From the NCBI GenBank assembly GCA_010093815.1, contig ML996586.1: a stretch of DNA of 59,817 bases. The stretch is one strand, 5' to 3'. Positions 1-59,817 of the stretch are shown here, one piece after another; the first letter of the stretch is position 1; each line of letters begins with the position of its first letter. The notes under the pieces were generated by a model, which had not been told where the DNA came from, made no database searches, and worked only from the letters and a program-made list of their open reading frames with translations. The position numbers and the translations under genes are program-made. This DNA is from Pseudovirgaria hyperparasitica. Its lineage: Eukaryota.

Positions 1-16
1 CTAACGACACTCGCAG

Positions 17-2439
17 CTTGCTCGATGTGGTAGACAAGCTTCGATCACAAGGTATCAGCAAGTATGTAGACTTGCCAGAAATCGTTGTCTGCGGTGAACA
101 GTCGGCTGGCAAAAGTTCAGTCCTCGAAGCGTTGTCAGGCATGACATTCCCCAGCAAGGACAATCTCTGCACTCGATTCGCAACTGAGCTCATACTTCGA
201 AGAGCCCTGGATGAGAGCACTGATATCAGTATTGTTCCAGGTGTAGACCCAGAACGCTGTCAGGCGCAGACAGATATGCTACATGCGTTCAAAGTTTCTG
301 ACTCGGACGGGCCACTCGACTTGGGTGATGTCATTGAGCGGGCTAAAGAGTGCATGGGTATCACTGAGTTCGGGAAGGTTTTCAGCTCAGATATTCTGCG
401 CATCGAGTTATCTGGTCCGCATCAGCCACACCTGACTCTGGTCGATCTTCCAGGCCTCTTTCAGGCAGGTAGCACTACGCAGTCTGATGAAGATTGTGAG
501 ATTGTCAAGACGATGGTACGAAAGTATATGCAAAGCCCGAGGAGCATAATCTTGGCCGTTGTGTCAGCTAAGAACGATTTCAACAACCAGATCATCACCA
601 GGTACGCCCGCGAGATCGATCCCCAGGGAGAGCGTACTCTCGGGCTCATCACGAAGCCTGACACACTACACGCCGGTTCTGACAGCGAGCGCTTTTATGT
701 GGACCTTGCACAGAACAAGGACGTCAATTTCAGACTAGGATGGCATCTGCTCCGAAACCGCGACTATCCCGCACGTAACACATCCCTGGAAGAGCGCAAT
801 AAAGTCGAGGAAGACTTTTTCTCGAAAGGGATTTGGACTTCTCTCCGACCAACACAGCTTGGAGTGGCTGCCTTGAAGCCGCGGCTAAGTAAAGTCTTGA
901 GGGATCAGATCTTGCTACAGTTGCCTCATGTATTGTCCCAAATTGAGGAAGGTATTACAGATTGTACAGGACGACTTGACCGTCTTGGGGCATCGCGGGC
1001 TACGCTTTCCCAGCAGCGACGTCACCTTTTGCAGGCCAGCGAGCAATTTACCGCCCTGGTACAAAATGCTATCGACGGTTCATATTCCAACCCATTCTTC
1101 GGAAAAGCATCCACCACATCAGGCAGACAGAAGCGACTGAGAGCAGTTGTACAGAATACCTTGGCCGAGTTCGAGCACTCTATGCGTGTTGACGGTCATG
1201 CGCTCGAAATCGTGGAAGTCAAAGATGTAAAGCAAAAGAAGCAGATATCTCGCCAGTCTTACATTAAGAACGTCAAGGAGCTCCTGCAACACAGCCGAGG
1301 TCGTGAGTTGGCTGGACTGTTTGACCCTTTGATCGTTGGTGAACTCTTCGGTGACCAATGCCAGCCCTGGAACAACATTGTGGACACATACGTGGACAAG
1401 ATTGTTGATGCCGCTTATTATCTCGTTCAGACGGCTCTGAGTCACGTTTGTGACCAACCGACCGCGGAAGGAATTCTTAATCATATTGTGTACTCAAGCA
1501 TGGAGAATTTTAAGGCTGAGTTGCACGAGAAGGTCACAGAAATCATGAGACCTCATTACGAGGGTCATCCTATCACCTTCAACCACTATCTCACAGATAA
1601 TGTCCAGAAAGCTCAAGCTGAGCGTCGTAGGAAAGAACTTGAGAAGTCTATTTCGGGATTCTTTGGGGACGAGTTTGACAGTGGAGACATGAACAGAGTT
1701 TCGTTCAATATGAGTTCGCTTCTGAACCTGCTGAACAAGCAGACTGAGACTGATATGAACAATTATGCTAGCTCTACCGCCACTGACTTCATGCAAGCGT
1801 ATTATAAAGTGGGTCTCGATTCGGAACATTTATACTCAACAACGTTAACAAACTCCTCAGGTTGCATTGAAGAAGGTTGTTGACGACATCAGTGTCTTGG
1901 CAATTGAGGCATGTCTTGTTCAAAGACTGCCCGAGCTTTTTGCCCCAGCTACGGTTTTTGACATTGACGATACTACAGTCAGAACTATTGCATCTGAAAA
2001 TGAAGAATCTGTCACGGAGCGGGTCCGCTGCTCAGAGAAGCTCAATATACTTGAGGAAGGCATGGTTGAACTCAAGAAGCTTCGGAAGTTTCAGCCAATC
2101 CATTCAGACTGTGAGTGACTGTTCAGCCTGGATTCAGCCTACTTACGGAATGTAGCAAATAGCGATAAGGACATCTTCATTGCTGATGACAAGTATCTCG
2201 AGGCAGAAACTCGGATAGAAGAGGGTGACCAGGTTCATGACCAGGTCATTATGGCGACGTCGAGAAGTTCAAGCTTGCATGTTGAACCTGTCAGTGAAAA
2301 ATATCCTATTGACAAACTTGATGACACCAGCTGGGGTGTTCCAGATAAGAAGAAAGGAAAGAAAGTAAAAAGAGCAGTCTGCTGGGAAGAACATAAACCA
2401 GAGCTGTTCGCGAAAGATGACGACTTCAGTTTCAAGTAG
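17..2439 (+). CDS. Dynamin-family (Mx-like) GTPase, 5'-partial; exons 17-1808, 1861-2110, 2156-2439
   Basis: G1 GEQSAGKSS, G2 CTRFATE, G3 LVDLPG, G4 TKPD, then middle/GED-like region. The window opens at an intron 3' end (ctaac...cag, 1-16). Introns 1809-1860 (GTGGGT..CAG) and 2111-2155 (GTGAGT..TAG) join ORFs 18..1883, 1867..2118 and 2251..2439 in frame. Confidence 0.9.
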
Positions 2440-3058
2440 TCTCCACGAAGTGCTCCAACAATATGCCCCTTATGATTATCAATTTTGATCGACATCATTG
2501 TCTTTCGGAACCTAGAACCAAGTCTTTAGGTAGTGGACCTGATGCTCCTGTGGGCCTAGACCCACAGAAAAATAGCTAGAACAGTGTCATACAATTCTCT
2601 CAAGCTACTGGCTCGTCAGTAGACTTCTCTAGACACAATTAAGATATCACATGGCCCTAATGTCTGTCTTACGTCTCAGCATGGTGATTGCATCAACTTA
2701 CCCTGGTGCCGCTTAATGAATGGTCTGGGGCAAATTTTCGGCACGTTTTCTGTGATCGATGGTCTCTCGCAGCTCAAACTGTTGCATTTACACATACTGG
2801 AAGTTGATTTCAGACAAATGCGAACTATGCAAGTTTAGGTATGATTACTGAGCCATGGCCAAGGGCATGACAAACAATGTTGAGTGTATTAATTCCAGTT
2901 TGGTGCCGATAGTTAGGACATATCTTCATATTTCATAAACTAGTTACACACTCATTTCATAGCCTGAGGCTACAGTACTGGCAGTATTGTACCGATACAC
3001 TTCTTCCATACGTACAAGTAGCACAGAGATCACAAGAACGCAGAATCTCGAAATGCAA

Positions 3059-4213
3059 TCACGGCTCCTGCTCTCCCAAACGACTAGCATCCGAAGTCCT
3101 CGGCACACTCTCCGATCCATTCTTTGCATACACCGGTGCCTCCAACTCCACGATCGTGGATGTATGTCGCGAATGACCGTAAATAGAACCGTCCTCGGCG
3201 TCATGATATCCCATAGCCTCGACGGGTACCATGGGAAGCGGCGTCATATCCATCGGCTGTTTAGCTTGGGGAGGAGATTGCGTCGGATACACCGCAGGAG
3301 CTAAAAGGCCTGCAGTTTCTGCCTTCCGTCGCTTGCGGTACCGGAGTATGCCAGCAATACTACATATTCCGACCATGAGGGCGGCAGTTGGACCAACCAC
3401 GGCGCCTGCTATCCATGCCTTGCTGCGCGGGTGATATTGTGGCTGTAAGAGTATTGGATAACTGGTATCGGGTCTAGCGCCTGGGTTGTTGTGTTCCGTC
3501 GCTACAGTCGGAAATGTCGTCTCAAGCGCGGAAGCGGCTGTTGAGCCTCCGGGAACTGTGAGTGGGACGTCTGCACCTGCAATTTGTTCAGCCATACACT
3601 AAGGTAGTGTAAGAGTAGGTACAGACCTCTAGTGAGGTATACGTCTCCCGGCACGAGCGTCTTAACCACGGTGATGGTAGACTCTTCTGTGTAGCAGTCA
3701 TACGATGTGGTAGAAGCCGTGGACTCGCCCTCATGTTCCAAGAATGACCAAGTCATACACCCCGTGAAGCTCTTCCCCAGTGAAGTAGTTCTTCCGAATA
3801 AAGTGCTGGTGGAACTGCATGTTTTTAGCTTCTCTCCCGAGTGAATTGCCTATGCGACCATACCATGCCACCCGATGGCCGTTCGCGTAAGTGTAGGTGC
3901 CTTTCTGGCAATCGACAACCATTTCTGTTGTTGGTTCCGCCGTGGGCCCCATACATTGACCGTAACTGACATAATATCTGAACTCCAGTCCAGTAGCGCA
4001 CCATAACTCCTTATCTAGTCGCAACAGAATTATTGTGGTCAGTTCTCATTACAACTTTGATCTCGAGTAGGTGCGACACAACTTACAGTAGTTATCTCTG
4101 ACCTCTGAGAAGGCTATATGACCAGTCGTGGAACTGTATTCCTGTCCGGATACCCATTGTACGATAAAAGTCAAGAGAAAAAAGTGCCATGATATTAGAC
4201 CAGATGCATCCAT
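3059..4213 (-). CDS. Single-pass type I membrane protein (signal peptide, Cys-containing ectodomain, Ser/Thr stalk, TM, cytoplasmic tail); exons 4213-4087, 4014-3864, 3814-3627, 3576-3059
   Basis: MDASGLISWHFFLLTFIVQWVSG looks like a signal peptide. Three canonical introns stitch four ORF-track fragments in frame. TM AWIAGAVVGPTAALMVGICSIAGIL is followed by RYRKRRK, and the tail has a VELEAP motif. Confidence 0.75.
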
Positions 4214-7200
4214 GGCTGGTGAATCCGTGAATAGAGTCGAGTCCGTATTACAGACCCTTAAGAACAGAAGACGATTGGAAATGAATTGAATTCTGCAGAA
4301 CGATCGCGTGAAATTAGATCTAATGTTTACTGTGCCGTCCATCTTAATCTACATAGTCTTTCGGCATCCTGGGCACGAGCTACTAAAAGTAGTGAGGCGT
4401 AGGCGTGTATCCGCAGTCTCGCGTTGATCTACACCAATCAAAGTAAACAATCTTTAGCTAAACGCGTCAATGTGGATACCGTGCCGCAGGAGAGCCCTTC
4501 AAATCAGAAGAAGCTTAATACTTTTCATATGACCGTCCATTCCAGTCAACAGCGAGTGTGATGTGCAGTGGGGCTGAGCTCGTAATTTGTCCGACACACG
4601 ATGTAGACATGAAAGCCGAGTCTCAAAGGATAGTCGAAGAATGGGCGCGAGCACCCTTGCTCTATCTTCGCCTGCGACTAAGGATACCTTGTGTTCGCGA
4701 CCGGGATGCGGTGCCGACAGATTTAACACCAAGGTTCTGGGTGATTCGTCGTTGATTCTGGCTGCAACTCGGTTCAGACTTTTCCAGTGATACGTATAAT
4801 GAACTTGTCAGTGGTAGCAGGACCTTTACCAGACTTACAATCTCAGGCGCCAGTACTCACTGACTTGCAGAAGACATCCCCGCCTTGCCGCAAGTAGTAC
4901 TCGTCGACAATGATATAGCTTGATATCTGAGTTCCTGACTTACTCAGTGACCAGCATTGACCCATAGTGCGCTAGCATTAACGTTGACCCCTGGGGTGGA
5001 TACATTGTTTACCACTTTTATTCGTCCGGTACCTCCTCTTCATTCGGGTTCTTACACACCTCCCATTATCGCGGTATCCGCGAGTGAGTTTACGCCTATT
5101 GATGGAACGTCGTCCCGTATACATTGCCGTGTCGATAAAGTATAGTTCAATGGAGTTGCTATCGGAGCTCACAATCGTTGTCAAGACCTGGGGTTAAGAA
5201 TGTGACTGTTCCCACGAGACTTGTGTTGTGTATGTTCATGGCGGACGAGCCGTATACGCGTAAAACAATTTGAAGCCAGGGAAAGATGACAGTGTCATGA
5301 TCGGTCTCGCACTCGGTAGAACTGAATATTAGATGTTCGGCTGTAGATGAGACCAATGAAGTTGCTATCGGAGTTCACAACAGTTGTCAAATGACCGCTG
5401 TGGTCTCGGATGTAGATCCTGCTTTAACTCTGAGGAGTCCCCGTATGCCTGAGATATCAGCACTACCTGGCATTCCATCGAACACCCAACATCTTTCGAA
5501 CTGACTGTGGCCTGCTGAACAGGAACTCCACTCTCGACAATGCTCGTACGAAAAAGAAAATCCGCAAAATCAGAGACTCTCGTGCCATTGCCCGCCATCT
5601 CGCTTACCACAACGCGCTTGGCGAATGTCTCGTGGAGATTGCATGAAGTCAGTCAGGTACAAGGTACAATGTCTCATACAAAAGTTCCATGAATGAGAAT
5701 GAGCGATGGGCTTTACACGATAACAAAATTGTAGATGTCAGAATATGCGAGCTTGCTCTGTTGGCTAATCCCAGGCTCAGACCGCGCAGACTCGGTGATT
5801 GCTTGGAGTATGCCTTGAGATCGTCGAAAGTCGGAACGTTCCCTTGAAGACATACAGACCTGAGAGGTCTACAACGTACGCAGACAGTCTGTAGTTTTGA
5901 GACTGGCCTAAAAATAGCCCACTCCCAACAACCGACATCCCGCGTTGAAATTTCCGCTTGCGAACAACAAATATGATCTTGAATGCTAGAGTATCTTGAA
6001 AGGATGGTGCAGTACCTCGAGAGACTCTACATCAAGCCAGACTCTCCTATTGTGCACTCACGATGGCTCCGCGCACGATCATTATGGTGTCCGAACTAAA
6101 CAGCCCCTTTCATGATACGGCTCGCCCCTATAGGTCAGCACCATTGTCGGCACGTCACCGCACCCTGAATGTCTCATCCAGCAACCAGCATTCCGGGAGA
6201 GTGGCTGACAGCCAATATCCAAAACTGCATGGCATTCGAGCGATACCCTTGTTCTGCCTTGGGTGACTACCTGCATTTAGCGAGGGAAAGATGTCACCAA
6301 ATCAATCCCAGCACCTGAAATAGCAGCAATATCGTGGATTGCTACATTGCCAGTCAGAATGAGCTGCATCTCGACGTTGAGTCACCCCGGATATCCGGTG
6401 CTCACCGCAACAGACGTGGCGTATATTGCAGCTTGAGGCACTATTGATGCTCAGCCTCGTTGTCCGTCTAGTCTGTTTACATCCGCGAAACCCGTGGTCG
6501 GTGCTCGGGCTTTGCGTTGCGGACCGGCTGTTCGCAACAGACCCAGACAGTGCTCCCCCGAAAAGACCGAATATACTGTGTAGGCAATAGTGCTTACCTA
6601 CAGCAAGTGTTGGTACTGGACAAATCCTGCGATGCACAAGCAGCGTTGTGAGCAGTTTTCGTGGCTCGTGTACACACTCCACCAATTGCAGTATCCCCAT
6701 GCTGCTGATGCACCCACGGGCCTGAACGAGGTTTGTGTGGGTTTCTTTTGCAGCCTCCTCCGCAGCAGAAGATCATCCGAGCATTATGAAACGACGAAGA
6801 CGGTCAACAAGGTCCGCAGGCCCCCGGTCCTGGGCACGATCATCTATCGAAGTTTCTACGTGCATATTCGTGAGACAAGAATGTCAGCCTGAGCGTGTGT
6901 TGTGCCACAGCATCCCTCTGCCACGCCCCAGGGGGTTGTTCTACTTCCAACGACACGGTCGAAACGCCCGCGCCAACACGAGCCCGAAACGAGACTCTGC
7001 TGCAAAAGGGGAGAAGGAAAAACTTTCGTCGCCAAAACTTTCATCGCCAAAGACGACCCAAAACATTAAATCGCTCGTTTTATCCCCACCCGTGTGCGCT
7101 GCCACGGACAGGATGGCGGCTTGTTCCACCAACACCATCAACGATGTCACAGGCTGTGTGAACTTGTGTAGTCAGATAGCTATCGACACGCCCGCCCCGG

Positions 7201-7996
7201 TAGTCAGTCCTGCCAAGGACAGAGATTCCGATTCTGCGTCGTCCATGCATTTATTGTTCTTACTCGCAAGCATTGATTCCCAACAGCCCATCCAACAGCT
7301 TATTCGTAATGCGCGGTGTCTGAGAGGATGGACTTCCCGTTTGTAGGCAGCCGCAGGAATTATAAGCTTTGCGCCACCAGGTCTGACTGTCAGCTAGCGC
7401 GCGGCACCGATCCGGCTCGCCTATCGCCAATACTCACTTGCGGTAGCAATACTGTACTGACAACATGACTCTGCCCAGCAAGCCTCTCGTAGACGTGTCG
7501 CGGTTGCTGGCCTGATCCCGACAAGGCGTCTATTATGGTGGGTCCTACTGGCCTTCTTGCTGGGCTTGCTGGCTGTTGGTCAGCGAATGCACGTGCGGTG
7601 GGTGATGTTGCATGTTGCATTGCACCCGAACACCGAACAAACCGACGCTGGACGGTCGCTGAAGCACGCCAAAGCCATATTGGTTTAGGGAGGCGGCATT
7701 GAAACCTGCTCGCAAAGGATTGGGCAAATACGGTATCGATTGCCTGCACGAAGATGGCGCCACGAGGAATCCTGGCCAGGAATGTGAGTTGTGTATAAGA
7801 CGGGGCGACGATCTCGGTTTGTGAAAGAAACAAAGCAGCAGCAGCATCAGAAACGACACTAATTCCAAAGACTTCTACGTTCGTTCTCTGCATCGTTCTT
7901 CAGTCTATCGTAATCAGTCTTCTACTATTCAACTGCTATAATAGTCAGTCGTTTCTATCCTATCCGACACACTTGATCTGCAGAAATAGCTGGATC

Positions 7997-9148
7997 ATGT
8001 ACGCCCACGCCCTAATCACATTCCTGGCACTGTCTACGCCATGCCTCGCCCATCCGGGCATGGCAAAAGCATTCAACGAAATCAAAGCTCGGGCGTCGCT
8101 GGAACCTCGACAGAACAGCCTTCTTCTGGGCGATCTGAAAAAGGCCATCACCACGCCCATCGGCCAAGAGATTGCGGACATCCTGACGGGCAAGGCAGAG
8201 GCCCAGGTCAACGCCATTCCGGTTGTGCGCCGTCAGACGTGCGATGCGGCCACCAACGTCTGCTGTGTCTGTATGTATTTTCCGTGCCCACACTGTTTGC
8301 AAGACAAGACTGACATCATGCCAGGGAACGATGTATCCGCGACCCTGACGGAGAAGTTCCTCGGCCCAACCGGCCGCTGCAACGACAACGCACGCGCCGC
8401 CGTCCGGCTCGGATTCCACGACGCCGGATCATGGTCGCAGAAGCTCGCCGACGCAGGGCAGAACTTTGGCGGCGCGGACGGATCGCTGCTCATGGACTTT
8501 GGCGAGCAGGACCGCGACGCCAACAACGGCCTGCAGGAGATCCGGCTGCTGCTGCGCGACGTGCAGGCCAAGCACGGCGTGGGCTTCGCGGACCTGGCGC
8601 AGTTTGCGCACAACCACGCGACGGTGACGTGCCCGCTGGGCCCGCGGATCAAGACGTACGTCGGGCGGCCGGACGCGACCAAGGCGGCGCCGGACGGGCT
8701 GCTGCCGAGCACGTTTGACACGGCGGATAACCTGCTTGCGCTGTTTGCGGACAAGACGTTTACGGCGGCGGAGCTGGCGGCGCTGCTGGGCGCGCACACG
8801 ACGGCGAGGCAGTTCCACAGCATTGCCGGGCAGGAGGGCGACGCGCAGGACTCGACGCCGGGCGTGTGGGACGTGGCCTTTTACAACGAGACGCTGCAGA
8901 CGAGCAACGACACGCGGCTGACGATCCTGCCGTCGGACCTGGCGCTCGCGAAGAGTTCGCAGATGAGCGCGGCGTTTAGCGGGTTCATTGGACGGCAGGG
9001 GTTCTGGAATGCGCGGTACTCGACGGCGTATGTGAGGATGAGCATGCTGGGCGTGCCGAACATCAACGACCTGAAGGAGTGTACCGATTCGCTGCCGGCG
9101 GCGCGGCCTACCTTTGACTTTAAAGAGGGGGAGTTTATCAACGAGTGA
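7997..9148 (+). CDS. Secreted class II-like (generic) heme peroxidase; intron 8271-8324
   Basis: Signal peptide MYAHALITFLALSTPCLA; distal AAVRLGFHDAG (Arg/His), GADGS, proximal LLGAHT and DSTPGVWD motifs. Splicing GTATGT..CTGAC..CAG restores CCVWND. Confidence 0.9.
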   Translation: MYAHALITFLALSTPCLAHPGMAKAFNEIKARASLEPRQNSLLLGDLKKAITTPIGQEIADILTGKAEAQVNAIPVVRRQTCDAATNVCCVCMYFPCPHCLQDKTDIMPGNDVSATLTEKFLGPTGRCNDNARAAVRLGFHDAGSWSQKLADAGQNFGGADGSLLMDFGEQDRDANNGLQEIRLLLRDVQAKHGVGFADLAQFAHNHATVTCPLGPRIKTYVGRPDATKAAPDGLLPSTFDTADNLLALFADKTFTAAELAALLGAHTTARQFHSIAGQEGDAQDSTPGVWDVAFYNETLQTSNDTRLTILPSDLALAKSSQMSAAFSGFIGRQGFWNARYSTAYVRMSMLGVPNINDLKECTDSLPAARPTFDFKEGEFINE

Positions 9149-9689
9149 CGGCGTGGGCTTAATGACGGTGCTGCAGAGACATTGGAGCGGCGTTGAGGGT
9201 CTAAGACAGGTTCTGTCAAGGGTGTTTAGAGTCAGTTTTGAGTAATGAATAGACGACGATTTACGTGAAGCATGCTGCATGACCTACATGAATATGATAT
9301 CAACCAAGCTGTATGCCGGATGACCTACATGAATAGTAAGCTGTATGCCGGATGAGCAGTACCACCAGTCCGCGAAAACCTACCTGACCATGAGTCCCAA
9401 CATACCAGACCTACGCCCAATCAGACTGTAAACGTGTAATTTACGACGTAACATGATAAACACTTCCCTCCGCGTACGCCTTGCAAGTGACACGGACGAG
9501 GCATTCAATCTATCTATCCCATATCCCGACAATCACCCGCGCCAAACCAACGCCAAGCCCCAAGCTCCCCCGAAGCTCTCAAACTTCACCTCCGACATCG
9601 AACATCGAACATCGAACGACACCACACAACGACTCAAACCCCCAACCACAACCACAACCACAACCACAACAACCCACAAACCTCAATCA

Positions 9690-10285
9690 ATGGCCACAAC
9701 CTCCACCTCCTCCACCACCTCACCCTCCCAACCCACACCACAACCCCCCCCAAAACCAACCCGCCCCCTCCCCCTCTCCGCCGCCCAAGAACAACAAGTC
9801 CGCGACACATACTACCGCAACGTCCGCGCCAAATGCGCCGACGAAATCCGCGGTTCGTCTCCCCTCCCCACCCCCATCCCCAATAACCCAAACTAACCCA
9901 ACCCAAAACAGCATTCGCAACCTGCGCCCACACCCTAACAATAACCGCCACCTGGCGCTGCCGCACACCGCGGACCCTCATGAACACCTGCATGCTCGCG
10001 CACGCGACGCCCGAAAACATGGATGCCGCGCGGACAGAGTGGTTCGGAGCGCTCGAGGAGAGGAAGGCGGCGCGGGAGGAGCGGCGGCGGAAGTTGGTGG
10101 AGAGTGAGCGGTTTCATCGGGAGTATTGGGGGGTTGGTGATGATACTGAGGGGACTGAGGGGGGGAAAATGGGGGGGAAGAAAGGGGAAGGGGAAGGGGG
10201 GAGGGGGAGGAGGGATCCGGGGGATAGGGAGCATGCTAGGGTTTTGAGGGAGAGGGAGAGGGAGCTTTTGAGGTTGGGGGTTGAG
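9690..10285 (+). CDS. CMC1: Twin CX9C cytochrome c oxidase assembly factor, CMC1-like (3' end runs into gap); intron 9853-9911
   Basis: Spliced reading VRAKCADEIRAFATC...TWRCRTPRTLMNTCM...DAARTEWF gives two CX9C motifs; intron GTTCGT..CTAAC..CAG. Confidence 0.75.
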
Positions 10286-10985
10286 NNNNNNNNNNNNNNN
10301 NNNNNNNNNNNNNNNNNNNNNNNNNNNNNNNNNNNNNNNNNNNNNNNNNNNNNNNNNNNNNNNNNNNNNNNNNNNNNNNNNNNNNNNNNNNNNNNNNNNN
10401 NNNNNNNNNNNNNNNNNNNNNNNNNNNNNNNNNNNNNNNNNNNNNNNNNNNNNNNNNNNNNNNNNNNNNNNNNNNNNNNNNNNNNNNNNNNNNNNNNNNN
10501 NNNNNNNNNNNNNNNNNNNNNNNNNNNNNNNNNNNNNNNNNNNNNNNNNNNNNNNNNNNNNNNNNNNNNNNNNNNNNNNNNNNNNNNNNNNNNNNNNNNN
10601 NNNNNNNNNNNNNNNNNNNNNNNNNNNNNNNNNNNNNNNNNNNNNNNNNNNNNNNNNNNNNNNNNNNNNNNNNNNNNNNNNNNNNNNNNNNNNNNNNNNN
10701 NNNNNNNNNNNNNNNNNNNNNNNNNNNNNNNNNNNNNNNNNNNNNNNNNNNNNNNNNNNNNNNNNNNNNNNNNNNNNNNNNNNNNNNNNNNNNNNNNNNN
10801 NNNNNNNNNNNNNNNNNNNNNNNNNNNNNNNNNNNNNNNNNNNNNNNNNNNNNNNNNNNNNNNNNNNNNNNNNNNNNNNNNNNNNNNNNNNNNNNNNNNN
10901 NNNNNNNNNNNNNNNNNNNNNNNNNNNNNNNNNNNNNNNNNNNNNNNNNNNNNNNNNNNNNNNNNNNNNNNNNNNNNNNNNNNNN
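10286..10985. other. Assembly gap (700 N)
   Basis: Run of N between a G-rich and a C-rich tract. Confidence 1.
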
Positions 10986-11705
10986 CCCCTCCCCATCCCC
11001 ATCAACCTCCTCCTCACTCTCCCACCCCACCCTCAACCCCCACCCCGTCCCAGTCAAACAAAACTTCTCCGCCGGCAACCTAACCCCAAACTCCCTCTCC
11101 ACCCTCGGCAAAACAGTCCTATTCCTCTCCATGCCCAACTCCAGCAAAAACTCCTTCGGCAACCCAGCGCAAAACTGATGCGCCACCCGACTCCCAATCG
11201 CCTGCCTGATGGCAGCGGCCTTGACGACCGGCTCGGCAGGTTGCTGGGCGGCCTTTTTGCTGCCTGGCTCGTGGGCGGCGGTCAGGTGGTTGTCGGGTGA
11301 GAGGGCGAGCGCGTCGGCGAGGATGCCGACTTGGTAGCGGTAGGCAAAGTCTTGGAGCATGAGGGGGACGCGCTCTTCGTAGGCGTGTACGCCCATGCTT
11401 GCTAGGACGAGGTGGAGGATGCGTTGGTCGCGTGGGCGTTTGGTTGTGCCGGGGTCGGTGGTGGATGTTGGGGCGTGGGTGGGGATGGGGGGTTGGGATT
11501 GCGGTTGGGGTGGTGGTGCTTGTTGTGGTTGTGGTGGTGCTGGGTGGGTGGAGGGTGTGTTTTGCGCGGTGAGGGTCGAGGGCGAGCTTGCTGCTGCTGG
11601 GCCTGCTGCTGGGCCTGCGGTGCGCGCGGCGGTCGTGGGTCCGGTGGTGGGTGGAGGTGTGGATATGCCGTTTGGAGCGACGGCGGCGTCGCTTGGGGAT
11701 GCCAT
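10986..11705 (-). CDS. TAF9: TFIID/SAGA subunit TAF9 (3' end in gap)
   Basis: Histone-fold signature RPRDQRILHLVLASMGVHAYEERVPLMLQDFAYRY and conserved PKEFLLELGMERNRTVLP...GVRLPAEKFCLT. Confidence 0.9.
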
Positions 11706-12011
11706 TGTTTGTGTGTAGATGGCGTCTTCAGTGCGGGCGTAGAAGTTTTTGGAGGTGAGGTTTGAGGTGAGGTTGACCTACGCGAACGGGGTTGTGTGAG
11801 GCTTGGCACGCGCGCGGGAGTTCCGTAGGGCTGAACCTGTGGAGCTAATTACACTACCTAGCCCTGACGCCGTGCCGCGACTCAAGGGCATGCCGAGGCA
11901 CAATGGACGAAATCACTGCATGGATGAATTGCTCCTCACTTGCTCATTCACTTGCTCACCCACCCACTCCAACCCACACCCCTCTACCCACCCATCCACC
12001 ACACCCCCAAA

Positions 12012-12945
12012 ATGCACCTCCAAAACCGCACCTTCATAATATCAGGCGGCTCCTCCGGCCTCGCCCTCGCAACAGCCCGCCTCCTGCACTCACACGGCGC
12101 CTACATCTCCCTGCTCGACATGAACGCCGAAGCCGGCGACGCAATCATATCCGAGCTCGGCTCCGTCCGCGCACGATTCCACGAGGTCGACGTCACGGAC
12201 ACGGACTCGATTGCTGCGGCTGTACAGGGGACGGTGGAGTGGGTTCAGACGACGGGCGCGGCGTTGGGCGGGGTGGTTGCTGGGGCCGGGGTTGGGAATC
12301 CGGGATTGGTGAGTTTTTTTTTTTGCGCATTGTGTGCTTGCTGGGGAGTTGGGGAGTTGAGAAGGGGGACGATGGGGAAAGGGGGAACAAGGGGCATGGA
12401 TGTGGAGAGAGTAGAAAGTAGATGAAGCTAATTTGTATTCTGTCTTCAAGATTATCGACAAGAACAACGAACCCCTGCCCCTCGCAGCCTTCGACTTCGT
12501 CATCAACGTGAACCTGCGCGGCACCATCGACCTGATCCGCCAGACGCTGCCGTACCTGACGCAAAACGAGCCGCTGGGCGCAGACGGCGAGCGCGGCGTG
12601 CTGCTGATGTTTGCCTCGTCGGCTGCATTCGACGGGCAGATGGGCCAGGTGGCGTATGCGGCGTCCAAGGGCGGGCTGGCGAGTCTGACGCTGCCGCTTG
12701 CGCGGGATCTGTCGCGGTTCGGGATCCGGGCGGTGACGATTGCGCCGAGTCTGTTTGAGAGCGGGATGACGGCGATGATGGGCGCAAAGGTGCGGCAGAG
12801 CCTGGAGAGGGTGATGGAGTGGCCGAAGAGGGCGGGCAAGCCGGACGAGTTTGCGCGGGTGGCGAGGGAGTGTATTGAGAATCCGATGCTGAATGGGACG
12901 GTCATTCGGCTGGATGGCGCGATGAGGATGCCGAGTAAATTGTAG
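12012..12945 (+). CDS. Short-chain dehydrogenase, 3-hydroxyacyl-CoA dehydrogenase type-2 (HSD10)-like; intron 12309-12450
   Basis: SGGSSGLA Rossmann motif, NVNLRGT, ASSAAFDGQMGQVAYAASKGG (YxxxK), NPMLNGTVIRLDGAMRM. Intron GTGAGT..CTAAT..AAG joins the ORFs in frame. Confidence 0.92.
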
Positions 12946-12995
12946 GATTGTATTCTTGTCGCATTGTAAATGATGTGGATGTGCGCTTGCTTCCT

Positions 12996-13911
12996 TCACC
13001 GCCGACGCTGGCCGATCTTGAACTTGACGCCCTTCTTGTTGACGCCGCCAATCTGGTGATTTGCCCTCGCGCGCTGGAGCTCCAACTCCTGGTCTGCCGT
13101 CACCAGGTCTTCCTCTTTCTGCTTGACGGCTTCGAGCTTCCTCAGCTGCTGGTCTTGCCACTTCGCCTTTCGTCTCTGCCACACAGCCTCGTCCTTGGCA
13201 TTTTGCGCCTCCGCGTCTTGCACTTTCTGCGACTTCTTCCTCTTCATCCCACCACCACCATCCCCATCCTCAACATCCTCAAGCACCTCCTTCTCCTCAG
13301 CAGCCACACCCGTCGACCCCTTCCTCCTCCGATTCCAAACCCTACCCATCATCCCATCCCCCTCCTCCACACCGAACCACTCCCCCGCATCAAACGCCCT
13401 CTGCTCCTCCACCCCATCCACAAAAACCATATGCCCCCCCTGCTTCAGCCCCGCACTCTTCAACGCCCCAACCCCATCCACCCCCAACACCAACCCCTCC
13501 TCCAACTCCCGCCGCTCATTCCGCACACTCTGCAGCATCGTCCGCAAATACCCCTGATCCTGCGTCTTCAACAACTTGACCACCTCATGACTCATACTCC
13601 GATTCCCGCGATCCGCCTGCTTGACCCCGCCCTTTGACCGCGCATTCACCATCCCAAACGAGAACTCGTCCGGGTTGCGCGCGCCCGCCTTTTCGCGCAG
13701 CAGGCGGATGTGCGCCTTTTTCTTGGCAAAGTCTTTGGCGCGGAGGCTGTAGTCCTGGGAGATTGTGTTGTTAGGTACATGTAGGAGAGAAGCGGGGCAG
13801 ACGGAAAGTCCTTACTTTGTGCTTCTCGAGCAGGCCCCATTTCTTGCGTTCTTCGGGCTGGGCGCGCTCCTTGTGGTTGCGGCGCTGGACGGCGTTGCGC
13901 ATGGACGACAT
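12996..13911 (-). CDS. UTP11: U3 snoRNA-associated protein 11; intron 13755-13815
   Basis: MSSMRNAVQRRNHKERAQPEERKKWGLLEKHK|DYSLRAKDF...RNPDEFSFGM, LLKTQDQGY, and C-terminal KFKIGQRRR. Confidence 0.93.
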
Positions 13912-14212
13912 GCTGGGCGAGCTGTTCGGGCGTGCAAGTTGAGGATATGAAGGAAGGCTCAGCCTGGGTTGTGCGTGGTGTTTGTGTGATGTGGTAGAGG
14001 ACGGCTAGTAAACTAAGAGAAATTATTCGACGTGAGGTTGTACGTGCCTGTTTCGCCGAAGAGCGGCCGTCCCGCATTACCCGTGCTGACATGTTCGCGT
14101 ATGCTGGGACCCGGAGACCGCAAGGGATGATACTCAGGTCAACTTAGACCGTCAGAGGGCTATGAGGTTCATTATATTCCACGACAAGGCCAGTCTCGAA
14201 GAAAGCATCACT

Positions 14213-14238
14213 CACACACACACACACACACACACACA
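14213..14238. repeat. (CA)13 microsatellite
   Basis: Direct reading. Confidence 0.95.
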
Positions 14239-14651
14239 TCATAGATCAGCATATCAAGCACACCATAACAATGTCCAAGATCGCGCCTCGAACAAAGCAT
14301 AAGAATTCCAAAAAAACAGCAGAGTAATCTGTCTAAGCTGGGGTGGTATCCAAAATAAACCAAAAGACAGTTTGCCTCCCAGTAAAAAAAAAAGTCCGAA
14401 AAGATAATCTGGCGCGAGCCTTGAGCCCCTTTCTTTGCCATCTATAAATGAACGCCACCGGCGCTATTGCCCCGGGTAAATGATATCAGATCGCCGACCG
14501 GAGAAATTGTGTCGTGTTGGTGGTCCGTCACTCCGTTAACCTCGAATGAAACTGGAGAGAAGCGGCACATAGGCGCACTGCTCCAAACGCCCCCGGTAAG
14601 GTATCCGTTGACATGGAACTGCTCAGCGTGACGAGATATCGGCCTGCCCCG

Positions 14652-17600
14652 CTACAGCGCATTGAGACCAAAGAGATACCCGAATTCACGCACGCCCAAG
14701 CGAGCAATATTCTTACCGGCCGTCTCGTCCATGGCCGCCTCAATCAGCATCTTCTTCTTGTCCTGCAGAGCCACAATCCGGTCCTCGACCGTCTCGGTAG
14801 TCAGGACGCGATGCACATGCACCTGCCTCTGCTGGGGAAACCTGTGGGCGCGATCAATGGCCTGCTCCTCCGTGTACGGGTTCCAAAAGGGGTCCAGCAT
14901 GATGACCTGCGAGGCCTGGTGCAGGTTGAGGCCCGCATTACCGGCCTTGAGCGAGGTGAGGAGGATTGTGCAGCGGGGGGACTCGGTGAATTCGTCAATG
15001 GCTTCGGTGCGCTCGGCGGGTTTCATGCTGCCGTCGTAGCGTTGGCAGCCCCAGCCTTCCTTGTTGATGGGCACCTCGAGCAGGTCGAGCAGGGAGGTCC
15101 ACTGGCTGAAGATGATTGTCTTTTCGGTCGGGTCGTTCTCACGGATGGAGCGTAATAGCTCCATGGTCTTCTCGAGCTTTGCACTGTTTTCCCATTGCTT
15201 CTGGAGTCGTTTCAGATAAGCGAGCCGCGCTGCTTTGCTCCGTCGAGAGTCTAGCTTCAATTGAGCAAGTGTCTTTTTCGGGGGCTTCTTAGCAAAAGGA
15301 TTGCGTTTCGCAGGCCGCTTGCCCTTTCCCTTTGTTTTCGCTGCCGTCGTGCTACTCTGTCCGTTTGTAGGTACAAGACTCTTTGACTTGGATTCTTCAT
15401 CAACTTCGTCATCTTCGTCTAGGATAGCCTTTGTCTTTGGACGTCGTGCCGAGGATCCGGGGGCGGAGTCCAAGGCACTGTCGGGCTCCGTATCGCTAGA
15501 CTCGAGCTTGGCTTTCCCTTTGCCATTCGATACTGCTTTCCCTTTGTGTCTGGCTTTGGCTGCTTTCTGCTTTCCGGGCACTTGATCCTCGTCTTCTTCC
15601 TCTGCTTCCTCTGCTTCCTCTTCATCATCTGTCCGCACGATAAAGCCATCGAGGGTTTCGTCCTCGAGGGAGTCTTCTTCCTCGTCGTCATCCTCAGTCT
15701 CGTCGTCATCGGAGTCGGATTCGTCATCTGGCGTCTGGCCGGTTTCGGGGAACTTGCCGGGTATGTGCACGCTGCAGAATGAGCGATAGTCGACGACCTG
15801 GTTCGCGTCAAGCCGCTCACGGCATGACGGACACTTGGGTCGCGTGTCGCCGTCATCACCCTGGGCTACGTTTGCTGGATCCGTGACTTTGGCAAAGCAC
15901 TCGAGACAGAGGACATGTCCGCAGGGAAAGGAGAGCGAAGGGTTCTCCGTCGCATCAAAGCACACGGGGCATTGAAAGGCATCCTCTTGGTCCTTGATAC
16001 GAGCGACGACGTCGTCGGCGAATTGCGCGGCCAAAGTCTTCATGCCGTCCAGCGTCATATTACCAGGCCCTTCGATGCCCAAGTCGTTGATCAGGTGAGG
16101 ATGGCAGCAGGCCTGCCGAAGTCGCAGCAGCAAGACGAGCATGTTTGCGTAGTTGTTCAGCACCTTGTTGGCCTTGAGATATCTATTGAACTTGACCTGG
16201 GTCTGTGTCTCCAGGGCAGAGTAGAGCGCTTTCTGGTCGTCGTCGAACTGAACGTGGACCGATTCTACGACCTTGGGCGGGATGACGATGATGGGTTTGC
16301 CGTTGATCTGGGAGTCCTTCCGCCTCCGCAAGGCTATGGCCTTCCAGAGCACGCGAAGCTTTTCCATGGCCGGTTCGTTGTTGCCCGACCATTTGGTGAT
16401 GGGACCACCAATGTCCTGTCTGAATGAGTTCCAGAAGCAGTAGGGCTTGATGCCCAAGAACCGTATCAGCGAGTACAGCTCGTTGACGTTGTTCATCATC
16501 GGGGTTCCGGTCATGCAGATGCGGGTGCAGGCTTTCAGTTCTCCGGCTGCCTTTGAGGTCAGCGCATCCTTGTTCTTGATATTCTGGGCTTCGTCCAGGA
16601 TGACACGGTACCACTTCGTGCTGTTGTCAAGAAGTGGAAAGCGATCCTTGTTGCCAATCCGGGCCGTCGGATTCTCCGCCCATATCTTGTCCCACTTTTC
16701 CTTTCTCTTGCGCTCGGTCGCGAGAGTTCCGTACGTGGTCAGCACGCAGTCAAAGTTGCGGAGATAGTCAAAGCTCTGCTTTCGGTTGGGGCCGTGGTAG
16801 ATGTAGACGGAGAGGCGGTGGCGCGGCTTGACTTTGGTCTTGATCTCCTTCTCCCACTGCCGCATGAGTGCCAGTGGGGCGACGATCAGGGTGGTCTTGT
16901 ATCTCTTTTCGGGCGAAGGTCGGGCGATGATCAGGGCTAGAGCTTGGACGGTCTTGCCAAGACCCATGTCGTCGGCGAGTATTCCTCCCTTGTTGGTGCC
17001 TTCTTCCATCTTCCGCAGCCAGGCCAAGCCGATCTTCTGATGGTCCTTGAGCTCGATGCTGAGCTGGACGGGAGTCTCTTCTCGGTCTTCGTCGGCATTG
17101 ATGTTCTCGAGCAGCTTGTGCAGTTGGTCTTTGGTCTCCTGTGGGGTGACGTTCCATCTGTCGTCGTAACGGTCGAGGGGGTCATTGCCGACTTCCCATG
17201 GTAGCCGGGACGACCTCCGGGAGCTGCTCTCGGCGCCATATCCCGTCAGTTCCCCGAATGCATTGCCAACGCCCCGAGCTAGAGTCTGAGCGGTAGAGTA
17301 CATGTTGGAGGCGAGGGAGCCCAGGCCGGACATTTGCTGCTTGTAATTTGACATGGTAGTGTTTGCTGAGCTTAGTGGGTTGGCCGCGTAGTGGCTGGGT
17401 GGATAATATCGCTCGAGGTCAGCGGCAAACGGATCGGCCGGGCCGTATTGGCGCTGGGAAGCGGCGATGAAGTGTGGACGATTGACGGCGCGAACGTCTG
17501 TGATTGTTGCTTCATCTTCATCGCTTGAGCCGGTCAGGTCAATGAAGGTAGACTGGCCTGAAGCATGAGGGGCGCTCCTCTCTTGTCCACCAAAGGCAAA

Positions 17601-18515
17601 TTTGTTCTCTGACGACGTTTGCGGTTCGAACTTGAGATTCGAGGGAGGCGGGAGCTGGGAGTAGCCCCTCCTCGTGCTAGCAGGATTGGAAGAAGCCAGG
17701 GTATCGTAGCCAGTGTTGATATTCCGGCCATTGACAGTCATGGGAGGGGTGTTGTATGGTGATGGTAAGGGTGGGAGAAAGGGTCTCTGAGTGTTGTGGG
17801 AATGGAGAGGGGGTTGTTGACTTGCAAGCCTGCTGGGCAGTGACAGCTCCGTGGGATGAGCGGCAGATCGATCTCCGAATGCATGGTCTTGTCCGATGGG
17901 GTGATGTCTCTGATTCTGCTGGCTTTCTGCTTTGCCCATGCCACGAAAGTCGGGCCACGAGGCGTTTTGGGTGGCATTCTCCAGTAGCGAGGCGCCCGGA
18001 GCGTCTCCTGTATGGGGTGTGTTGCGGCCGCTGAGTGAAGGACTGGGTGTGTATCGAGGGAATTTAGGACCAGCACGTAGTGGCGAGGAGAGGGTATGTT
18101 CGTGGGCGCGCTTCCGTTGGAGCTGAGGTTCGAGAGCGAGATCTGGCAGAGAGGCAGAGGAAGAGGACTGTGGAGTATGGTTCAGGGCGGGATAGTGGAT
18201 TTGATCGTTGGTCGAGTCGCGTGAAGGAGTGTGGTTTCCCTGACGCGCGTGTTGGACGTCCTCCATGACCGCAGTCCGACCTCCCAGATGCCCATCTCGA
18301 GCGTCCACAGTCACAGCAGCAGGACTACTCCCATCCCGCGCCTCAGCAGCACAGTACCCCAGCTCTTGCAGCCGACGCTCCAGCGTGAGAATATTCTGCT
18401 CGTAGTTGATCCTGTCCTCGTCGTAATCCTCGGCCTCGCGGTCCAGGCTGTCCAGCAGGATCTGCTCGATCTCGAGCTGGCTTTTGATGGCAGAGATGTC
18501 GGTGCTGTACTCCAT
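14652..18515 (-). CDS. SNF2-family ATPase with RING finger (Uls1/Ris1-Rad5/16 subfamily), 1287 aa
   Basis: GGILADDMGLGKT, ILDEAQ, MTGTPMMN; RING CPVC..CGHVLCLEC..CPSC inserted between helicase lobes; QAIDRAHR; SIM-like FIDLT in the disordered N-terminus. Confidence 0.92.
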   Translation of the reverse strand: MEYSTDISAIKSQLEIEQILLDSLDREAEDYDEDRINYEQNILTLERRLQELGYCAAEARDGSSPAAVTVDARDGHLGGRTAVMEDVQHARQGNHTPSRDSTNDQIHYPALNHTPQSSSSASLPDLALEPQLQRKRAHEHTLSSPLRAGPKFPRYTPSPSLSGRNTPHTGDAPGASLLENATQNASWPDFRGMGKAESQQNQRHHPIGQDHAFGDRSAAHPTELSLPSRLASQQPPLHSHNTQRPFLPPLPSPYNTPPMTVNGRNINTGYDTLASSNPASTRRGYSQLPPPSNLKFEPQTSSENKFAFGGQERSAPHASGQSTFIDLTGSSDEDEATITDVRAVNRPHFIAASQRQYGPADPFAADLERYYPPSHYAANPLSSANTTMSNYKQQMSGLGSLASNMYSTAQTLARGVGNAFGELTGYGAESSSRRSSRLPWEVGNDPLDRYDDRWNVTPQETKDQLHKLLENINADEDREETPVQLSIELKDHQKIGLAWLRKMEEGTNKGGILADDMGLGKTVQALALIIARPSPEKRYKTTLIVAPLALMRQWEKEIKTKVKPRHRLSVYIYHGPNRKQSFDYLRNFDCVLTTYGTLATERKRKEKWDKIWAENPTARIGNKDRFPLLDNSTKWYRVILDEAQNIKNKDALTSKAAGELKACTRICMTGTPMMNNVNELYSLIRFLGIKPYCFWNSFRQDIGGPITKWSGNNEPAMEKLRVLWKAIALRRRKDSQINGKPIIVIPPKVVESVHVQFDDDQKALYSALETQTQVKFNRYLKANKVLNNYANMLVLLLRLRQACCHPHLINDLGIEGPGNMTLDGMKTLAAQFADDVVARIKDQEDAFQCPVCFDATENPSLSFPCGHVLCLECFAKVTDPANVAQGDDGDTRPKCPSCRERLDANQVVDYRSFCSVHIPGKFPETGQTPDDESDSDDDETEDDDEEEDSLEDETLDGFIVRTDDEEEAEEAEEEDEDQVPGKQKAAKARHKGKAVSNGKGKAKLESSDTEPDSALDSAPGSSARRPKTKAILDEDDEVDEESKSKSLVPTNGQSSTTAAKTKGKGKRPAKRNPFAKKPPKKTLAQLKLDSRRSKAARLAYLKRLQKQWENSAKLEKTMELLRSIRENDPTEKTIIFSQWTSLLDLLEVPINKEGWGCQRYDGSMKPAERTEAIDEFTESPRCTILLTSLKAGNAGLNLHQASQVIMLDPFWNPYTEEQAIDRAHRFPQQRQVHVHRVLTTETVEDRIVALQDKKKMLIEAAMDETAGKNIARLGVREFGYLFGLNAL

Positions 18516-19634
18516 TATTCGGTGCGACTACCTACTACGAAGAACGATGATGACGATGTTTGCCGGGCGGCGGCGGCGGCGGCGCGACAACGACGTGCCG
18601 GGGAAGAATGCAAGACATCGACCCGCTCGGGGGGGGGCTGGCTGGCTGGCTTGTATGTACTGGAGAGGCGCGACACACGGGAAGTCGAGGAGGAGTATTC
18701 AAGTTTGTTTGTCAGGTAGAGTCGCAGTTTTGGCGACTGGCTGCGAGTGAGGCGCAATATCATCAAGTTGACCGGGGGGAAGTGGAGAGTTCTGGCGCAA
18801 GCGGTGGTCGGAGTTGCCTGCCCCAGGCCACCACGAACGCACGCACGCACAAAACACGTCGCGTACTATAACTTCAGGCAGCACTTGACGCGTCGATGCA
18901 CCCAGTAATTACACGGTCATGTTGATTTAGCAATTGTAGTGTTTTATTTGAAAGACTTTCATTGACGCTAATAAGCTACTTCTACTTCTGCTTCTACTTC
19001 TCGTGCAGGTCTCAGCGAGACTGCGAACGTGGACAAGAGGTGAGTGTGTATGTGTGTGTGCGTATAGCTAGCTAGCCTCTCATTTGCTGTCTGAAGCCTG
19101 CTCAAAGGCTGGCTGGTATCATAGTGTTGTTGTACACTGAAGAGCGGTATGGCCCGTCTCTGCACCGTGGACCTGCAAACCAACTGCAAATCAAACAATC
19201 GTACAAGAACGCCGGTTCCTCTTCCTCCTGTCGACGCCTGGGTGGAGCCGAGGCCATTTTCTCTCGCAAAAAGCGGCAGTTGTCCTCAGCTCCAAACTAC
19301 TCGTGATGTGTATCCGAGCGGAATGTGGATTGTAAAAGTAAGAGCGCATGTGCAGCGACATGGCTGATTTAGTGTTGTTATGGTAGTAGATTACAGAGAA
19401 GCGAATGGGGAGAAGATGGAATGCAGGGCTGGGCCTTGAAAGGCGGCCGAGATGAGAGAGGCCAAATAGTGGGATGATGGAGCGCAACCAACGCGCATCG
19501 CTATGCAAGGACGGATGGAACATCTTCTTCGACTGCGGTGAGAAGAAGCGTGGTGGATGATGATGATGATGATTGGATAGAGTCGAGTGGGAGTGAGTGA
19601 ATTGGATGGAATGGAATCACAAGAGTCAATGGCA

Positions 19635-20280
19635 TCAGCCTCGCGACTTGGCTTTGCCCTTCATTTTCGAGGCACCGGCAGCAATCAGCTTGCTGGTTTG
19701 CATGAGTTCGCCGATATATCTGGAATGGGGATTAGCGCGCGTCCAAATGAGAGAGTGAGAGAGAGGTAGTAGGGCAACATACGACTGCAGGAAGCGGTTC
19801 CCGCCCTCGAGTTTCTCATGCTCGGCTCGCACCGACTCGACGCGCTCAACAATCTCGAGCAGACTGGCCTGGAGTTGTTTTGATTGTCTGTGCAGGGGTT
19901 AGTTCAATGTGAAGGGCAATAGTATCACGCAGGGCAGCATACTCAAGCAGAGCATCCTTTGCGCCTTCACCCAGCCGGTCAATCTCCTCGCTGCTTCTCC
20001 TCGGGCTCATGGTTCGTGCATCGGTCTCGTCGTAGTCTTCATCCTTGAGTTCGACGTGCGGGCTGTCGCGTGGGATGATGATGGTGCCACTGCTTTTCCT
20101 GCTGCCCAGCTTCGGGCGCTGCAGTCTTGAGCCGTCGGAGCAGTCGTCGCTGGCGGATGAAGAAGCGGACGAGTGATGATCTTCCATGTCGGAGTGCGAG
20201 GGACCGTCGGCAGTGTGTTCGGTGACGGTAAGGATGGGCGAAGTGATGGCGGCAGGTTGTGGTTGTGGTTGCGAAGACAT
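19635..20280 (-). CDS. Short coiled-coil protein, SCOC/Slo1 (DUF2205)-like; exons 20280-19943, 19887-19783, 19719-19635
   Basis: Spliced C-terminus EQSKQLQASLLEIVERVESVRAEHEKLEGGNRFLQSYIGELMQTSK; introns GTATGC..CAG and GTATGT..CAG. Confidence 0.75.
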
Positions 20281-22488
20281 GTTGGCCGTTGTGGTGGTGG
20301 TGGTAGTGGTGATAGTGGCGGATATGGGTGGTAGTGGTGACGGGGTAAGGGAGGGAGCGATGGCGGAGAGAAGATGCTGGGATGGACGACAAGTGGAGTG
20401 GAGGTGGTGGCAGGGAGTAGGCAGAATGGCGGTGGGGGTGATTTAAGGTATGTAAGGTAATAGAGTACAGTAGTATAGTATGTATGTGATGTGAGGAAGT
20501 TTAGCGGGTGGATGGGCAGGGAGCGGCACAAACACCAGCAGACGGATCAGTTGGGTTTGTGGATTAGAAGGAGGAGGAGAAGGAGGAAAAGAGGATATGA
20601 TGCAGACGATCGGCTAATAAGGGGGCAAAGCGAAAGGCTTATTCGCTCTGGACGAGGCGGTCAGGCGAGGGGTTTGTGAGAGGGTTTAGGCGCCAAGGGA
20701 GATCAGCAAGCGCGTGGATTGATTGTGTGTGGGTGTGGATGATGAGTGCGGCAAAGTCGATGGATGGCGGCGCGCAGAGAGAGGAAGTAGTAGATGTAGT
20801 AGATGTAGATGTAGTGGTAGTAGTAGTAGTAGTAAGAGTAGGAGTAGAGGAGCAGCAGAGTAGAGATTTGACAAAGTGACGCGATTCGAGGACAGCCCGG
20901 GGGGGGGCAGGGGGGAGAGGGGCTTCGGGACAGGAGAAAATCAAAAGAATGAGTTTTGGCTCCTTTGGGAGGGGGCCGTGTCGCGGTGCGTGAAGAAGTC
21001 GACGGTACTGTATGTATGTGTGTGTGTGAGAGAGTGAGAGAGAATGACGAGCAGCGGCTCCACCTGTTGTGTGTTTTTTTTTAAAAGTGGGTGGGCGGCA
21101 GTTGAGTGATTGAGTGATGATGATTGAGCGAGTGAGCCGGGCGTGGGTTGAGAGAGATGAGATGAAAGGAATGTTGTGATTTAATTATTATTAGCATTAC
21201 AATCAAAAGGCCTCTCTAATTCTCGACTGTCTTTCTCTCTCTCCCTCTCCTGGCGATTAACATGACGATTGACGGGATGGAGGAGGGGGCTAGGCTACAA
21301 GACTGCTGGCACCTGATTGGCTGGGCGGATGGCAGGCAGTCAGGAGAGCAGGACAGGCACAGCCAGCCTCACACACACAGACAGACACACATACACACAT
21401 GGGCGTGTCACCAGTAACAGTCTGTCTACTTACTACCTACTTACCCAGACAGTCAATGCAAGGCCCTGTCCGTAACACAACGATGAATTGCCAGGGTGGA
21501 TGCTGGCGCGAGAATGACGTTGTGCCGACCGTTAACAAGCCCCTGCGTTTCGTGTGGATGCATGGATGGGTTGATACAGCTCGCCGCTTGTCTGCTGCTT
21601 TCTTCTTCCACCGTTCGCCACGCCTGCACCACTCACCACTCACCACTCATCATTCGCACTCGTATACTTTTGCTGGTGTGTGTTGTTGTGTCGCTGTGCA
21701 TGCCATGGCTGGCCAATATCAATAGTTTGGTTACTGTCAATACTCACACACTCAGCCATCGGGCAACCTACCACTTGTCTACCTCCTACTTACCTACCTA
21801 GTATTGAGCGTTGTCCGCGCCGACGTCTGCCCGACCCTGTGAACTGTGAACCCTGAATTACGTCACTGCCCGACATCGTCCGCGCACAGCCAGGGTCCGT
21901 GCGCTCGCGATCCGGCCTTACTTCGCTCTCACCCTCACAATCTTCACTCTTCTCTCTCTACCTTAATACTCTCTCTATACCAACAGCATCATCTTCATTC
22001 ATCGCAACAATAAATAATCCCTCCTGCCTCCCCACCGTCTCCGCCTCCGTCTCACCATCTGCTCCGGTTCATGTGTCAACACAAACGCTGATCCTTTTGT
22101 CTGCTGGGAATGCCTGGCTTGTCACCTTTGCTGTCCTGCGTCCTGTGTCCTTGTCCTGTGTGTCCTGTGCATTCACCACTAATTAGCCCTTCCCTGACCT
22201 GCAAACTACTACTACTCTAGCTAATTACTCTCTACTGACTCTACTCCCACCTGTCGTGTCCCCGTCATTACTGATCTCTTCACCTTCTTTCATACCTGAC
22301 GAACCGGCCCGACCTACCTCACCTTCACGACTCGAGCATTCTTCTTATTATGGAGCTTGGAGGCCCACTGCAATGCGGACGGACTGTCTGTTCATGACCC
22401 TCACTCTCGACTCACTAATACTTACTGCCGCAACCCTCCGGCCTTTTTTCTTCATCTCGTCTCCACTCTCTCACTTCCTCAATGCTGC

Positions 22489-22512
22489 CTGCTGCTGCTG
22501 CTGCTGCTGCTG
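22489..22512. repeat. (CTG)8 microsatellite
   Basis: Direct reading. An imperfect (GTA/GATGTA)n tract also lies at ~20786-20834. Confidence 0.9.
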
Positions 22513-23113
22513 CTTAAACTCCCGCGCAGATGATTCCATCCCGCGCCGCCACCATGCCTGTCATGGATGCTTCCACGTGCTGATATCTGCCCTTTGAGCT
22601 CACCTGCCACTTCTGCTCCATCACCGGCCATCTTCATTTCCAGTCTCGTGCTGCATCGTCGATTGATTGATTGTTTCAATCTATCGACAAGTAGTACGAC
22701 GCGCTGATCTTTGTTATCAAAAAAAGAAAAGAAAATGCCTTGACCGCCCATTCTCTCCTCGTTGACTACTGCACTCATCTAGCTCGCACCTGTACCCGAG
22801 ACATCCATATTACCATGCACTATCCACATTTCACTCCCATCAACGGAAGGTCCGGTGCAGTGGTGTGTTGAGTACTACCGTTCGATCCCATCGTCTGTTT
22901 CAGAACACGACACATGCCCCTGAGCATGTTGTCTGTAGCTGAAGCCTGAGGCTCAGGCTCAGGCTCGCGTTCTGCAAATGACGTCATACCTCAACTCCTC
23001 GCACCACGCCTAGCTTGCGTCCAGGAGGCAAGACAATCCACCGTGTTTCACATACTTCCGCCATACCCTCACACTACTCTATCCCACACTTCCAGGCCTG
23101 TCCCCGCCTCCCC

Positions 23114-24436
23114 ATGGATCCCATCGCTGCAACCGCACTGGCCTACACCGCCGAGACTGTCGTTGAAGGTGCTGTCGGTGCTTATTTTGTCACGAAACCC
23201 ACTCTACCGTTGAAAGTACACCTCGAGCATGTCGCGACCGGCAAGAATGTTGAGCGCGCCCATCACTCCCTCAATGTCATTGGCACACAGGCCTTCGTCT
23301 TCGGTGGGAGGACCTCCTTAGACAGCTCGTCCGCCCTCGCCTCCAACGAAGTCACTGTCCTGAACCTCAACACCACCGAACAGACCACGGCTAGTGTAGA
23401 AAGAGTCCCATGTCACACAGCAGAGAAAGAGCAAGGCGCGCCGGCAGCCAGGGCCCGGCACACTTCGGTCAGTGCGAGGAACAAGATGTTCATATTCGGC
23501 GGCGAGGACGGGCAAGGCAAGCCAGTTGACGAACAAGGCAGACTGTGGGTATATGATCCTGCCACCACCAGCTGGCTCTTCCTAGACCCGCCGCCAGATA
23601 CGAAATTTCCAAGTCCACGGGCGGGCCACGCAAGCACTGCGAGCGACGACGGTAACGTCATCTTCATTCACGGCGGGAGAGACGCGGATGGGAAGCTCCT
23701 GGATGACACCTGGGCTTTTCCGCTCGATCACGGCAAGTGGACGAGGCTGTCCACCGCACACGAAGCTGCCAGGTCCAGTCCGAGCTTAGCATATGCCCAG
23801 AACAAACTCTGGCGGTTCGGCGGCGTGACCACATCTGGAGGCGAGAACCCCCAGGACGTCTTGCAGTGCTTGACCTTACCGCAGCTTGAGCCGTTCGTGC
23901 AGGCGGGCTTGGAGCCTCAGCAAGAGCATGAGACGTCTGGCTGGGAGTCGGTATCAGCTGGGGAAGGAGCTACAACGGGTCAAGGAGAAGACAGCAGCAG
24001 CAGGCCGCTATATCCAGCAAATCGCAGCATGACTGCATTACATCACATCTCGACCGGTCAAGGCCGCGAGTACCTCCTTGTGGCGCTCGGCGAAGACGAA
24101 GCCCGCGAAGTGACGGGCGCAAGATATCTGCACGACATGTGGGCCTATCAGCTCCCAGCCGCCATGCTGTCCGGCGCCGGAGTGAAGGATGCAATCAGGG
24201 AGAATATCCCCAAGGTAGACAGCTTCAAGGGGCAGTGGGCGCCCGTCGAGATTACCAGCGTAGACATTGGAGACGAGGAGAGGAAAGGCGGTAGCTGGAC
24301 GGGCAGAGGTGCCTTTGCAAGCGCCATGACGGGCACAAGGCAATTTATGATCTGGGGCGGTATCGACGAAAAGGGCGACGTGCTCGGCGACGGATGGATC
24401 GTCAAGATCGCTACCGACATCCTGCCTGGCTCCTGA
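23114..24436 (+). CDS. Kelch-repeat beta-propeller protein
   Basis: Repeated R.xH...F(V/I)FGG...W kelch motifs (RAHHS..FVFGG, RARHT..FIFGG, RAGHA..FIHGG, LWRFGG, MIWGG); first ATG at 23114. Confidence 0.85.
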   Translation: MDPIAATALAYTAETVVEGAVGAYFVTKPTLPLKVHLEHVATGKNVERAHHSLNVIGTQAFVFGGRTSLDSSSALASNEVTVLNLNTTEQTTASVERVPCHTAEKEQGAPAARARHTSVSARNKMFIFGGEDGQGKPVDEQGRLWVYDPATTSWLFLDPPPDTKFPSPRAGHASTASDDGNVIFIHGGRDADGKLLDDTWAFPLDHGKWTRLSTAHEAARSSPSLAYAQNKLWRFGGVTTSGGENPQDVLQCLTLPQLEPFVQAGLEPQQEHETSGWESVSAGEGATTGQGEDSSSRPLYPANRSMTALHHISTGQGREYLLVALGEDEAREVTGARYLHDMWAYQLPAAMLSGAGVKDAIRENIPKVDSFKGQWAPVEITSVDIGDEERKGGSWTGRGAFASAMTGTRQFMIWGGIDEKGDVLGDGWIVKIATDILPGS

Positions 24437-25970
24437 ATCGATTCCTGGTTCCTGAGTGTGAGCGGAGCAGATAGATACCCCAGAATTTGATAGTCAAGAC
24501 CACAACGAGACCTCAATCTCGCATCCGGTCAATGCAGATCTCCCGGTGTGGCAGCGTGAAGATGATACATCTATTTGCGAGCTCGCTTGTCCGGGCATCC
24601 CGTCCGGCTCTAGCACTGCCTGCTGTTGTATGAACAACGACCGCCGAACCGCGGTACACTTTGCATACCGGCCAGACACACCAATAGATGTCCTCGACAT
24701 GCTGGATATAAGGTATTCGGACGTTAGGAACCACTAGCCCTGCCGTTGGCCTTCCGTCTGTCAGCACACTCCCCGCCCCACGCTCATTCGTCGGAAACAG
24801 CCCGGCCCCACATCCACAAAGCACACATCCCATCCGCCTCTATAATTAACGTCGGAAATAAACCTCACCTCGTGACTTCCAAACCGCAAAATTGTAGGCA
24901 CTTTGGTAAATTAGACGTGGCAAAATTAATTAATATATCTACTAAGTCTATCTATATACTATATATACGTGCCTAACACTAAATAAGTTCTAAGTAATAA
25001 GGATTATCTAATAGAAATTCTATATCTTTCCTCTTCTAATTATATAAGCTTCTATAAGACTATTAAAGATAACTAATAGAGTTAGAATATATAATATAGA
25101 AAGATAGATATATAAAATCTCTTTAGTACTAGGCCGTGTTAGTAATATATTATATAAGAGTAGTAGTCTAAGCTTATTTTAATACTAAATAGTTACCTTT
25201 ACTATTCTTATATTCTACTATCTTTTAATATTATATTTCTTAACTAATTTAATCTTTTTCTTAGCTTTTCTAATACTAAATTCCTTTAATAATATCTAAT
25301 AATATAGCTAGAACTTCTATAAGCTTAGAAATTACTCTAATTAATATTATAATTTTATATATATAAACTTTAACTTTATCTTTTCCTTTCTAACTTAATC
25401 TTCTTATAGTAGATATAGTTATAAATAAAGATCTTTATTATACTTTTATAGATTATCTATATAGAACTTCTAAGAGTAAGTTACTTAATACTATATTAGT
25501 AGTAAATATAGGTTCTCTAGATAGTAGATTAAGTTACTTTATTTCTTAAGTATAGATTAATCTATATAGTTTATAAGAGTTACTTAAAGATAGTCTATAG
25601 TTATCTATATCTAAATAGACCTTAGGGTTTACTATTCTTCTAAGATTCTAACTTAGAAGATAAGACTTTAGCTTAGTTAATTAAAGAGAGCGGTTAGAGC
25701 TCTAAAGTTAGGGCCCTAGCCTTATAAGAGTTAGTAATTACTATTAATAAGTCTCTTCTTAAGATAGAAGGTAAATTTAGTTAATATATTCTTCTATAGA
25801 ATCTTACTAACCTATATAGATCTTTCTAATAAAGTTATAGATCTAGAGTATATATTAATTACTCTTAATAAGCCTTTTAAAGTCTCTATAAAAGCTAGTT
25901 ACTTTATAAATCTATTAGAAGACTCTAATAATATTTTCTAATCTAAAAAGAAGAATAAGAAGAGCTCTAG

Positions 25971-26976
25971 TATTAGAACTTAGCCTTAGATATAACCCGA
26001 TCTATATATACCTTAGCTAACCTAGTTAGAAGATAGCGTGAAGGGTAGTAAATAGTTATATACTAGATAGATTAGTATCCCTTTATATATATACTCTTAG
26101 ATTTCTACTAAAAGGGTTTAGTAGTAATTTATTCTATAATAGAATATACCCTATTATTCTATCTAACTATACTACTATCTAATAACCCTATTCTTATATT
26201 TAAATTACTCTCTATATAGTACTATAGTTAAGATAGTCTAACTAGAACTAAGAAGATTAATATAATCTACTATAGAGATAAGTAATACTATATTAAATAA
26301 TAGAGATCCTCTATAATTAGTATTAATTCTAGCTATTCCTAACTAAGAAGTAGAGATATTAAACTAAATTATAGAACTTTCAAATAAAGAAATAGTAGAT
26401 ATACTAAGTAATTTCTAATAATATAAAGCTAGATAATAAGTTATAGCGGAGCTATATAAGGTATTATAATAAACTATTACTAAACTTTAGAAATATATTA
26501 TAAATTAGGCTTAAGAGATTTAAACCCTTAAAGAGTAGATAGAATATATAAAACTTCTTATAAAGAGATAAGAACTTAAGGAGTCTCTTAAAGAACTACG
26601 CTAAATAATAATAGATAGATAACTTTCTATACTAATTTAGACGGAATTAGTTTACCTACTACTAGAGTTATAATAATCTACTATATACCTAGCCGCTTTA
26701 TTACTAATTTACTCTATTCCTTCTCTAGATATACTAAAATCTAAAGACTCTACTATATTTATAGAGAAGAACTAAAAGAAGTAGAAAGACTAGAAGAGAG
26801 ACTATAAAAAGTACTTTCTTAATAACCCTCTACTCTTTTCTACTAAAGTATAATATATTTTATTTAGAGAATAATACCTAGACTTATAATTCTATAATTA
26901 ATAGAATAGATAGAAGGAAGCGTAGCTCCTATCTACGATAACCTAGGAATATTTAGCTATATTTATACTAAATACC
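25971..26976 (+). mobile_element. Ty3/Gypsy element A, copy 1: 5' LTR (25971-26184) plus start of gag, interrupted by element B
   Basis: Aligns base for base with 31787-33397 (minus the TRIM). LTR ends TATTAG...CTAATA match RIP-mutated TGTTAG...CTAACA. Similarity stops at 26976. Confidence 0.8.
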
Positions 26977-29900
26977 TATGATAAATTACTAGCTAGAGCC
27001 ATAGAAGAATACGTAGACTCTAGTATAAGTAGTATAAGAGATAGTATAGTACGTAGAAGAGGTACCTATAATATAATAGGTGGCTTTAGATAATAACCTA
27101 AGGCTAAGATAGATACCTATAGGGAGAGCTAATTATAGATACTTAGAATAGATCTTCTAAGTAGCCTACTAGATAATTAGAAATAGAATATCGGTATTCT
27201 AAGTAATATACTAAATACTTAGAATAAGTATTCTAATTAGAGGACCTTAGTAGAACTATATAGACCCTTTAGATCTAACCTCTAGAGATAGTTCTATAGT
27301 AATTAATTTTAACTTATACTAATATAATTACTACTTCACTCGCCTACTAGCTAGTTACTATTTATACTCTATTAATACTTACTATAAACCTACTTATATC
27401 TCTTAGAGCCTTCTAAGTACCTTTACCTTTAGAAAAGCCGGGATACTCTATAGAATAGACTACTTTAGAGATAAGCTATACCCTTATCTAGAAAGGTTTA
27501 TTATAGTTTAATTACTCTACTTAGACTCTAAAGTAAGTATTTATACTATCTATTTAAATATAAAATAGTAAATAATAGATAGTCCTTATCTTTATAAACT
27601 ATTCTATAAGTACTAACTATAGAATAAGTTAGATATCTTATTATAGAATTAGGGGAGTAAGTTACGGAGCTCCGAAGGGAAAATATTAAACTTAGAAAAG
27701 CTAAAGAGGGTTTTAAAAGAAAAATCCTAGAACCTTTTAAAGGTAAGTAAAGTAAACTCTAAGGATTTCTAATATAGATTAGAATATACCTCTAGGCCTA
27801 TTAAATTTAGAACCTAGAAGAATAAGTTATATTCGCTACTAGACTACTAAAGGGAGATATACTTATATAGTTTAAGCTCTACTTAAGGAACTTTATAGAA
27901 AATAATCTATAGAATTAATAGAATAATACTACTAAGGTCTTTAAACGCTTCGAAGAATTTAAGGAATATATTAAGATAACTTTTAGAGATATAGATAAAT
28001 AAAGAATAGCTAAGAGATAGATCTAGTAAATAGTCTAGATAAAATCTACGTCTAACTACGTCTTAAAGTTCTAATAAATCTCTAGTTAGTTAGGATAGAA
28101 TAATAAACCCCTAATCCTCTAGTTCTATACTAGATTATATAATAATATTAAGGACGAAATCTCTAGAGAGAGAGACCGTTCTACTAACCTCTAGAAATAT
28201 ATTAAGCTTATAGTCTAGATTAATAACTAACTATATAAAAGACGCTATAAGAAGAGAGGGAAAAAGATCTTTTAATCTATACTTAAATAAGATATAAGGA
28301 AGGGCTACGTTAATAGAGCCCTAAACTATCTATATAAGAGATTCTATAATAGATCCGCATCTATAGAACTTAGCGCCTTATAGATAAAATATCTATCTAA
28401 TAAAGAAAGGGAGTAACTAAAGAAGAAAGGTAAGTATCTCTACTATAAGGAAAAGAGATACTACGCCCGTAAATACCCGAAAAACAAGAATAAGAAAAAT
28501 TAGATTAAAGACCTAGTACTAAGATAAGAAAACTTTACTATAGAAAAAGAAGAAGTACCTTATATAGCTATATTATAGACTAGTTATACTAATAATCTCT
28601 ATTTTATATATAAGTTAGAAAAAGATAGTATAGATTAGTATCTAAAGAAAAGAAATATTTTAATAGCTAGTAAATAACCCCTATTACTTTATAAAAAAGT
28701 AGAACTATAGAAATACTTAGAAGTAATAAGAAGATCTAAACTAACTAAAGAAACGGTATCTAAAGAAGTAATAATTAAAGAAAGTACTATAGAAGAGGAT
28801 AGTAAGGAAGAAACCCTTACTATAGAGAAATTATATAATATATTAATAATAAAACGAGACCCTATTACTTACTATATTATCTATAGCTATAGAAAGTATA
28901 TAAGTAAGGATAATAGAGACCTATCTAGAAGAGATATAGAAATCTAATTAGAAGATAACTAACTTATTTTACTCTACTACAAGGAACACGGCGAGACTTT
29001 CTAGATTACTTATATCTATAATAACTATCTTCGCTACCTCTATAAGAAGTAAACCTAGAAATAGTTTCTATAGTAGTATTAAAATCAAGTAATTCTAAAA
29101 GCCTTTAGAGATAAAGATATATAATAGTATAAAATAATTACTAAGGAAGCTAATAAAAACTACTTTATATTAAAACAGGTAGAAAATAAGATTTATCTAG
29201 AGAACTAATATACCTAATACCTGGATATTATATACTAAACTTATCTAATATCTAAAGTTATTATATAGTATAACCTTTAAGTAGACTTAGGTAAAATTAA
29301 GAAGTAAGTTTAATCTATAACCTAACTTATATAAGAAATAGAATAGAAACTTAGTAAGCTATAAAAAAACTAGGAAGGCTAGATATACTAAGAGAAATAG
29401 CTAAGCTAAAAAGAAAATCTCTTATATCTATTAGTAGCTTAGACGATAAAATATAAATATTCCTTAAAATTTAGCTCTATTAAAAATACTCTATTAAGGT
29501 ACTAATTAATAGTAGAGTATAGTCTAACTTTATCTCTCTAACTATAGTAGATAAACTAAAAATACCCTATAATAGTAAAGAAGAACTATATAAGCTATCC
29601 ACGTTCGAAGGACTTAATATAGAATATACTAATAGAATAGTATACTTAGAAATAGAACCTCTAGATTTAGTCTTAATAGTAGAATACTAATAATTATAAC
29701 TAGATATAGCGGAACTAGAATAATATAATTTAATTCTAGGAATACTATAGCTCGAAGAAGTTAACTCTATAATTAACTAGAAAACTAAGGAAATTATACC
29801 CTAGGGAATATTAAGACCCTTAGAAACTATTAGAGAAGAAGTAGAGATTAATAAACCCGTAAAGGCGCTAATAACTAGAAAGTCTATCTATTATATTTAG

Positions 29901-31786
29901 AAGCTTAATAATAAGTAAGATAATATAAAGGGCGGACCCTTATATAAGAAATATATAGTATAATAAGGCACGCCTACGGATAAATAGATTTAAAAAATAA
30001 ATAATATACTCGTACTAAAGGAATACTACTAATATTATATTATCTTTAAAGAAGAACTTAAGACGGGACTACTAGAGTGTAGCCTATATAATTATATAAT
30101 AATATTCTAACTAGGAATAGTACCTACGTTTAAAAGTATATACTAACTTACTAAGAAATAACTAGAGATAATATAATAATATATTAAGAAAATAGAAGTA
30201 AAGGGATATATCCGACCCTCTAAATTACCTATAGAATATCCGATACTCTTTATACTAAAGAAAGATAGAAGTAAACGACTCTATATAGACTATTAATACT
30301 TAAATAATATTACTATTAAAAATAGATACTCTCTACGCCGAATTAATAAATTATAGAACTAACTTATAGAGACTTAGTACTTTACTATAATAGACTTATA
30401 AGAAGTCTATAACCTAGTATATATAGTAGAAGAGGATAAATAGAAAATAGCCTTTTAGACTCGATACGGCTACTATAAATACCTAGTAATACTATTTAGG
30501 CTAACTAATATACTAGCTATATTCTAAGTACTAATTAACGATATACTAAGAGAATACCTTAACTACTTTATAATAGTCTACCTAGATAATATATTAATTT
30601 ACTTAAGAAACCTATAAGAGTATAGAGAATATATATATAAGATACTTTAGAAATTATAGATAGTAAATCTACTAGTAGAATTAAAGAAGAGTATCTTCTA
30701 TATATAGAAAGTTATATTTTTAGAATTTAAGATTATACCTAGAGAAATATAAATAGATCTAAAGAAAATTAAGGCTATTAAAAACTAGAAATAATCTAAG
30801 ATAGTTAAAGAAATCTAAGGATTTACTAGATTTACAAACTTTTATAGAAAATTTATATATAACTATTCTATAAAAACGGCCCTACTACACGAGCTTATAA
30901 AGAAAAATATAATATTTAAATAGAGACTAAAGTAAGAATAAGTATTTTAATAATTAAAAGAGTCTATTATAACTAAACCTATATTAAAGATATATTAAAT
31001 AGAAAAACCCTATAAAGTCGAGATAGATATATTAGAATTTACTATTAGAGGGTAGCTAACCTAGATAGATAAATAAGGGAAAAGATATTCTATAGTATTC
31101 TACTCCCGAAAATTCTAAGAATTAGAAATAAATTAGCTAATCTATAAAAAAGAACTCTATACTATAATTAAGTATCTTAAGGAATAGAGAAGCTATCTCT
31201 ATAGATTAGACTATATAGTAAAGGTATATACTAACTATAAAAACCTAACTATCTTTACTATAATAAAGGAACTCTAAAAGAAATAAATTAGTTAGTATAA
31301 GCTTCTTATAGAATTTAATATCTAAATTATATACTATAAAGGATCCGAAAATAGAAGAGCTAACGCCCTTAGCCGGTAAGCGGAATATAAGTAAAAAGAA
31401 CCTACTATAGAATAGACTATATTAGAGATTACTAAAGATAGAAACCTTAGACTAATATAATATATTATAGTAATATAAAAAGAATTTATACTTAAAGATC
31501 CTAAGGGAAGAAGTATAATCCCTAGAGATAAGGCCTACTATTTTATTAAAGAATTCTATAAAGATCTAATATACGGATATTAAGAAAAAATAAAAACTTA
31601 TAAAAGATTTAAGAGATACTATATAACTTATAAGGAAAGATAAGTTATTAAAGAAGTAATATAAGACTATATTCTATATAGTAAAAGCCGATCTAATAGA
31701 TATAAACTATATAGAGAACTTTAACTAATTTCTCTACTATTATATACTTAGAAAATAATCTCTATAGACTTTATAATAGATCTACT
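26977..31786 (+). mobile_element. Ty3/Gypsy element B (RIP-degraded): LTR ~26977-27596, gag, CCHC, protease, RT, RNase H, integrase (interrupted)
   Basis: De-RIPed motifs: PEPFEG..LQGFL gag (~27725), CLYCKEKGHYARECP (~28435), ALIDSGA protease (~29500), YLDDILIY RT (~30580), VETDAS RNase H (~31017), ISMDF integrase (~31757) cut by LTR A. Confidence 0.85.
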
Positions 31787-34700
31787 TATTAGGACCTAGC
31801 CTTAGGTATAACCCGATTCGTACGTACCTTAGCTAATAGGGTTAGAAGGTAGTGTAAAGGGTAGTAAATAGTTACGTACTAGATAGATTAGCGTCCCTTT
31901 ATATATATACTCTTAGATTTCTACTAAAAGGGTTTAGTAGTAATTTATTCTATAATAGAATATACTATATTATTCTATCTAATTATACTACTATCTAATA
32001 ACCCTATTCTTATATTCGAATTACTATCTATATAGTACTATAGTTAAGATAGTCTAACTAGAACTAAGAAGGTTAACGCGATCTACTATAGGGATAAGTA
32101 ATACTATATTAAATAATAGGGATCCTATAAGGAGGCGGGCTCCACGCACCAACCAACTATACTAAAAGAACCGAATCTTAAAGCTACTGCTTCAAGGGTG
32201 GAGTACACTACTTATATACGACTACTACATACATGTATAATTAACTAGTAGGCCACGTGCTCCTCACGTGCCTAATATTATCCCCCTTTTCAAAGGCGCG
32301 TGTCCTTACGCGTCGTGGGCATACTACCTTATAAAAGATGAACTAAACTAGCCGCAACGGGCCTAGTATAAACCATGTACACACATAACCAATACTCGCA
32401 ATGCCGCCTCTAGCACTAGACACGCTAACTCACCGTAGTAACGTTACTACCATGTCATCTATCACGTATATAAAGTATACGTAACGTGGTAAGCTAAACG
32501 GAATCGTGCAAAATTTAATAATAGTTAACTAGACCGAGAGTTAAACCCGTGACCCCGTAGTAGCTTTAAGATTATGTAAGAAGGCGGGCTCCACGTACTA
32601 ACTAACTATACTAAAAGGACCGAATCTTAAAGCTACTACTTCAAGGGTGGAGCATACTACTTATATACGACTACTACACACATGTATAATTAACTGGCAG
32701 GCCACGTGCTCCTTACGTGCCTAATAGATCCTCTATAATTAGTATTAATTCTAGCCGCTTCTAACTAAGAAGTAGAGATATTAGACTAAATTATAGAGCT
32801 TTTAGATAAAGAAATAGTAGAGACGCTAAGTAACTTCTAATAATATAAAGTAGAATAATAAGTCGTGGCGGAGCCATATAAGGTATTATAATAAACTATT
32901 ACTAAACTTTAGAAATATATCGCGAATTAGACTTAAGAGATTTAAACTCTTAAAGAATAGATAGAACGCGCGAAACTCCTCGTAAAGAGATAAGAACTTA
33001 AGGAGTCTCTTAAAGAACTACGCCGAACGATAGTAGATAGATAACTTTCTATACTAATTTAGGCGGAATTAGTTTACCTACTATTAGAGTTATAATAATC
33101 TACTATATATCTAGCCGCTTCGTTACTAAGTTACTCTACTTCTTCTCTAGATATACTAAAATCTAAAGATCTAACTATATTTATAGAGAAGAACTAAAAG
33201 GAGTAGAAAGACTAGAAGAGAGACTACGAAAAGTACTTTCTTAATAACCCTCTACTCTTTTCTACTAAAGTATAATATATTTTATTCGGAGAACGATACC
33301 TAGACTTATAATTCTATAATTAATAGAATAGATAGAAGGAATTATAGCTACTATCTATAATAACCTAGGAATATTTAGCTATATTTATACTAAATACTCT
33401 CGGAACAGATAGAGAATATAAAAGAAAGGTACTATCTAAGTTAAGAAGCGTAGTATAATAACCGAACTAGATACCTACTTAACTACTATAATATCTCTAA
33501 AACCTACAGAATAATATTCCTATACTATAGAAAAATATTTATATATTCTAGTTTTATAAAGTACTACTTCCGTTAATCCATAAAAGACTAGAAATAGTAT
33601 TATTAAGTTTTAACTATCTATATAAATTAGAGGAGAAAGCTAATAAATACTACTATATTCTTAAGGAACGCGGCTCTCTAGGTAAAACTAATAAACCCTA
33701 TATAGATTAGAAACGAGGTTAATTAAATACATTTAATTAAGAGTAACCTTACTATAATTAGTACTAGAAGAGCGTAAATTAGGGTAGAAACGTATTAAGA
33801 GGATACTAAAATAATTAAGGCGGTGCTTCTTAACGTGAAAAAGAATAAGATATAGACTTAAATATAATATCTATTATAAAATAGTAGGATTATAGCGTAC
33901 TTTATTACTATAAGTATAGAGAAATAGAATATATATTATCTAACGATAAGAATCTAAAAAAAGAGTAGACTAGTATATAAGATCTAACCACGTTCTTAGC
34001 TAAATTATATATACTTAGAAGGAGCTATAGCGCCTTCCGGCGAGTAAAGACCTAATATTACTAAAAGTATTATTATCTATAGTAAATAGTAATAAAACTA
34101 TATAGGCCCTTATAGATACTAGTATAGAAGATAACTATATTTTATTAATTCTTATAAAGAAGTATAGATTATTATATAATCTTAGTAAAGTTAGCCGAAC
34201 TATTATAGTTAATAGATATAAAGTTAGAGCTTTAGATAAAGCTATAATAAATTACAAAGTTTATAACTTAAAGATAATAAAATAGTAGATATCTAATAAA
34301 TTTATCGTAGCTAATATTAGCTAATAGAATATAATTCTAGGGATGCCTTAGCTTAGACGCCTAAACCCTATCCTTAATTTTTAGAAGAAGATATTAACGT
34401 TCTAATAATACTATAGTAAATTATACTAGTAAGTTATAACTATTAGTAAGGAGGTATAGAACCTTACTATATAGACCTAATTATTACTAATCTATCTTAT
34501 ATCCTTATTAATTATTAATAAAGATAAGGATAATAGTAATAATTAGGGCGAAGATATACTATCTAATATATATTTATAGTATATAGATGTATTTTCGGTA
34601 GAAGATACGTTACTTCTCTCTAATTATAGACTATATAAGCTAAAGATTAAGCTCGAAGAGAGAGTAGACGTCCCTTATAGTCTACTTTATCTACTTTTAA

Positions 34701-35104
34701 GACTAGAACTCGAAGTTCTTTATAAATATATTAAAGAATACCTTAGAAGAGACTAGATACGTTATAGTACGTTATCGGCTAGTATATCTATTCTCTTTAT
34801 AAAGAAGAAAGATAGAAGTTTATATCTATATATTAACTATTAGATACTAAATATAGTAACTAAGAAGAATTATTATCTATTACCGCTAGTTAGTAAATCT
34901 TTAGACTAATTAATAAAGGTAAAGTACTTTATAAAGCTAGATTTATAAGATATATATTACTAGCTTTAAATTTATCGTAGAGATAAGTAGAAAACTATAT
35001 TTCGGACTAGATATAGTTATTTTAAGTATACTATTATACTATTCAGGCTAATAAATACACTAGAAGCGTTTTAAGAATATATTAATACTATACTTATAGA
35101 ATTA
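31787..35104 (+). mobile_element. Ty3/Gypsy element A, copy 2: 5' LTR (31787-32000), gag, protease, RT 5' part; interrupted by TRIM and cut by LINE
   Basis: 214-bp LTR matching 25971-26184; de-RIPed ALVDTG protease (~34106); RT ..KKKDGSL.LC..Y, KTAFRTRYG.F, PFGL.NAP up to ~35104. Confidence 0.85.
32126..32726 (-). mobile_element. Non-autonomous miniature LTR retrotransposon (TRIM-like), 152-bp LTRs, GATCC TSD
   Basis: Direct repeats 32126-32277 and 32575-32726; GATCC on both sides (32121-32125, 32727-32731) and single at the empty site in copy 1 (~26305); PPT AAAAGGGGGA on the - strand next to 32277; 297-bp non-coding interior. Confidence 0.9.
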
Positions 35105-38100
35105 AAAAACTTCTCACACCCTAACGGACCAAACTAGTCAATTCGGGGTAAAATAGCGATTTACATATATTAAACAATAGAGTATACCAAGTATAACAAC
35201 CTCCGACATACGTGCGTACGTATAGCGTATAATACGCGACGATACTAACGTATAGAGATACTATATATATACACTCGAAGACTCTTCGATAACATGAGTA
35301 TAGACTATATCTAATAAACGCTAACACGCCGACCCCCTTTTATTAGTTAAGGGCTACCCTTAACTAATAACTATGGCGGCCTTAGGTATCGTAATACCCC
35401 GGTATACGCCGGATATACCCCCACTAGTATAGTAGAAACGGCTATATAGCGAAATTAATATAGATAGCTAGATACCTATCTAAAATATAGGAACTAACTA
35501 AGGGTGTAAAGTACTATAGATAATCTAGACTAAGGGGACCCCGAGAGGGGAGACCCTCCTAGATAAAATTAAATACTAGGTAATACGTGTAGAGAGGGAC
35601 GCCGAGGAGGGAAAGAAGACCCTCCTTTATATATTCCGGGACCTTATCCGGAACCTAAGAGGAATTATAGAGGAAGAAAGGAAGTCGCTATAAGAGGAAC
35701 CTAGTAGTAGGCTCGACTAAATAGAAGCCAGCCTACGGAGAATCTAGGAAGAGCTATCCTAAGGTAAGCGCCCTAATATATAGGCTTAGATTATAGTAAC
35801 ACCCGGAGCCACCGTACTAAGGACTACTAGGACCATAGATAGAGTATATAGTATATATATTATAATCTAGGATAAGGACACGCTGGCGTAGGTCTAATAG
35901 GCATCCCTAAAGGAAATTATAAATAAGATTAATAAATAGAAAGGAATGTGGTTAAGCGTTATAGCTATAAAAGTTATACTAGGTGGAGTAGTACTTACTA
36001 CTATAATGAATACTACGTAGTAAAACATCTCGCGAGATCCGAACGCGATAGGTAGTATCTTTCCCGGCGCGTCTATTAGAGTAGCTATATACCTAATTAT
36101 AATATATATAGTACCTGTGTAGGGATAGGCTATCGGAGCGAAGGATATTACATGTATAGAATAATCTAACGCGCGAAAATACCCAGGGATTAAGATCGCG
36201 AAAGCGTGGTAGAAGAACCTATAGGCGATTAAGACGACGGCGAAAAAATACTCTACTATAATTATAGAGCTCTAAGACCCCGCCCTCGTATAATATATTA
36301 TATAGAAGGGATTCCTAATAGAAGGAGAGCTTCTTATAGCCGAGCCATGGGATAGAGTATAGGTAATAATATAGTGCTTTAACTATTAAGGGTATAGATA
36401 TACTATATAAAGGTACTTATAGAAGACTAAGTACGGATAGTACCATAGGGACCACACTATCTAGAAGTGCCCTTATAAACCGTAAAGAGACGGACTAAGA
36501 AATAGGGATATAGTATAGTATTTAAACTACGACTAGAAATACCCGTTATGGTCGTTAACGTGTATAAAACATAAATAGATTATAGAATATATTCGTACGA
36601 TAAAAGTAAGAGGCGTAAGATAGTTATAGAATATAATACCTACTACGAGCCCTTCCTTTATAATACCTCTAACCTCCCCTCCGGAAGGTAGTTAGGCGGG
36701 ATAGTAGACTATCCCGAAGACGATAGGACAACTAAAAGGTATAATTAAAGCCGCTACCGCGTGAGGATAGTCGCGCCTCCGAGAAATAAGTATATAGGTA
36801 TATATACTCTCTAGTATCTAATAAGGGACTAGAATATACTCCGAATTATATAGGTAAACGTATAATATAAAAGAGAGAACTAGGCGACGCTCCTCGAAGA
36901 GACCGGGGCTATAATACTCGCTATCTAGGAACCCTATAAATACTACTAGACGAGTAAACCAACCATACACCCCGGATACTATACTATATACCCTCTAGGA
37001 CTAGAAAGACGAGTCCTCTTCTACATTTATAGGTTAATACTACTCTTATTATAGTCGTATACCGAGCGCGATAACCTTAGGATAATACTATACCTATAAA
37101 TAGATATAGGCCCCCTATATATATATAACATATATAACTAATAATATATACTTATACTAGACGAGATACTCGAGGGTACTATAGAACTAGGGTAACATAT
37201 CCTCCTAGAAGACTTTAACCTCTACCACTAATAGTAGGGAGGCCTAGCTATGGTTAGGGAAGAACTTAGAGTAAGGGAACTACGTACCCGCTACCACGAC
37301 TTCCTATACCTACTTACACCTATAGAATAAGTTATATAGAAAAAATATAAATAGGACGAAGACGGGTCTACGCTTAACCTTACCTTCGCTACGGAGTATA
37401 TTAGTTACCGGATCTAATACTACCGCCTAGGCTAGGTATAGACGGATTCCGACTATAAATATATAGAAACCGTAATAAACGTATATACCCCGAATAAATA
37501 ACGGGGACAATAGATATAGAAGGACACTAACTAGGAAAAGTACCTAAAGGACCTAGAATCGGCGATCCTAGATCCCTCTATAGTCGATGTATCTAACGAC
37601 CTAGCCATAGACCAGGCCGTATAGATACTCCTATAAATATACTAGAATGCGAGAAATAAACACGTACTATACCGAATATACCGGCCCCCGGAAGTAAAGG
37701 GGATTCCTTAAGTATAGGAAAGTAGATAAGACGCCCGAAGGCTATATAGACGCGTATACTATATAAGAATACCCGAGTCGTAGGAAGAATAGAAGGAAGC
37801 GATATAATAACGCGATAAAGTCCTCCGTAACGAAAGGCGTAAATAGTAGCGTATAATTACTAGTTAATAGATATAATACGTAATAGGGCTATGGCGTATA
37901 GCGAAATAGGCTAAGGGCGTAGATACTCCGACACCTCTACCACTTATACCTCCCCTAATACATTAGGGGAGAATATACTCTACGGGCCTTAAGAAAACTA
38001 AGGCCCTACGGGAGGCTATATTCCCTCTCCCGGAACTAGTAGACCTATTAGACGTTCACGGCGCCGAATATCTATACACGGTAGATATCCCTAAAGAAGT

Positions 38101-40390
38101 TATAGAGGAGAATATACTTAATATTATTAAGATACTTCTAAATAATAAAGTACCTAGACTAGATGGAATTCTAAATCAATGCCTAAAAAGCACTATAAAA
38201 GCGACTCTACCGCTTATTACTCGTATATTCTAAGTATGCGTCACGTAGGGGTACCACCCCTAGAGCTTCCGAGTCGCCTATACTATTATACTCCCGAAAC
38301 TAGGAAAGAGCCCTAACTCCCTAAAGGGATAGAGACTAATTACCCTTCTCTCCTATCTAGGTAAGATACTAGAGGCCATGATAGCGAAGAAGATAAGTAC
38401 CGCGGTATAGGAATATAATCTCCTCCCTCTAAACCAGAAGGTAAAGATAGATAGCTCCCTAATAATAGCTATCTAATATATTATCGAAGTCGTCTAGGCC
38501 GTATAGAAATAGGGACGGGTAGTATCGCTCCTCTCCCTCGATATAGCCGGAGCGTTTAATAAGGTAAACTATATAAGACTTATTTATAACCTCTAGATGA
38601 GACGAATACTAGAATAGATTATACGCTTTATATAGTTATTTCTTATAGGAAGAATAACTTAGATATATATCTCTAGGTACTAGAGCGAATATAAAGAGAC
38701 GGTATACGGCATCCTATAAGGGAGCACCATCTCTCCGATTCTATTCCTCTTCTTTACGGTAGACCTTCTTTAAGGAATAAAGTATATAGAGGTAGTCGGA
38801 TACGCCGATAATATATACCTCCTAGCTATTAATAATAATACTAACCGAACGTGTAGACGACTAGAATAGAACTATAAGAGGTGCCTCTAGTAGGTAAAAC
38901 GCTATAGAGTAAAGTTCGCCCCGGAGAAATACCAGCTCATACACTTTATTAATTATTAAGGGAAATAGGTAACTAGGGAAGGCGAACGACGCCCCTAAAT
39001 CGACGTATTTAATAAACTACTAGTATAAAGCATGCGCACGCTCGGAGTTATACTAGATAGCAAGCTTAAATAGGGACTATAAGTGGTATACACCGTCTCT
39101 AGGGCCCTCTAGGTAGAAGCCGCTATATAATAGATTATAGCCTCCACATAGGGAACCGCCTAGGATAAGGCACGCTAGCTATATATATCTATAGTACGAC
39201 CCGCCTTCATGTACGGACACGAGTACTAGTATACGGCCCTTATATAGACTAGGCGAATGAAGCTCGAATCCATATAGAATCGTATACTCCGTCTTATATT
39301 AGGCGTATATAAAGCTACTAACACGGTACTACTACGACGCGAGATAGACGTTATAAGTATATATAACTTCTACTAGATATAGAGGGTAGTATACTTTACT
39401 AAATAATAAGCATAGGAATGTATAGAAAACGTAGAATATACTTTCGCCGCGCTACGCGTATAAATCAGCATATATTACCGTGTACTCCTATATATAGGCC
39501 GGAATCGAATATAGTATAGGTGCTTAATAGAAGCCGACTCTAGCTAAGTAGTATAAGAAGTCCGAGATAACCCGGACGCTCTTCTAGACTAGTAGAGCCT
39601 TTAAGAACTCGTGAAAAACATACGGTCGTGGACTTAAGATAAGTAGAAAGAGGTACTCCGTGCCCACTAGACCTTCTAGTAGAATAGGTACCTAGAGTAG
39701 ATTCGAGGGCTATAGAAGGAACCGAGTAAATAGATATATAAAGGCCTAACGAAAGCCTAAGTATCTATACTTATCTAAGCCCGAACGGGCGCCATAGGAC
39801 TCCTATACTATATCTATAAGAGAGGCGTTCCTAATACCTCCCTATAGTATAAGACGTGCGGCCGGAGAGGTATAATACACTACTATCTAGCTATATACCC
39901 TAACCTCTATATATAACGGTAATAGCTTATCTATATCACGAAGACTTTAGATATTATATAATAGCTTAATAAGTACTCTAAGGACGTCTCCTAATAGATA
40001 CTTATATATCTACTACTTCTCTAGTACTAGTAGACCCGGAAATATATACCGGAAGAGACCTAGTATACGCCGGTAGTAACCCGATATATACCGGAAGAAC
40101 CCTAGGAGAACCCCGATTATTAGTTAAGGGCAGCCCTTAACTAATAACCTCCGTATCTACACGTGCTACCTAAGGGTAAAATAATGGTAATATAGGCTAT
40201 AGGCTAATAGGCGTACTCTATAGCTATATACTTAAGATAAAATAGAGGTTTAACGAGATATAGTTATAGATATAAGGAAGTTTTTCTCTATAGGGTTTCT
40301 TCTTATATAGTGGCTTAGACTAGAGGAGGCATAGGCCTATAGAGTACTACTCTACCTAGTTATACAATATTATTATTATTATTATTATTA
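35105..40390 (+). mobile_element. Tad1-like LINE (RIP-degraded, near full length): ORF1 ~35500-36790, ORF2 ~36830-40100, (TAT)n tail
   Basis: Three CCHC knuckles (QCFNCQGYGH.., CGQC.GDH..C, CLNC..HP.W...C); APE motifs ILAIQEP, GDFNLHH, SDH; RT motifs KAPG.DG, WRPIALL, LSLDIAGAFD, GIPQGS.ISPILF, GYADD, FAPEK; tandem tail 40368-40390. Confidence 0.9.
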
Positions 40391-42968
40391 TAGTTTTATT
40401 CTATAGGCTCTCGAATACCCTTTTAGTAGTATTATTATCAACGTAGTCGGGTAACTTATCTAGAGTATCTACCTCGATAGCCGCTAGAATATCTACTAGA
40501 CTATTCGAGAGGGGCGTTACACTAACCCATATACTAAATATAAGGGTATTATATATCGTATATTTATACTATTTTATATCGGGGTTCTTTATAGAATAGA
40601 ACTCGTCTACTATTAATATACCGAGGAATGCTACTTCGCGAGTTTAAGTGTTTTTAGTACCGAATTATTTCGCCCTCTTTACTCTTATAACTATATATCC
40701 CTTAAAAGATTTAAGATATTAGGGTTCCATACTCTAGACGGTACTATAGATTATATAGTTCTTTGCGTATCGCGACGGAAATTCGGTAGTAGCGGTCCTA
40801 TTAATGGGAATTAACTATACCCTAATAATACACTCCTCGTCGGTCTTGAATTTAGTAGTATTACTAATATCGACGCTATATTCCCATTCGGGGTATAGGC
40901 ATCTCTTAGCTAAGTATTATCGGTCTATATATGAGAATTATCGGATACTAGGGGCGTCGGTAAGGGTTTTCGAGTACGCTAGCCGTACTATTATCTTTAT
41001 CGGGTTCCGTTTATTAATTTAATCGGTGAACATGCTATCCGTATTATTATATATCTATTTAAAGCGCTACGGCTAATATACTATTAGAAGGGAACTTAGG
41101 TAGCATAGTATAAATGGTCCTTAAAGGCGGGGTATATAGACGAAATTATCGGTCTAGCTACACGGACATTTAATCGGATATAGAGATTATATCGGGCACT
41201 TCCTATCCATGCCCGAGTCTTAAGTCGGTTATAGGTAATTTCCTAGATTAAGTTCTATATTATCGCGTAGAAAGTCCTAATAAAACGCGAGGCGGATGAA
41301 CGTTATAAGCACGATTATCTTCCCTAGCCCTAGGCTATCTACTAAGATCTAGTACTTCTACGGACCCGCCTACTACTTAAATATAGTAACTACCGCGAGT
41401 AACTAGCCGGCCCATGGCCTATATAACCTACTTATACTAAAGGCTAGATATAGAGTAGGTATATAGCCGAACTTCTTTATTAGGTTATCTAGTATAAGTC
41501 TAAATATACTTATAGTAAGTAACCATATCTCTTCCGTATAATAAGAGATAGCTTAGACTACTTTATTAGAGTTATTAACGGCGAATATTCTATAGGTATA
41601 TTAGTATAGTAGTATATATTCCTACTTACTTCTTAGTATAACTTACGCTTTCTATAGTTTTATACTAACATCGTTATCTACCGGAATTAAGTCCTCTATA
41701 TCTAGCTTTACTTTATCTCTATTAGAGTTATTATCTATAGAAAGAATTTTAAAGTTAAGGCCGTTCGCTAATATACTATCTAATATATATCTACTATATA
41801 AATTATCTACTAACCCGAATAGTTCCTAGTTTTTACGTGTCTACCGGTCGACATCTAGTAGTATAATATATTCTAGTTTTGGGCGTTTTAGAGAATCGAC
41901 TAGGTTTACTATATTATCCGAGAGTATCCTCTTTATTTCTAGTAGCCGTAGATAAGTCTCGCTAGTATCTAGAGGCACGACGGCATTCGTGGGGGAATTA
42001 TCTATATTAGTAATTATAGGCGCATCTATCTTCGATACTACTCTAATATTAGTATCTAGGACTATATATATATATATATATCTAAGTATACTAGCTGCGT
42101 CGTCTTCTATTTTAGTATCTTCTACGTTCTCTTTCTCCGTATGTTCCGACGGTAACTATAACTATATCTCTATGGCTAGTATATTTACGCGTAGATAAGC
42201 CTCGCTAGGCATAACGACATTCATAGATGGATTATCTATATCGGTGGTTATAGCCGCACCTATCTTCGATACTACTCTAATATTAGTATCTAGGACCATG
42301 TATATATATATGTATCTAAGTATACTAGCTACGTCGTCTTCTATTTTAGTATCTTCCACGTTCTCTTTCTCTATATATTCTAGCGGTAACTATAACTATA
42401 TCTCTATGGCTAGTATATTTACGCGTAGATAAGCTTCGCTAGGCACGACGATATTTATAGGTAGATTATCTATGTCGGTAGTTATAGCCGTATCTATCTT
42501 CGACACTACTCTAATGTTAGTATCTAGGACTATATATATATATATATATCTAAGTATACTAGCTACGTCGTCTTCCATTTTAGTATCTTCTATATTATCT
42601 TTCTCCTTATGTTCTAGCGGTAACTATATCTACGTACCTATACCTATAGTATCTATATCTAGTTTAGCCTCTATTATATCTATAGTTATAACCGTTGGTA
42701 CTAACTTACTATTTATAGCCGCGATATGCTAATTAAATTCTCTAGTAACGGTTTCCTTAACTATTCTATAGAGTGTAGTAGTATCTATACCACTAGTTTT
42801 AAGCTCTATTACTACTTCTTTACTTACTATCTTAATAACAGTAGCCCTATATATATCATGACTTATTTCGGGTATTAGATATAGGCCTTAGAGGTACTAG
42901 ATATAAGGTAGAAGGGCGCTAACGCTTAAGGCCTCCGCACGTCATATATACGTGTTACGGTTAGCCAT
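40391..42968 (-). pseudogene. RIP-inactivated SNF2-family ATPase with N-terminal 78-aa repeats; C-terminal lobe missing (cut at LINE tail)
   Basis: One frame from ATG 42968: ILADSPGLGKT (motif I, 41317-41348), GPFILCCPSSLL (Ia, ~41120), ILIVDEFH..KN (II, ~40607), SATPLSNS (III, ~40520). Motifs I, Ia and II are a multiple of 3 from the ATG. Confidence 0.8.
41948..42630. repeat. Tandem repeat, 234-bp unit, ~2.9 copies (coding, 78 aa)
   Basis: Units start at 41973, 42207 and 42441. Confidence 0.9.
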
Positions 42969-43220
42969 TCTATAGCCGGTAGTTAAACTAGGATAGTCGT
43001 GACTCTTATTATACCTATCTATTCCTATATATAACTTAGGCCATAGGTAGTAAGACGGCGTTAATGGCAATAAGATATGAAAACTAGATTTAGGCGGTAG
43101 GAGTTAAGTCGCTGCGTTTAGCGATTATAACGTAATTTCGATAAGTGCGGAGGAAGTAAAGTATATAAGTAAATATTTAATTATTAGAGTAGATCTTATA
43201 CGATTATAGTCGTAGTAATA

Positions 43221-43410
43221 ATATAGCTAGTAGGACCGGGCGTATCCCGACGTGAACTAGGTAGACGCCGGCTTATACTAGTATCGTAACGTCTTAACCA
43301 AATATATACGCTATAGTTATATAGCTAGTAGAATCGGGTATATACCGATATATAGTAGGTAGAAGCCGTCTTACGTCGGATCGTATCGCCTTAGCCAAGT
43401 ATATACGCCA
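43221..43410. repeat. Imperfect direct repeat, 98-bp period, 2 copies
   Basis: atatagctagtag...tatatacgc at 43221 and 43319. Confidence 0.7.
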
Positions 43411-43629
43411 CTCTCACTACCTCTAGCACCCTTTTTATTATTCTATTAGTCTTTAAAAGCGATATCCATATTCTCTATATCTAAGGTGCTTTTAAGGCTT
43501 TTAAAGTTACTATCTTTAGAGCTTATAGGTCGGTCTTACGACTTCCCGGGTGCCGATAGTAGTATATATAGTATTACTAGAGGAAGGGTTAAGTCGTTTA
43601 GGTGATACTATCCACTACCTATAATACTA

Positions 43630-44640
43630 TCTCTATAGGTATCTCTACCGTCATAGACGGTAGCTTTCTATTACTATTATTATACTAATTATAGCGAGTA
43701 TGGCATTAGGGATAGAGGGGCGGATTTATTCGAGCGTAACCTATATATAGCCGTCTATACTATTATATATTAGTCGCTGGTTTATATTTTATTTTACTTC
43801 GGGTATACTATCTATATCCTATCTAAGGCCGAGGAGTATTATACTATTACTATATTCTAGGACACATTCGATTACTAACTATAGGAGCCATCTAATATCT
43901 ACCTCTAGTTCCGTTTTACTTATTATATACTTAACTACTAGCACGATAGAATATATAGTAGTATAGCTCTAGTTAAGTGCCCTCCTAGTCTTCGTTGCGT
44001 ATTAGACCCTAATTTACTATATAAATACTACCGAATTAATACACGAAGCGTCGCTGTGGTCTTTCTACTAGTTAGACGTAGGTACTAGTATTTCGAGGAA
44101 TGTATTATCGTCGAACCTAATTATAAATTTGATTTTTCTCGTAGTATATACGTTAGTAGGCTGTGGGACTACTACGAGTATAGGCTATAAGGTCGTGGTA
44201 TACGAGAGCTATAAGGTCGTGATAGACAGGGGTTATAAGGTTATAGAATATAGGGCTATAATTACGCGCCTCTTCTTATACTCGGAGATAGTTTTTCTAT
44301 AATATACGGTTTTCTATACTATAGTGCGTACCTAGTCGTAGATATAGTATAGCGCCTTTATCTCTATGTACTCTACTACTCTTTCCTATACTACTAGAAA
44401 TTCGCCCGCTACCTTATTAATAATCTTACGTACTCTTTTTACGCCGAGCTCGTTCTTAGTTCGACGCCCATAGTCTACGAGTAGAGTAGCCGTATATACT
44501 TCTATGTATAGCTGCCTTATACACGCCTCCATAGCTTCACGCTTTACTTATATATCTAGGCTTAAGATGCGAAGTAGTACTATGGTAATTACTATATTCG
44601 GATAGTTACTTTATTATAGAATCGGATTCGATATGTTAAT
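43630..44640 (-). pseudogene. RIP-inactivated ORF of unknown function (~330 codons) with internal 24-bp repeats
   Basis: Protein-like frame (EAMEACIRQL...KVAGEF...) with only RIP-type stops; boundaries approximate. Confidence 0.4.
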
Positions 44641-45648
44641 CGTATATAGTTAACATGTGTAGTTAATATAGTATTTATAATTTACGGACTAATTATATAG
44701 TATATATATAGTATATCGTAGGCGTAAGGAAGACGGAGGTATAGGTCGGACGATAGAGGTAGAAGCCGGAATAACGAGGTACCTACTAGGTGAACCTCGT
44801 TTATATCCTTATTATTCCTCGAACATACGTTTATAACACGTACGTAACTTAGCGTGGCGTGGTCGGGCGTATAGTTATTTACTTCATGTTGTCTAATACC
44901 CTTAATAGAATTAGATAGCCATGATTCTTATCTCGCAATATTATATCGTAGGCGACTACGTCTAGAACGGCATATGGCCACGTATATATAAGGTACCGCG
45001 TTAGTCTTATCCCATTTTATATTTATATACTTATCCCTAGGTACTCTCCGAGTATCGTAAGCCTATATTTTATTATATTCGAGTATCGTATCCTTCCATG
45101 CTTTTAAAGTACGCGATATTTAGGTTTACTATATCCTATATATATCATAGTTAAAGTCTAAAGGTGGAGGCTTTAATTAGGGCGTATGTTTTTTTATATT
45201 TTCTCTTTAGATAGTAATATCTCCTAATATAAAGGCTAGAAGTAGTTTTAAAAGTATAAAGGGGATAACTAAAGGAAGCCTACGTTATTAGGCCGGGGCT
45301 CACGGTAGATATAGAATCGTGTTTATTTCTTAATTAGTGGGTACTAGTTAACGTGCCTAGTAGCGCCGTATTATCTAATAGCGCGTCCATACTAGAGTAG
45401 ACGTAATAGAAATACCCTTAATAGGTCTTTAATAGAGCTAAACTATCTACCTAGTAGGATATCGTAACTATATCTAAAATAGATATAGAGGTGTACTTAC
45501 TAAGAAGCCGTGACTAAGTAGCCCTAACACGTGAGTCTAATCGTATACTATTACTAATTAACTTCTATATCTTTATATATCGTAACACCGCCGTCTCGGT
45601 CGGTATCCTCGTAGTCTCTATCGTCCTAGCCGCTAGTAGTTACTTCAT

Positions 45649-45734
45649 TAGTAGTATTAGCTCTAGTAGTATTAGTTCTAGTAGTATTAGTTCTAGTAGT
45701 ATTAGCTCTAGTAGTATTAGCTCTAGTAGTATTA
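45649..45734. repeat. 15-bp tandem repeat (~5.7 copies) in helicase C-terminal tail
   Basis: (tagtagtattagctc)n. Confidence 0.85.
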
Positions 45735-48700
45735 ACTAGATTATTACTATTTATACGTGCTAGTAATTTAGTACGGCTAGAATAATAACGCCGAGTATAA
45801 CCGGTAGTCCTATAATTATAGTAAAACGTACCTATAAGCGTCTTAGGTTTAGAGTAAATATTAGCTTTATAGCCGATGTTCTAATAGTTATTATATATAA
45901 GCGTCGACCCTCTTAGACACTTAATAGACTTATATCCTTTAACATTATATTTACGGTAGACTAGCGGCTTACGGGGCTTAGTACTATTAGTAGTTTATTA
46001 ATCGCTTCGTTCTCCCCTCTCTCTAATACTAAGTATAGGGCGACCATATTAGAGATTAGGCATATTAGAGAGTAGAGGGAGGCCATCTAGGTCGGGGGTC
46101 GTGCACGTGTATATCGCATGAATCTTAGAGTACTTATTCTATATCTCGCCGAGTACGCCGTCTAGGACTTTCTACCTCTTAAGAGATACGAAGTTAGTAA
46201 TAATAACTATTATCTATTTAGCGCGCGTAATAGTAACGATGTTACGGTTTACTTCCGAGAGGAAGCCGAAGCGATTAGTTTAGACCGGGTCGATAAGGAC
46301 TATATCATTATTATGACCCTAAGAACCGTCCTATGAACGCCATTAGATAAGCTTCTATACCGGCTTAGGTAGGGCATTAAATCGAGCTTTATCCGCTACG
46401 GTAAGTATAGTTAGAAGCGAGTTCCTAACCATCCCTTTAAATAGATCACGTTAGGCGGCGTATATAGAAATATAGAGCACGTAATTAAGTGCGACGCCAT
46501 GACGGAAGAGCTCGGTAATAATCCACTAAGTGAAACGCAATAAGTCTATATTATATATTAAGTTATTTACCGTGTACGCGTGATCCTAGTTAACGTTAGC
46601 GTATATAACGTGTTAATAGCCGTAGATTCTAAATATTTATCGAACGGTCTCTACGAGTAGTATATCGATATTATTTATTATGCGGGGTGAGGTTATTAGC
46701 TCGCCCGAGTAAGTAATTAGCGATATAATATTTATTATTCTAGAAACTAAGCGTTCTAACTCGGTAAGGCGAGTGGTCGGGAAACTATATTATATCTAGC
46801 GCTTCATGAAGGAGATCCTCTAGTTCACGGCCTATATATTAGTACTATCACGCTAGTAGGTGTCGAGCTAGCGTAGGTCGCCGACGTAAATAAATGTCGG
46901 TTACCATTCTATAGTAGTGTAATTAACGATAATCCCGAGTATATTACTTTTAAGAATACACGTAGCCTCTTCTATTACAACTAAAATCGGATATATATTA
47001 CGGGCTACCTTGGCGATATTTATAATATATAGGGTCTCTATATAAATCTAGGCGTAGATAGTAACTAGGTCCTAGGTAGCGAGGTATAGCTCGTTCATCC
47101 TATTATACTCCTCCTTAGGCATGTCCTTATTACGAGTATAACATTTATAGATAGCGTATAATAGCTAAGCCGTTTCTTTCTCGAAATTCTTAGGAATCCA
47201 TTTATATTAGTATCGAGATTTAATAAGTCCGACGACCTCAAGCGTAATATAACCGGTATATAGTTTCTATAGACGAGCACGGGGATCCGTGCTATATTCT
47301 AATAGTCGTTTACTATAGTCGGCCTAGGCTTACGCGAGGATAGTACCGCCTATTATATTATTCTAGGTTGGCCCGATAAGAGGGTCGCCGCGACGAGATA
47401 GTCTAGCTATAGTAAAGAAAACCTCTTAATTAACGGCTTCGGGGTATCTTCGAAGAACGACCGGTATCTTTAGAGACTTATAGCGAGTAAATATATTACT
47501 TATATATTTATATGCTTTTCTTATAGCGTCGTCGTAGGTTTCGTTAGTTAGACCGATAATAACATATATATATATTCTATATATTTAGGTGGAACCTAGC
47601 GTAGGGAGGTGCGCTGTCACATCGCTAGATGGGATGACTACCTTAGTAGTATAAGCGATAATAGGAGTACCGTTTATTTCGTTAATTAGAAGTATAGCTA
47701 GTAGTAGATAAAGCTATAAATGGCTCTTCCTAGCTCCTCTATAGCCGTAAAGTAGAAACTAAGCCCTAAGTACGTCCGTCGCCTATATATAGACATACTA
47801 TTATTAGGGAGATAGTTCCGAACGTATAATATCCTAGAGATCATAGAATCTTTTATAATCTTTAACGTAGCGGTTATAGTTAACGGGTTAAAGATTTAGG
47901 TAGTTATTACTAAGTATTAGATCCTATACGGAGGGTAGTAAAGGGGATAGAATACTAGAGTAGACTTTAGATAATATTAGGAGTGTGTATATATCGACGA
48001 CGGGGCTAGTAATAGAACCTTCGTCGCTAATAATATCGTAACTATATTCTATATTCGTGTCCTTATTATTATCTAGGGATATAGATAATTTAGAAAGAGT
48101 AATGAGGGTATCCTAAGGCTCTATACTATAATCTAGAATCTCGTTATTAGGGTTAGGGGACCTATATATTAGAGATATAGACACCGAGTCCATGATAACA
48201 TTAAGGACTATCGTATTAAACGCATCCTAAGCGGCGTGGTCGTCTACGCCGCCGTCTCTAGGAGCTTACACGGTATAGTAGGTTAGTTTCTAGCACGTAT
48301 TAATACGTTACTTAGTAAGCTTATCGTAGGTTTATACGCTAACTAAAGCCGGAACGTCCGTAAACCCTATAAGCGTGGTAAGGGACGACCCGATTATACT
48401 TAAACTAGTATTACTAGTCCGAATAAAATATTTAGGACGAGCTCGAGTTATATTAGTAACCGTATCTATTAATATAATCGGTACCTTAGATACTTTAGAA
48501 GGACGCCTAACCTTATTAAAGACTTTTAGAGCGAGGTATTTAAATAGAAGGACGCCTAGGCGAAATCGAAGGACTTTAAAGTGGTACGCGTCGTCATTAT
48601 AATCCTTTAAATCCACTTTAAGGTACCCACGACTACCTAGTTCTATATAATGGAATCCTTTCGCATCGATAGGACAGACGATAGCTAAGAGCGCCCGAGT

Positions 48701-49722
48701 AACACCTAAGAGCTAGATATACCCGATAGTAACGTCTTAGAATTAGGATAATAGAAGATCCGCCTATTCGTCTTATAAGATACTTATAGCGATATATATT
48801 AGGTAGTTAAATTTCTTATTAAATGACTCGCGGTAGGGAATAGAGATCTAGGGCCAAGTGTCCGGCCTACTTATTATACCGTATTATATATAGGGAGTAG
48901 TAACTTCTATATACCATGAATTAATTAGATCGCTCTCTAGTTTAAGCTTATTATTAAAGCCGGTAAGATCTATAGGGTTATGTAGCGGTAGCAAGATATA
49001 AACTATAGTATAAGCATCTAGATCTTCGAAGAATTACTTTACTCGTTCGTATATTATATTAGGTCCGACATACGACGGGATAGTAAAACCTATACTAAGA
49101 AGCTCGCTAGCTATAAGTTTAATAATCTAAAAGTCGCAAGGGTCTTCGTAGAGGCCGGTGTTAATATATAGTATATTAGCTTTATCCGCTTCGCTTATAA
49201 TAAGATTAGGAAGTTTAGAAAAATACTCGATAAAGTCATCTACTTACTTAACCTTAAAGATCTATACCATAGAGTAGTCGGACGATAGAAGGATGTTAGT
49301 ACGATTAAAGCGGAGTAAGCTTATTAAGGATACTAATTTCCCTTTATTAATCTATTGGAAGTAAGTATATAACTTAATCTAAGAGCGGTACTTAGAGAAT
49401 TCAAGGAATCTATATATATAACTAATTAACTCTTCGAAGCCGTGACCTTTACTATAAGCCTTAAATACTACTAGCTTAAGCTCGGCTTGAGTTTTCGCTT
49501 ATTCCTACTTAAGTCTATCTATTTCTCTACTAATACCATAGACATTCCTAAAGGTTAACTATAGATCGCCCTATATAAGAGAGATCTAATAGATGGCGTA
49601 AGTAGAAACGGGAGCCTTACTACTTTAGACCTTCTTAAGTTTATACTCGTTATTAGAACGGTAGTTACCGGTAAGTATACTAAAGACGAGTGGTTTATTA
49701 TCGGTCGAGACGGTAGTCGTAT

Positions 49723-50058
49723 CGTAAGCTTCGACTTAAGTATAAGGCTCGGCTTAAATATAAGGCTCGGCTTAAACGTAAGGCTCGGCTTAAATATAAG
49801 GATCGGCTTAAACGTAAGGATTAGCTTAAACGTAAGGCTCGACTTAAACGTGAGGATCGGCTTAAACGTAAGGCTCGGCTTAAATATAAGGATTGGCTTA
49901 AGCGTAAGGCTCGGCTTAAACGTAAGGATCGGCTTAAGCGTAAGGCTTAACTTAAACGTAAGGCTCGGCTTAAACGTAAGGCTCGACTTAAGTATAAGGC
50001 TCGACTTAAACGTAAGGCTTAACTTAAACATGAGACTCGGCTTGAACGTAAGGCTCAA
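49723..50058. repeat. 18-bp tandem repeat (~18 copies) encoding (E/D)PHVQ(A/V) at helicase N-terminus
   Basis: (ggcttaaacgtaaggctc)n on +; in the helicase frame, de-RIPed, GAG CCT CAC GTT CAA GCC. Confidence 0.9.
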
Positions 50059-50339
50059 TTACGTCGAGCGTAGACTAGTTCTAAATATCGCCGAATATAA
50101 CGAGTTCTTAATCCATATTATAAACTATAAATATAACCTCGTTAACTATTATATAGAATAGACCTTAAGAGTTAATAGAGTCGAGTTCGACGTAGCGTTT
50201 ATATATAGTTATAATTAACACGGAATAAAGTACAGAAGATAAGATTTAGGTTTAAAAACCAAGATAAGTAGAGGAAAGGTTTATAGAAGTTTTCTTTTAT
50301 AACATAGGGATAACTAAAGGAAGCTAAGATTAACGTAGG

Positions 50340-51200
50340 CTAAAGTAATAGTAGCCTAAGTAGTGTATAAAGTGGGGTAGTATACTACTATTATATGAGT
50401 CTAGTAGCTCGCCGACCGAGTATATAGTACGTTATAGAAGGCTATCGAATTAGGGCTTAGATAAATATAGGTATAAATGGATAGTATTATATGAAAGTTT
50501 AACCGTCCGATATACTAACGCCATAGACGCCGAGTCTATCTTCTAAATTCTACGGTAACTATCTCTTCTAGATAGTAAGATATTACTAGCCATGCCTTAC
50601 CTATTCTATTCATAGTAGAGACACTATATGTCCGTTAGTATACTAGCGCACGTATCTAACTACCGCTTAAATATAACTTGCCTTATACTATAATACGTAC
50701 TATTACGCTAATATTATACTAATATTCATGGGTTCGTGTCTATAAACTCCTCTCCCGTAATATTAAAACCGGTAACATTATCTAGCGATAGGACTATATA
50801 AGAAGGAGGCGGACTTAGTATGTCTAGTTATATATAGACTTCTACTATCGCCTTAATAACCACTACGCCGGTAGGCGCTTCCTCCCCGGCCCTAAATGGT
50901 ATATAATATTAGACTTTTATACGTTCGCTCGAACTCTCGAGTGTACCGGTATTATATATTAATTCGTAAGGCGATTAGGTTATAATCGCTAGCATATTAA
51001 TATTAACGGGTAGAGTAGGCGGGACGGTAGCGCTCGACTCTCCTAATATAACGTTAGCTAGCTAATAATATAATGGGTAAATATACTAGTCGCGTCGTTA
51101 TTAACATCTATCGTTTAAGTAGGTAAAGCGTTAACTACGCCTATATTAAGTGGACTAGGGCGTACCTATATACTATTAATAAAAGACCTAAATCTAGTAA
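50340..51200 (-). pseudogene. RIP-inactivated small gene of unknown function, probable intron ~51044-51087
   Basis: Protein-like frame (PFRAGEEAPTG...LSLDNVTGF) and an intron-like gtatat..gctaac..tag; boundaries approximate. Confidence 0.3.
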
Positions 51201-51482
51201 GGTATCCGCCGTATATATAATACTATACGTAACTAATAACCGAAAACCTAAGATATATAAATAGTATTATATCCACGGAAGAGCGACGGTATTATACCGG
51301 TATATACTAGATATACCGGCATACATCGGTATACACTACTTAGTAGTCGTAATATATTGATATATGCCGATATCTATCGGCGTATATATATCTTAAGCTT
51401 ACCTACGCGCGCTAGACGGATAAATCCCGCTACTATACTCATAGCGCGACGTTCCTATATAGTTAGATTATAGTTAACACGT

Positions 51483-52335
51483 TATAGTAGGCTTCTAAAT
51501 ATACCGTTTATATCGCCTACGCGGAAAACCACCCAATCTAGTCCTAAGCCTAGTGCCTATTTAATAGCCTACTATAATACCTAGTCTAAACTATCCTTAC
51601 GAAGGATTATATTACTCGACTTACTCGGTAGAATCGGGTACTCTAGGTAGACGCGACCATGCCTATAACCGTCTACGTCCCCTAGTATATCTATAGACGA
51701 GCTAATAAATTCTAATAGTTTATTTATACTAAGACCTACTATATCGCGTATTTTTATAGCCTTAATATTTAACGGCGTTATACTATTCTATATAGCCGTT
51801 ATTAGTACTAGGGTAACCCGAGTACGATCGCGGATAAGGACTATAGATATACGTATATAACACGGCGGCACGGCTACCTTAGAAGATGTAGATACTAGTA
51901 GTCCGACGGTCGAATAACTAGGTTAGCTAGATATATTAGGCGGGTTCGTAGGGTATATATAATATTATAATAGCTTATCTAGCCCGGGGCATCGTTTTAA
52001 CATATATAATGGTATTTAGCTAACCGCCGCTAGTTACGCGTAAATACTAAGAATATAGTATTAAGTTAATATATAGCATCTACCCGTGAAATAGTATAAC
52101 TACCGTTAATAAATATACATTTATCCGCGACCGTCTATAGGCAACGCTCTCGTTTTATATGGTGGTCCTTTACTTCCTTACTACGTAGGTTTAGTAATAG
52201 GCTAGTAAATTCCTCCTAAATTAACTCTTCCATGTGTACCCGAAGTTTCTACCTGTTAGACGCTCTAAATATATAAAGTAGGTCGAGACTCGCTTCTACT
52301 CGGCTATTTATTCGCGGCTAGCCGGACGTAGCTAT
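51483..52335 (-). pseudogene. RIP-inactivated small gene of unknown function
   Basis: Protein-like frames (KLRVHMEELI.EEF...RERCL.TVADKC; GRVYLEYP...LDWVVFRVGD) that need one intron to join. Confidence 0.35.
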
Positions 52336-53315
52336 AGATAGACGGAATAGAGAATAGTATATATTACTAGGGTGATGGAGAGACGAGATATATATACTAT
52401 ATAATAGGTATAGATATAACACGTACGTTACGGCTACATTAACGCGAGTAGTCTATATAGTTATCGGTAATAACTCGTTAATTTAATAGAGGCGGGGAAA
52501 CATACGGCCGGCATCCGATCCCGCACTAATATAGGGCACGTGAAATAACGACGTTAAATATATAATACTCTATACACAACGTTAAGTTTACCGGGCGATA
52601 GCCCTACTCCGGTAATACCGTCTATATACGATAAAAGAGTAGTATAGTATATAGGTATAATAGGATAGTAGGCCGTCTTTACGACTACATGGATCTACCG
52701 CTAAAGAGAAATACTATAAGATCTAGTATATACTATTATAAACATACTATTATCTATTATATTTAGGCATGCTAACTCGGCGTACGCGAAATATAGATAA
52801 CCGCTAACCCGTCGTGGTTCGCTATTATTCGAAGCCTAACGAGTAGAACCGAGGAATAAATAGTAGAAATAGTTAGATATAAGAGTTTTTAGCGATTAGG
52901 GGATGGTCTAGGTAGCTCGAGGGAAGGATAGAGGACCTCCGCAAAGCATGTGCTTATGTAATATTAATATGCGAATATTTAAGAGAAGTATGTAATGCTA
53001 ACTATTATCTCTATAATAGGTCGTTATCGATTAGTACTATTATTAAGAAGAGATAGACGAGCGTAATGATAAATAATCGTAGTAGCGAACCCTTATATTA
53101 AACACGAATAATACAACGCATTAGTATGGTATATTTATCTATTATAAGAACGTACATCTAGTTACCGTAGTTTCTAACGGTCTATATAAGAACGTATATA
53201 TTAATAATATAGTAATATAAGTCTAACTATACTTATAAGGCCAGGGAAAGAATAAAGGAAGAGGAGGAGAAACATTAGGAGGAGGAGATACTTAAGGAAG
53301 ACGTTTCCCTAGTAA

Positions 53316-53449
53316 GAGCGTTATATACCCGGTATATACTTATTTATACTTATTTACATAGACTCGTTATATACCCGGCACTTATTCATTAATAGACTCG
53401 TTACGTACCTAATACTTACTTAACCATAGACTCGTTATATGCCCGGCAT
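53316..53449. repeat. 34-bp tandem repeat, 3-4 copies
   Basis: gactcgttatatacccggcacttattcattaata-like units. Confidence 0.75.
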
Positions 53450-53894
53450 CTAACGAGATATAAACGCGAATAATAAAAACATTAGAATCGGGTACGAGCT
53501 AGGTCTAGTAGGCCTAGAGATATAGTTCGGATTTTAGGGTATTAATATATATAATCTATCTATATTAGGTTAAGACTATCCGTATCTAGTTCTACCCGTG
53601 AACGAGGATCCTTTAAGTTCTATATGCCCCTTTTAGAGGCGTGGAGTTTTTATACTAGCTAGTAATTATTAGATAATAAGGAGGTGCATCCCTAGATACT
53701 CCTTAGCTAAAATTATAGATAGTTATTAAATATAAGCCTTTTATAGAACTAATCGTAATAAACCACGATTATTCCTTAGAGATATCCTAGTATAGGATAT
53801 AACTATCGAGTGCTACTATGTATAAACCATAACTTCCGGTATATACTAGTATATACCGGCATACTACGGTAGACGGCGGTAGATAGTGATAGAC

Positions 53895-56800
53895 TTACGA
53901 CACGCGCCCGTGTTTTAACACTACGGTTACGTTTCGTCTATTTATAGCCTAGAAGTCTAGATTATATACCTCGTTATAGATCCCCTAATTACTATACGTG
54001 TTTAACTAGAATAAACTATCTATAACTAACTAATATAATATAATCTATATAGGGCGTAGGACATGCTCTAGCTCGTAGACACGGAACCTATCCATTATAC
54101 GAGTCTTATTACTAGACCTTTAACCCGCTATACGTAATAGTATAAGGCTACTAATAGTATTAACATTACCTCTACCTAAGTTATTAAGTAGTTTAACTAA
54201 CGCATCTAGGAATCGCGCCGCTATACTACTAGTTATATTAATACTCTCTATATTATATACCTCTAGAAACATACGGACTTTACTAACCCGCTTCCCATTA
54301 AGGTGGTTACTACCCTTATTAAACTCCTATACTATTATATAATCCTCCCTAGCCTTACTACTCTTTTACTAGTTACGGGCATACCTTACCCGAATTAGAT
54401 TAAAGGCCTCTATAGATATATCTCTATCTAGTTATATCGGTACGTATATAGTCTTATATATATAGATAGGAAGGACCCGTGCCTACGAAGGGTCCTTTTT
54501 AATACGTTCGATATTCGTACCTTTTAATATATTATCCCCGATAAGCCGATTACGATAGTTACGTATAAAGGGTATAACCGTATTAAGTAATATAAAACTA
54601 CTACTATACACGTTATAGAGGTCGCCGACGGTAGTCTAGTAGGACGTAGATAGTCCATGGCTCTATAAGACGTAGAGTGTATATTCACTCCGGCGTGGCT
54701 CCTTTAGAATACACCGCTAGCCGACTAGCTTACGTGTATTATCGAGCTACTCTAGGCTAGGGGCTACTAATATACTAGTACTAGCCGCCACCTCTATACT
54801 ACTAGAGATTTTAGTATTTATCGTACGTATATCTACTACTAGTATCTACTATAGAAACGTCTCCCTCTTATTTAAACCTTAATATAATTCCTTTACTACG
54901 ATATAAGATCGCTCTAGTAGCTCTACTAATATTAGATATAACGAACTATGGTATTTAATAGCATTAACTAGGTACGATAATGCATGGAACTTCGGAAAGT
55001 TAAAATGATTATCCTCCGATTTATCTCTATAATATAGTATAAACTAGTATTTCAGGTCGTCTAAGCGTAATATAGCCTCTTCTAAGTATACTAGTGTCTA
55101 CGTATTATGCGTATAGTACGCCGCTAACATATATATATTAATAACCGCCCGTACTACGCTTAGGAAGTATTAATTATAACATAGGAGCGGTTTAAAGGCG
55201 ACTATAAACACTACTAGTATACGCTTAAATATCGCCCCCGTCTATTATATTACTAAAGTTATACACGTGAGTGGGTTATAACGACCGAATGCCCTAATAG
55301 ACGCGAATCGCTTATCGATCACCTTCTTTACTCGTTCTATAGGGGGTATACCGGTAAATATACCCTTTAACTTATATCCTATACACTCTTAATTAATAAC
55401 ATACGAGACTATCCAATTAAACGTATGTTCTAATATACCCTTATATAGTTAATATAGAATATCCGGAGCGACCGCGCGGTATATATTAACTCTAGTAAGT
55501 AACTAGGCAAAATTATCTAATGGCTCTATCCATCTACTAGAATACCGACTCTTAACCGATTAGCGAATATAATAGCCCTATGCTACTAGCGCGAAAGACG
55601 TTAACGAAAACGATAAGATACTAGGTATACTCGTCCTATTATCTATCTTACTACTAGTATACTCGCTACTGTAGCTATTAGTTATTAACTCGCGACGTAC
55701 ACGGTAAACCTATTTCTATAATAACGAGTGTATACGGAACTCCTATATACTAGTAATAGCTTCTCGTAGATACTATCGTCTGTTACTAGGGACTATATAT
55801 ATTAGACATGTATACTAATGGGATACACCCGTGATAAGCACCTACTCCGGAAAATCTATAATATATAAAGCTAAACGCGGATAGTACTTACGCAAGCCGC
55901 CATCGGCATATAATACTAATACTCTAGTACTCTATATAGCCTATAACACTATATAATAATTAGTATAGTTAACGACTCTATCATGGGCGGATATACGGGC
56001 TAGAACTTTACTTATAACCTAATAGAATATAAAGCGATTCGCTACCGTTTCTAGCTTAACTACTAGTAATAGAGTAAGTAGTAGAAATAATAGTAGACTC
56101 CTAGATAAGCGGACGTTTAGTGGCAGATTATAAATAGATAGGTAGACTAGCTATACTACTCTATTACTACTATGGTTAGTAAGGTTTATCTTATCCGAAG
56201 ATAAAATAATAGGGATAATAACGGTACTATCCGGAATAGTAGCGTGTATATCCTACTAACCATCTACTATATAGACTTTACTATATACCCGGTCGCCTAA
56301 ACTAGTAAATTATCGTACTAGCTTAAACACGAGCTTACTAGTAAACGGTCGGTATCTAAGGAGGAATTCCACTAACGTAAGCGGATCTCTATACTAGTAT
56401 TTAACTATAGTAGTACTAAATATATTATAGCTACGCTACTAACTTTTATACGGTATCCCTTTAGGGTAGTATAATAACTACTTACGTACGATATTAGATT
56501 TTAGTATAAAAAGGTCGGGGGGTATAGCGGAAGTCTATTTAAGGATAGTAGTTAATTCATCGTATACTATATTCGAAATACCGAACCGATTCATCTATAT
56601 TATAAGGCGCTCTATAAACTTACTATTGAATTAACCGAATCGGGCCTACTAAATTAGTTACTACTATAAACCTAGACTATATACACTCACGTCGGACGGA
56701 TTATCACGTCTACTCTAGTCCACTATAATATATATACCACTCTCCTCTTCGAACGTTTTTATTAAATATATAGTACTAGACGCCCTCGTCGCCATGGATA

Positions 56801-57750
56801 TAGCATTTCTACTATATATATTAGACTAATATACTAAATCGGCACCATGGCTACTAGTAACGCCGTCTATAGATTCCAGGTCTAAAATAGAATTAGAGAA
56901 AATAGTAGTATCTTTACATAGGGTAATATTAGTAGTAGAAGTACCCAATTCTATAGGCTCGGACTCCTAATTAACGCTTGACGGCTAAACACTAATAGAG
57001 CGAACTAAAGAGTTCTATCGACTAATATAACTACGAGTACTAAAGCCGCGCCGTAACCCGGTCGATGGTAGTAGCCACGGGCCTAATGGTTATAATAATA
57101 ATAGCGATACGGCAAGCCGTGCTCGTCTATACGGTTCCAAGTTATAGTACCTACAGATTATATAGTATATACTACTAATCTTTCTACTATAGTATTAGTA
57201 AGAGACTACGGCCCGTAGCATCTCGAGGTATAGTTACTATAAAGGAAAAATACCATAGTATAATTATTAGTAGATAGTAATGATATAGTATACGGTGGAT
57301 ATTCTAGGCGTATACTAGAAGAAGTTAGGTGTAAGCCCGTCGAAAGCCCGATATATATCTACTAACCCCCGACTTCTACCTAGCTCTTAGCCCCTTAATT
57401 TCTATACACGCTTACTTAAAATTATTAATAATAACGCGTAAGCATCACGCGTCTATAAAAACACTATATTAGTCTACGCCTAAACCTTTATCGTGTCTAC
57501 TAGCTAGTTATTATCCCGCTATCTAATATTATTACCTAGTAGGTTACCGACCCATTACTAATGAAAATATCTACTAATCTCTTATATATCTTCTCTATAG
57601 GACCTCTAATACAGAAGACGGTTAAGGGACTATCTAGCTACCGTGGCGGTAACACTAATAGAAGATAATCTAGTAACTATAGTAAACTAAACGGGATAGG
57701 TAAACGAAGATGCGATATAACGTAGACACGTGTTAGCATTAATAATAGGG
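53895..57750 (-). pseudogene. RIP-inactivated Plavaka-family transposase (core 53895-56650; start uncertain, 56790-57750)
   Basis: In one frame: IIPIILSSDKTNLTNHSG (~56170-56219), CADGGLRKCYPRLALYIADFPEQVLIT...CP.C.VP (~55790-55915), VAPDILHQLYKG (~55440-55470), HFNFPKFHALSH...IKYHGS...E..ERSH (~54900-55010), WLNTYSDW.IYNEVY (~53965-54010). Confidence 0.85.
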
Positions 57751-58150
57751 ACTTATATAATAGCTATCGACATAAAAAACGTATATATATACACCTAGCT
57801 TATCTCGACGCGTTCGTTTATCTACTAATAACCTAGTAGTCTAGGTATACCGGCAGCGAATATGGTAGTAACGCCCTATATAGCTTAGACGTCACGGTAA
57901 CATCCTACCGTAATAGTAACCGGGGATACAACGGCCTTACGTCCTCTCCTCCACTATATTAGCTATCTAGCTTAATAGAAGAAGGTAGAGAAATAGTAGT
58001 AGAGAGGGAACCAACTATCCGTGAAAAGAGGCGGTCCTATAGAGATAGTCTCTAGCCTTACGAACGAGACTAGTACCTTACGATAATAGAGATTTTAATT
58101 ACTATAACGTTTTTAGGCCGGTTACTACCGGTATTTAATCGCCTTAATAT

Positions 58151-59400
58151 ATGGCTAGATAGTAGCCTAGATAGTTTTAGGATACTAGTATAATCGGCCT
58201 AGACAGCCGCCGGAGATATTAATCTTAGTAGCTACTATCTTAATTATAATTTATAAAACACACCTCCCGCCTATATTATTACGCTAGTAAAGGAAGATAT
58301 AATAGACTTCCGTTACTAACTCCTCTCTAGAGTTAGATAGATAGTATCCGAATACTAGGACTAGGAGATAGCCGAGAAGAGAAAAGCTAGTATAAGTAAC
58401 CTAATACGTAATAACGCGTATATAGGAGTAAAGGTATATTACTTACGTCGTATTAGACGTGTTACTAATTATTAGTATAATACTAGCGTAACTCGGAAAA
58501 TGTTTATAGGGCTAGTAGTAATTAAGGCTCTAAAGTTAGTTCTACTATAGTCCCTAAGATTTCTTAGATTAAAGGAGCACTATAGTAGTATATTCCGACC
58601 GATCCCACCATCCACGATTACCATTATATATATTATAATAAGGCATGCCCTTAACGAATATAGTAGCGGGCGGGCGCCGAACTCGTCCTTCGGTCGCTAT
58701 AGATTCGCACGCTCTCTACTAATACTAGGTATATATATATACCTTTATCTAATTGCGTGCTAAATTATATAGAGGAATAGCGAGCGCTAAGCCTAACATA
58801 GTCGAACTAGGCGCCCTACCGCATCAACTACATTTAAAAATCGCTAATAGTATTAGTATTTATAGTACTAACACTAATTAACCCGGATACTATATATATA
58901 AACCCATATAAAGATAACCTAGATAACTTCTCTAAAGTAGATGTAGATAACTTAGACGAGAGTGAGGAGTCTAAGCTATCGGGTAATATAAGTATATACT
59001 AAAGTTATAGAGGCTATATAGATACTAACTACTACGAAAAGAATAAGTCGGATACTCTAAACCAGTTGGATAAGTACCTCGAATTATCTCATGCGCCATT
59101 AGATATAGGTAAGAGTTCTATACCACTAGTAGTGGCTACGGATAAGATTATACCATCTCGGGTATTAAGTATAGACCCACTCTAAGTAACCGCGGAAATA
59201 GTAAATGATAGTATATATACGTATAGTATAAATAAGTCTATTACTAACTTATTATCCCTAGTTATAGCTACCTTAACTAGTAGTCTATCTACCCCGACCG
59301 ATACTTAAATTAAAATGAAGTTAGATGGTGGCGGACGTTTAAGTCGGGTCTTTAACCTATATATAAAGAGTATATACTTTTAAGAGAAGTCGGATATTAG
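58151..59400 (+). pseudogene. RIP-inactivated DUF6532-like gene with introns, divergent from the transposase
   Basis: De-RIPed F.GPAVIKALK.VLL.SP..LG..E.Y..MFRPIPPSTIAIVC.VVRHALDEYSSG (58504-58670) resembles the DUF6532 consensus from memory; intron-like segments ~58434-58475 and ~58729-58772; ends approximate. Confidence 0.45.
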
Positions 59401-59817
59401 TATATAGCTAGGGAACTATATAGACTACCACGAGGCCGAATAGATAATATAAGAGAGAATAAAAATAGTAACTAGAAATATAGAGGGAAGTGTCTAGTGG
59501 GAGAAAAGGTTATTAAAGGTAGTTCTAGATAAGGACACCTTTTAATAGATAAAGGACACCACCTAAAGGTAGAAGAAAGGAAGGTCTACTATATTTCATT
59601 ATAGCTATATAGTCAGAGAGAGCTTAGAATAGTACCATTTAATTTAAGTTCCTAGTCTAATTAATTTTTAACCTCTACTCTCTATTATATACTATCTTTC
59701 TAGTATTAAATTTAAAGACTATAATTAAATATACTAAAGATATAATTTAGAATAATAAGATATATAGAGTTATAGAGATACTTTAGATAAAGATATTACT
59801 TTAGAAAAGAGACTTCT

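Follow-up and report, generated by a model that had tools for sequence, protein, structure and literature searches.

A RIP-degraded, multi-copy repeat block with a Plavaka-type transposase, an SF1B helicase and an SNF2-like ATPase remnant in Pseudovirgaria hyperparasitica: a probable large cargo-bearing DNA element

The window analysed here is the whole 59,817-nt stretch of contig ML996586.1 (assembly GCA_010093815.1), and its right-hand part is taken up by a repeat block strongly degraded by RIP (Table 1). Genes in the block were recognised from translations in which stops were written as X. Four are recognisable: a Plavaka transposase, a DUF6532 gene, an SF1B helicase of the Upf1-like type and the N-lobe of an SNF2-type ATPase, with three of the four in the same orientation. 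The TA/AT index is 1.51-1.78 in the ten 2-kb bins of 40,001-59,817 as against 0.32-0.83 in the bins of 1-24,000, and (CA+TG)/(AC+GT) is 0.20-0.29 in the same ten bins as against 1.06-1.39. GC content of the block is 0.34-0.40, and stop-to-stop frames of at least 80 aa in 38,000-59,817 number 11, the longest being 198 aa. The indices across 40,001-59,817 thus bear out a preliminary description of this DNA, which had spoken of at least 19 kb of uniformly RIP-mutated sequence, and no long open frame is left in it. On the right, GC falls to 0.21 at 59,600-59,799 and a contig of depth 3,473 begins at 59,616, so that the limit would lie near 59,615, a position taken only from the GC drop and that one contig. 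It may be added that the window stops 200 bp past this presumed limit.

Table 1. Features of the block and of its left neighbour (positions in the window; strand; basis or detail)
Feature	Position	Strand	Basis or detail
RIP-degraded repeat block, one copy, left-cut, right limit approximate	40391..59615	.	RIP indices, flat summed contig depth, GC drop
Non-LTR retroelement interrupting the block	35331..40390	+	RVT_1 at 38,321-38,962
SNF2-like ATPase remnant, N-lobe only	40391..43499	-	motif I block from 41,360, motif II-III block from 40,625
234-bp tandem repeat, 2.7 copies, 89% matches	41997..42632	-	in frame, N-terminal part of the SNF2-like frame
Stretch without recognisable coding content	43500..45919	.	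profile scans; 15-bp tandem repeat 45,649-45,734 inside
SF1B (Upf1/AAA_11-AAA_12 type) helicase remnant	45920..49722	-	core ~46,130-47,572; AAA_12 46,193-46,807
18-bp tandem repeat, 17.4 copies	49743..50056	-	in helicase frame; hexapeptide units, one stop codon each
Stretch without recognisable coding content	50200..53800	.	profile scans
Plavaka transposase remnant	54882..56414	-	Pfam domain 55,779-56,414 and collinear BLASTP match 54,882-56,393
DUF6532 domain of gene divergent from transposase	58260..58691	+	PF20149, E 8.8e-8

Plavaka-type transposases are DDE enzymes related to CMC/CACTA that act by cut-and-paste, and the name reportedly comes from Iyer et al. (2014). The transposase remnant carries PF18759 (Plavaka) on the minus strand at E 2.1e-27, scoring 96.6 bits where the cut-off is 26.3. 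An intact Plavaka protein of 780 aa aligns collinearly with its frame by BLASTP (E 5e-12 and 3e-5), and a word-indexed protein search with this frame gave a match for 1 of 8,000 candidates. Both the Plavaka-type transposase and the divergently oriented DUF6532-like gene of the preliminary description are therefore upheld by their Pfam domains, the latter on the plus strand.

The helicase occupies one frame, 1,426 codons long (45,920-50,197) and with 88 stops. PF13087 (AAA_12) is found in it at E 6.8e-10, with 39.3 bits against a cut-off of 27, which agrees with the Upf1-like SF1 helicase of about 1520 codons proposed earlier. Pfam gave no AAA_11 row for this frame. The phmmer alignments do cover both lobes of the matched proteins, for example residues 653-1113 of the query on 352-822 of the match P0001, in which AAA_11 spans 300-594. 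In 1.84 billion representative sequences phmmer gave 31 matches at E ≤0.001, all over the helicase core; of the 12 that were scanned for domains, 11 have AAA_11 together with AAA_12 and one has AAA_12. About 650 N-terminal residues of the frame have no match. The same search found no intact relative, the best match being at E 1.7e-10 with 21% identity, and against PDB sequences there were no matches at E ≤0.1. A hit to DNAJC11_beta-barrel opposite the 18-bp tandem repeat (E 0.0074, 16.3 bits versus 27) was taken as chance.

The SNF2-like frame has 51 stops in 1,036 codons, and SNF2-rel_dom scores below the Pfam cut-off in it (E 0.14, 11.7 bits versus a gathering score of 24.9). A test of its motif blocks supports the assignment. 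The blocks, PSSMs made from 13 SNF2 proteins, were scored over the six frames of 25,001-59,817. For motif I the place in this frame has the top score among 69,498 positions, 10.0, with a runner-up of -3.3; for motifs II-III the top score among 69,324 positions is likewise 10.0, with a runner-up of -20.4. The two top places share one minus-strand frame, are separated by 245 codons and follow each other in the correct order, and single CpA-to-TpA reversals turn GLGK-ATA into GLGKT and DE-TTC-TAT into DExH. On the motif block hhalign gave E 1.3e-4, while the best PDB match of the frame is at E 0.4. A 16-column block near motif IV scored best (12.2) at 40,556, within the motif II-III stretch, and reached 9.1 at 44,477 of the opposite strand; neither is an outlier, and we do not count it as evidence. 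The motif V-VI block reaches -28.2 at best, as against 120.5 in an intact host gene, a search of the minus strand between 24,601 and 41,000 gave no Helicase_C, the SNF2 C-lobe, and the remainder of the gene was not found elsewhere in the window. A word-indexed protein search with this RIP-degraded frame gave no intact relative among 7,999 candidates at E ≤0.01. The earlier assignment to the SNF2 type hence stands for motifs I, II and III of the N-lobe, ordered in one frame; a score above the Pfam cut-off and a C-lobe were not obtained. An intact SNF2-RING host gene (14,652-18,527) sits 22 kb from the block in the same window; it was considered as the source of the degraded part and set aside, the best BLASTP match being at E 0.44.

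The SNF2 gene ends after motif III, at about 40,391-40,400, where it is cut by the non-LTR retroelement on the left. Because of this cut, the left end of the block is not a terminus, and position 40,391, the left limit given for the candidate unit before, is in fact a break. The retroelement has one 41-nt hairpin sequence twice (35,331-35,371 and 40,108-40,148) and an (ATT)n tail at about 40,359-40,390; a search for its target duplication gave no convincing match to the 30 bases past the tail. Further to the left, the flank also has LTR-like direct repeats at 25,971-26,975 and 32,726-33,397.

The content of about 6 kb of the block is unrecognised, in two stretches of 2.4 and 3.6 kb between the genes, where no family was found at E ≤10 on the minus strand or ≤1 on the plus strand (~43,500-45,900 and 50,200-53,800). 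The 3-4 unknown ORFs of the preliminary description thus found no confirmation in these scans. Scanning of all six frames of the block gave no reverse transcriptase, integrase, tyrosine recombinase, Rep or Pif1, and no DUF3435 tyrosine recombinase was found in the six frames of 40,391-59,817; the RVT_1 of the adjoining retroelement was detected at E 5.6e-17 under comparable RIP. The Plavaka transposase is the only recognisable transposition enzyme of the block. Starships, Helitrons and Helentrons are all large mobile elements of fungi; Starships have a DUF3435 tyrosine-recombinase captain near one end, and in Helitrons and Helentrons a Pif1-type helicase is joined to a Rep (HUH) nuclease. The block shares with the latter the possession of a helicase, which is of the AAA_11/AAA_12 type and comes without Rep or Pif1. 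These scans are in line with what had been put forward at first, namely that the block has no retroelement motif and differs from Starships and Helitrons.

Repetition of the block was followed in two public sequencing runs, X1 and X2; a single study made both from the same sample, and the window itself may derive from them. On 39,818-59,817 we found 19,394 (X1) and 9,682 (X2) contigs at ≥80% likeness, with 30 of 30 bins covered. The contigs point to many diverged copies, and the differences in X1 are nearly all transitions (C>T 403, G>A 395, A>G 256 and T>C 192, versus 18 others). At each of the 39 variable sites listed within the block the alternative letter is seen in 4-23 contigs, and at least about 20 variants can be distinguished per site. 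Summed depth, which is the sum of contig means and as such gives no copy number and is unfit for ranking genes, is flat over the 28 bins of 40,485-59,817, with a CV of 0.16 (X1) and 0.12 (X2); it is 8.9-10.6 thousand for six gene segments in X2. The bin of 39,818-40,484, in the retroelement, stands 13-15 times above the block. Given this flat depth over 19 kb beside the far higher retroelement, the block seems to be repeated as one unit, with all parts equally represented. The best-supported loose end within the block has 4-5 contigs. Two contigs join distant positions (47,074 to 57,180 and 52,410 to 56,659), each being a single contig with 22 letters on a side. Exact words of 26 and 34 bases, taken from stretches insensitive to RIP, were each searched in a metagenome collection and gave 0 matches. 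Among 285 pairs of inverted repeats none joins both ends of the block (longest 37 nt at 76%). Of the multi-copy mobile unit proposed before, the multiple copies and the seemingly equal repetition of the parts are retained, and terminal inverted repeats were not found for it.

We consider it somewhat likely (about 55%) that the block is a RIP-inactivated, left-truncated copy of a large multi-copy Plavaka-type DNA element, of at least 19 kb and probably more than 20 kb, that spread as a unit with an SF1B helicase and an SNF2-type protein as cargo. Such an element would have spread to at least about 20 near-identical copies, carrying the helicase and ATPase genes besides the transposase and the divergent DUF6532 gene; RIP would then have mutated all copies, and the non-LTR retroelement would have entered the SNF2 gene of the present copy later. 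The whole block was presumably mobilised by the Plavaka transposase. The helicase and the remodeller-like protein may have served the element, for example in chromatin access or silencing escape, rather than being passively captured host genes. We put forward more tentatively a fuller version, in which a giant (>20 kb) Plavaka lineage, new to description and living in a RIP-competent ascomycete, possessed a working SF1B helicase and SNF2-type remodeller for transposition or silencing evasion and multiplied in a burst, reaching dozens of copies, until RIP destroyed it.

In AT-rich regions degraded by RIP, repeats are usually nested into mosaics, and the left flank, with its RVT_1 retroelement and LTR-like direct repeats, is an example. 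A rather unlikely, though the best surviving, alternative is accordingly that a Plavaka of normal size (transposase and DUF6532, ~53.8-59.6 kb) lies beside one or more unrelated RIP-degraded repeats with the helicase and SNF2 fragment, nested in an AT-rich region. The two contentless stretches that part the genes would suit it, as would the failure to find common termini among the inverted-repeat pairs. Yet the summed depth is even over the six segments where that of the adjoining retroelement departs 13-15-fold, there is no internal point at which many copies diverge, a second mobility enzyme is absent from the six frames and three of the four genes share a strand. Since RIP requires duplication only and not transposition, the mutated state could also be explained if a Plavaka had inserted into a chromosomal segment bearing host genes for a helicase and an SNF2 protein, and that segment had been amplified segmentally or in tandem, e.g. 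in a pericentromeric position, and then undergone RIP. The unseen inverted ends and the intact SNF2-RING gene nearby would accord with this, but the number of variants per site is high for segmental duplication, the SNF2 part is no recognisable copy of that host gene, and the two joining contigs, few and short-anchored as they are, resemble the internal-deletion derivatives typical of cut-and-paste elements; we regard it as improbable. Least probable is that a larger, e.g. Starship-like, element holds the block as cargo or as an internal part and has its captain and ends beyond the window or to the left of the break, which would fit the missing left part and the closeness of the window's edge, neither true end being in view, but not the absence of a DUF3435-type recombinase, nor the high copy number and pre-RIP near-identity, which to our knowledge have not been reported for Starships.

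For the preferred reading of one large Plavaka-type element, parallels are in print. Giant Plavaka elements with three accessory genes, 17.4-19.1 kb long, are described from the red alga Bostrychia moritziana, and like the block they have a Plavaka-lineage transposase with several other genes, high copy number, mostly degenerate copies and internal tandem repeats (bioRxiv 10.1101/2025.02.11.637652). Their cargo as described there is PAG1 (unknown), PAG2 (DNA methylase and SET) and PAG3 (ParB-like and 2OG oxygenase), whereas the block has the SF1B helicase, the SNF2-like ATPase and DUF6532; also their termini are defined while those of the block are not, and the host of the block is a RIP-competent fungus. 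We found no methylase, SET, ParB, 2OG oxygenase or Tet_JBP family in the block at the Pfam thresholds used, at a sensitivity that RIP lowers. The fungal families PlavakaA/B (PMC12730594) and the Plavaka of the ascomycete truffle Tuber, from which the group was thus already known (PMC12581995), share the PF18759 transposase and a fungal host. As far as the sections available of these two papers go, cargo where reported is a TET/JBP gene, for which the block has no match, and the ends are TGT..ACA, CATCA..TGATG or CATAC with target duplications of 2-3 bp. Such family motifs are hard to see here because RIP would blur short motifs and the left end is a break. In one supplement of PMC12730594 the words helicase and SNF2 have no occurrence. 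Enlarged En/Spm (CACTA) elements are cited in PMC6431247 for Chondrus crispus, with 4-5 ORFs in 16-20 kb; they are likewise cut-and-paste elements of the CMC group brought to about 20 kb by extra ORFs, in a host of another kingdom. The large KDZ transposons of Cryptococcus (6.4-10.9 kb; PMC11588098) are also large fungal DDE transposons with extra ORFs of unknown role; they differ in their KDZ transposase (PF18758), half the size, activity and a basidiomycete yeast host. The preliminary remark that no described family with this gene set was known is therefore too strong as to kind, giant red-algal Plavaka and En/Spm being in print, and holds for the exact set within the parts of these sources available. 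We found no report, in the literature searched, of SF1 helicase and SNF2 together in one Plavaka element; preprint supplements outside that scope (e.g. Bostrychia Supplemental Table 6) might list further cargo. The block is thus probably a new cargo variant within the known giant cargo-bearing Plavaka/EnSpm kind.

The present copy is dead and incomplete, and its value is therefore that of a lead for reconstruction of the family. If the block is one element, the range of giant Plavaka/CMC transposons with cargo would reach from red algae into RIP-competent fungi, and their known cargo would be widened by a new kind, a pair of motor ATPases of which one is an RNA/DNA helicase and the other of chromatin-remodeller type. 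This would fit the emerging view of large DNA transposons that bring chromatin- or DNA-modifying helpers with them, and would give annotators of transposable elements a reason to revisit the large 'unclassified' RIP-degraded repeats of ascomycete genomes.

We read the block, the RIP-degraded repeat that runs from 40,391 to about 59,615 of the window, with a probability of about 0.55 as a copy, left-truncated and inactivated by RIP, of a large cut-and-paste element of the Plavaka type that carried DUF6532, SF1B helicase and SNF2-type ATPase genes. The window changes character at ~25 kb in its dinucleotide ratios by bin, the bins of 1-24,000 being ordinary (TA/AT 0.32-0.83, (CA+TG)/(AC+GT) 1.06-1.39) and those from 26,001 to the window end having TA/AT of 1.51-1.78 and (CA+TG)/(AC+GT) of 0.02-0.29, a pattern that marks repeat-induced point mutation (RIP) of CpA to TpA. 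To our knowledge, experiments have established such RIP only in Pezizomycotina. The GC content of the block is 0.34-0.40 and only 11 stop-to-stop frames of at least 80 aa overlap 38,000-59,817, the longest having 198 aa, in agreement with the RIP-mutated state claimed in the preliminary description. It may be noted that RIP reduces the sensitivity of all protein searches used here. Elsewhere, the window holds 700 N, and the 1-kb bin 10,001-11,000 has a GC of 0.193 against 0.55-0.62 in the surrounding bins; the N gap probably sits within this bin.

Features of the block and its surroundings
Feature	Position	Strand	Evidence
Plavaka transposase	55,779-56,414	-	Pfam E 2.1e-27
DUF6532	58,260-58,691	+	Pfam E 8.8e-8
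AAA_12	46,193-46,807	-	Pfam E 6.8e-10
SNF2-rel_dom, below cut-off	~40,500-40,630	-	Pfam E 0.14, 11.7 bits vs 24.9
Hexapeptide tandem repeat	49,743-50,056	-	17 units
78-aa tandem repeat	41,997-42,632	-	2.7 copies
Non-LTR retroelement	35,331-40,390	+	RVT_1 38,321-38,962, E 5.6e-17
Host SNF2-RING gene	14,652-18,527	-	intact frame, 1,291 codons
9-mer pair	59,531-59,560	+	exact, 21 bp apart

A Pfam scan of the six frames of 40,391-59,817, with stops read as X, showed four families in the block, and the transposase, DUF6532-like gene and SF1 helicase claimed from the sequence are all recovered by it. A DNAJC11 match opposite a tandem repeat (16.3 bits vs 27) was taken as chance. The transposase frame is collinear over 54,882-56,393 with an intact Plavaka protein of 780 aa, the sole match of a word-indexed search with this frame. 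The helicase frame (45,920-50,197) is single and unbroken, with 1,426 codons and 88 stops, and its upstream end is formed by an 18-bp tandem repeat of 17.4 copies, which is in frame and coding. When the last 1,200 codons of this frame were searched by phmmer against 1.84 billion representatives, 31 matches were found at E <=0.001 (top 1.7e-10, identity 21%), all 31 confined to query residues ~650-1,150, and a close intact relative was not seen. Since 11 of the 12 matches scanned with Pfam bear AAA_11 and AAA_12 and the other one AAA_12, the helicase is by sequence of the SF1B, Upf1-like type; its long N-terminal part matches nothing. The regions ~43,500-45,900 and 50,200-53,800 gave no Pfam family on the minus strand at E up to 10 or on the plus strand at E up to 1, and so no confirmation of the 3-4 unknown ORFs proposed in the preliminary description.

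Three weak SNF2 matches coincide on one stretch, namely those of Pfam, of PDB (CHD1L, E 0.4) and of hhalign against an alignment of 13 SNF2 proteins (E 1.3e-4, probability 54%, 52 columns). As a threshold-independent test, position matrices from this alignment for motif I (23 columns) and motif II-III (52 columns) were slid along all six frames of 25,001-59,817. Motif I comes first among 69,498 positions at 41,360 (-) with a score of 10.0 (runner-up -3.3), and motif II-III first among 69,324 at 40,625 (-), also with 10.0 (runner-up -20.4); both stay first when the scoring also admits residues that a reversal of RIP-type changes would yield. They share strand and frame and follow each other in the proper order at a distance of 245 codons, and their codons read GLGK-ATA and DE-TTC-TAT, where a single CpA-to-TpA reversal in each gives GLGKT and DExH. 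We accept from these motifs an SNF2-type N-lobe. The C-lobe is absent: Pfam matched Helicase_C nowhere on the minus strand between 24,601 and 41,000, and the top score of the motif V-VI block was -28.2, where the control, the intact host SNF2 gene, gave 120.5. The claimed SNF2-type ATPase is thus upheld for its N-lobe, below the Pfam cut-off, and fails for its C-lobe. Towards its N terminus, the SNF2-like frame has an in-frame coding tandem repeat of 78-aa units. Precomputed Pfam entries for the host gene, which lies outside the block, include PF00176, PF00271, PF00097 and PF13923 and mark its product as an SNF2 ATPase with RING fingers and Helicase_C; the top relative among 5.8 billion proteins has only 32% identity over 26% of the query, and the gene has no recognisable relation to the degraded SNF2 fragment 22 kb away.

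Two public sequencing runs of one sample of one study (X1 and X2) contain 52-60% of the words sampled from 45,901-55,900; since the window itself may derive from them, they do not count as independent support. At 80% likeness, 19,394 and 9,682 of their contigs aligned to 39,818-59,817, covering 30 of 30 bins. By likeness the X1 contigs divide into 6,283 at >=99%, 5,926 at 95-99%, 5,735 at 90-95% and 1,450 at <90%, and their differences are nearly all transitions (403 C>T, 395 G>A, 256 A>G, 192 T>C, 18 others), which is how copies near-identical before RIP would look. The alternative letter is carried by 4-23 contigs at the 39 listed variable sites within the block, and since up to 23 contigs bear it per site, about 20 copies or more can be told apart, in line with the multi-copy state claimed earlier. 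Summed depth over 28 bins of 40,485-59,817 (a bin with an internal 234-bp tandem repeat excluded) has a CV of 0.16 in X1 and 0.12 in X2, and over six segments (SNF2, gap, helicase, gap, transposase, DUF6532 side) it is 18.0-25.2 thousand in X1 and 8.9-10.6 thousand in X2; this quantity is no copy number and is unfit for ranking genes, showing only that no part stands out. The retroelement-tail bin is 14.5 and 12.9 times higher than the block. The reading as a mosaic of an ordinary Plavaka element and unrelated repeats, which we consider unlikely, has to be set beside this even repetition and beside the loose end with most support inside the block, which has 4-5 contigs. Junctions of 47,074 to 57,180 and of 52,410 to 56,659 would fit internal-deletion derivatives, one contig each being weak. 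A non-mobile segmental amplification would share the multi-copy state; we regard it as improbable.

The likeness of the SNF2 frame ends ~35 codons past motif III, where an (ATT)n run (~40,359-40,390) forms the tail of the neighbouring retroelement. A 41-nt palindromic hairpin sequence occurs twice in the latter, near the 5′ end (35,331-35,371) and near the 3′ end (40,108-40,148), the second copy being followed by ~240 bp and then the (ATT)n run. Therefore 40,391, earlier given as the left limit of the candidate, is a cut of this copy by another element and no terminus; full-length members of the family must exceed the portion visible here. That the block is a piece of a still larger element with its captain out of view would agree with such a truncation, and is the least probable of the alternatives. 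On the right side, GC drops from 0.30-0.34 to 0.21 at 59,600-59,799 and a contig of depth 3,473 (other listed contigs 150-660) starts at 59,616, because of which we place the right end probably near 59,615, 200 bp inside the window end. This contig spans the last 200 bp (59,616-59,817) with 1 difference; another repeat, present in many near-identical copies, seems to start there. An inverted repeat joining both block ends was not found among 285 pairs, the longest being 37 nt at 76%. Two occurrences of a 9-mer, with no further exact match in the window, lie 55-85 bp short of the presumed right limit; the pair may represent binding-site repeats in the subterminal region of a CACTA-like element, or be due to chance. 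Further left, direct repeats of 90-92% identity (25,971-26,313/31,787-32,129; 26,304-26,975/32,726-33,397; 32,128-32,277/32,577-32,726) suggest an LTR-type element of ~7 kb; the GC of 25,971-33,397 (0.22-0.27) is far below that of the block, and its minus strand gave no Pfam family.

In Bostrychia, giant Plavaka elements (17.4-19.1 kb, three accessory genes) are reported to form a third of the genome (bioRxiv 10.1101/2025.02.11.637652), and Chondrus En/Spm elements of 16-20 kb with 4-5 ORFs are cited in PMC6431247; the block, left-truncated, has ~19 kb. Fungal Plavaka families are catalogued with defined ends, some with a TET/JBP gene (PMC12730594), and the terms 'helicase' and 'SNF2' are both absent from one supplement of this catalogue. 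Truffle Plavaka elements are described with 2-bp duplications and CATAC ends (PMC12581995), Cryptococcus has large, active KDZ elements with extra ORFs (PMC11588098), and a published list of chromatin genes that transposons have co-opted includes fusions of SNF2_N with transposon domains. The preliminary description knew of no family with this gene set, and an SF1B helicase, SNF2 and DUF6532 together with Plavaka were not found in the published literature searched by term; to claim that no comparable family is described would be too strong, because with these Plavaka, En/Spm and KDZ accounts the kind of element is already known. The genes, the RIP mutation, the multiple copies, their even repetition and the truncation are direct observations; in the Plavaka-type element that we favour, the transposase would have mobilised the whole block, and the two ATPases would have served the element in some role.

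Follow-up and report, generated by a model that had tools for sequence, protein, structure and literature searches.

A RIP-killed Upf1-like helicase gene in a large repeat, most likely a giant Plavaka transposon

The minus strand of the 59,817-nt stretch of DNA analysed here (the window) carries a dead, full-length Upf1-like helicase gene, embedded in a repeat of at least 19 kb. This repeat is probably a giant Plavaka cut-and-paste transposon that held the helicase as a passenger or accessory gene. The unit would run from roughly 40.7 kb to past the end of the window and comprise the helicase, a same-strand Plavaka transposase and a DUF6532 gene; it would have multiplied in the genome as near-identical copies, which RIP then destroyed. 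The helicase gene has the following features.

50116..45551, minus strand: pseudogene of a Upf1-like SF1 helicase, inactivated by RIP; 1522 codons, interrupted by 91 in-frame TAA/TAG stops
49743..50056, minus strand: 18-nt tandem array, 17.4 copies (Tandem Repeats Finder), reading EP(Y/H)V(*/Q)A in the helicase frame
48770..49030, minus strand: N-terminal stretch, residues 363-449 (~87 residues), weak match to the N-terminal profile of relatives
46187..47764, minus strand: helicase core with both RecA-like halves and motifs I-VI, residues ~785-1310, from alignment, phmmer matches and model pLDDT of 70-90
47723..47746, minus strand: motif I, GYRGARKS (GGC TAT AGA GGA GCT AGG AAG AGC), residues 791-798
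46964..46972, minus strand: motif II, EEA (GAA GAG GCT), within VVIEEATC, placed by alignment with relatives
46193..46807, minus strand: Pfam AAA_12 (PF13087) match including motifs V and VI, residues 1104-1308
45649..45734, minus strand: 15-nt tandem array, 5.7 copies (Tandem Repeats Finder), reading NTTRA, at the 3′ end of the helicase frame

The gene occupies a single frame with an ATG at its start. Stop density alone does not pick this frame: it contains 91 stops, and the two other frames contain 104 and 201. Homology fixes it for residues ~363-449 and ~785-1310 only. Alignment with intact relatives places motifs I, Ia, II, III, V and VI within this one frame, each where its order demands, in agreement with the earlier note, which had described ordered SF1 motifs with I and VI in frame with the ATG. 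Motif Ia reads TNETYDD, motif III VGDLR*L, motif V DGS*GHNND and motif VI VTITRAK; the stop within each of motifs III and V is a TAG that a single C>T separates from CAG (Gln). Similarly, both Arg codons of motif I are each one G>A change from Gly. The Walker A pattern GxxGxGK[ST] appears solely in the pre-RIP reading, the sixth residue of the present GYRGARKS being an AGG one G>A from Gly. Motif II had been reported as EEA instead of DEA, and its codons indeed read so. Of the 25 intact relatives that were aligned, 3 have the same EE, and it is unreachable from DE via C>T or G>A, so that it is not a RIP product; on this comparison of sequences, EE is a natural variant and no oddity.

With 91 stops in frame, all TAA (47) or TAG (44) and none TGA, the helicase is a pseudogene, and its killer was RIP. 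Its TpA/ApT index is 1.66 and its (CpA+TpG)/(ApC+GpT) index 0.23, compared with 0.65 and 1.22 in the gene-rich part of the window at 1-24 kb. The aligned core contains no frameshift. RIP, by changing CpA to TpA, would have made nearly all Gln codons of the frame into TAA or TAG, leaving three CAA and no CAG, and probably also changed some Trp codons to the same two stops.

The earlier assignment to the Upf1/NAM7-like SF1 helicases holds at the family level. The AAA_12 match (E 6.9e-10) scores 39.2 bits, above the curated cut-off of 27, and takes in 188 of the 195 profile positions despite the RIP damage. Pfam gave no AAA_11 (PF13086) match on the helicase frame at E up to 1. Even so, phmmer matches and the alignment with AAA_11-bearing relatives extend over this half and its motifs I to III. 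A phmmer search of 1.84 billion representatives returned 28 matches (best E 1.9e-10), all over the helicase core. Every one of these relatives carries AAA_12, 25 also score on AAA_11, and none has a transposase domain; their identity to the helicase is 21-41% by phmmer and 15-21% when aligned to residues 131-1330. Among solved structures, a profile of the query and its 10 best matches fits UPF1 best (2.3e-72), followed by NAM7 (1e-68), ZNFX1 (1.6e-60) and Sen1 (1e-52), a fit that, like the structure model, rests mainly on the relatives rather than on the query. By itself, the core of the query matches ZNFX1 at E 0.002 over 62 residues at best and NAM7 at 0.08, values that cannot resolve the subfamily. 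The modelled core (pLDDT 70-90) is predicted to adopt a two-RecA fold with Upf1-type insertions, and Foldseek matches it to Dna2, Upf1, Aquarius, ZNFX1, senataxin (Sen1) and Ighmbp2, with all top matches inside the Upf1-like family. Since the alignment behind the model consists of the relatives themselves, this agreement in fold is not independent evidence. In the Atlas, one relative, P0003, neighbours AAA_11/12 clusters from Ascomycota, with 60-80 members. Together, the sequence comparisons support placement of the helicase in a poorly known Upf1-like (SF1B, AAA_11/AAA_12) group whose named Atlas neighbours are mainly Ascomycota.

In motif order, AAA_12 and predicted two-RecA fold, the protein resembles Upf1/NAM7, ZNFX1, Sen1/senataxin, Ighmbp2 and Dna2. 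Unlike them, it has the EE of motif II, is known from a pseudogene, and shows none of their additional domains: Pfam detected no NFX1 zinc fingers or Dna2 nuclease domain in the helicase frame, and no Upf1 CH zinc-knuckle at E up to 1, in a frame where RIP damage lowers sensitivity. Upf1 proper, the nonsense-mediated decay factor, was considered and rejected on the latter ground, this N-terminal zinc-knuckle being the Upf2-binding domain in Upf1. Helitrons likewise encode an SF1 helicase, and the large protein, with ~700 residues ahead of its P-loop, recalls the layout of their RepHel. Helitron helicases are Pif1-type. They are described together with an HUH nuclease (PMC12730594), and derivation of the present gene from such a rolling-circle element is extremely improbable: Pfam gives AAA_12 only, with no Helitron/Pif1 family and no Rep domain, the relatives all bear AAA_12 as described above, and Pif1 is absent among the matches listed to solved proteins, the nearest of which are UPF1, ZNFX1, Sen1 and Dna2.

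The region of ~700 residues before the P-loop, which the earlier note had left unassigned, has no Pfam family match and no match in either protein search. Residues 363-449 weakly match a profile built from the N-termini alone of 16 intact relatives (E 4e-05, 11.1 bits; hhalign probability 66%). This is the sole match to that profile in six frames of 24001-59817, and the same residues form the only N-terminal part modelled at pLDDT above 60. The N-terminal region thus differs from those of the named Upf1-like proteins, being common, weakly, to one uncharacterised group of relatives only. Of the ~18 EPHVQA repeats and the 5-aa repeat said to cap the protein, both arrays exist at the nucleotide level, the 18-nt one lying at the 5′ end of the frame with looser repeat registers that extend to 49671-50120. 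The EPHVQA reading is backed by units that still have CAC (His) and CAA (Gln), yet it is putative, for the +1 frame is also open within the array (a 158-aa ORF at 50031..49555, reading SLTFKP). As the ATG is itself a RIP target, the start codon and the translation of the array both stay putative.

The helicase is flanked by sequence that is equally repeated, in which the following features were recognised.

40661..45550, no strand assigned: left-hand portion of the equally repeated block; both strands without a Pfam match
50117..53999, no strand assigned: spacer from transposase to helicase, no Pfam match on either strand
54000..57100, minus strand: RIP-inactivated Plavaka (EnSpm/CACTA-related) DDE transposase pseudogene, limits approximate, from stop density
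58263..58691, plus strand: DUF6532 match (PF20149, E 4.7e-07, 30.3 bits, cut-off 24), divergent from the transposase

The transposase is identified by a Plavaka PF18759 match at 55779-56414 on the minus strand (E 4.6e-27, 95.5 bits, cut-off 26.3), about 4 kb upstream of the helicase and on the same strand, in a frame with few stops from ~57100 to ~54000. The spacer contains clusters of TATACCGG(T/C)ATA-type palindromic motifs near 51290-51380, 53320-53460 and 53830-53870, and the left part a 234-nt tandem repeat of 2.7 copies at 41997-42632. The DUF6532 match possibly marks an additional gene of this repeat.

That these parts were repeated together is argued by contig data from two runs (X1 and X2), which come from one sample of one study, perhaps the window's own source, and are not independent. 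At 80% likeness or more, 18488 contigs (X1) and 9392 (X2) fall on 40000-59817. Depth is even over 29 bins and 19 kb in both runs, the X1 sum per bin, which is not a copy number, ranging from 13.9k to 27.5k across 40661-59817. Worked by hand, mean depth in helicase and transposase bins is 23.6k and 21.1k in X1 and 10.4k and 9.6k in X2, ratios of 1.12 and 1.08. Eight single contigs listed for X1 have depths of ~200-340, and the adjacent retroelement end reaches 246k in X1, ten times the depth of the block. Sites of change in X1 are nearly all transitions (C>T 397, G>A 392, A>G 251, T>C 187), with 17 transversions of all kinds together and, among the changes listed, one single-base indel. The even depth from 40.7 to 59.8 kb and the near-exclusive transitions indicate that helicase, spacer and transposase were repeated together, and the near absence of transversions and indels points to a burst of near-identical copies, later destroyed by RIP. 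With contigs of just 140-250 nt, none bridges helicase and transposase.

These counts also bear on whether the gene is a host helicase, single-copy or recently duplicated, mutated by RIP leaking from nearby repeats. Such an origin would suit the nearest intact relatives, whose annotation is that of ordinary hypothetical proteins; relative P0003, with named neighbour clusters in the Atlas that come mostly from Ascomycota, is one sequence on two contigs. It is nevertheless very unlikely, given thousands of contigs at 80-99% likeness, a gene covered as deeply as the transposase, and RIP that saturates all 4.6 kb, down to the few Gln codons noted above.

A real if minor possibility is that the helicase is part of some other repeat, be it a separate transposon or an amplified family of host genes, abutting or nested with Plavaka, or that the block of ~19 kb was segmentally or tandemly duplicated. 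The AT-rich half of the window is a mosaic of dead elements, with for example a RIPed non-LTR reverse transcriptase at 38321-38962 and other repeats at 25.9-33 kb, and the 3.9-kb spacer and 4.9-kb left flank both lack a recognisable gene; the palindromic clusters at 51.3 and 53.3-53.9 kb may represent the subterminal repeats of an element that ends between the two genes. However, unrelated families would rarely be so alike in depth over 19 kb in both runs, helicase, spacer and transposase share similar RIP indices and GC content, and both genes are full length on one strand with RIP as their sole killer.

That no transposon ends were recognised around the block counts for this alternative. Plavaka termini are described as 5′-TGT..ACA-3′ or 5′-CATCA..TGATG-3′, with target-site duplications of 2-3 bp (PMC12730594). 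Degenerate forms of the two gave 0 and 1 matches in the window, no above-chance signal for short motifs that RIP blurs. A transition-tolerant search for inverted repeats found no pair flanking the helicase/Plavaka block, and neither terminal inverted repeats nor target-site duplications were found around it within the window, in contrast to the defined ends and duplications of published Plavaka. The right end of the element probably lies beyond base 59817, outside the window. The earlier claim that the helicase is transposon-borne therefore stands in part: the same-strand Plavaka transposase ~4 kb away, equal depth and copies that differ nearly always by transitions make it likely, while the expected ends were not found in the window. 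On the giant-Plavaka reading, helicase and transposase would share one pair of transposon ends.

Such an element would have close parallels. The cargo of large Plavaka/KDZ DNA transposons is known to include genes for proteins acting on epigenetic marks; in other Plavaka/KDZ elements, the passengers of TET/JBP, methylase and oxygenase type are thought to act on epigenetic silencing. Published Plavaka consensus sequences are about 6.6 to about 25 kb long, and PlavakaB elements of fungi carry TET/JBP (Kojima 2025, PMC12730594); in a red alga, giant Plavaka measure 17-19 kb and have three accessory genes, PAG1-3 (bioRxiv 10.1101/2025.02.11.637652). The present block shares with these a DDE transposase, a large unit (at least 19 kb), full-length extra genes, internal tandem repeats and many degenerate copies. 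It differs in its extra gene, an SF1 Upf1-like helicase where known cargo is a TET/JBP dioxygenase, a methylase-SET or a ParB-oxygenase, and in its host, which looks like a RIP-active ascomycete where published fungal Plavaka families are from Agaricomycotina. Full-text literature searches found no Plavaka element with a helicase, and the gene may be a kind of passenger not described before for transposons.

The living protein, known here from a pseudogene, is predicted to have been an ATP-driven 5′-3′ RNA/DNA translocase. By analogy with the TET/JBP, methylase and oxygenase passengers, our best guess is that it served the element, acting on its own transcripts or on RNA-based silencing by the host; about equally likely, it was a captured gene, useless to the element. 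The Upf1-like proteins belong to the same broad helicase class as SAD-3, Hrr1 and RnhA. These last are putative RNA helicases in fungal RNA silencing, in Neurospora, S. pombe and Mucor, respectively (PMC5384783), which makes a link to silencing conceivable. The more specific proposal, that an ascomycete Plavaka carried a working full-length Upf1-like helicase which shielded its transcripts from host RNA silencing or interfered with it, is rather doubtful. If true, it would be the first cut-and-paste transposon of the EnSpm/Plavaka clade with a helicase and a new class of anti-silencing cargo beside the TET/JBP, methylase-SET and oxygenase genes; a helicase of the RNA surveillance/silencing class would add a second, RNA-level type of cargo to Plavaka/KDZ, and some uncharacterised relatives could be transposon genes annotated as host genes. 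The finding would also put a giant Plavaka family in a RIP-active ascomycete. For now, the gene is well documented but dead, as is the repeat around it, and the finding has its worth as a lead.

The stretch at 45551..50116 is a once full-length Upf1-like helicase gene killed by repeat-induced point mutation (RIP), lying in a repeat that is at least 19 kb long, exists in many copies and also bears a Plavaka transposase. The frame of a superfamily 1 (SF1) helicase that the earlier note had perceived here is borne out by its reading frame, motifs, AAA_12 domain and repeats, while the plus strand of the stretch holds no long frame. The gene comprises the following features.

50116..45551, minus strand: helicase frame with an ATG start, 1522 codons and 91 in-frame stops
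49743-50056: 18-nt unit × 17.4, reading EP(Y/H)V(*/Q)A in the helicase frame (asterisk, stop)
45649-45734: 15-nt unit × 5.7
49555-50031, minus strand: ORF of 158 aa with SLTFKP repeats, in the +1 frame of the 18-nt array

The 91 stops divide into 47 TAA and 44 TAG with not a single TGA, and the codons left in the frame include just three CAA, no CAG and six TGG. TpA/ApT stands at 1.66 and (CpA+TpG)/(ApC+GpT) at 0.23 in the gene; the same two indices are 1.60–1.71 and 0.20–0.25 in every block from 24 to 59.8 kb, as against 0.65 and 1.22 in the gene-rich half. This stop spectrum, together with the indices, is the signature of RIP at CpA. Since no frameshift occurs across the part alignable with intact relatives, the gene was probably whole when RIP struck. 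The other two minus-strand frames contain 104 and 201 stops, and stop density alone therefore fails to pick out the helicase frame, which is fixed by homology at residues ~363–449 and ~785–1310 only.

Pfam recognizes a single family in the frame, AAA_12, which scores 39.2 bits (cut-off 27; E 6.9e-10) at residues 1104–1308. A phmmer search of residues 131–1330 against 1.84 billion representative proteins returned 28 hits (best E 1.9e-10), each over the helicase core and 21–41% identical, the ten best at 21–27%. AAA_12 is present in all 28 and AAA_11 also in 25; none carries a transposase or other informative domain. Word-based homologue searches with residues 131–780 and with the core (780–1400) gave no hits, and the same search with P0003, an intact relative, recovered only P0003 itself plus three distant kinase- or nuclease-fused proteins. 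In metagenome scans, 160 pattern stretches matched P0003 but did not include one that encodes a relative, and a transition-tolerant 36-nt helicase pattern had no matches. The entire read-through protein likewise drew no phmmer hit among solved structures at E 0.01. A profile built from the query and its ten best relatives, when compared with solved proteins, fitted UPF1 (2.3e-72), yeast NAM7 (1e-68) and ZNFX1 (1.6e-60) best, followed in descending order by Sen1, Ighmbp2, senataxin, Aquarius and Dna2; the query core alone reached ZNFX1 at 0.002 and NAM7 at 0.08. An AlphaFold model of residues 131–1330, made with an alignment of 25 relatives, has a core pLDDT of 70–90, and every top Foldseek match to it is an Upf1-like helicase. 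Profile and model, two of the kinds of check that the earlier note had proposed for the de-RIPed protein, both place the helicase in the Upf1-like family, for which Upf1/NAM7-like is a correct name. Because they lean on relatives, they confirm the family, not the subfamily. The protein is not Upf1 itself, since Pfam found no CH zinc-knuckle domain.

The SF1 motifs follow in the order originally read, and each sits in its column when aligned with relatives. Motif I reads GYRGARKS, and a single G>A change separates each of its two Arg codons from Gly. The sequences TNETYDD, VGDLR*L, DGS*GHNND and VTITRAK represent motifs Ia, III, V and VI, respectively; motifs III and V are each interrupted by a TAG that a single C>T change separates from CAG (Gln). 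Motif II reads VVIEEATC; its Cys codon, TGT, differs by one C>T change from CGT, which would give VVVEEATR as in the relative P0017. The departure from DEA to EEA in this motif, already pointed out from the sequence, is correct on alignment with relatives. It is not a RIP product, because no transition turns GAT or GAC into GAA. EE occurs in 3 of the 25 aligned intact relatives, as does DD (3/25), which makes EE a natural variant within this helicase group, no defect.

Upstream of the P-loop, neither phmmer nor the word-based protein search finds a match. A profile built solely from the corresponding regions of 16 relatives, run against the six read-through frames of 24001–59817, gave a single match, in the helicase frame at 48770–49030 (residues 363–449; E 4e-05, 11.1 bits), and an hhalign alignment of the N-terminal region, 415 columns long and centered on the same place, had a probability of 66%. 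In the AlphaFold model the N-terminal 570 residues have pLDDT below 50 except at about 280–320 (~40 residues), so that no fold is assignable to this part; the profile-matched stretch is the only N-terminal part modeled with some confidence. Slight as they are, these signals from profile and model suggest that the region is probably the helicase group's own extension, not a transposon-specific addition.

The EPHVQA repeats described in the earlier note are supported by units in which CAC and CAA survive. The SLTFKP ORF is the only one of at least 80 aa among those listed in 44–52 kb, and it is open because the +1 frame of the 18-nt unit has no stop. Because ATG is itself a RIP target, the start codon is putative, and the array may or may not have been translated.

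The surroundings of the helicase contain four further features.

55779-56414, minus strand (the same as the helicase), upstream of it: match to PF18759, the family of Plavaka transposases (E 4.6e-27)
58263-58691, plus strand, divergent from the transposase: DUF6532 match, E 4.7e-07
51290-51380, 53320-53460 and 53830-53870: clusters of a TATACCGG(T/C)ATA-like palindromic motif, in the spacer from transposase to helicase
41997-42632: 234-nt tandem repeat × 2.7, 89% matches, in the left-hand flank of the helicase, which is repeated just as often

Few stops interrupt the transposase frame between ~57100 and ~54000. The DUF6532 match may represent a second passenger gene carried by the repeat unit that bears the transposase; DUF6532, Plavaka and KDZ are among the additional domains reported for two Ganoderma species in the available text of PMC8955403. 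Pfam finds nothing in the 3.9-kb spacer or in the 4.9 kb left of the helicase. On read-through frames it has no match on the minus strand at 50117–54618 or on either strand at ~40.2–45.5 kb, and DUF6532 alone on the plus strand at 50401–59817. The palindromic clusters may serve as binding sites or represent subterminal repeats. Tandem arrays beside accessory genes are described for red-algal Plavaka elements in the part of 10.1101/2025.02.11.637652 that was available.

Joint repetition of helicase and transposase is seen in contigs of two DNA sequencing runs of one sample, X1 and X2, which may be the window's own source. Matched to 40000–59817 at ≥80% likeness, X1 contributed 18488 contigs and X2 9392, each too short to span helicase and transposase. 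Places of change in X1 comprise 397 C>T, 392 G>A, 251 A>G and 187 T>C, against 17 for all transversions together and one listed indel, of a single base. As the changes are nearly all transitions, there must have been many copies with almost no differences until RIP acted on them. Depth summed over contigs in X1 is even from 40661 to 59817 (13.9k–27.5k per bin). Mean depths, computed by hand from the depth table, are 23.6k for helicase versus 21.1k for transposase bins in X1, and 10.4k versus 9.6k in X2. The helicase has equally repeated DNA on both its flanks and is therefore internal to the repeat unit. For the eight X1 contigs given individually, depth is ~200–340, and there may be several dozen copies of the block, summed contig depth being no copy number.

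That the helicase is transposon-borne is likely from its repetition jointly with a Plavaka transposase, but neither termini nor target-site duplications were found. Published Plavaka termini are TGT..ACA or CATCA..TGATG with 2–3 bp duplications (Kojima 2025, PMC12730594, as far as its text was available); degenerate forms of these gave 0 and 1 matches, and a purine/pyrimidine inverted-repeat search found no pair flanking the block. A boundary suggested by loose ends at 41728 was rejected because these ends carry the same sequence, only from a copy with fewer mutations, and a 10105-nt joint from 47074 to 57180 was set aside, being based on one contig with a shorter side of 22 letters.

The repeat unit would most likely be a giant Plavaka transposon with the helicase as a passenger gene, and we consider the explanation as a whole fairly probable. 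Large Plavaka elements with accessory genes have precedents: in the portions available, PMC12730594 gives consensus sequences of ~6.6 to ~25 kb from Agaricomycotina, some with a TET/JBP gene, and 10.1101/2025.02.11.637652 describes giant red-algal elements of 17–19 kb with three accessory genes, none a helicase, and reports TET/JBP alone with Plavaka in basidiomycete fungi. The accessible text of the former uses "helicase" solely of Helitrons, and the word is absent from its supplement; that of Muszewska 2017 (PMC5751038) lists it among accessory domains for filtering DNA transposons, with no tie to Plavaka. Our full-text literature search did not turn up an SF1 helicase in any Plavaka or KDZ element, though a published mention may have escaped it, nor a paper on an Upf1-like helicase with a transposase in fungi. 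A working anti-silencing accessory gene is an unlikely role for the helicase. Silencing in fungi involves SAD-3 and Hrr1, two putative RNA helicases (PMC5384783, in the text available), and any orthology of the present protein to them would be hypothetical.

The window as a whole falls into two compositional halves, with GC near 0.5–0.6 at bases 1–24000 versus 0.24–0.39 at 24000–59817, the helicase being in the AT-rich one. Features outside the helicase block are as follows.

1-24436: intact, GC-normal, ordinary eukaryotic genes (dynamin-like GTPase, peroxidase, TAF9, SNF2-RING (Rad5/Rad16-like) helicase, Kelch protein)
25971-26603 and 31787-33025: two pairs of 300-nt direct repeats, 87–90% identical, ~5.8–6.4 kb apart
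35331-35371 and 40108-40148: two direct copies of a 41-nt unit, 4777 nt apart, bracketing the reverse-transcriptase element
38321-38962, plus strand: reverse transcriptase of non-LTR type, mutated by RIP (RVT_1 E 1.6e-15, motif YADN), in an element of ~35.3–40.15 kb

The RIP block directly adjoins the intact host genes, the composition switching at ~24.0–24.6 kb. Neighbors of the host SNF2 gene are from Ascomycota, and the Atlas neighbors of P0003 are uncharacterized Ascomycota AAA_11/AAA_12 clusters of 60–80 members; this fits a RIP-active ascomycete.

The 3′ end region of the reverse-transcriptase element, which forms the first bin (40000–40660), has a summed contig depth about ten times that of the Plavaka block. 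The core of the 41-nt unit is a near-perfect 31-nt palindrome (TTATTAGTTAAGGGC.GCCCTTAACTAATAA), and at 40117 other copies have loose ends whose sequence matches that preceding the unit's copy at 35340. The 300-nt direct repeats sit in the most AT-rich block (GC 0.24–0.32) and may mark both ends of a further dead element, which perhaps had long terminal repeats.
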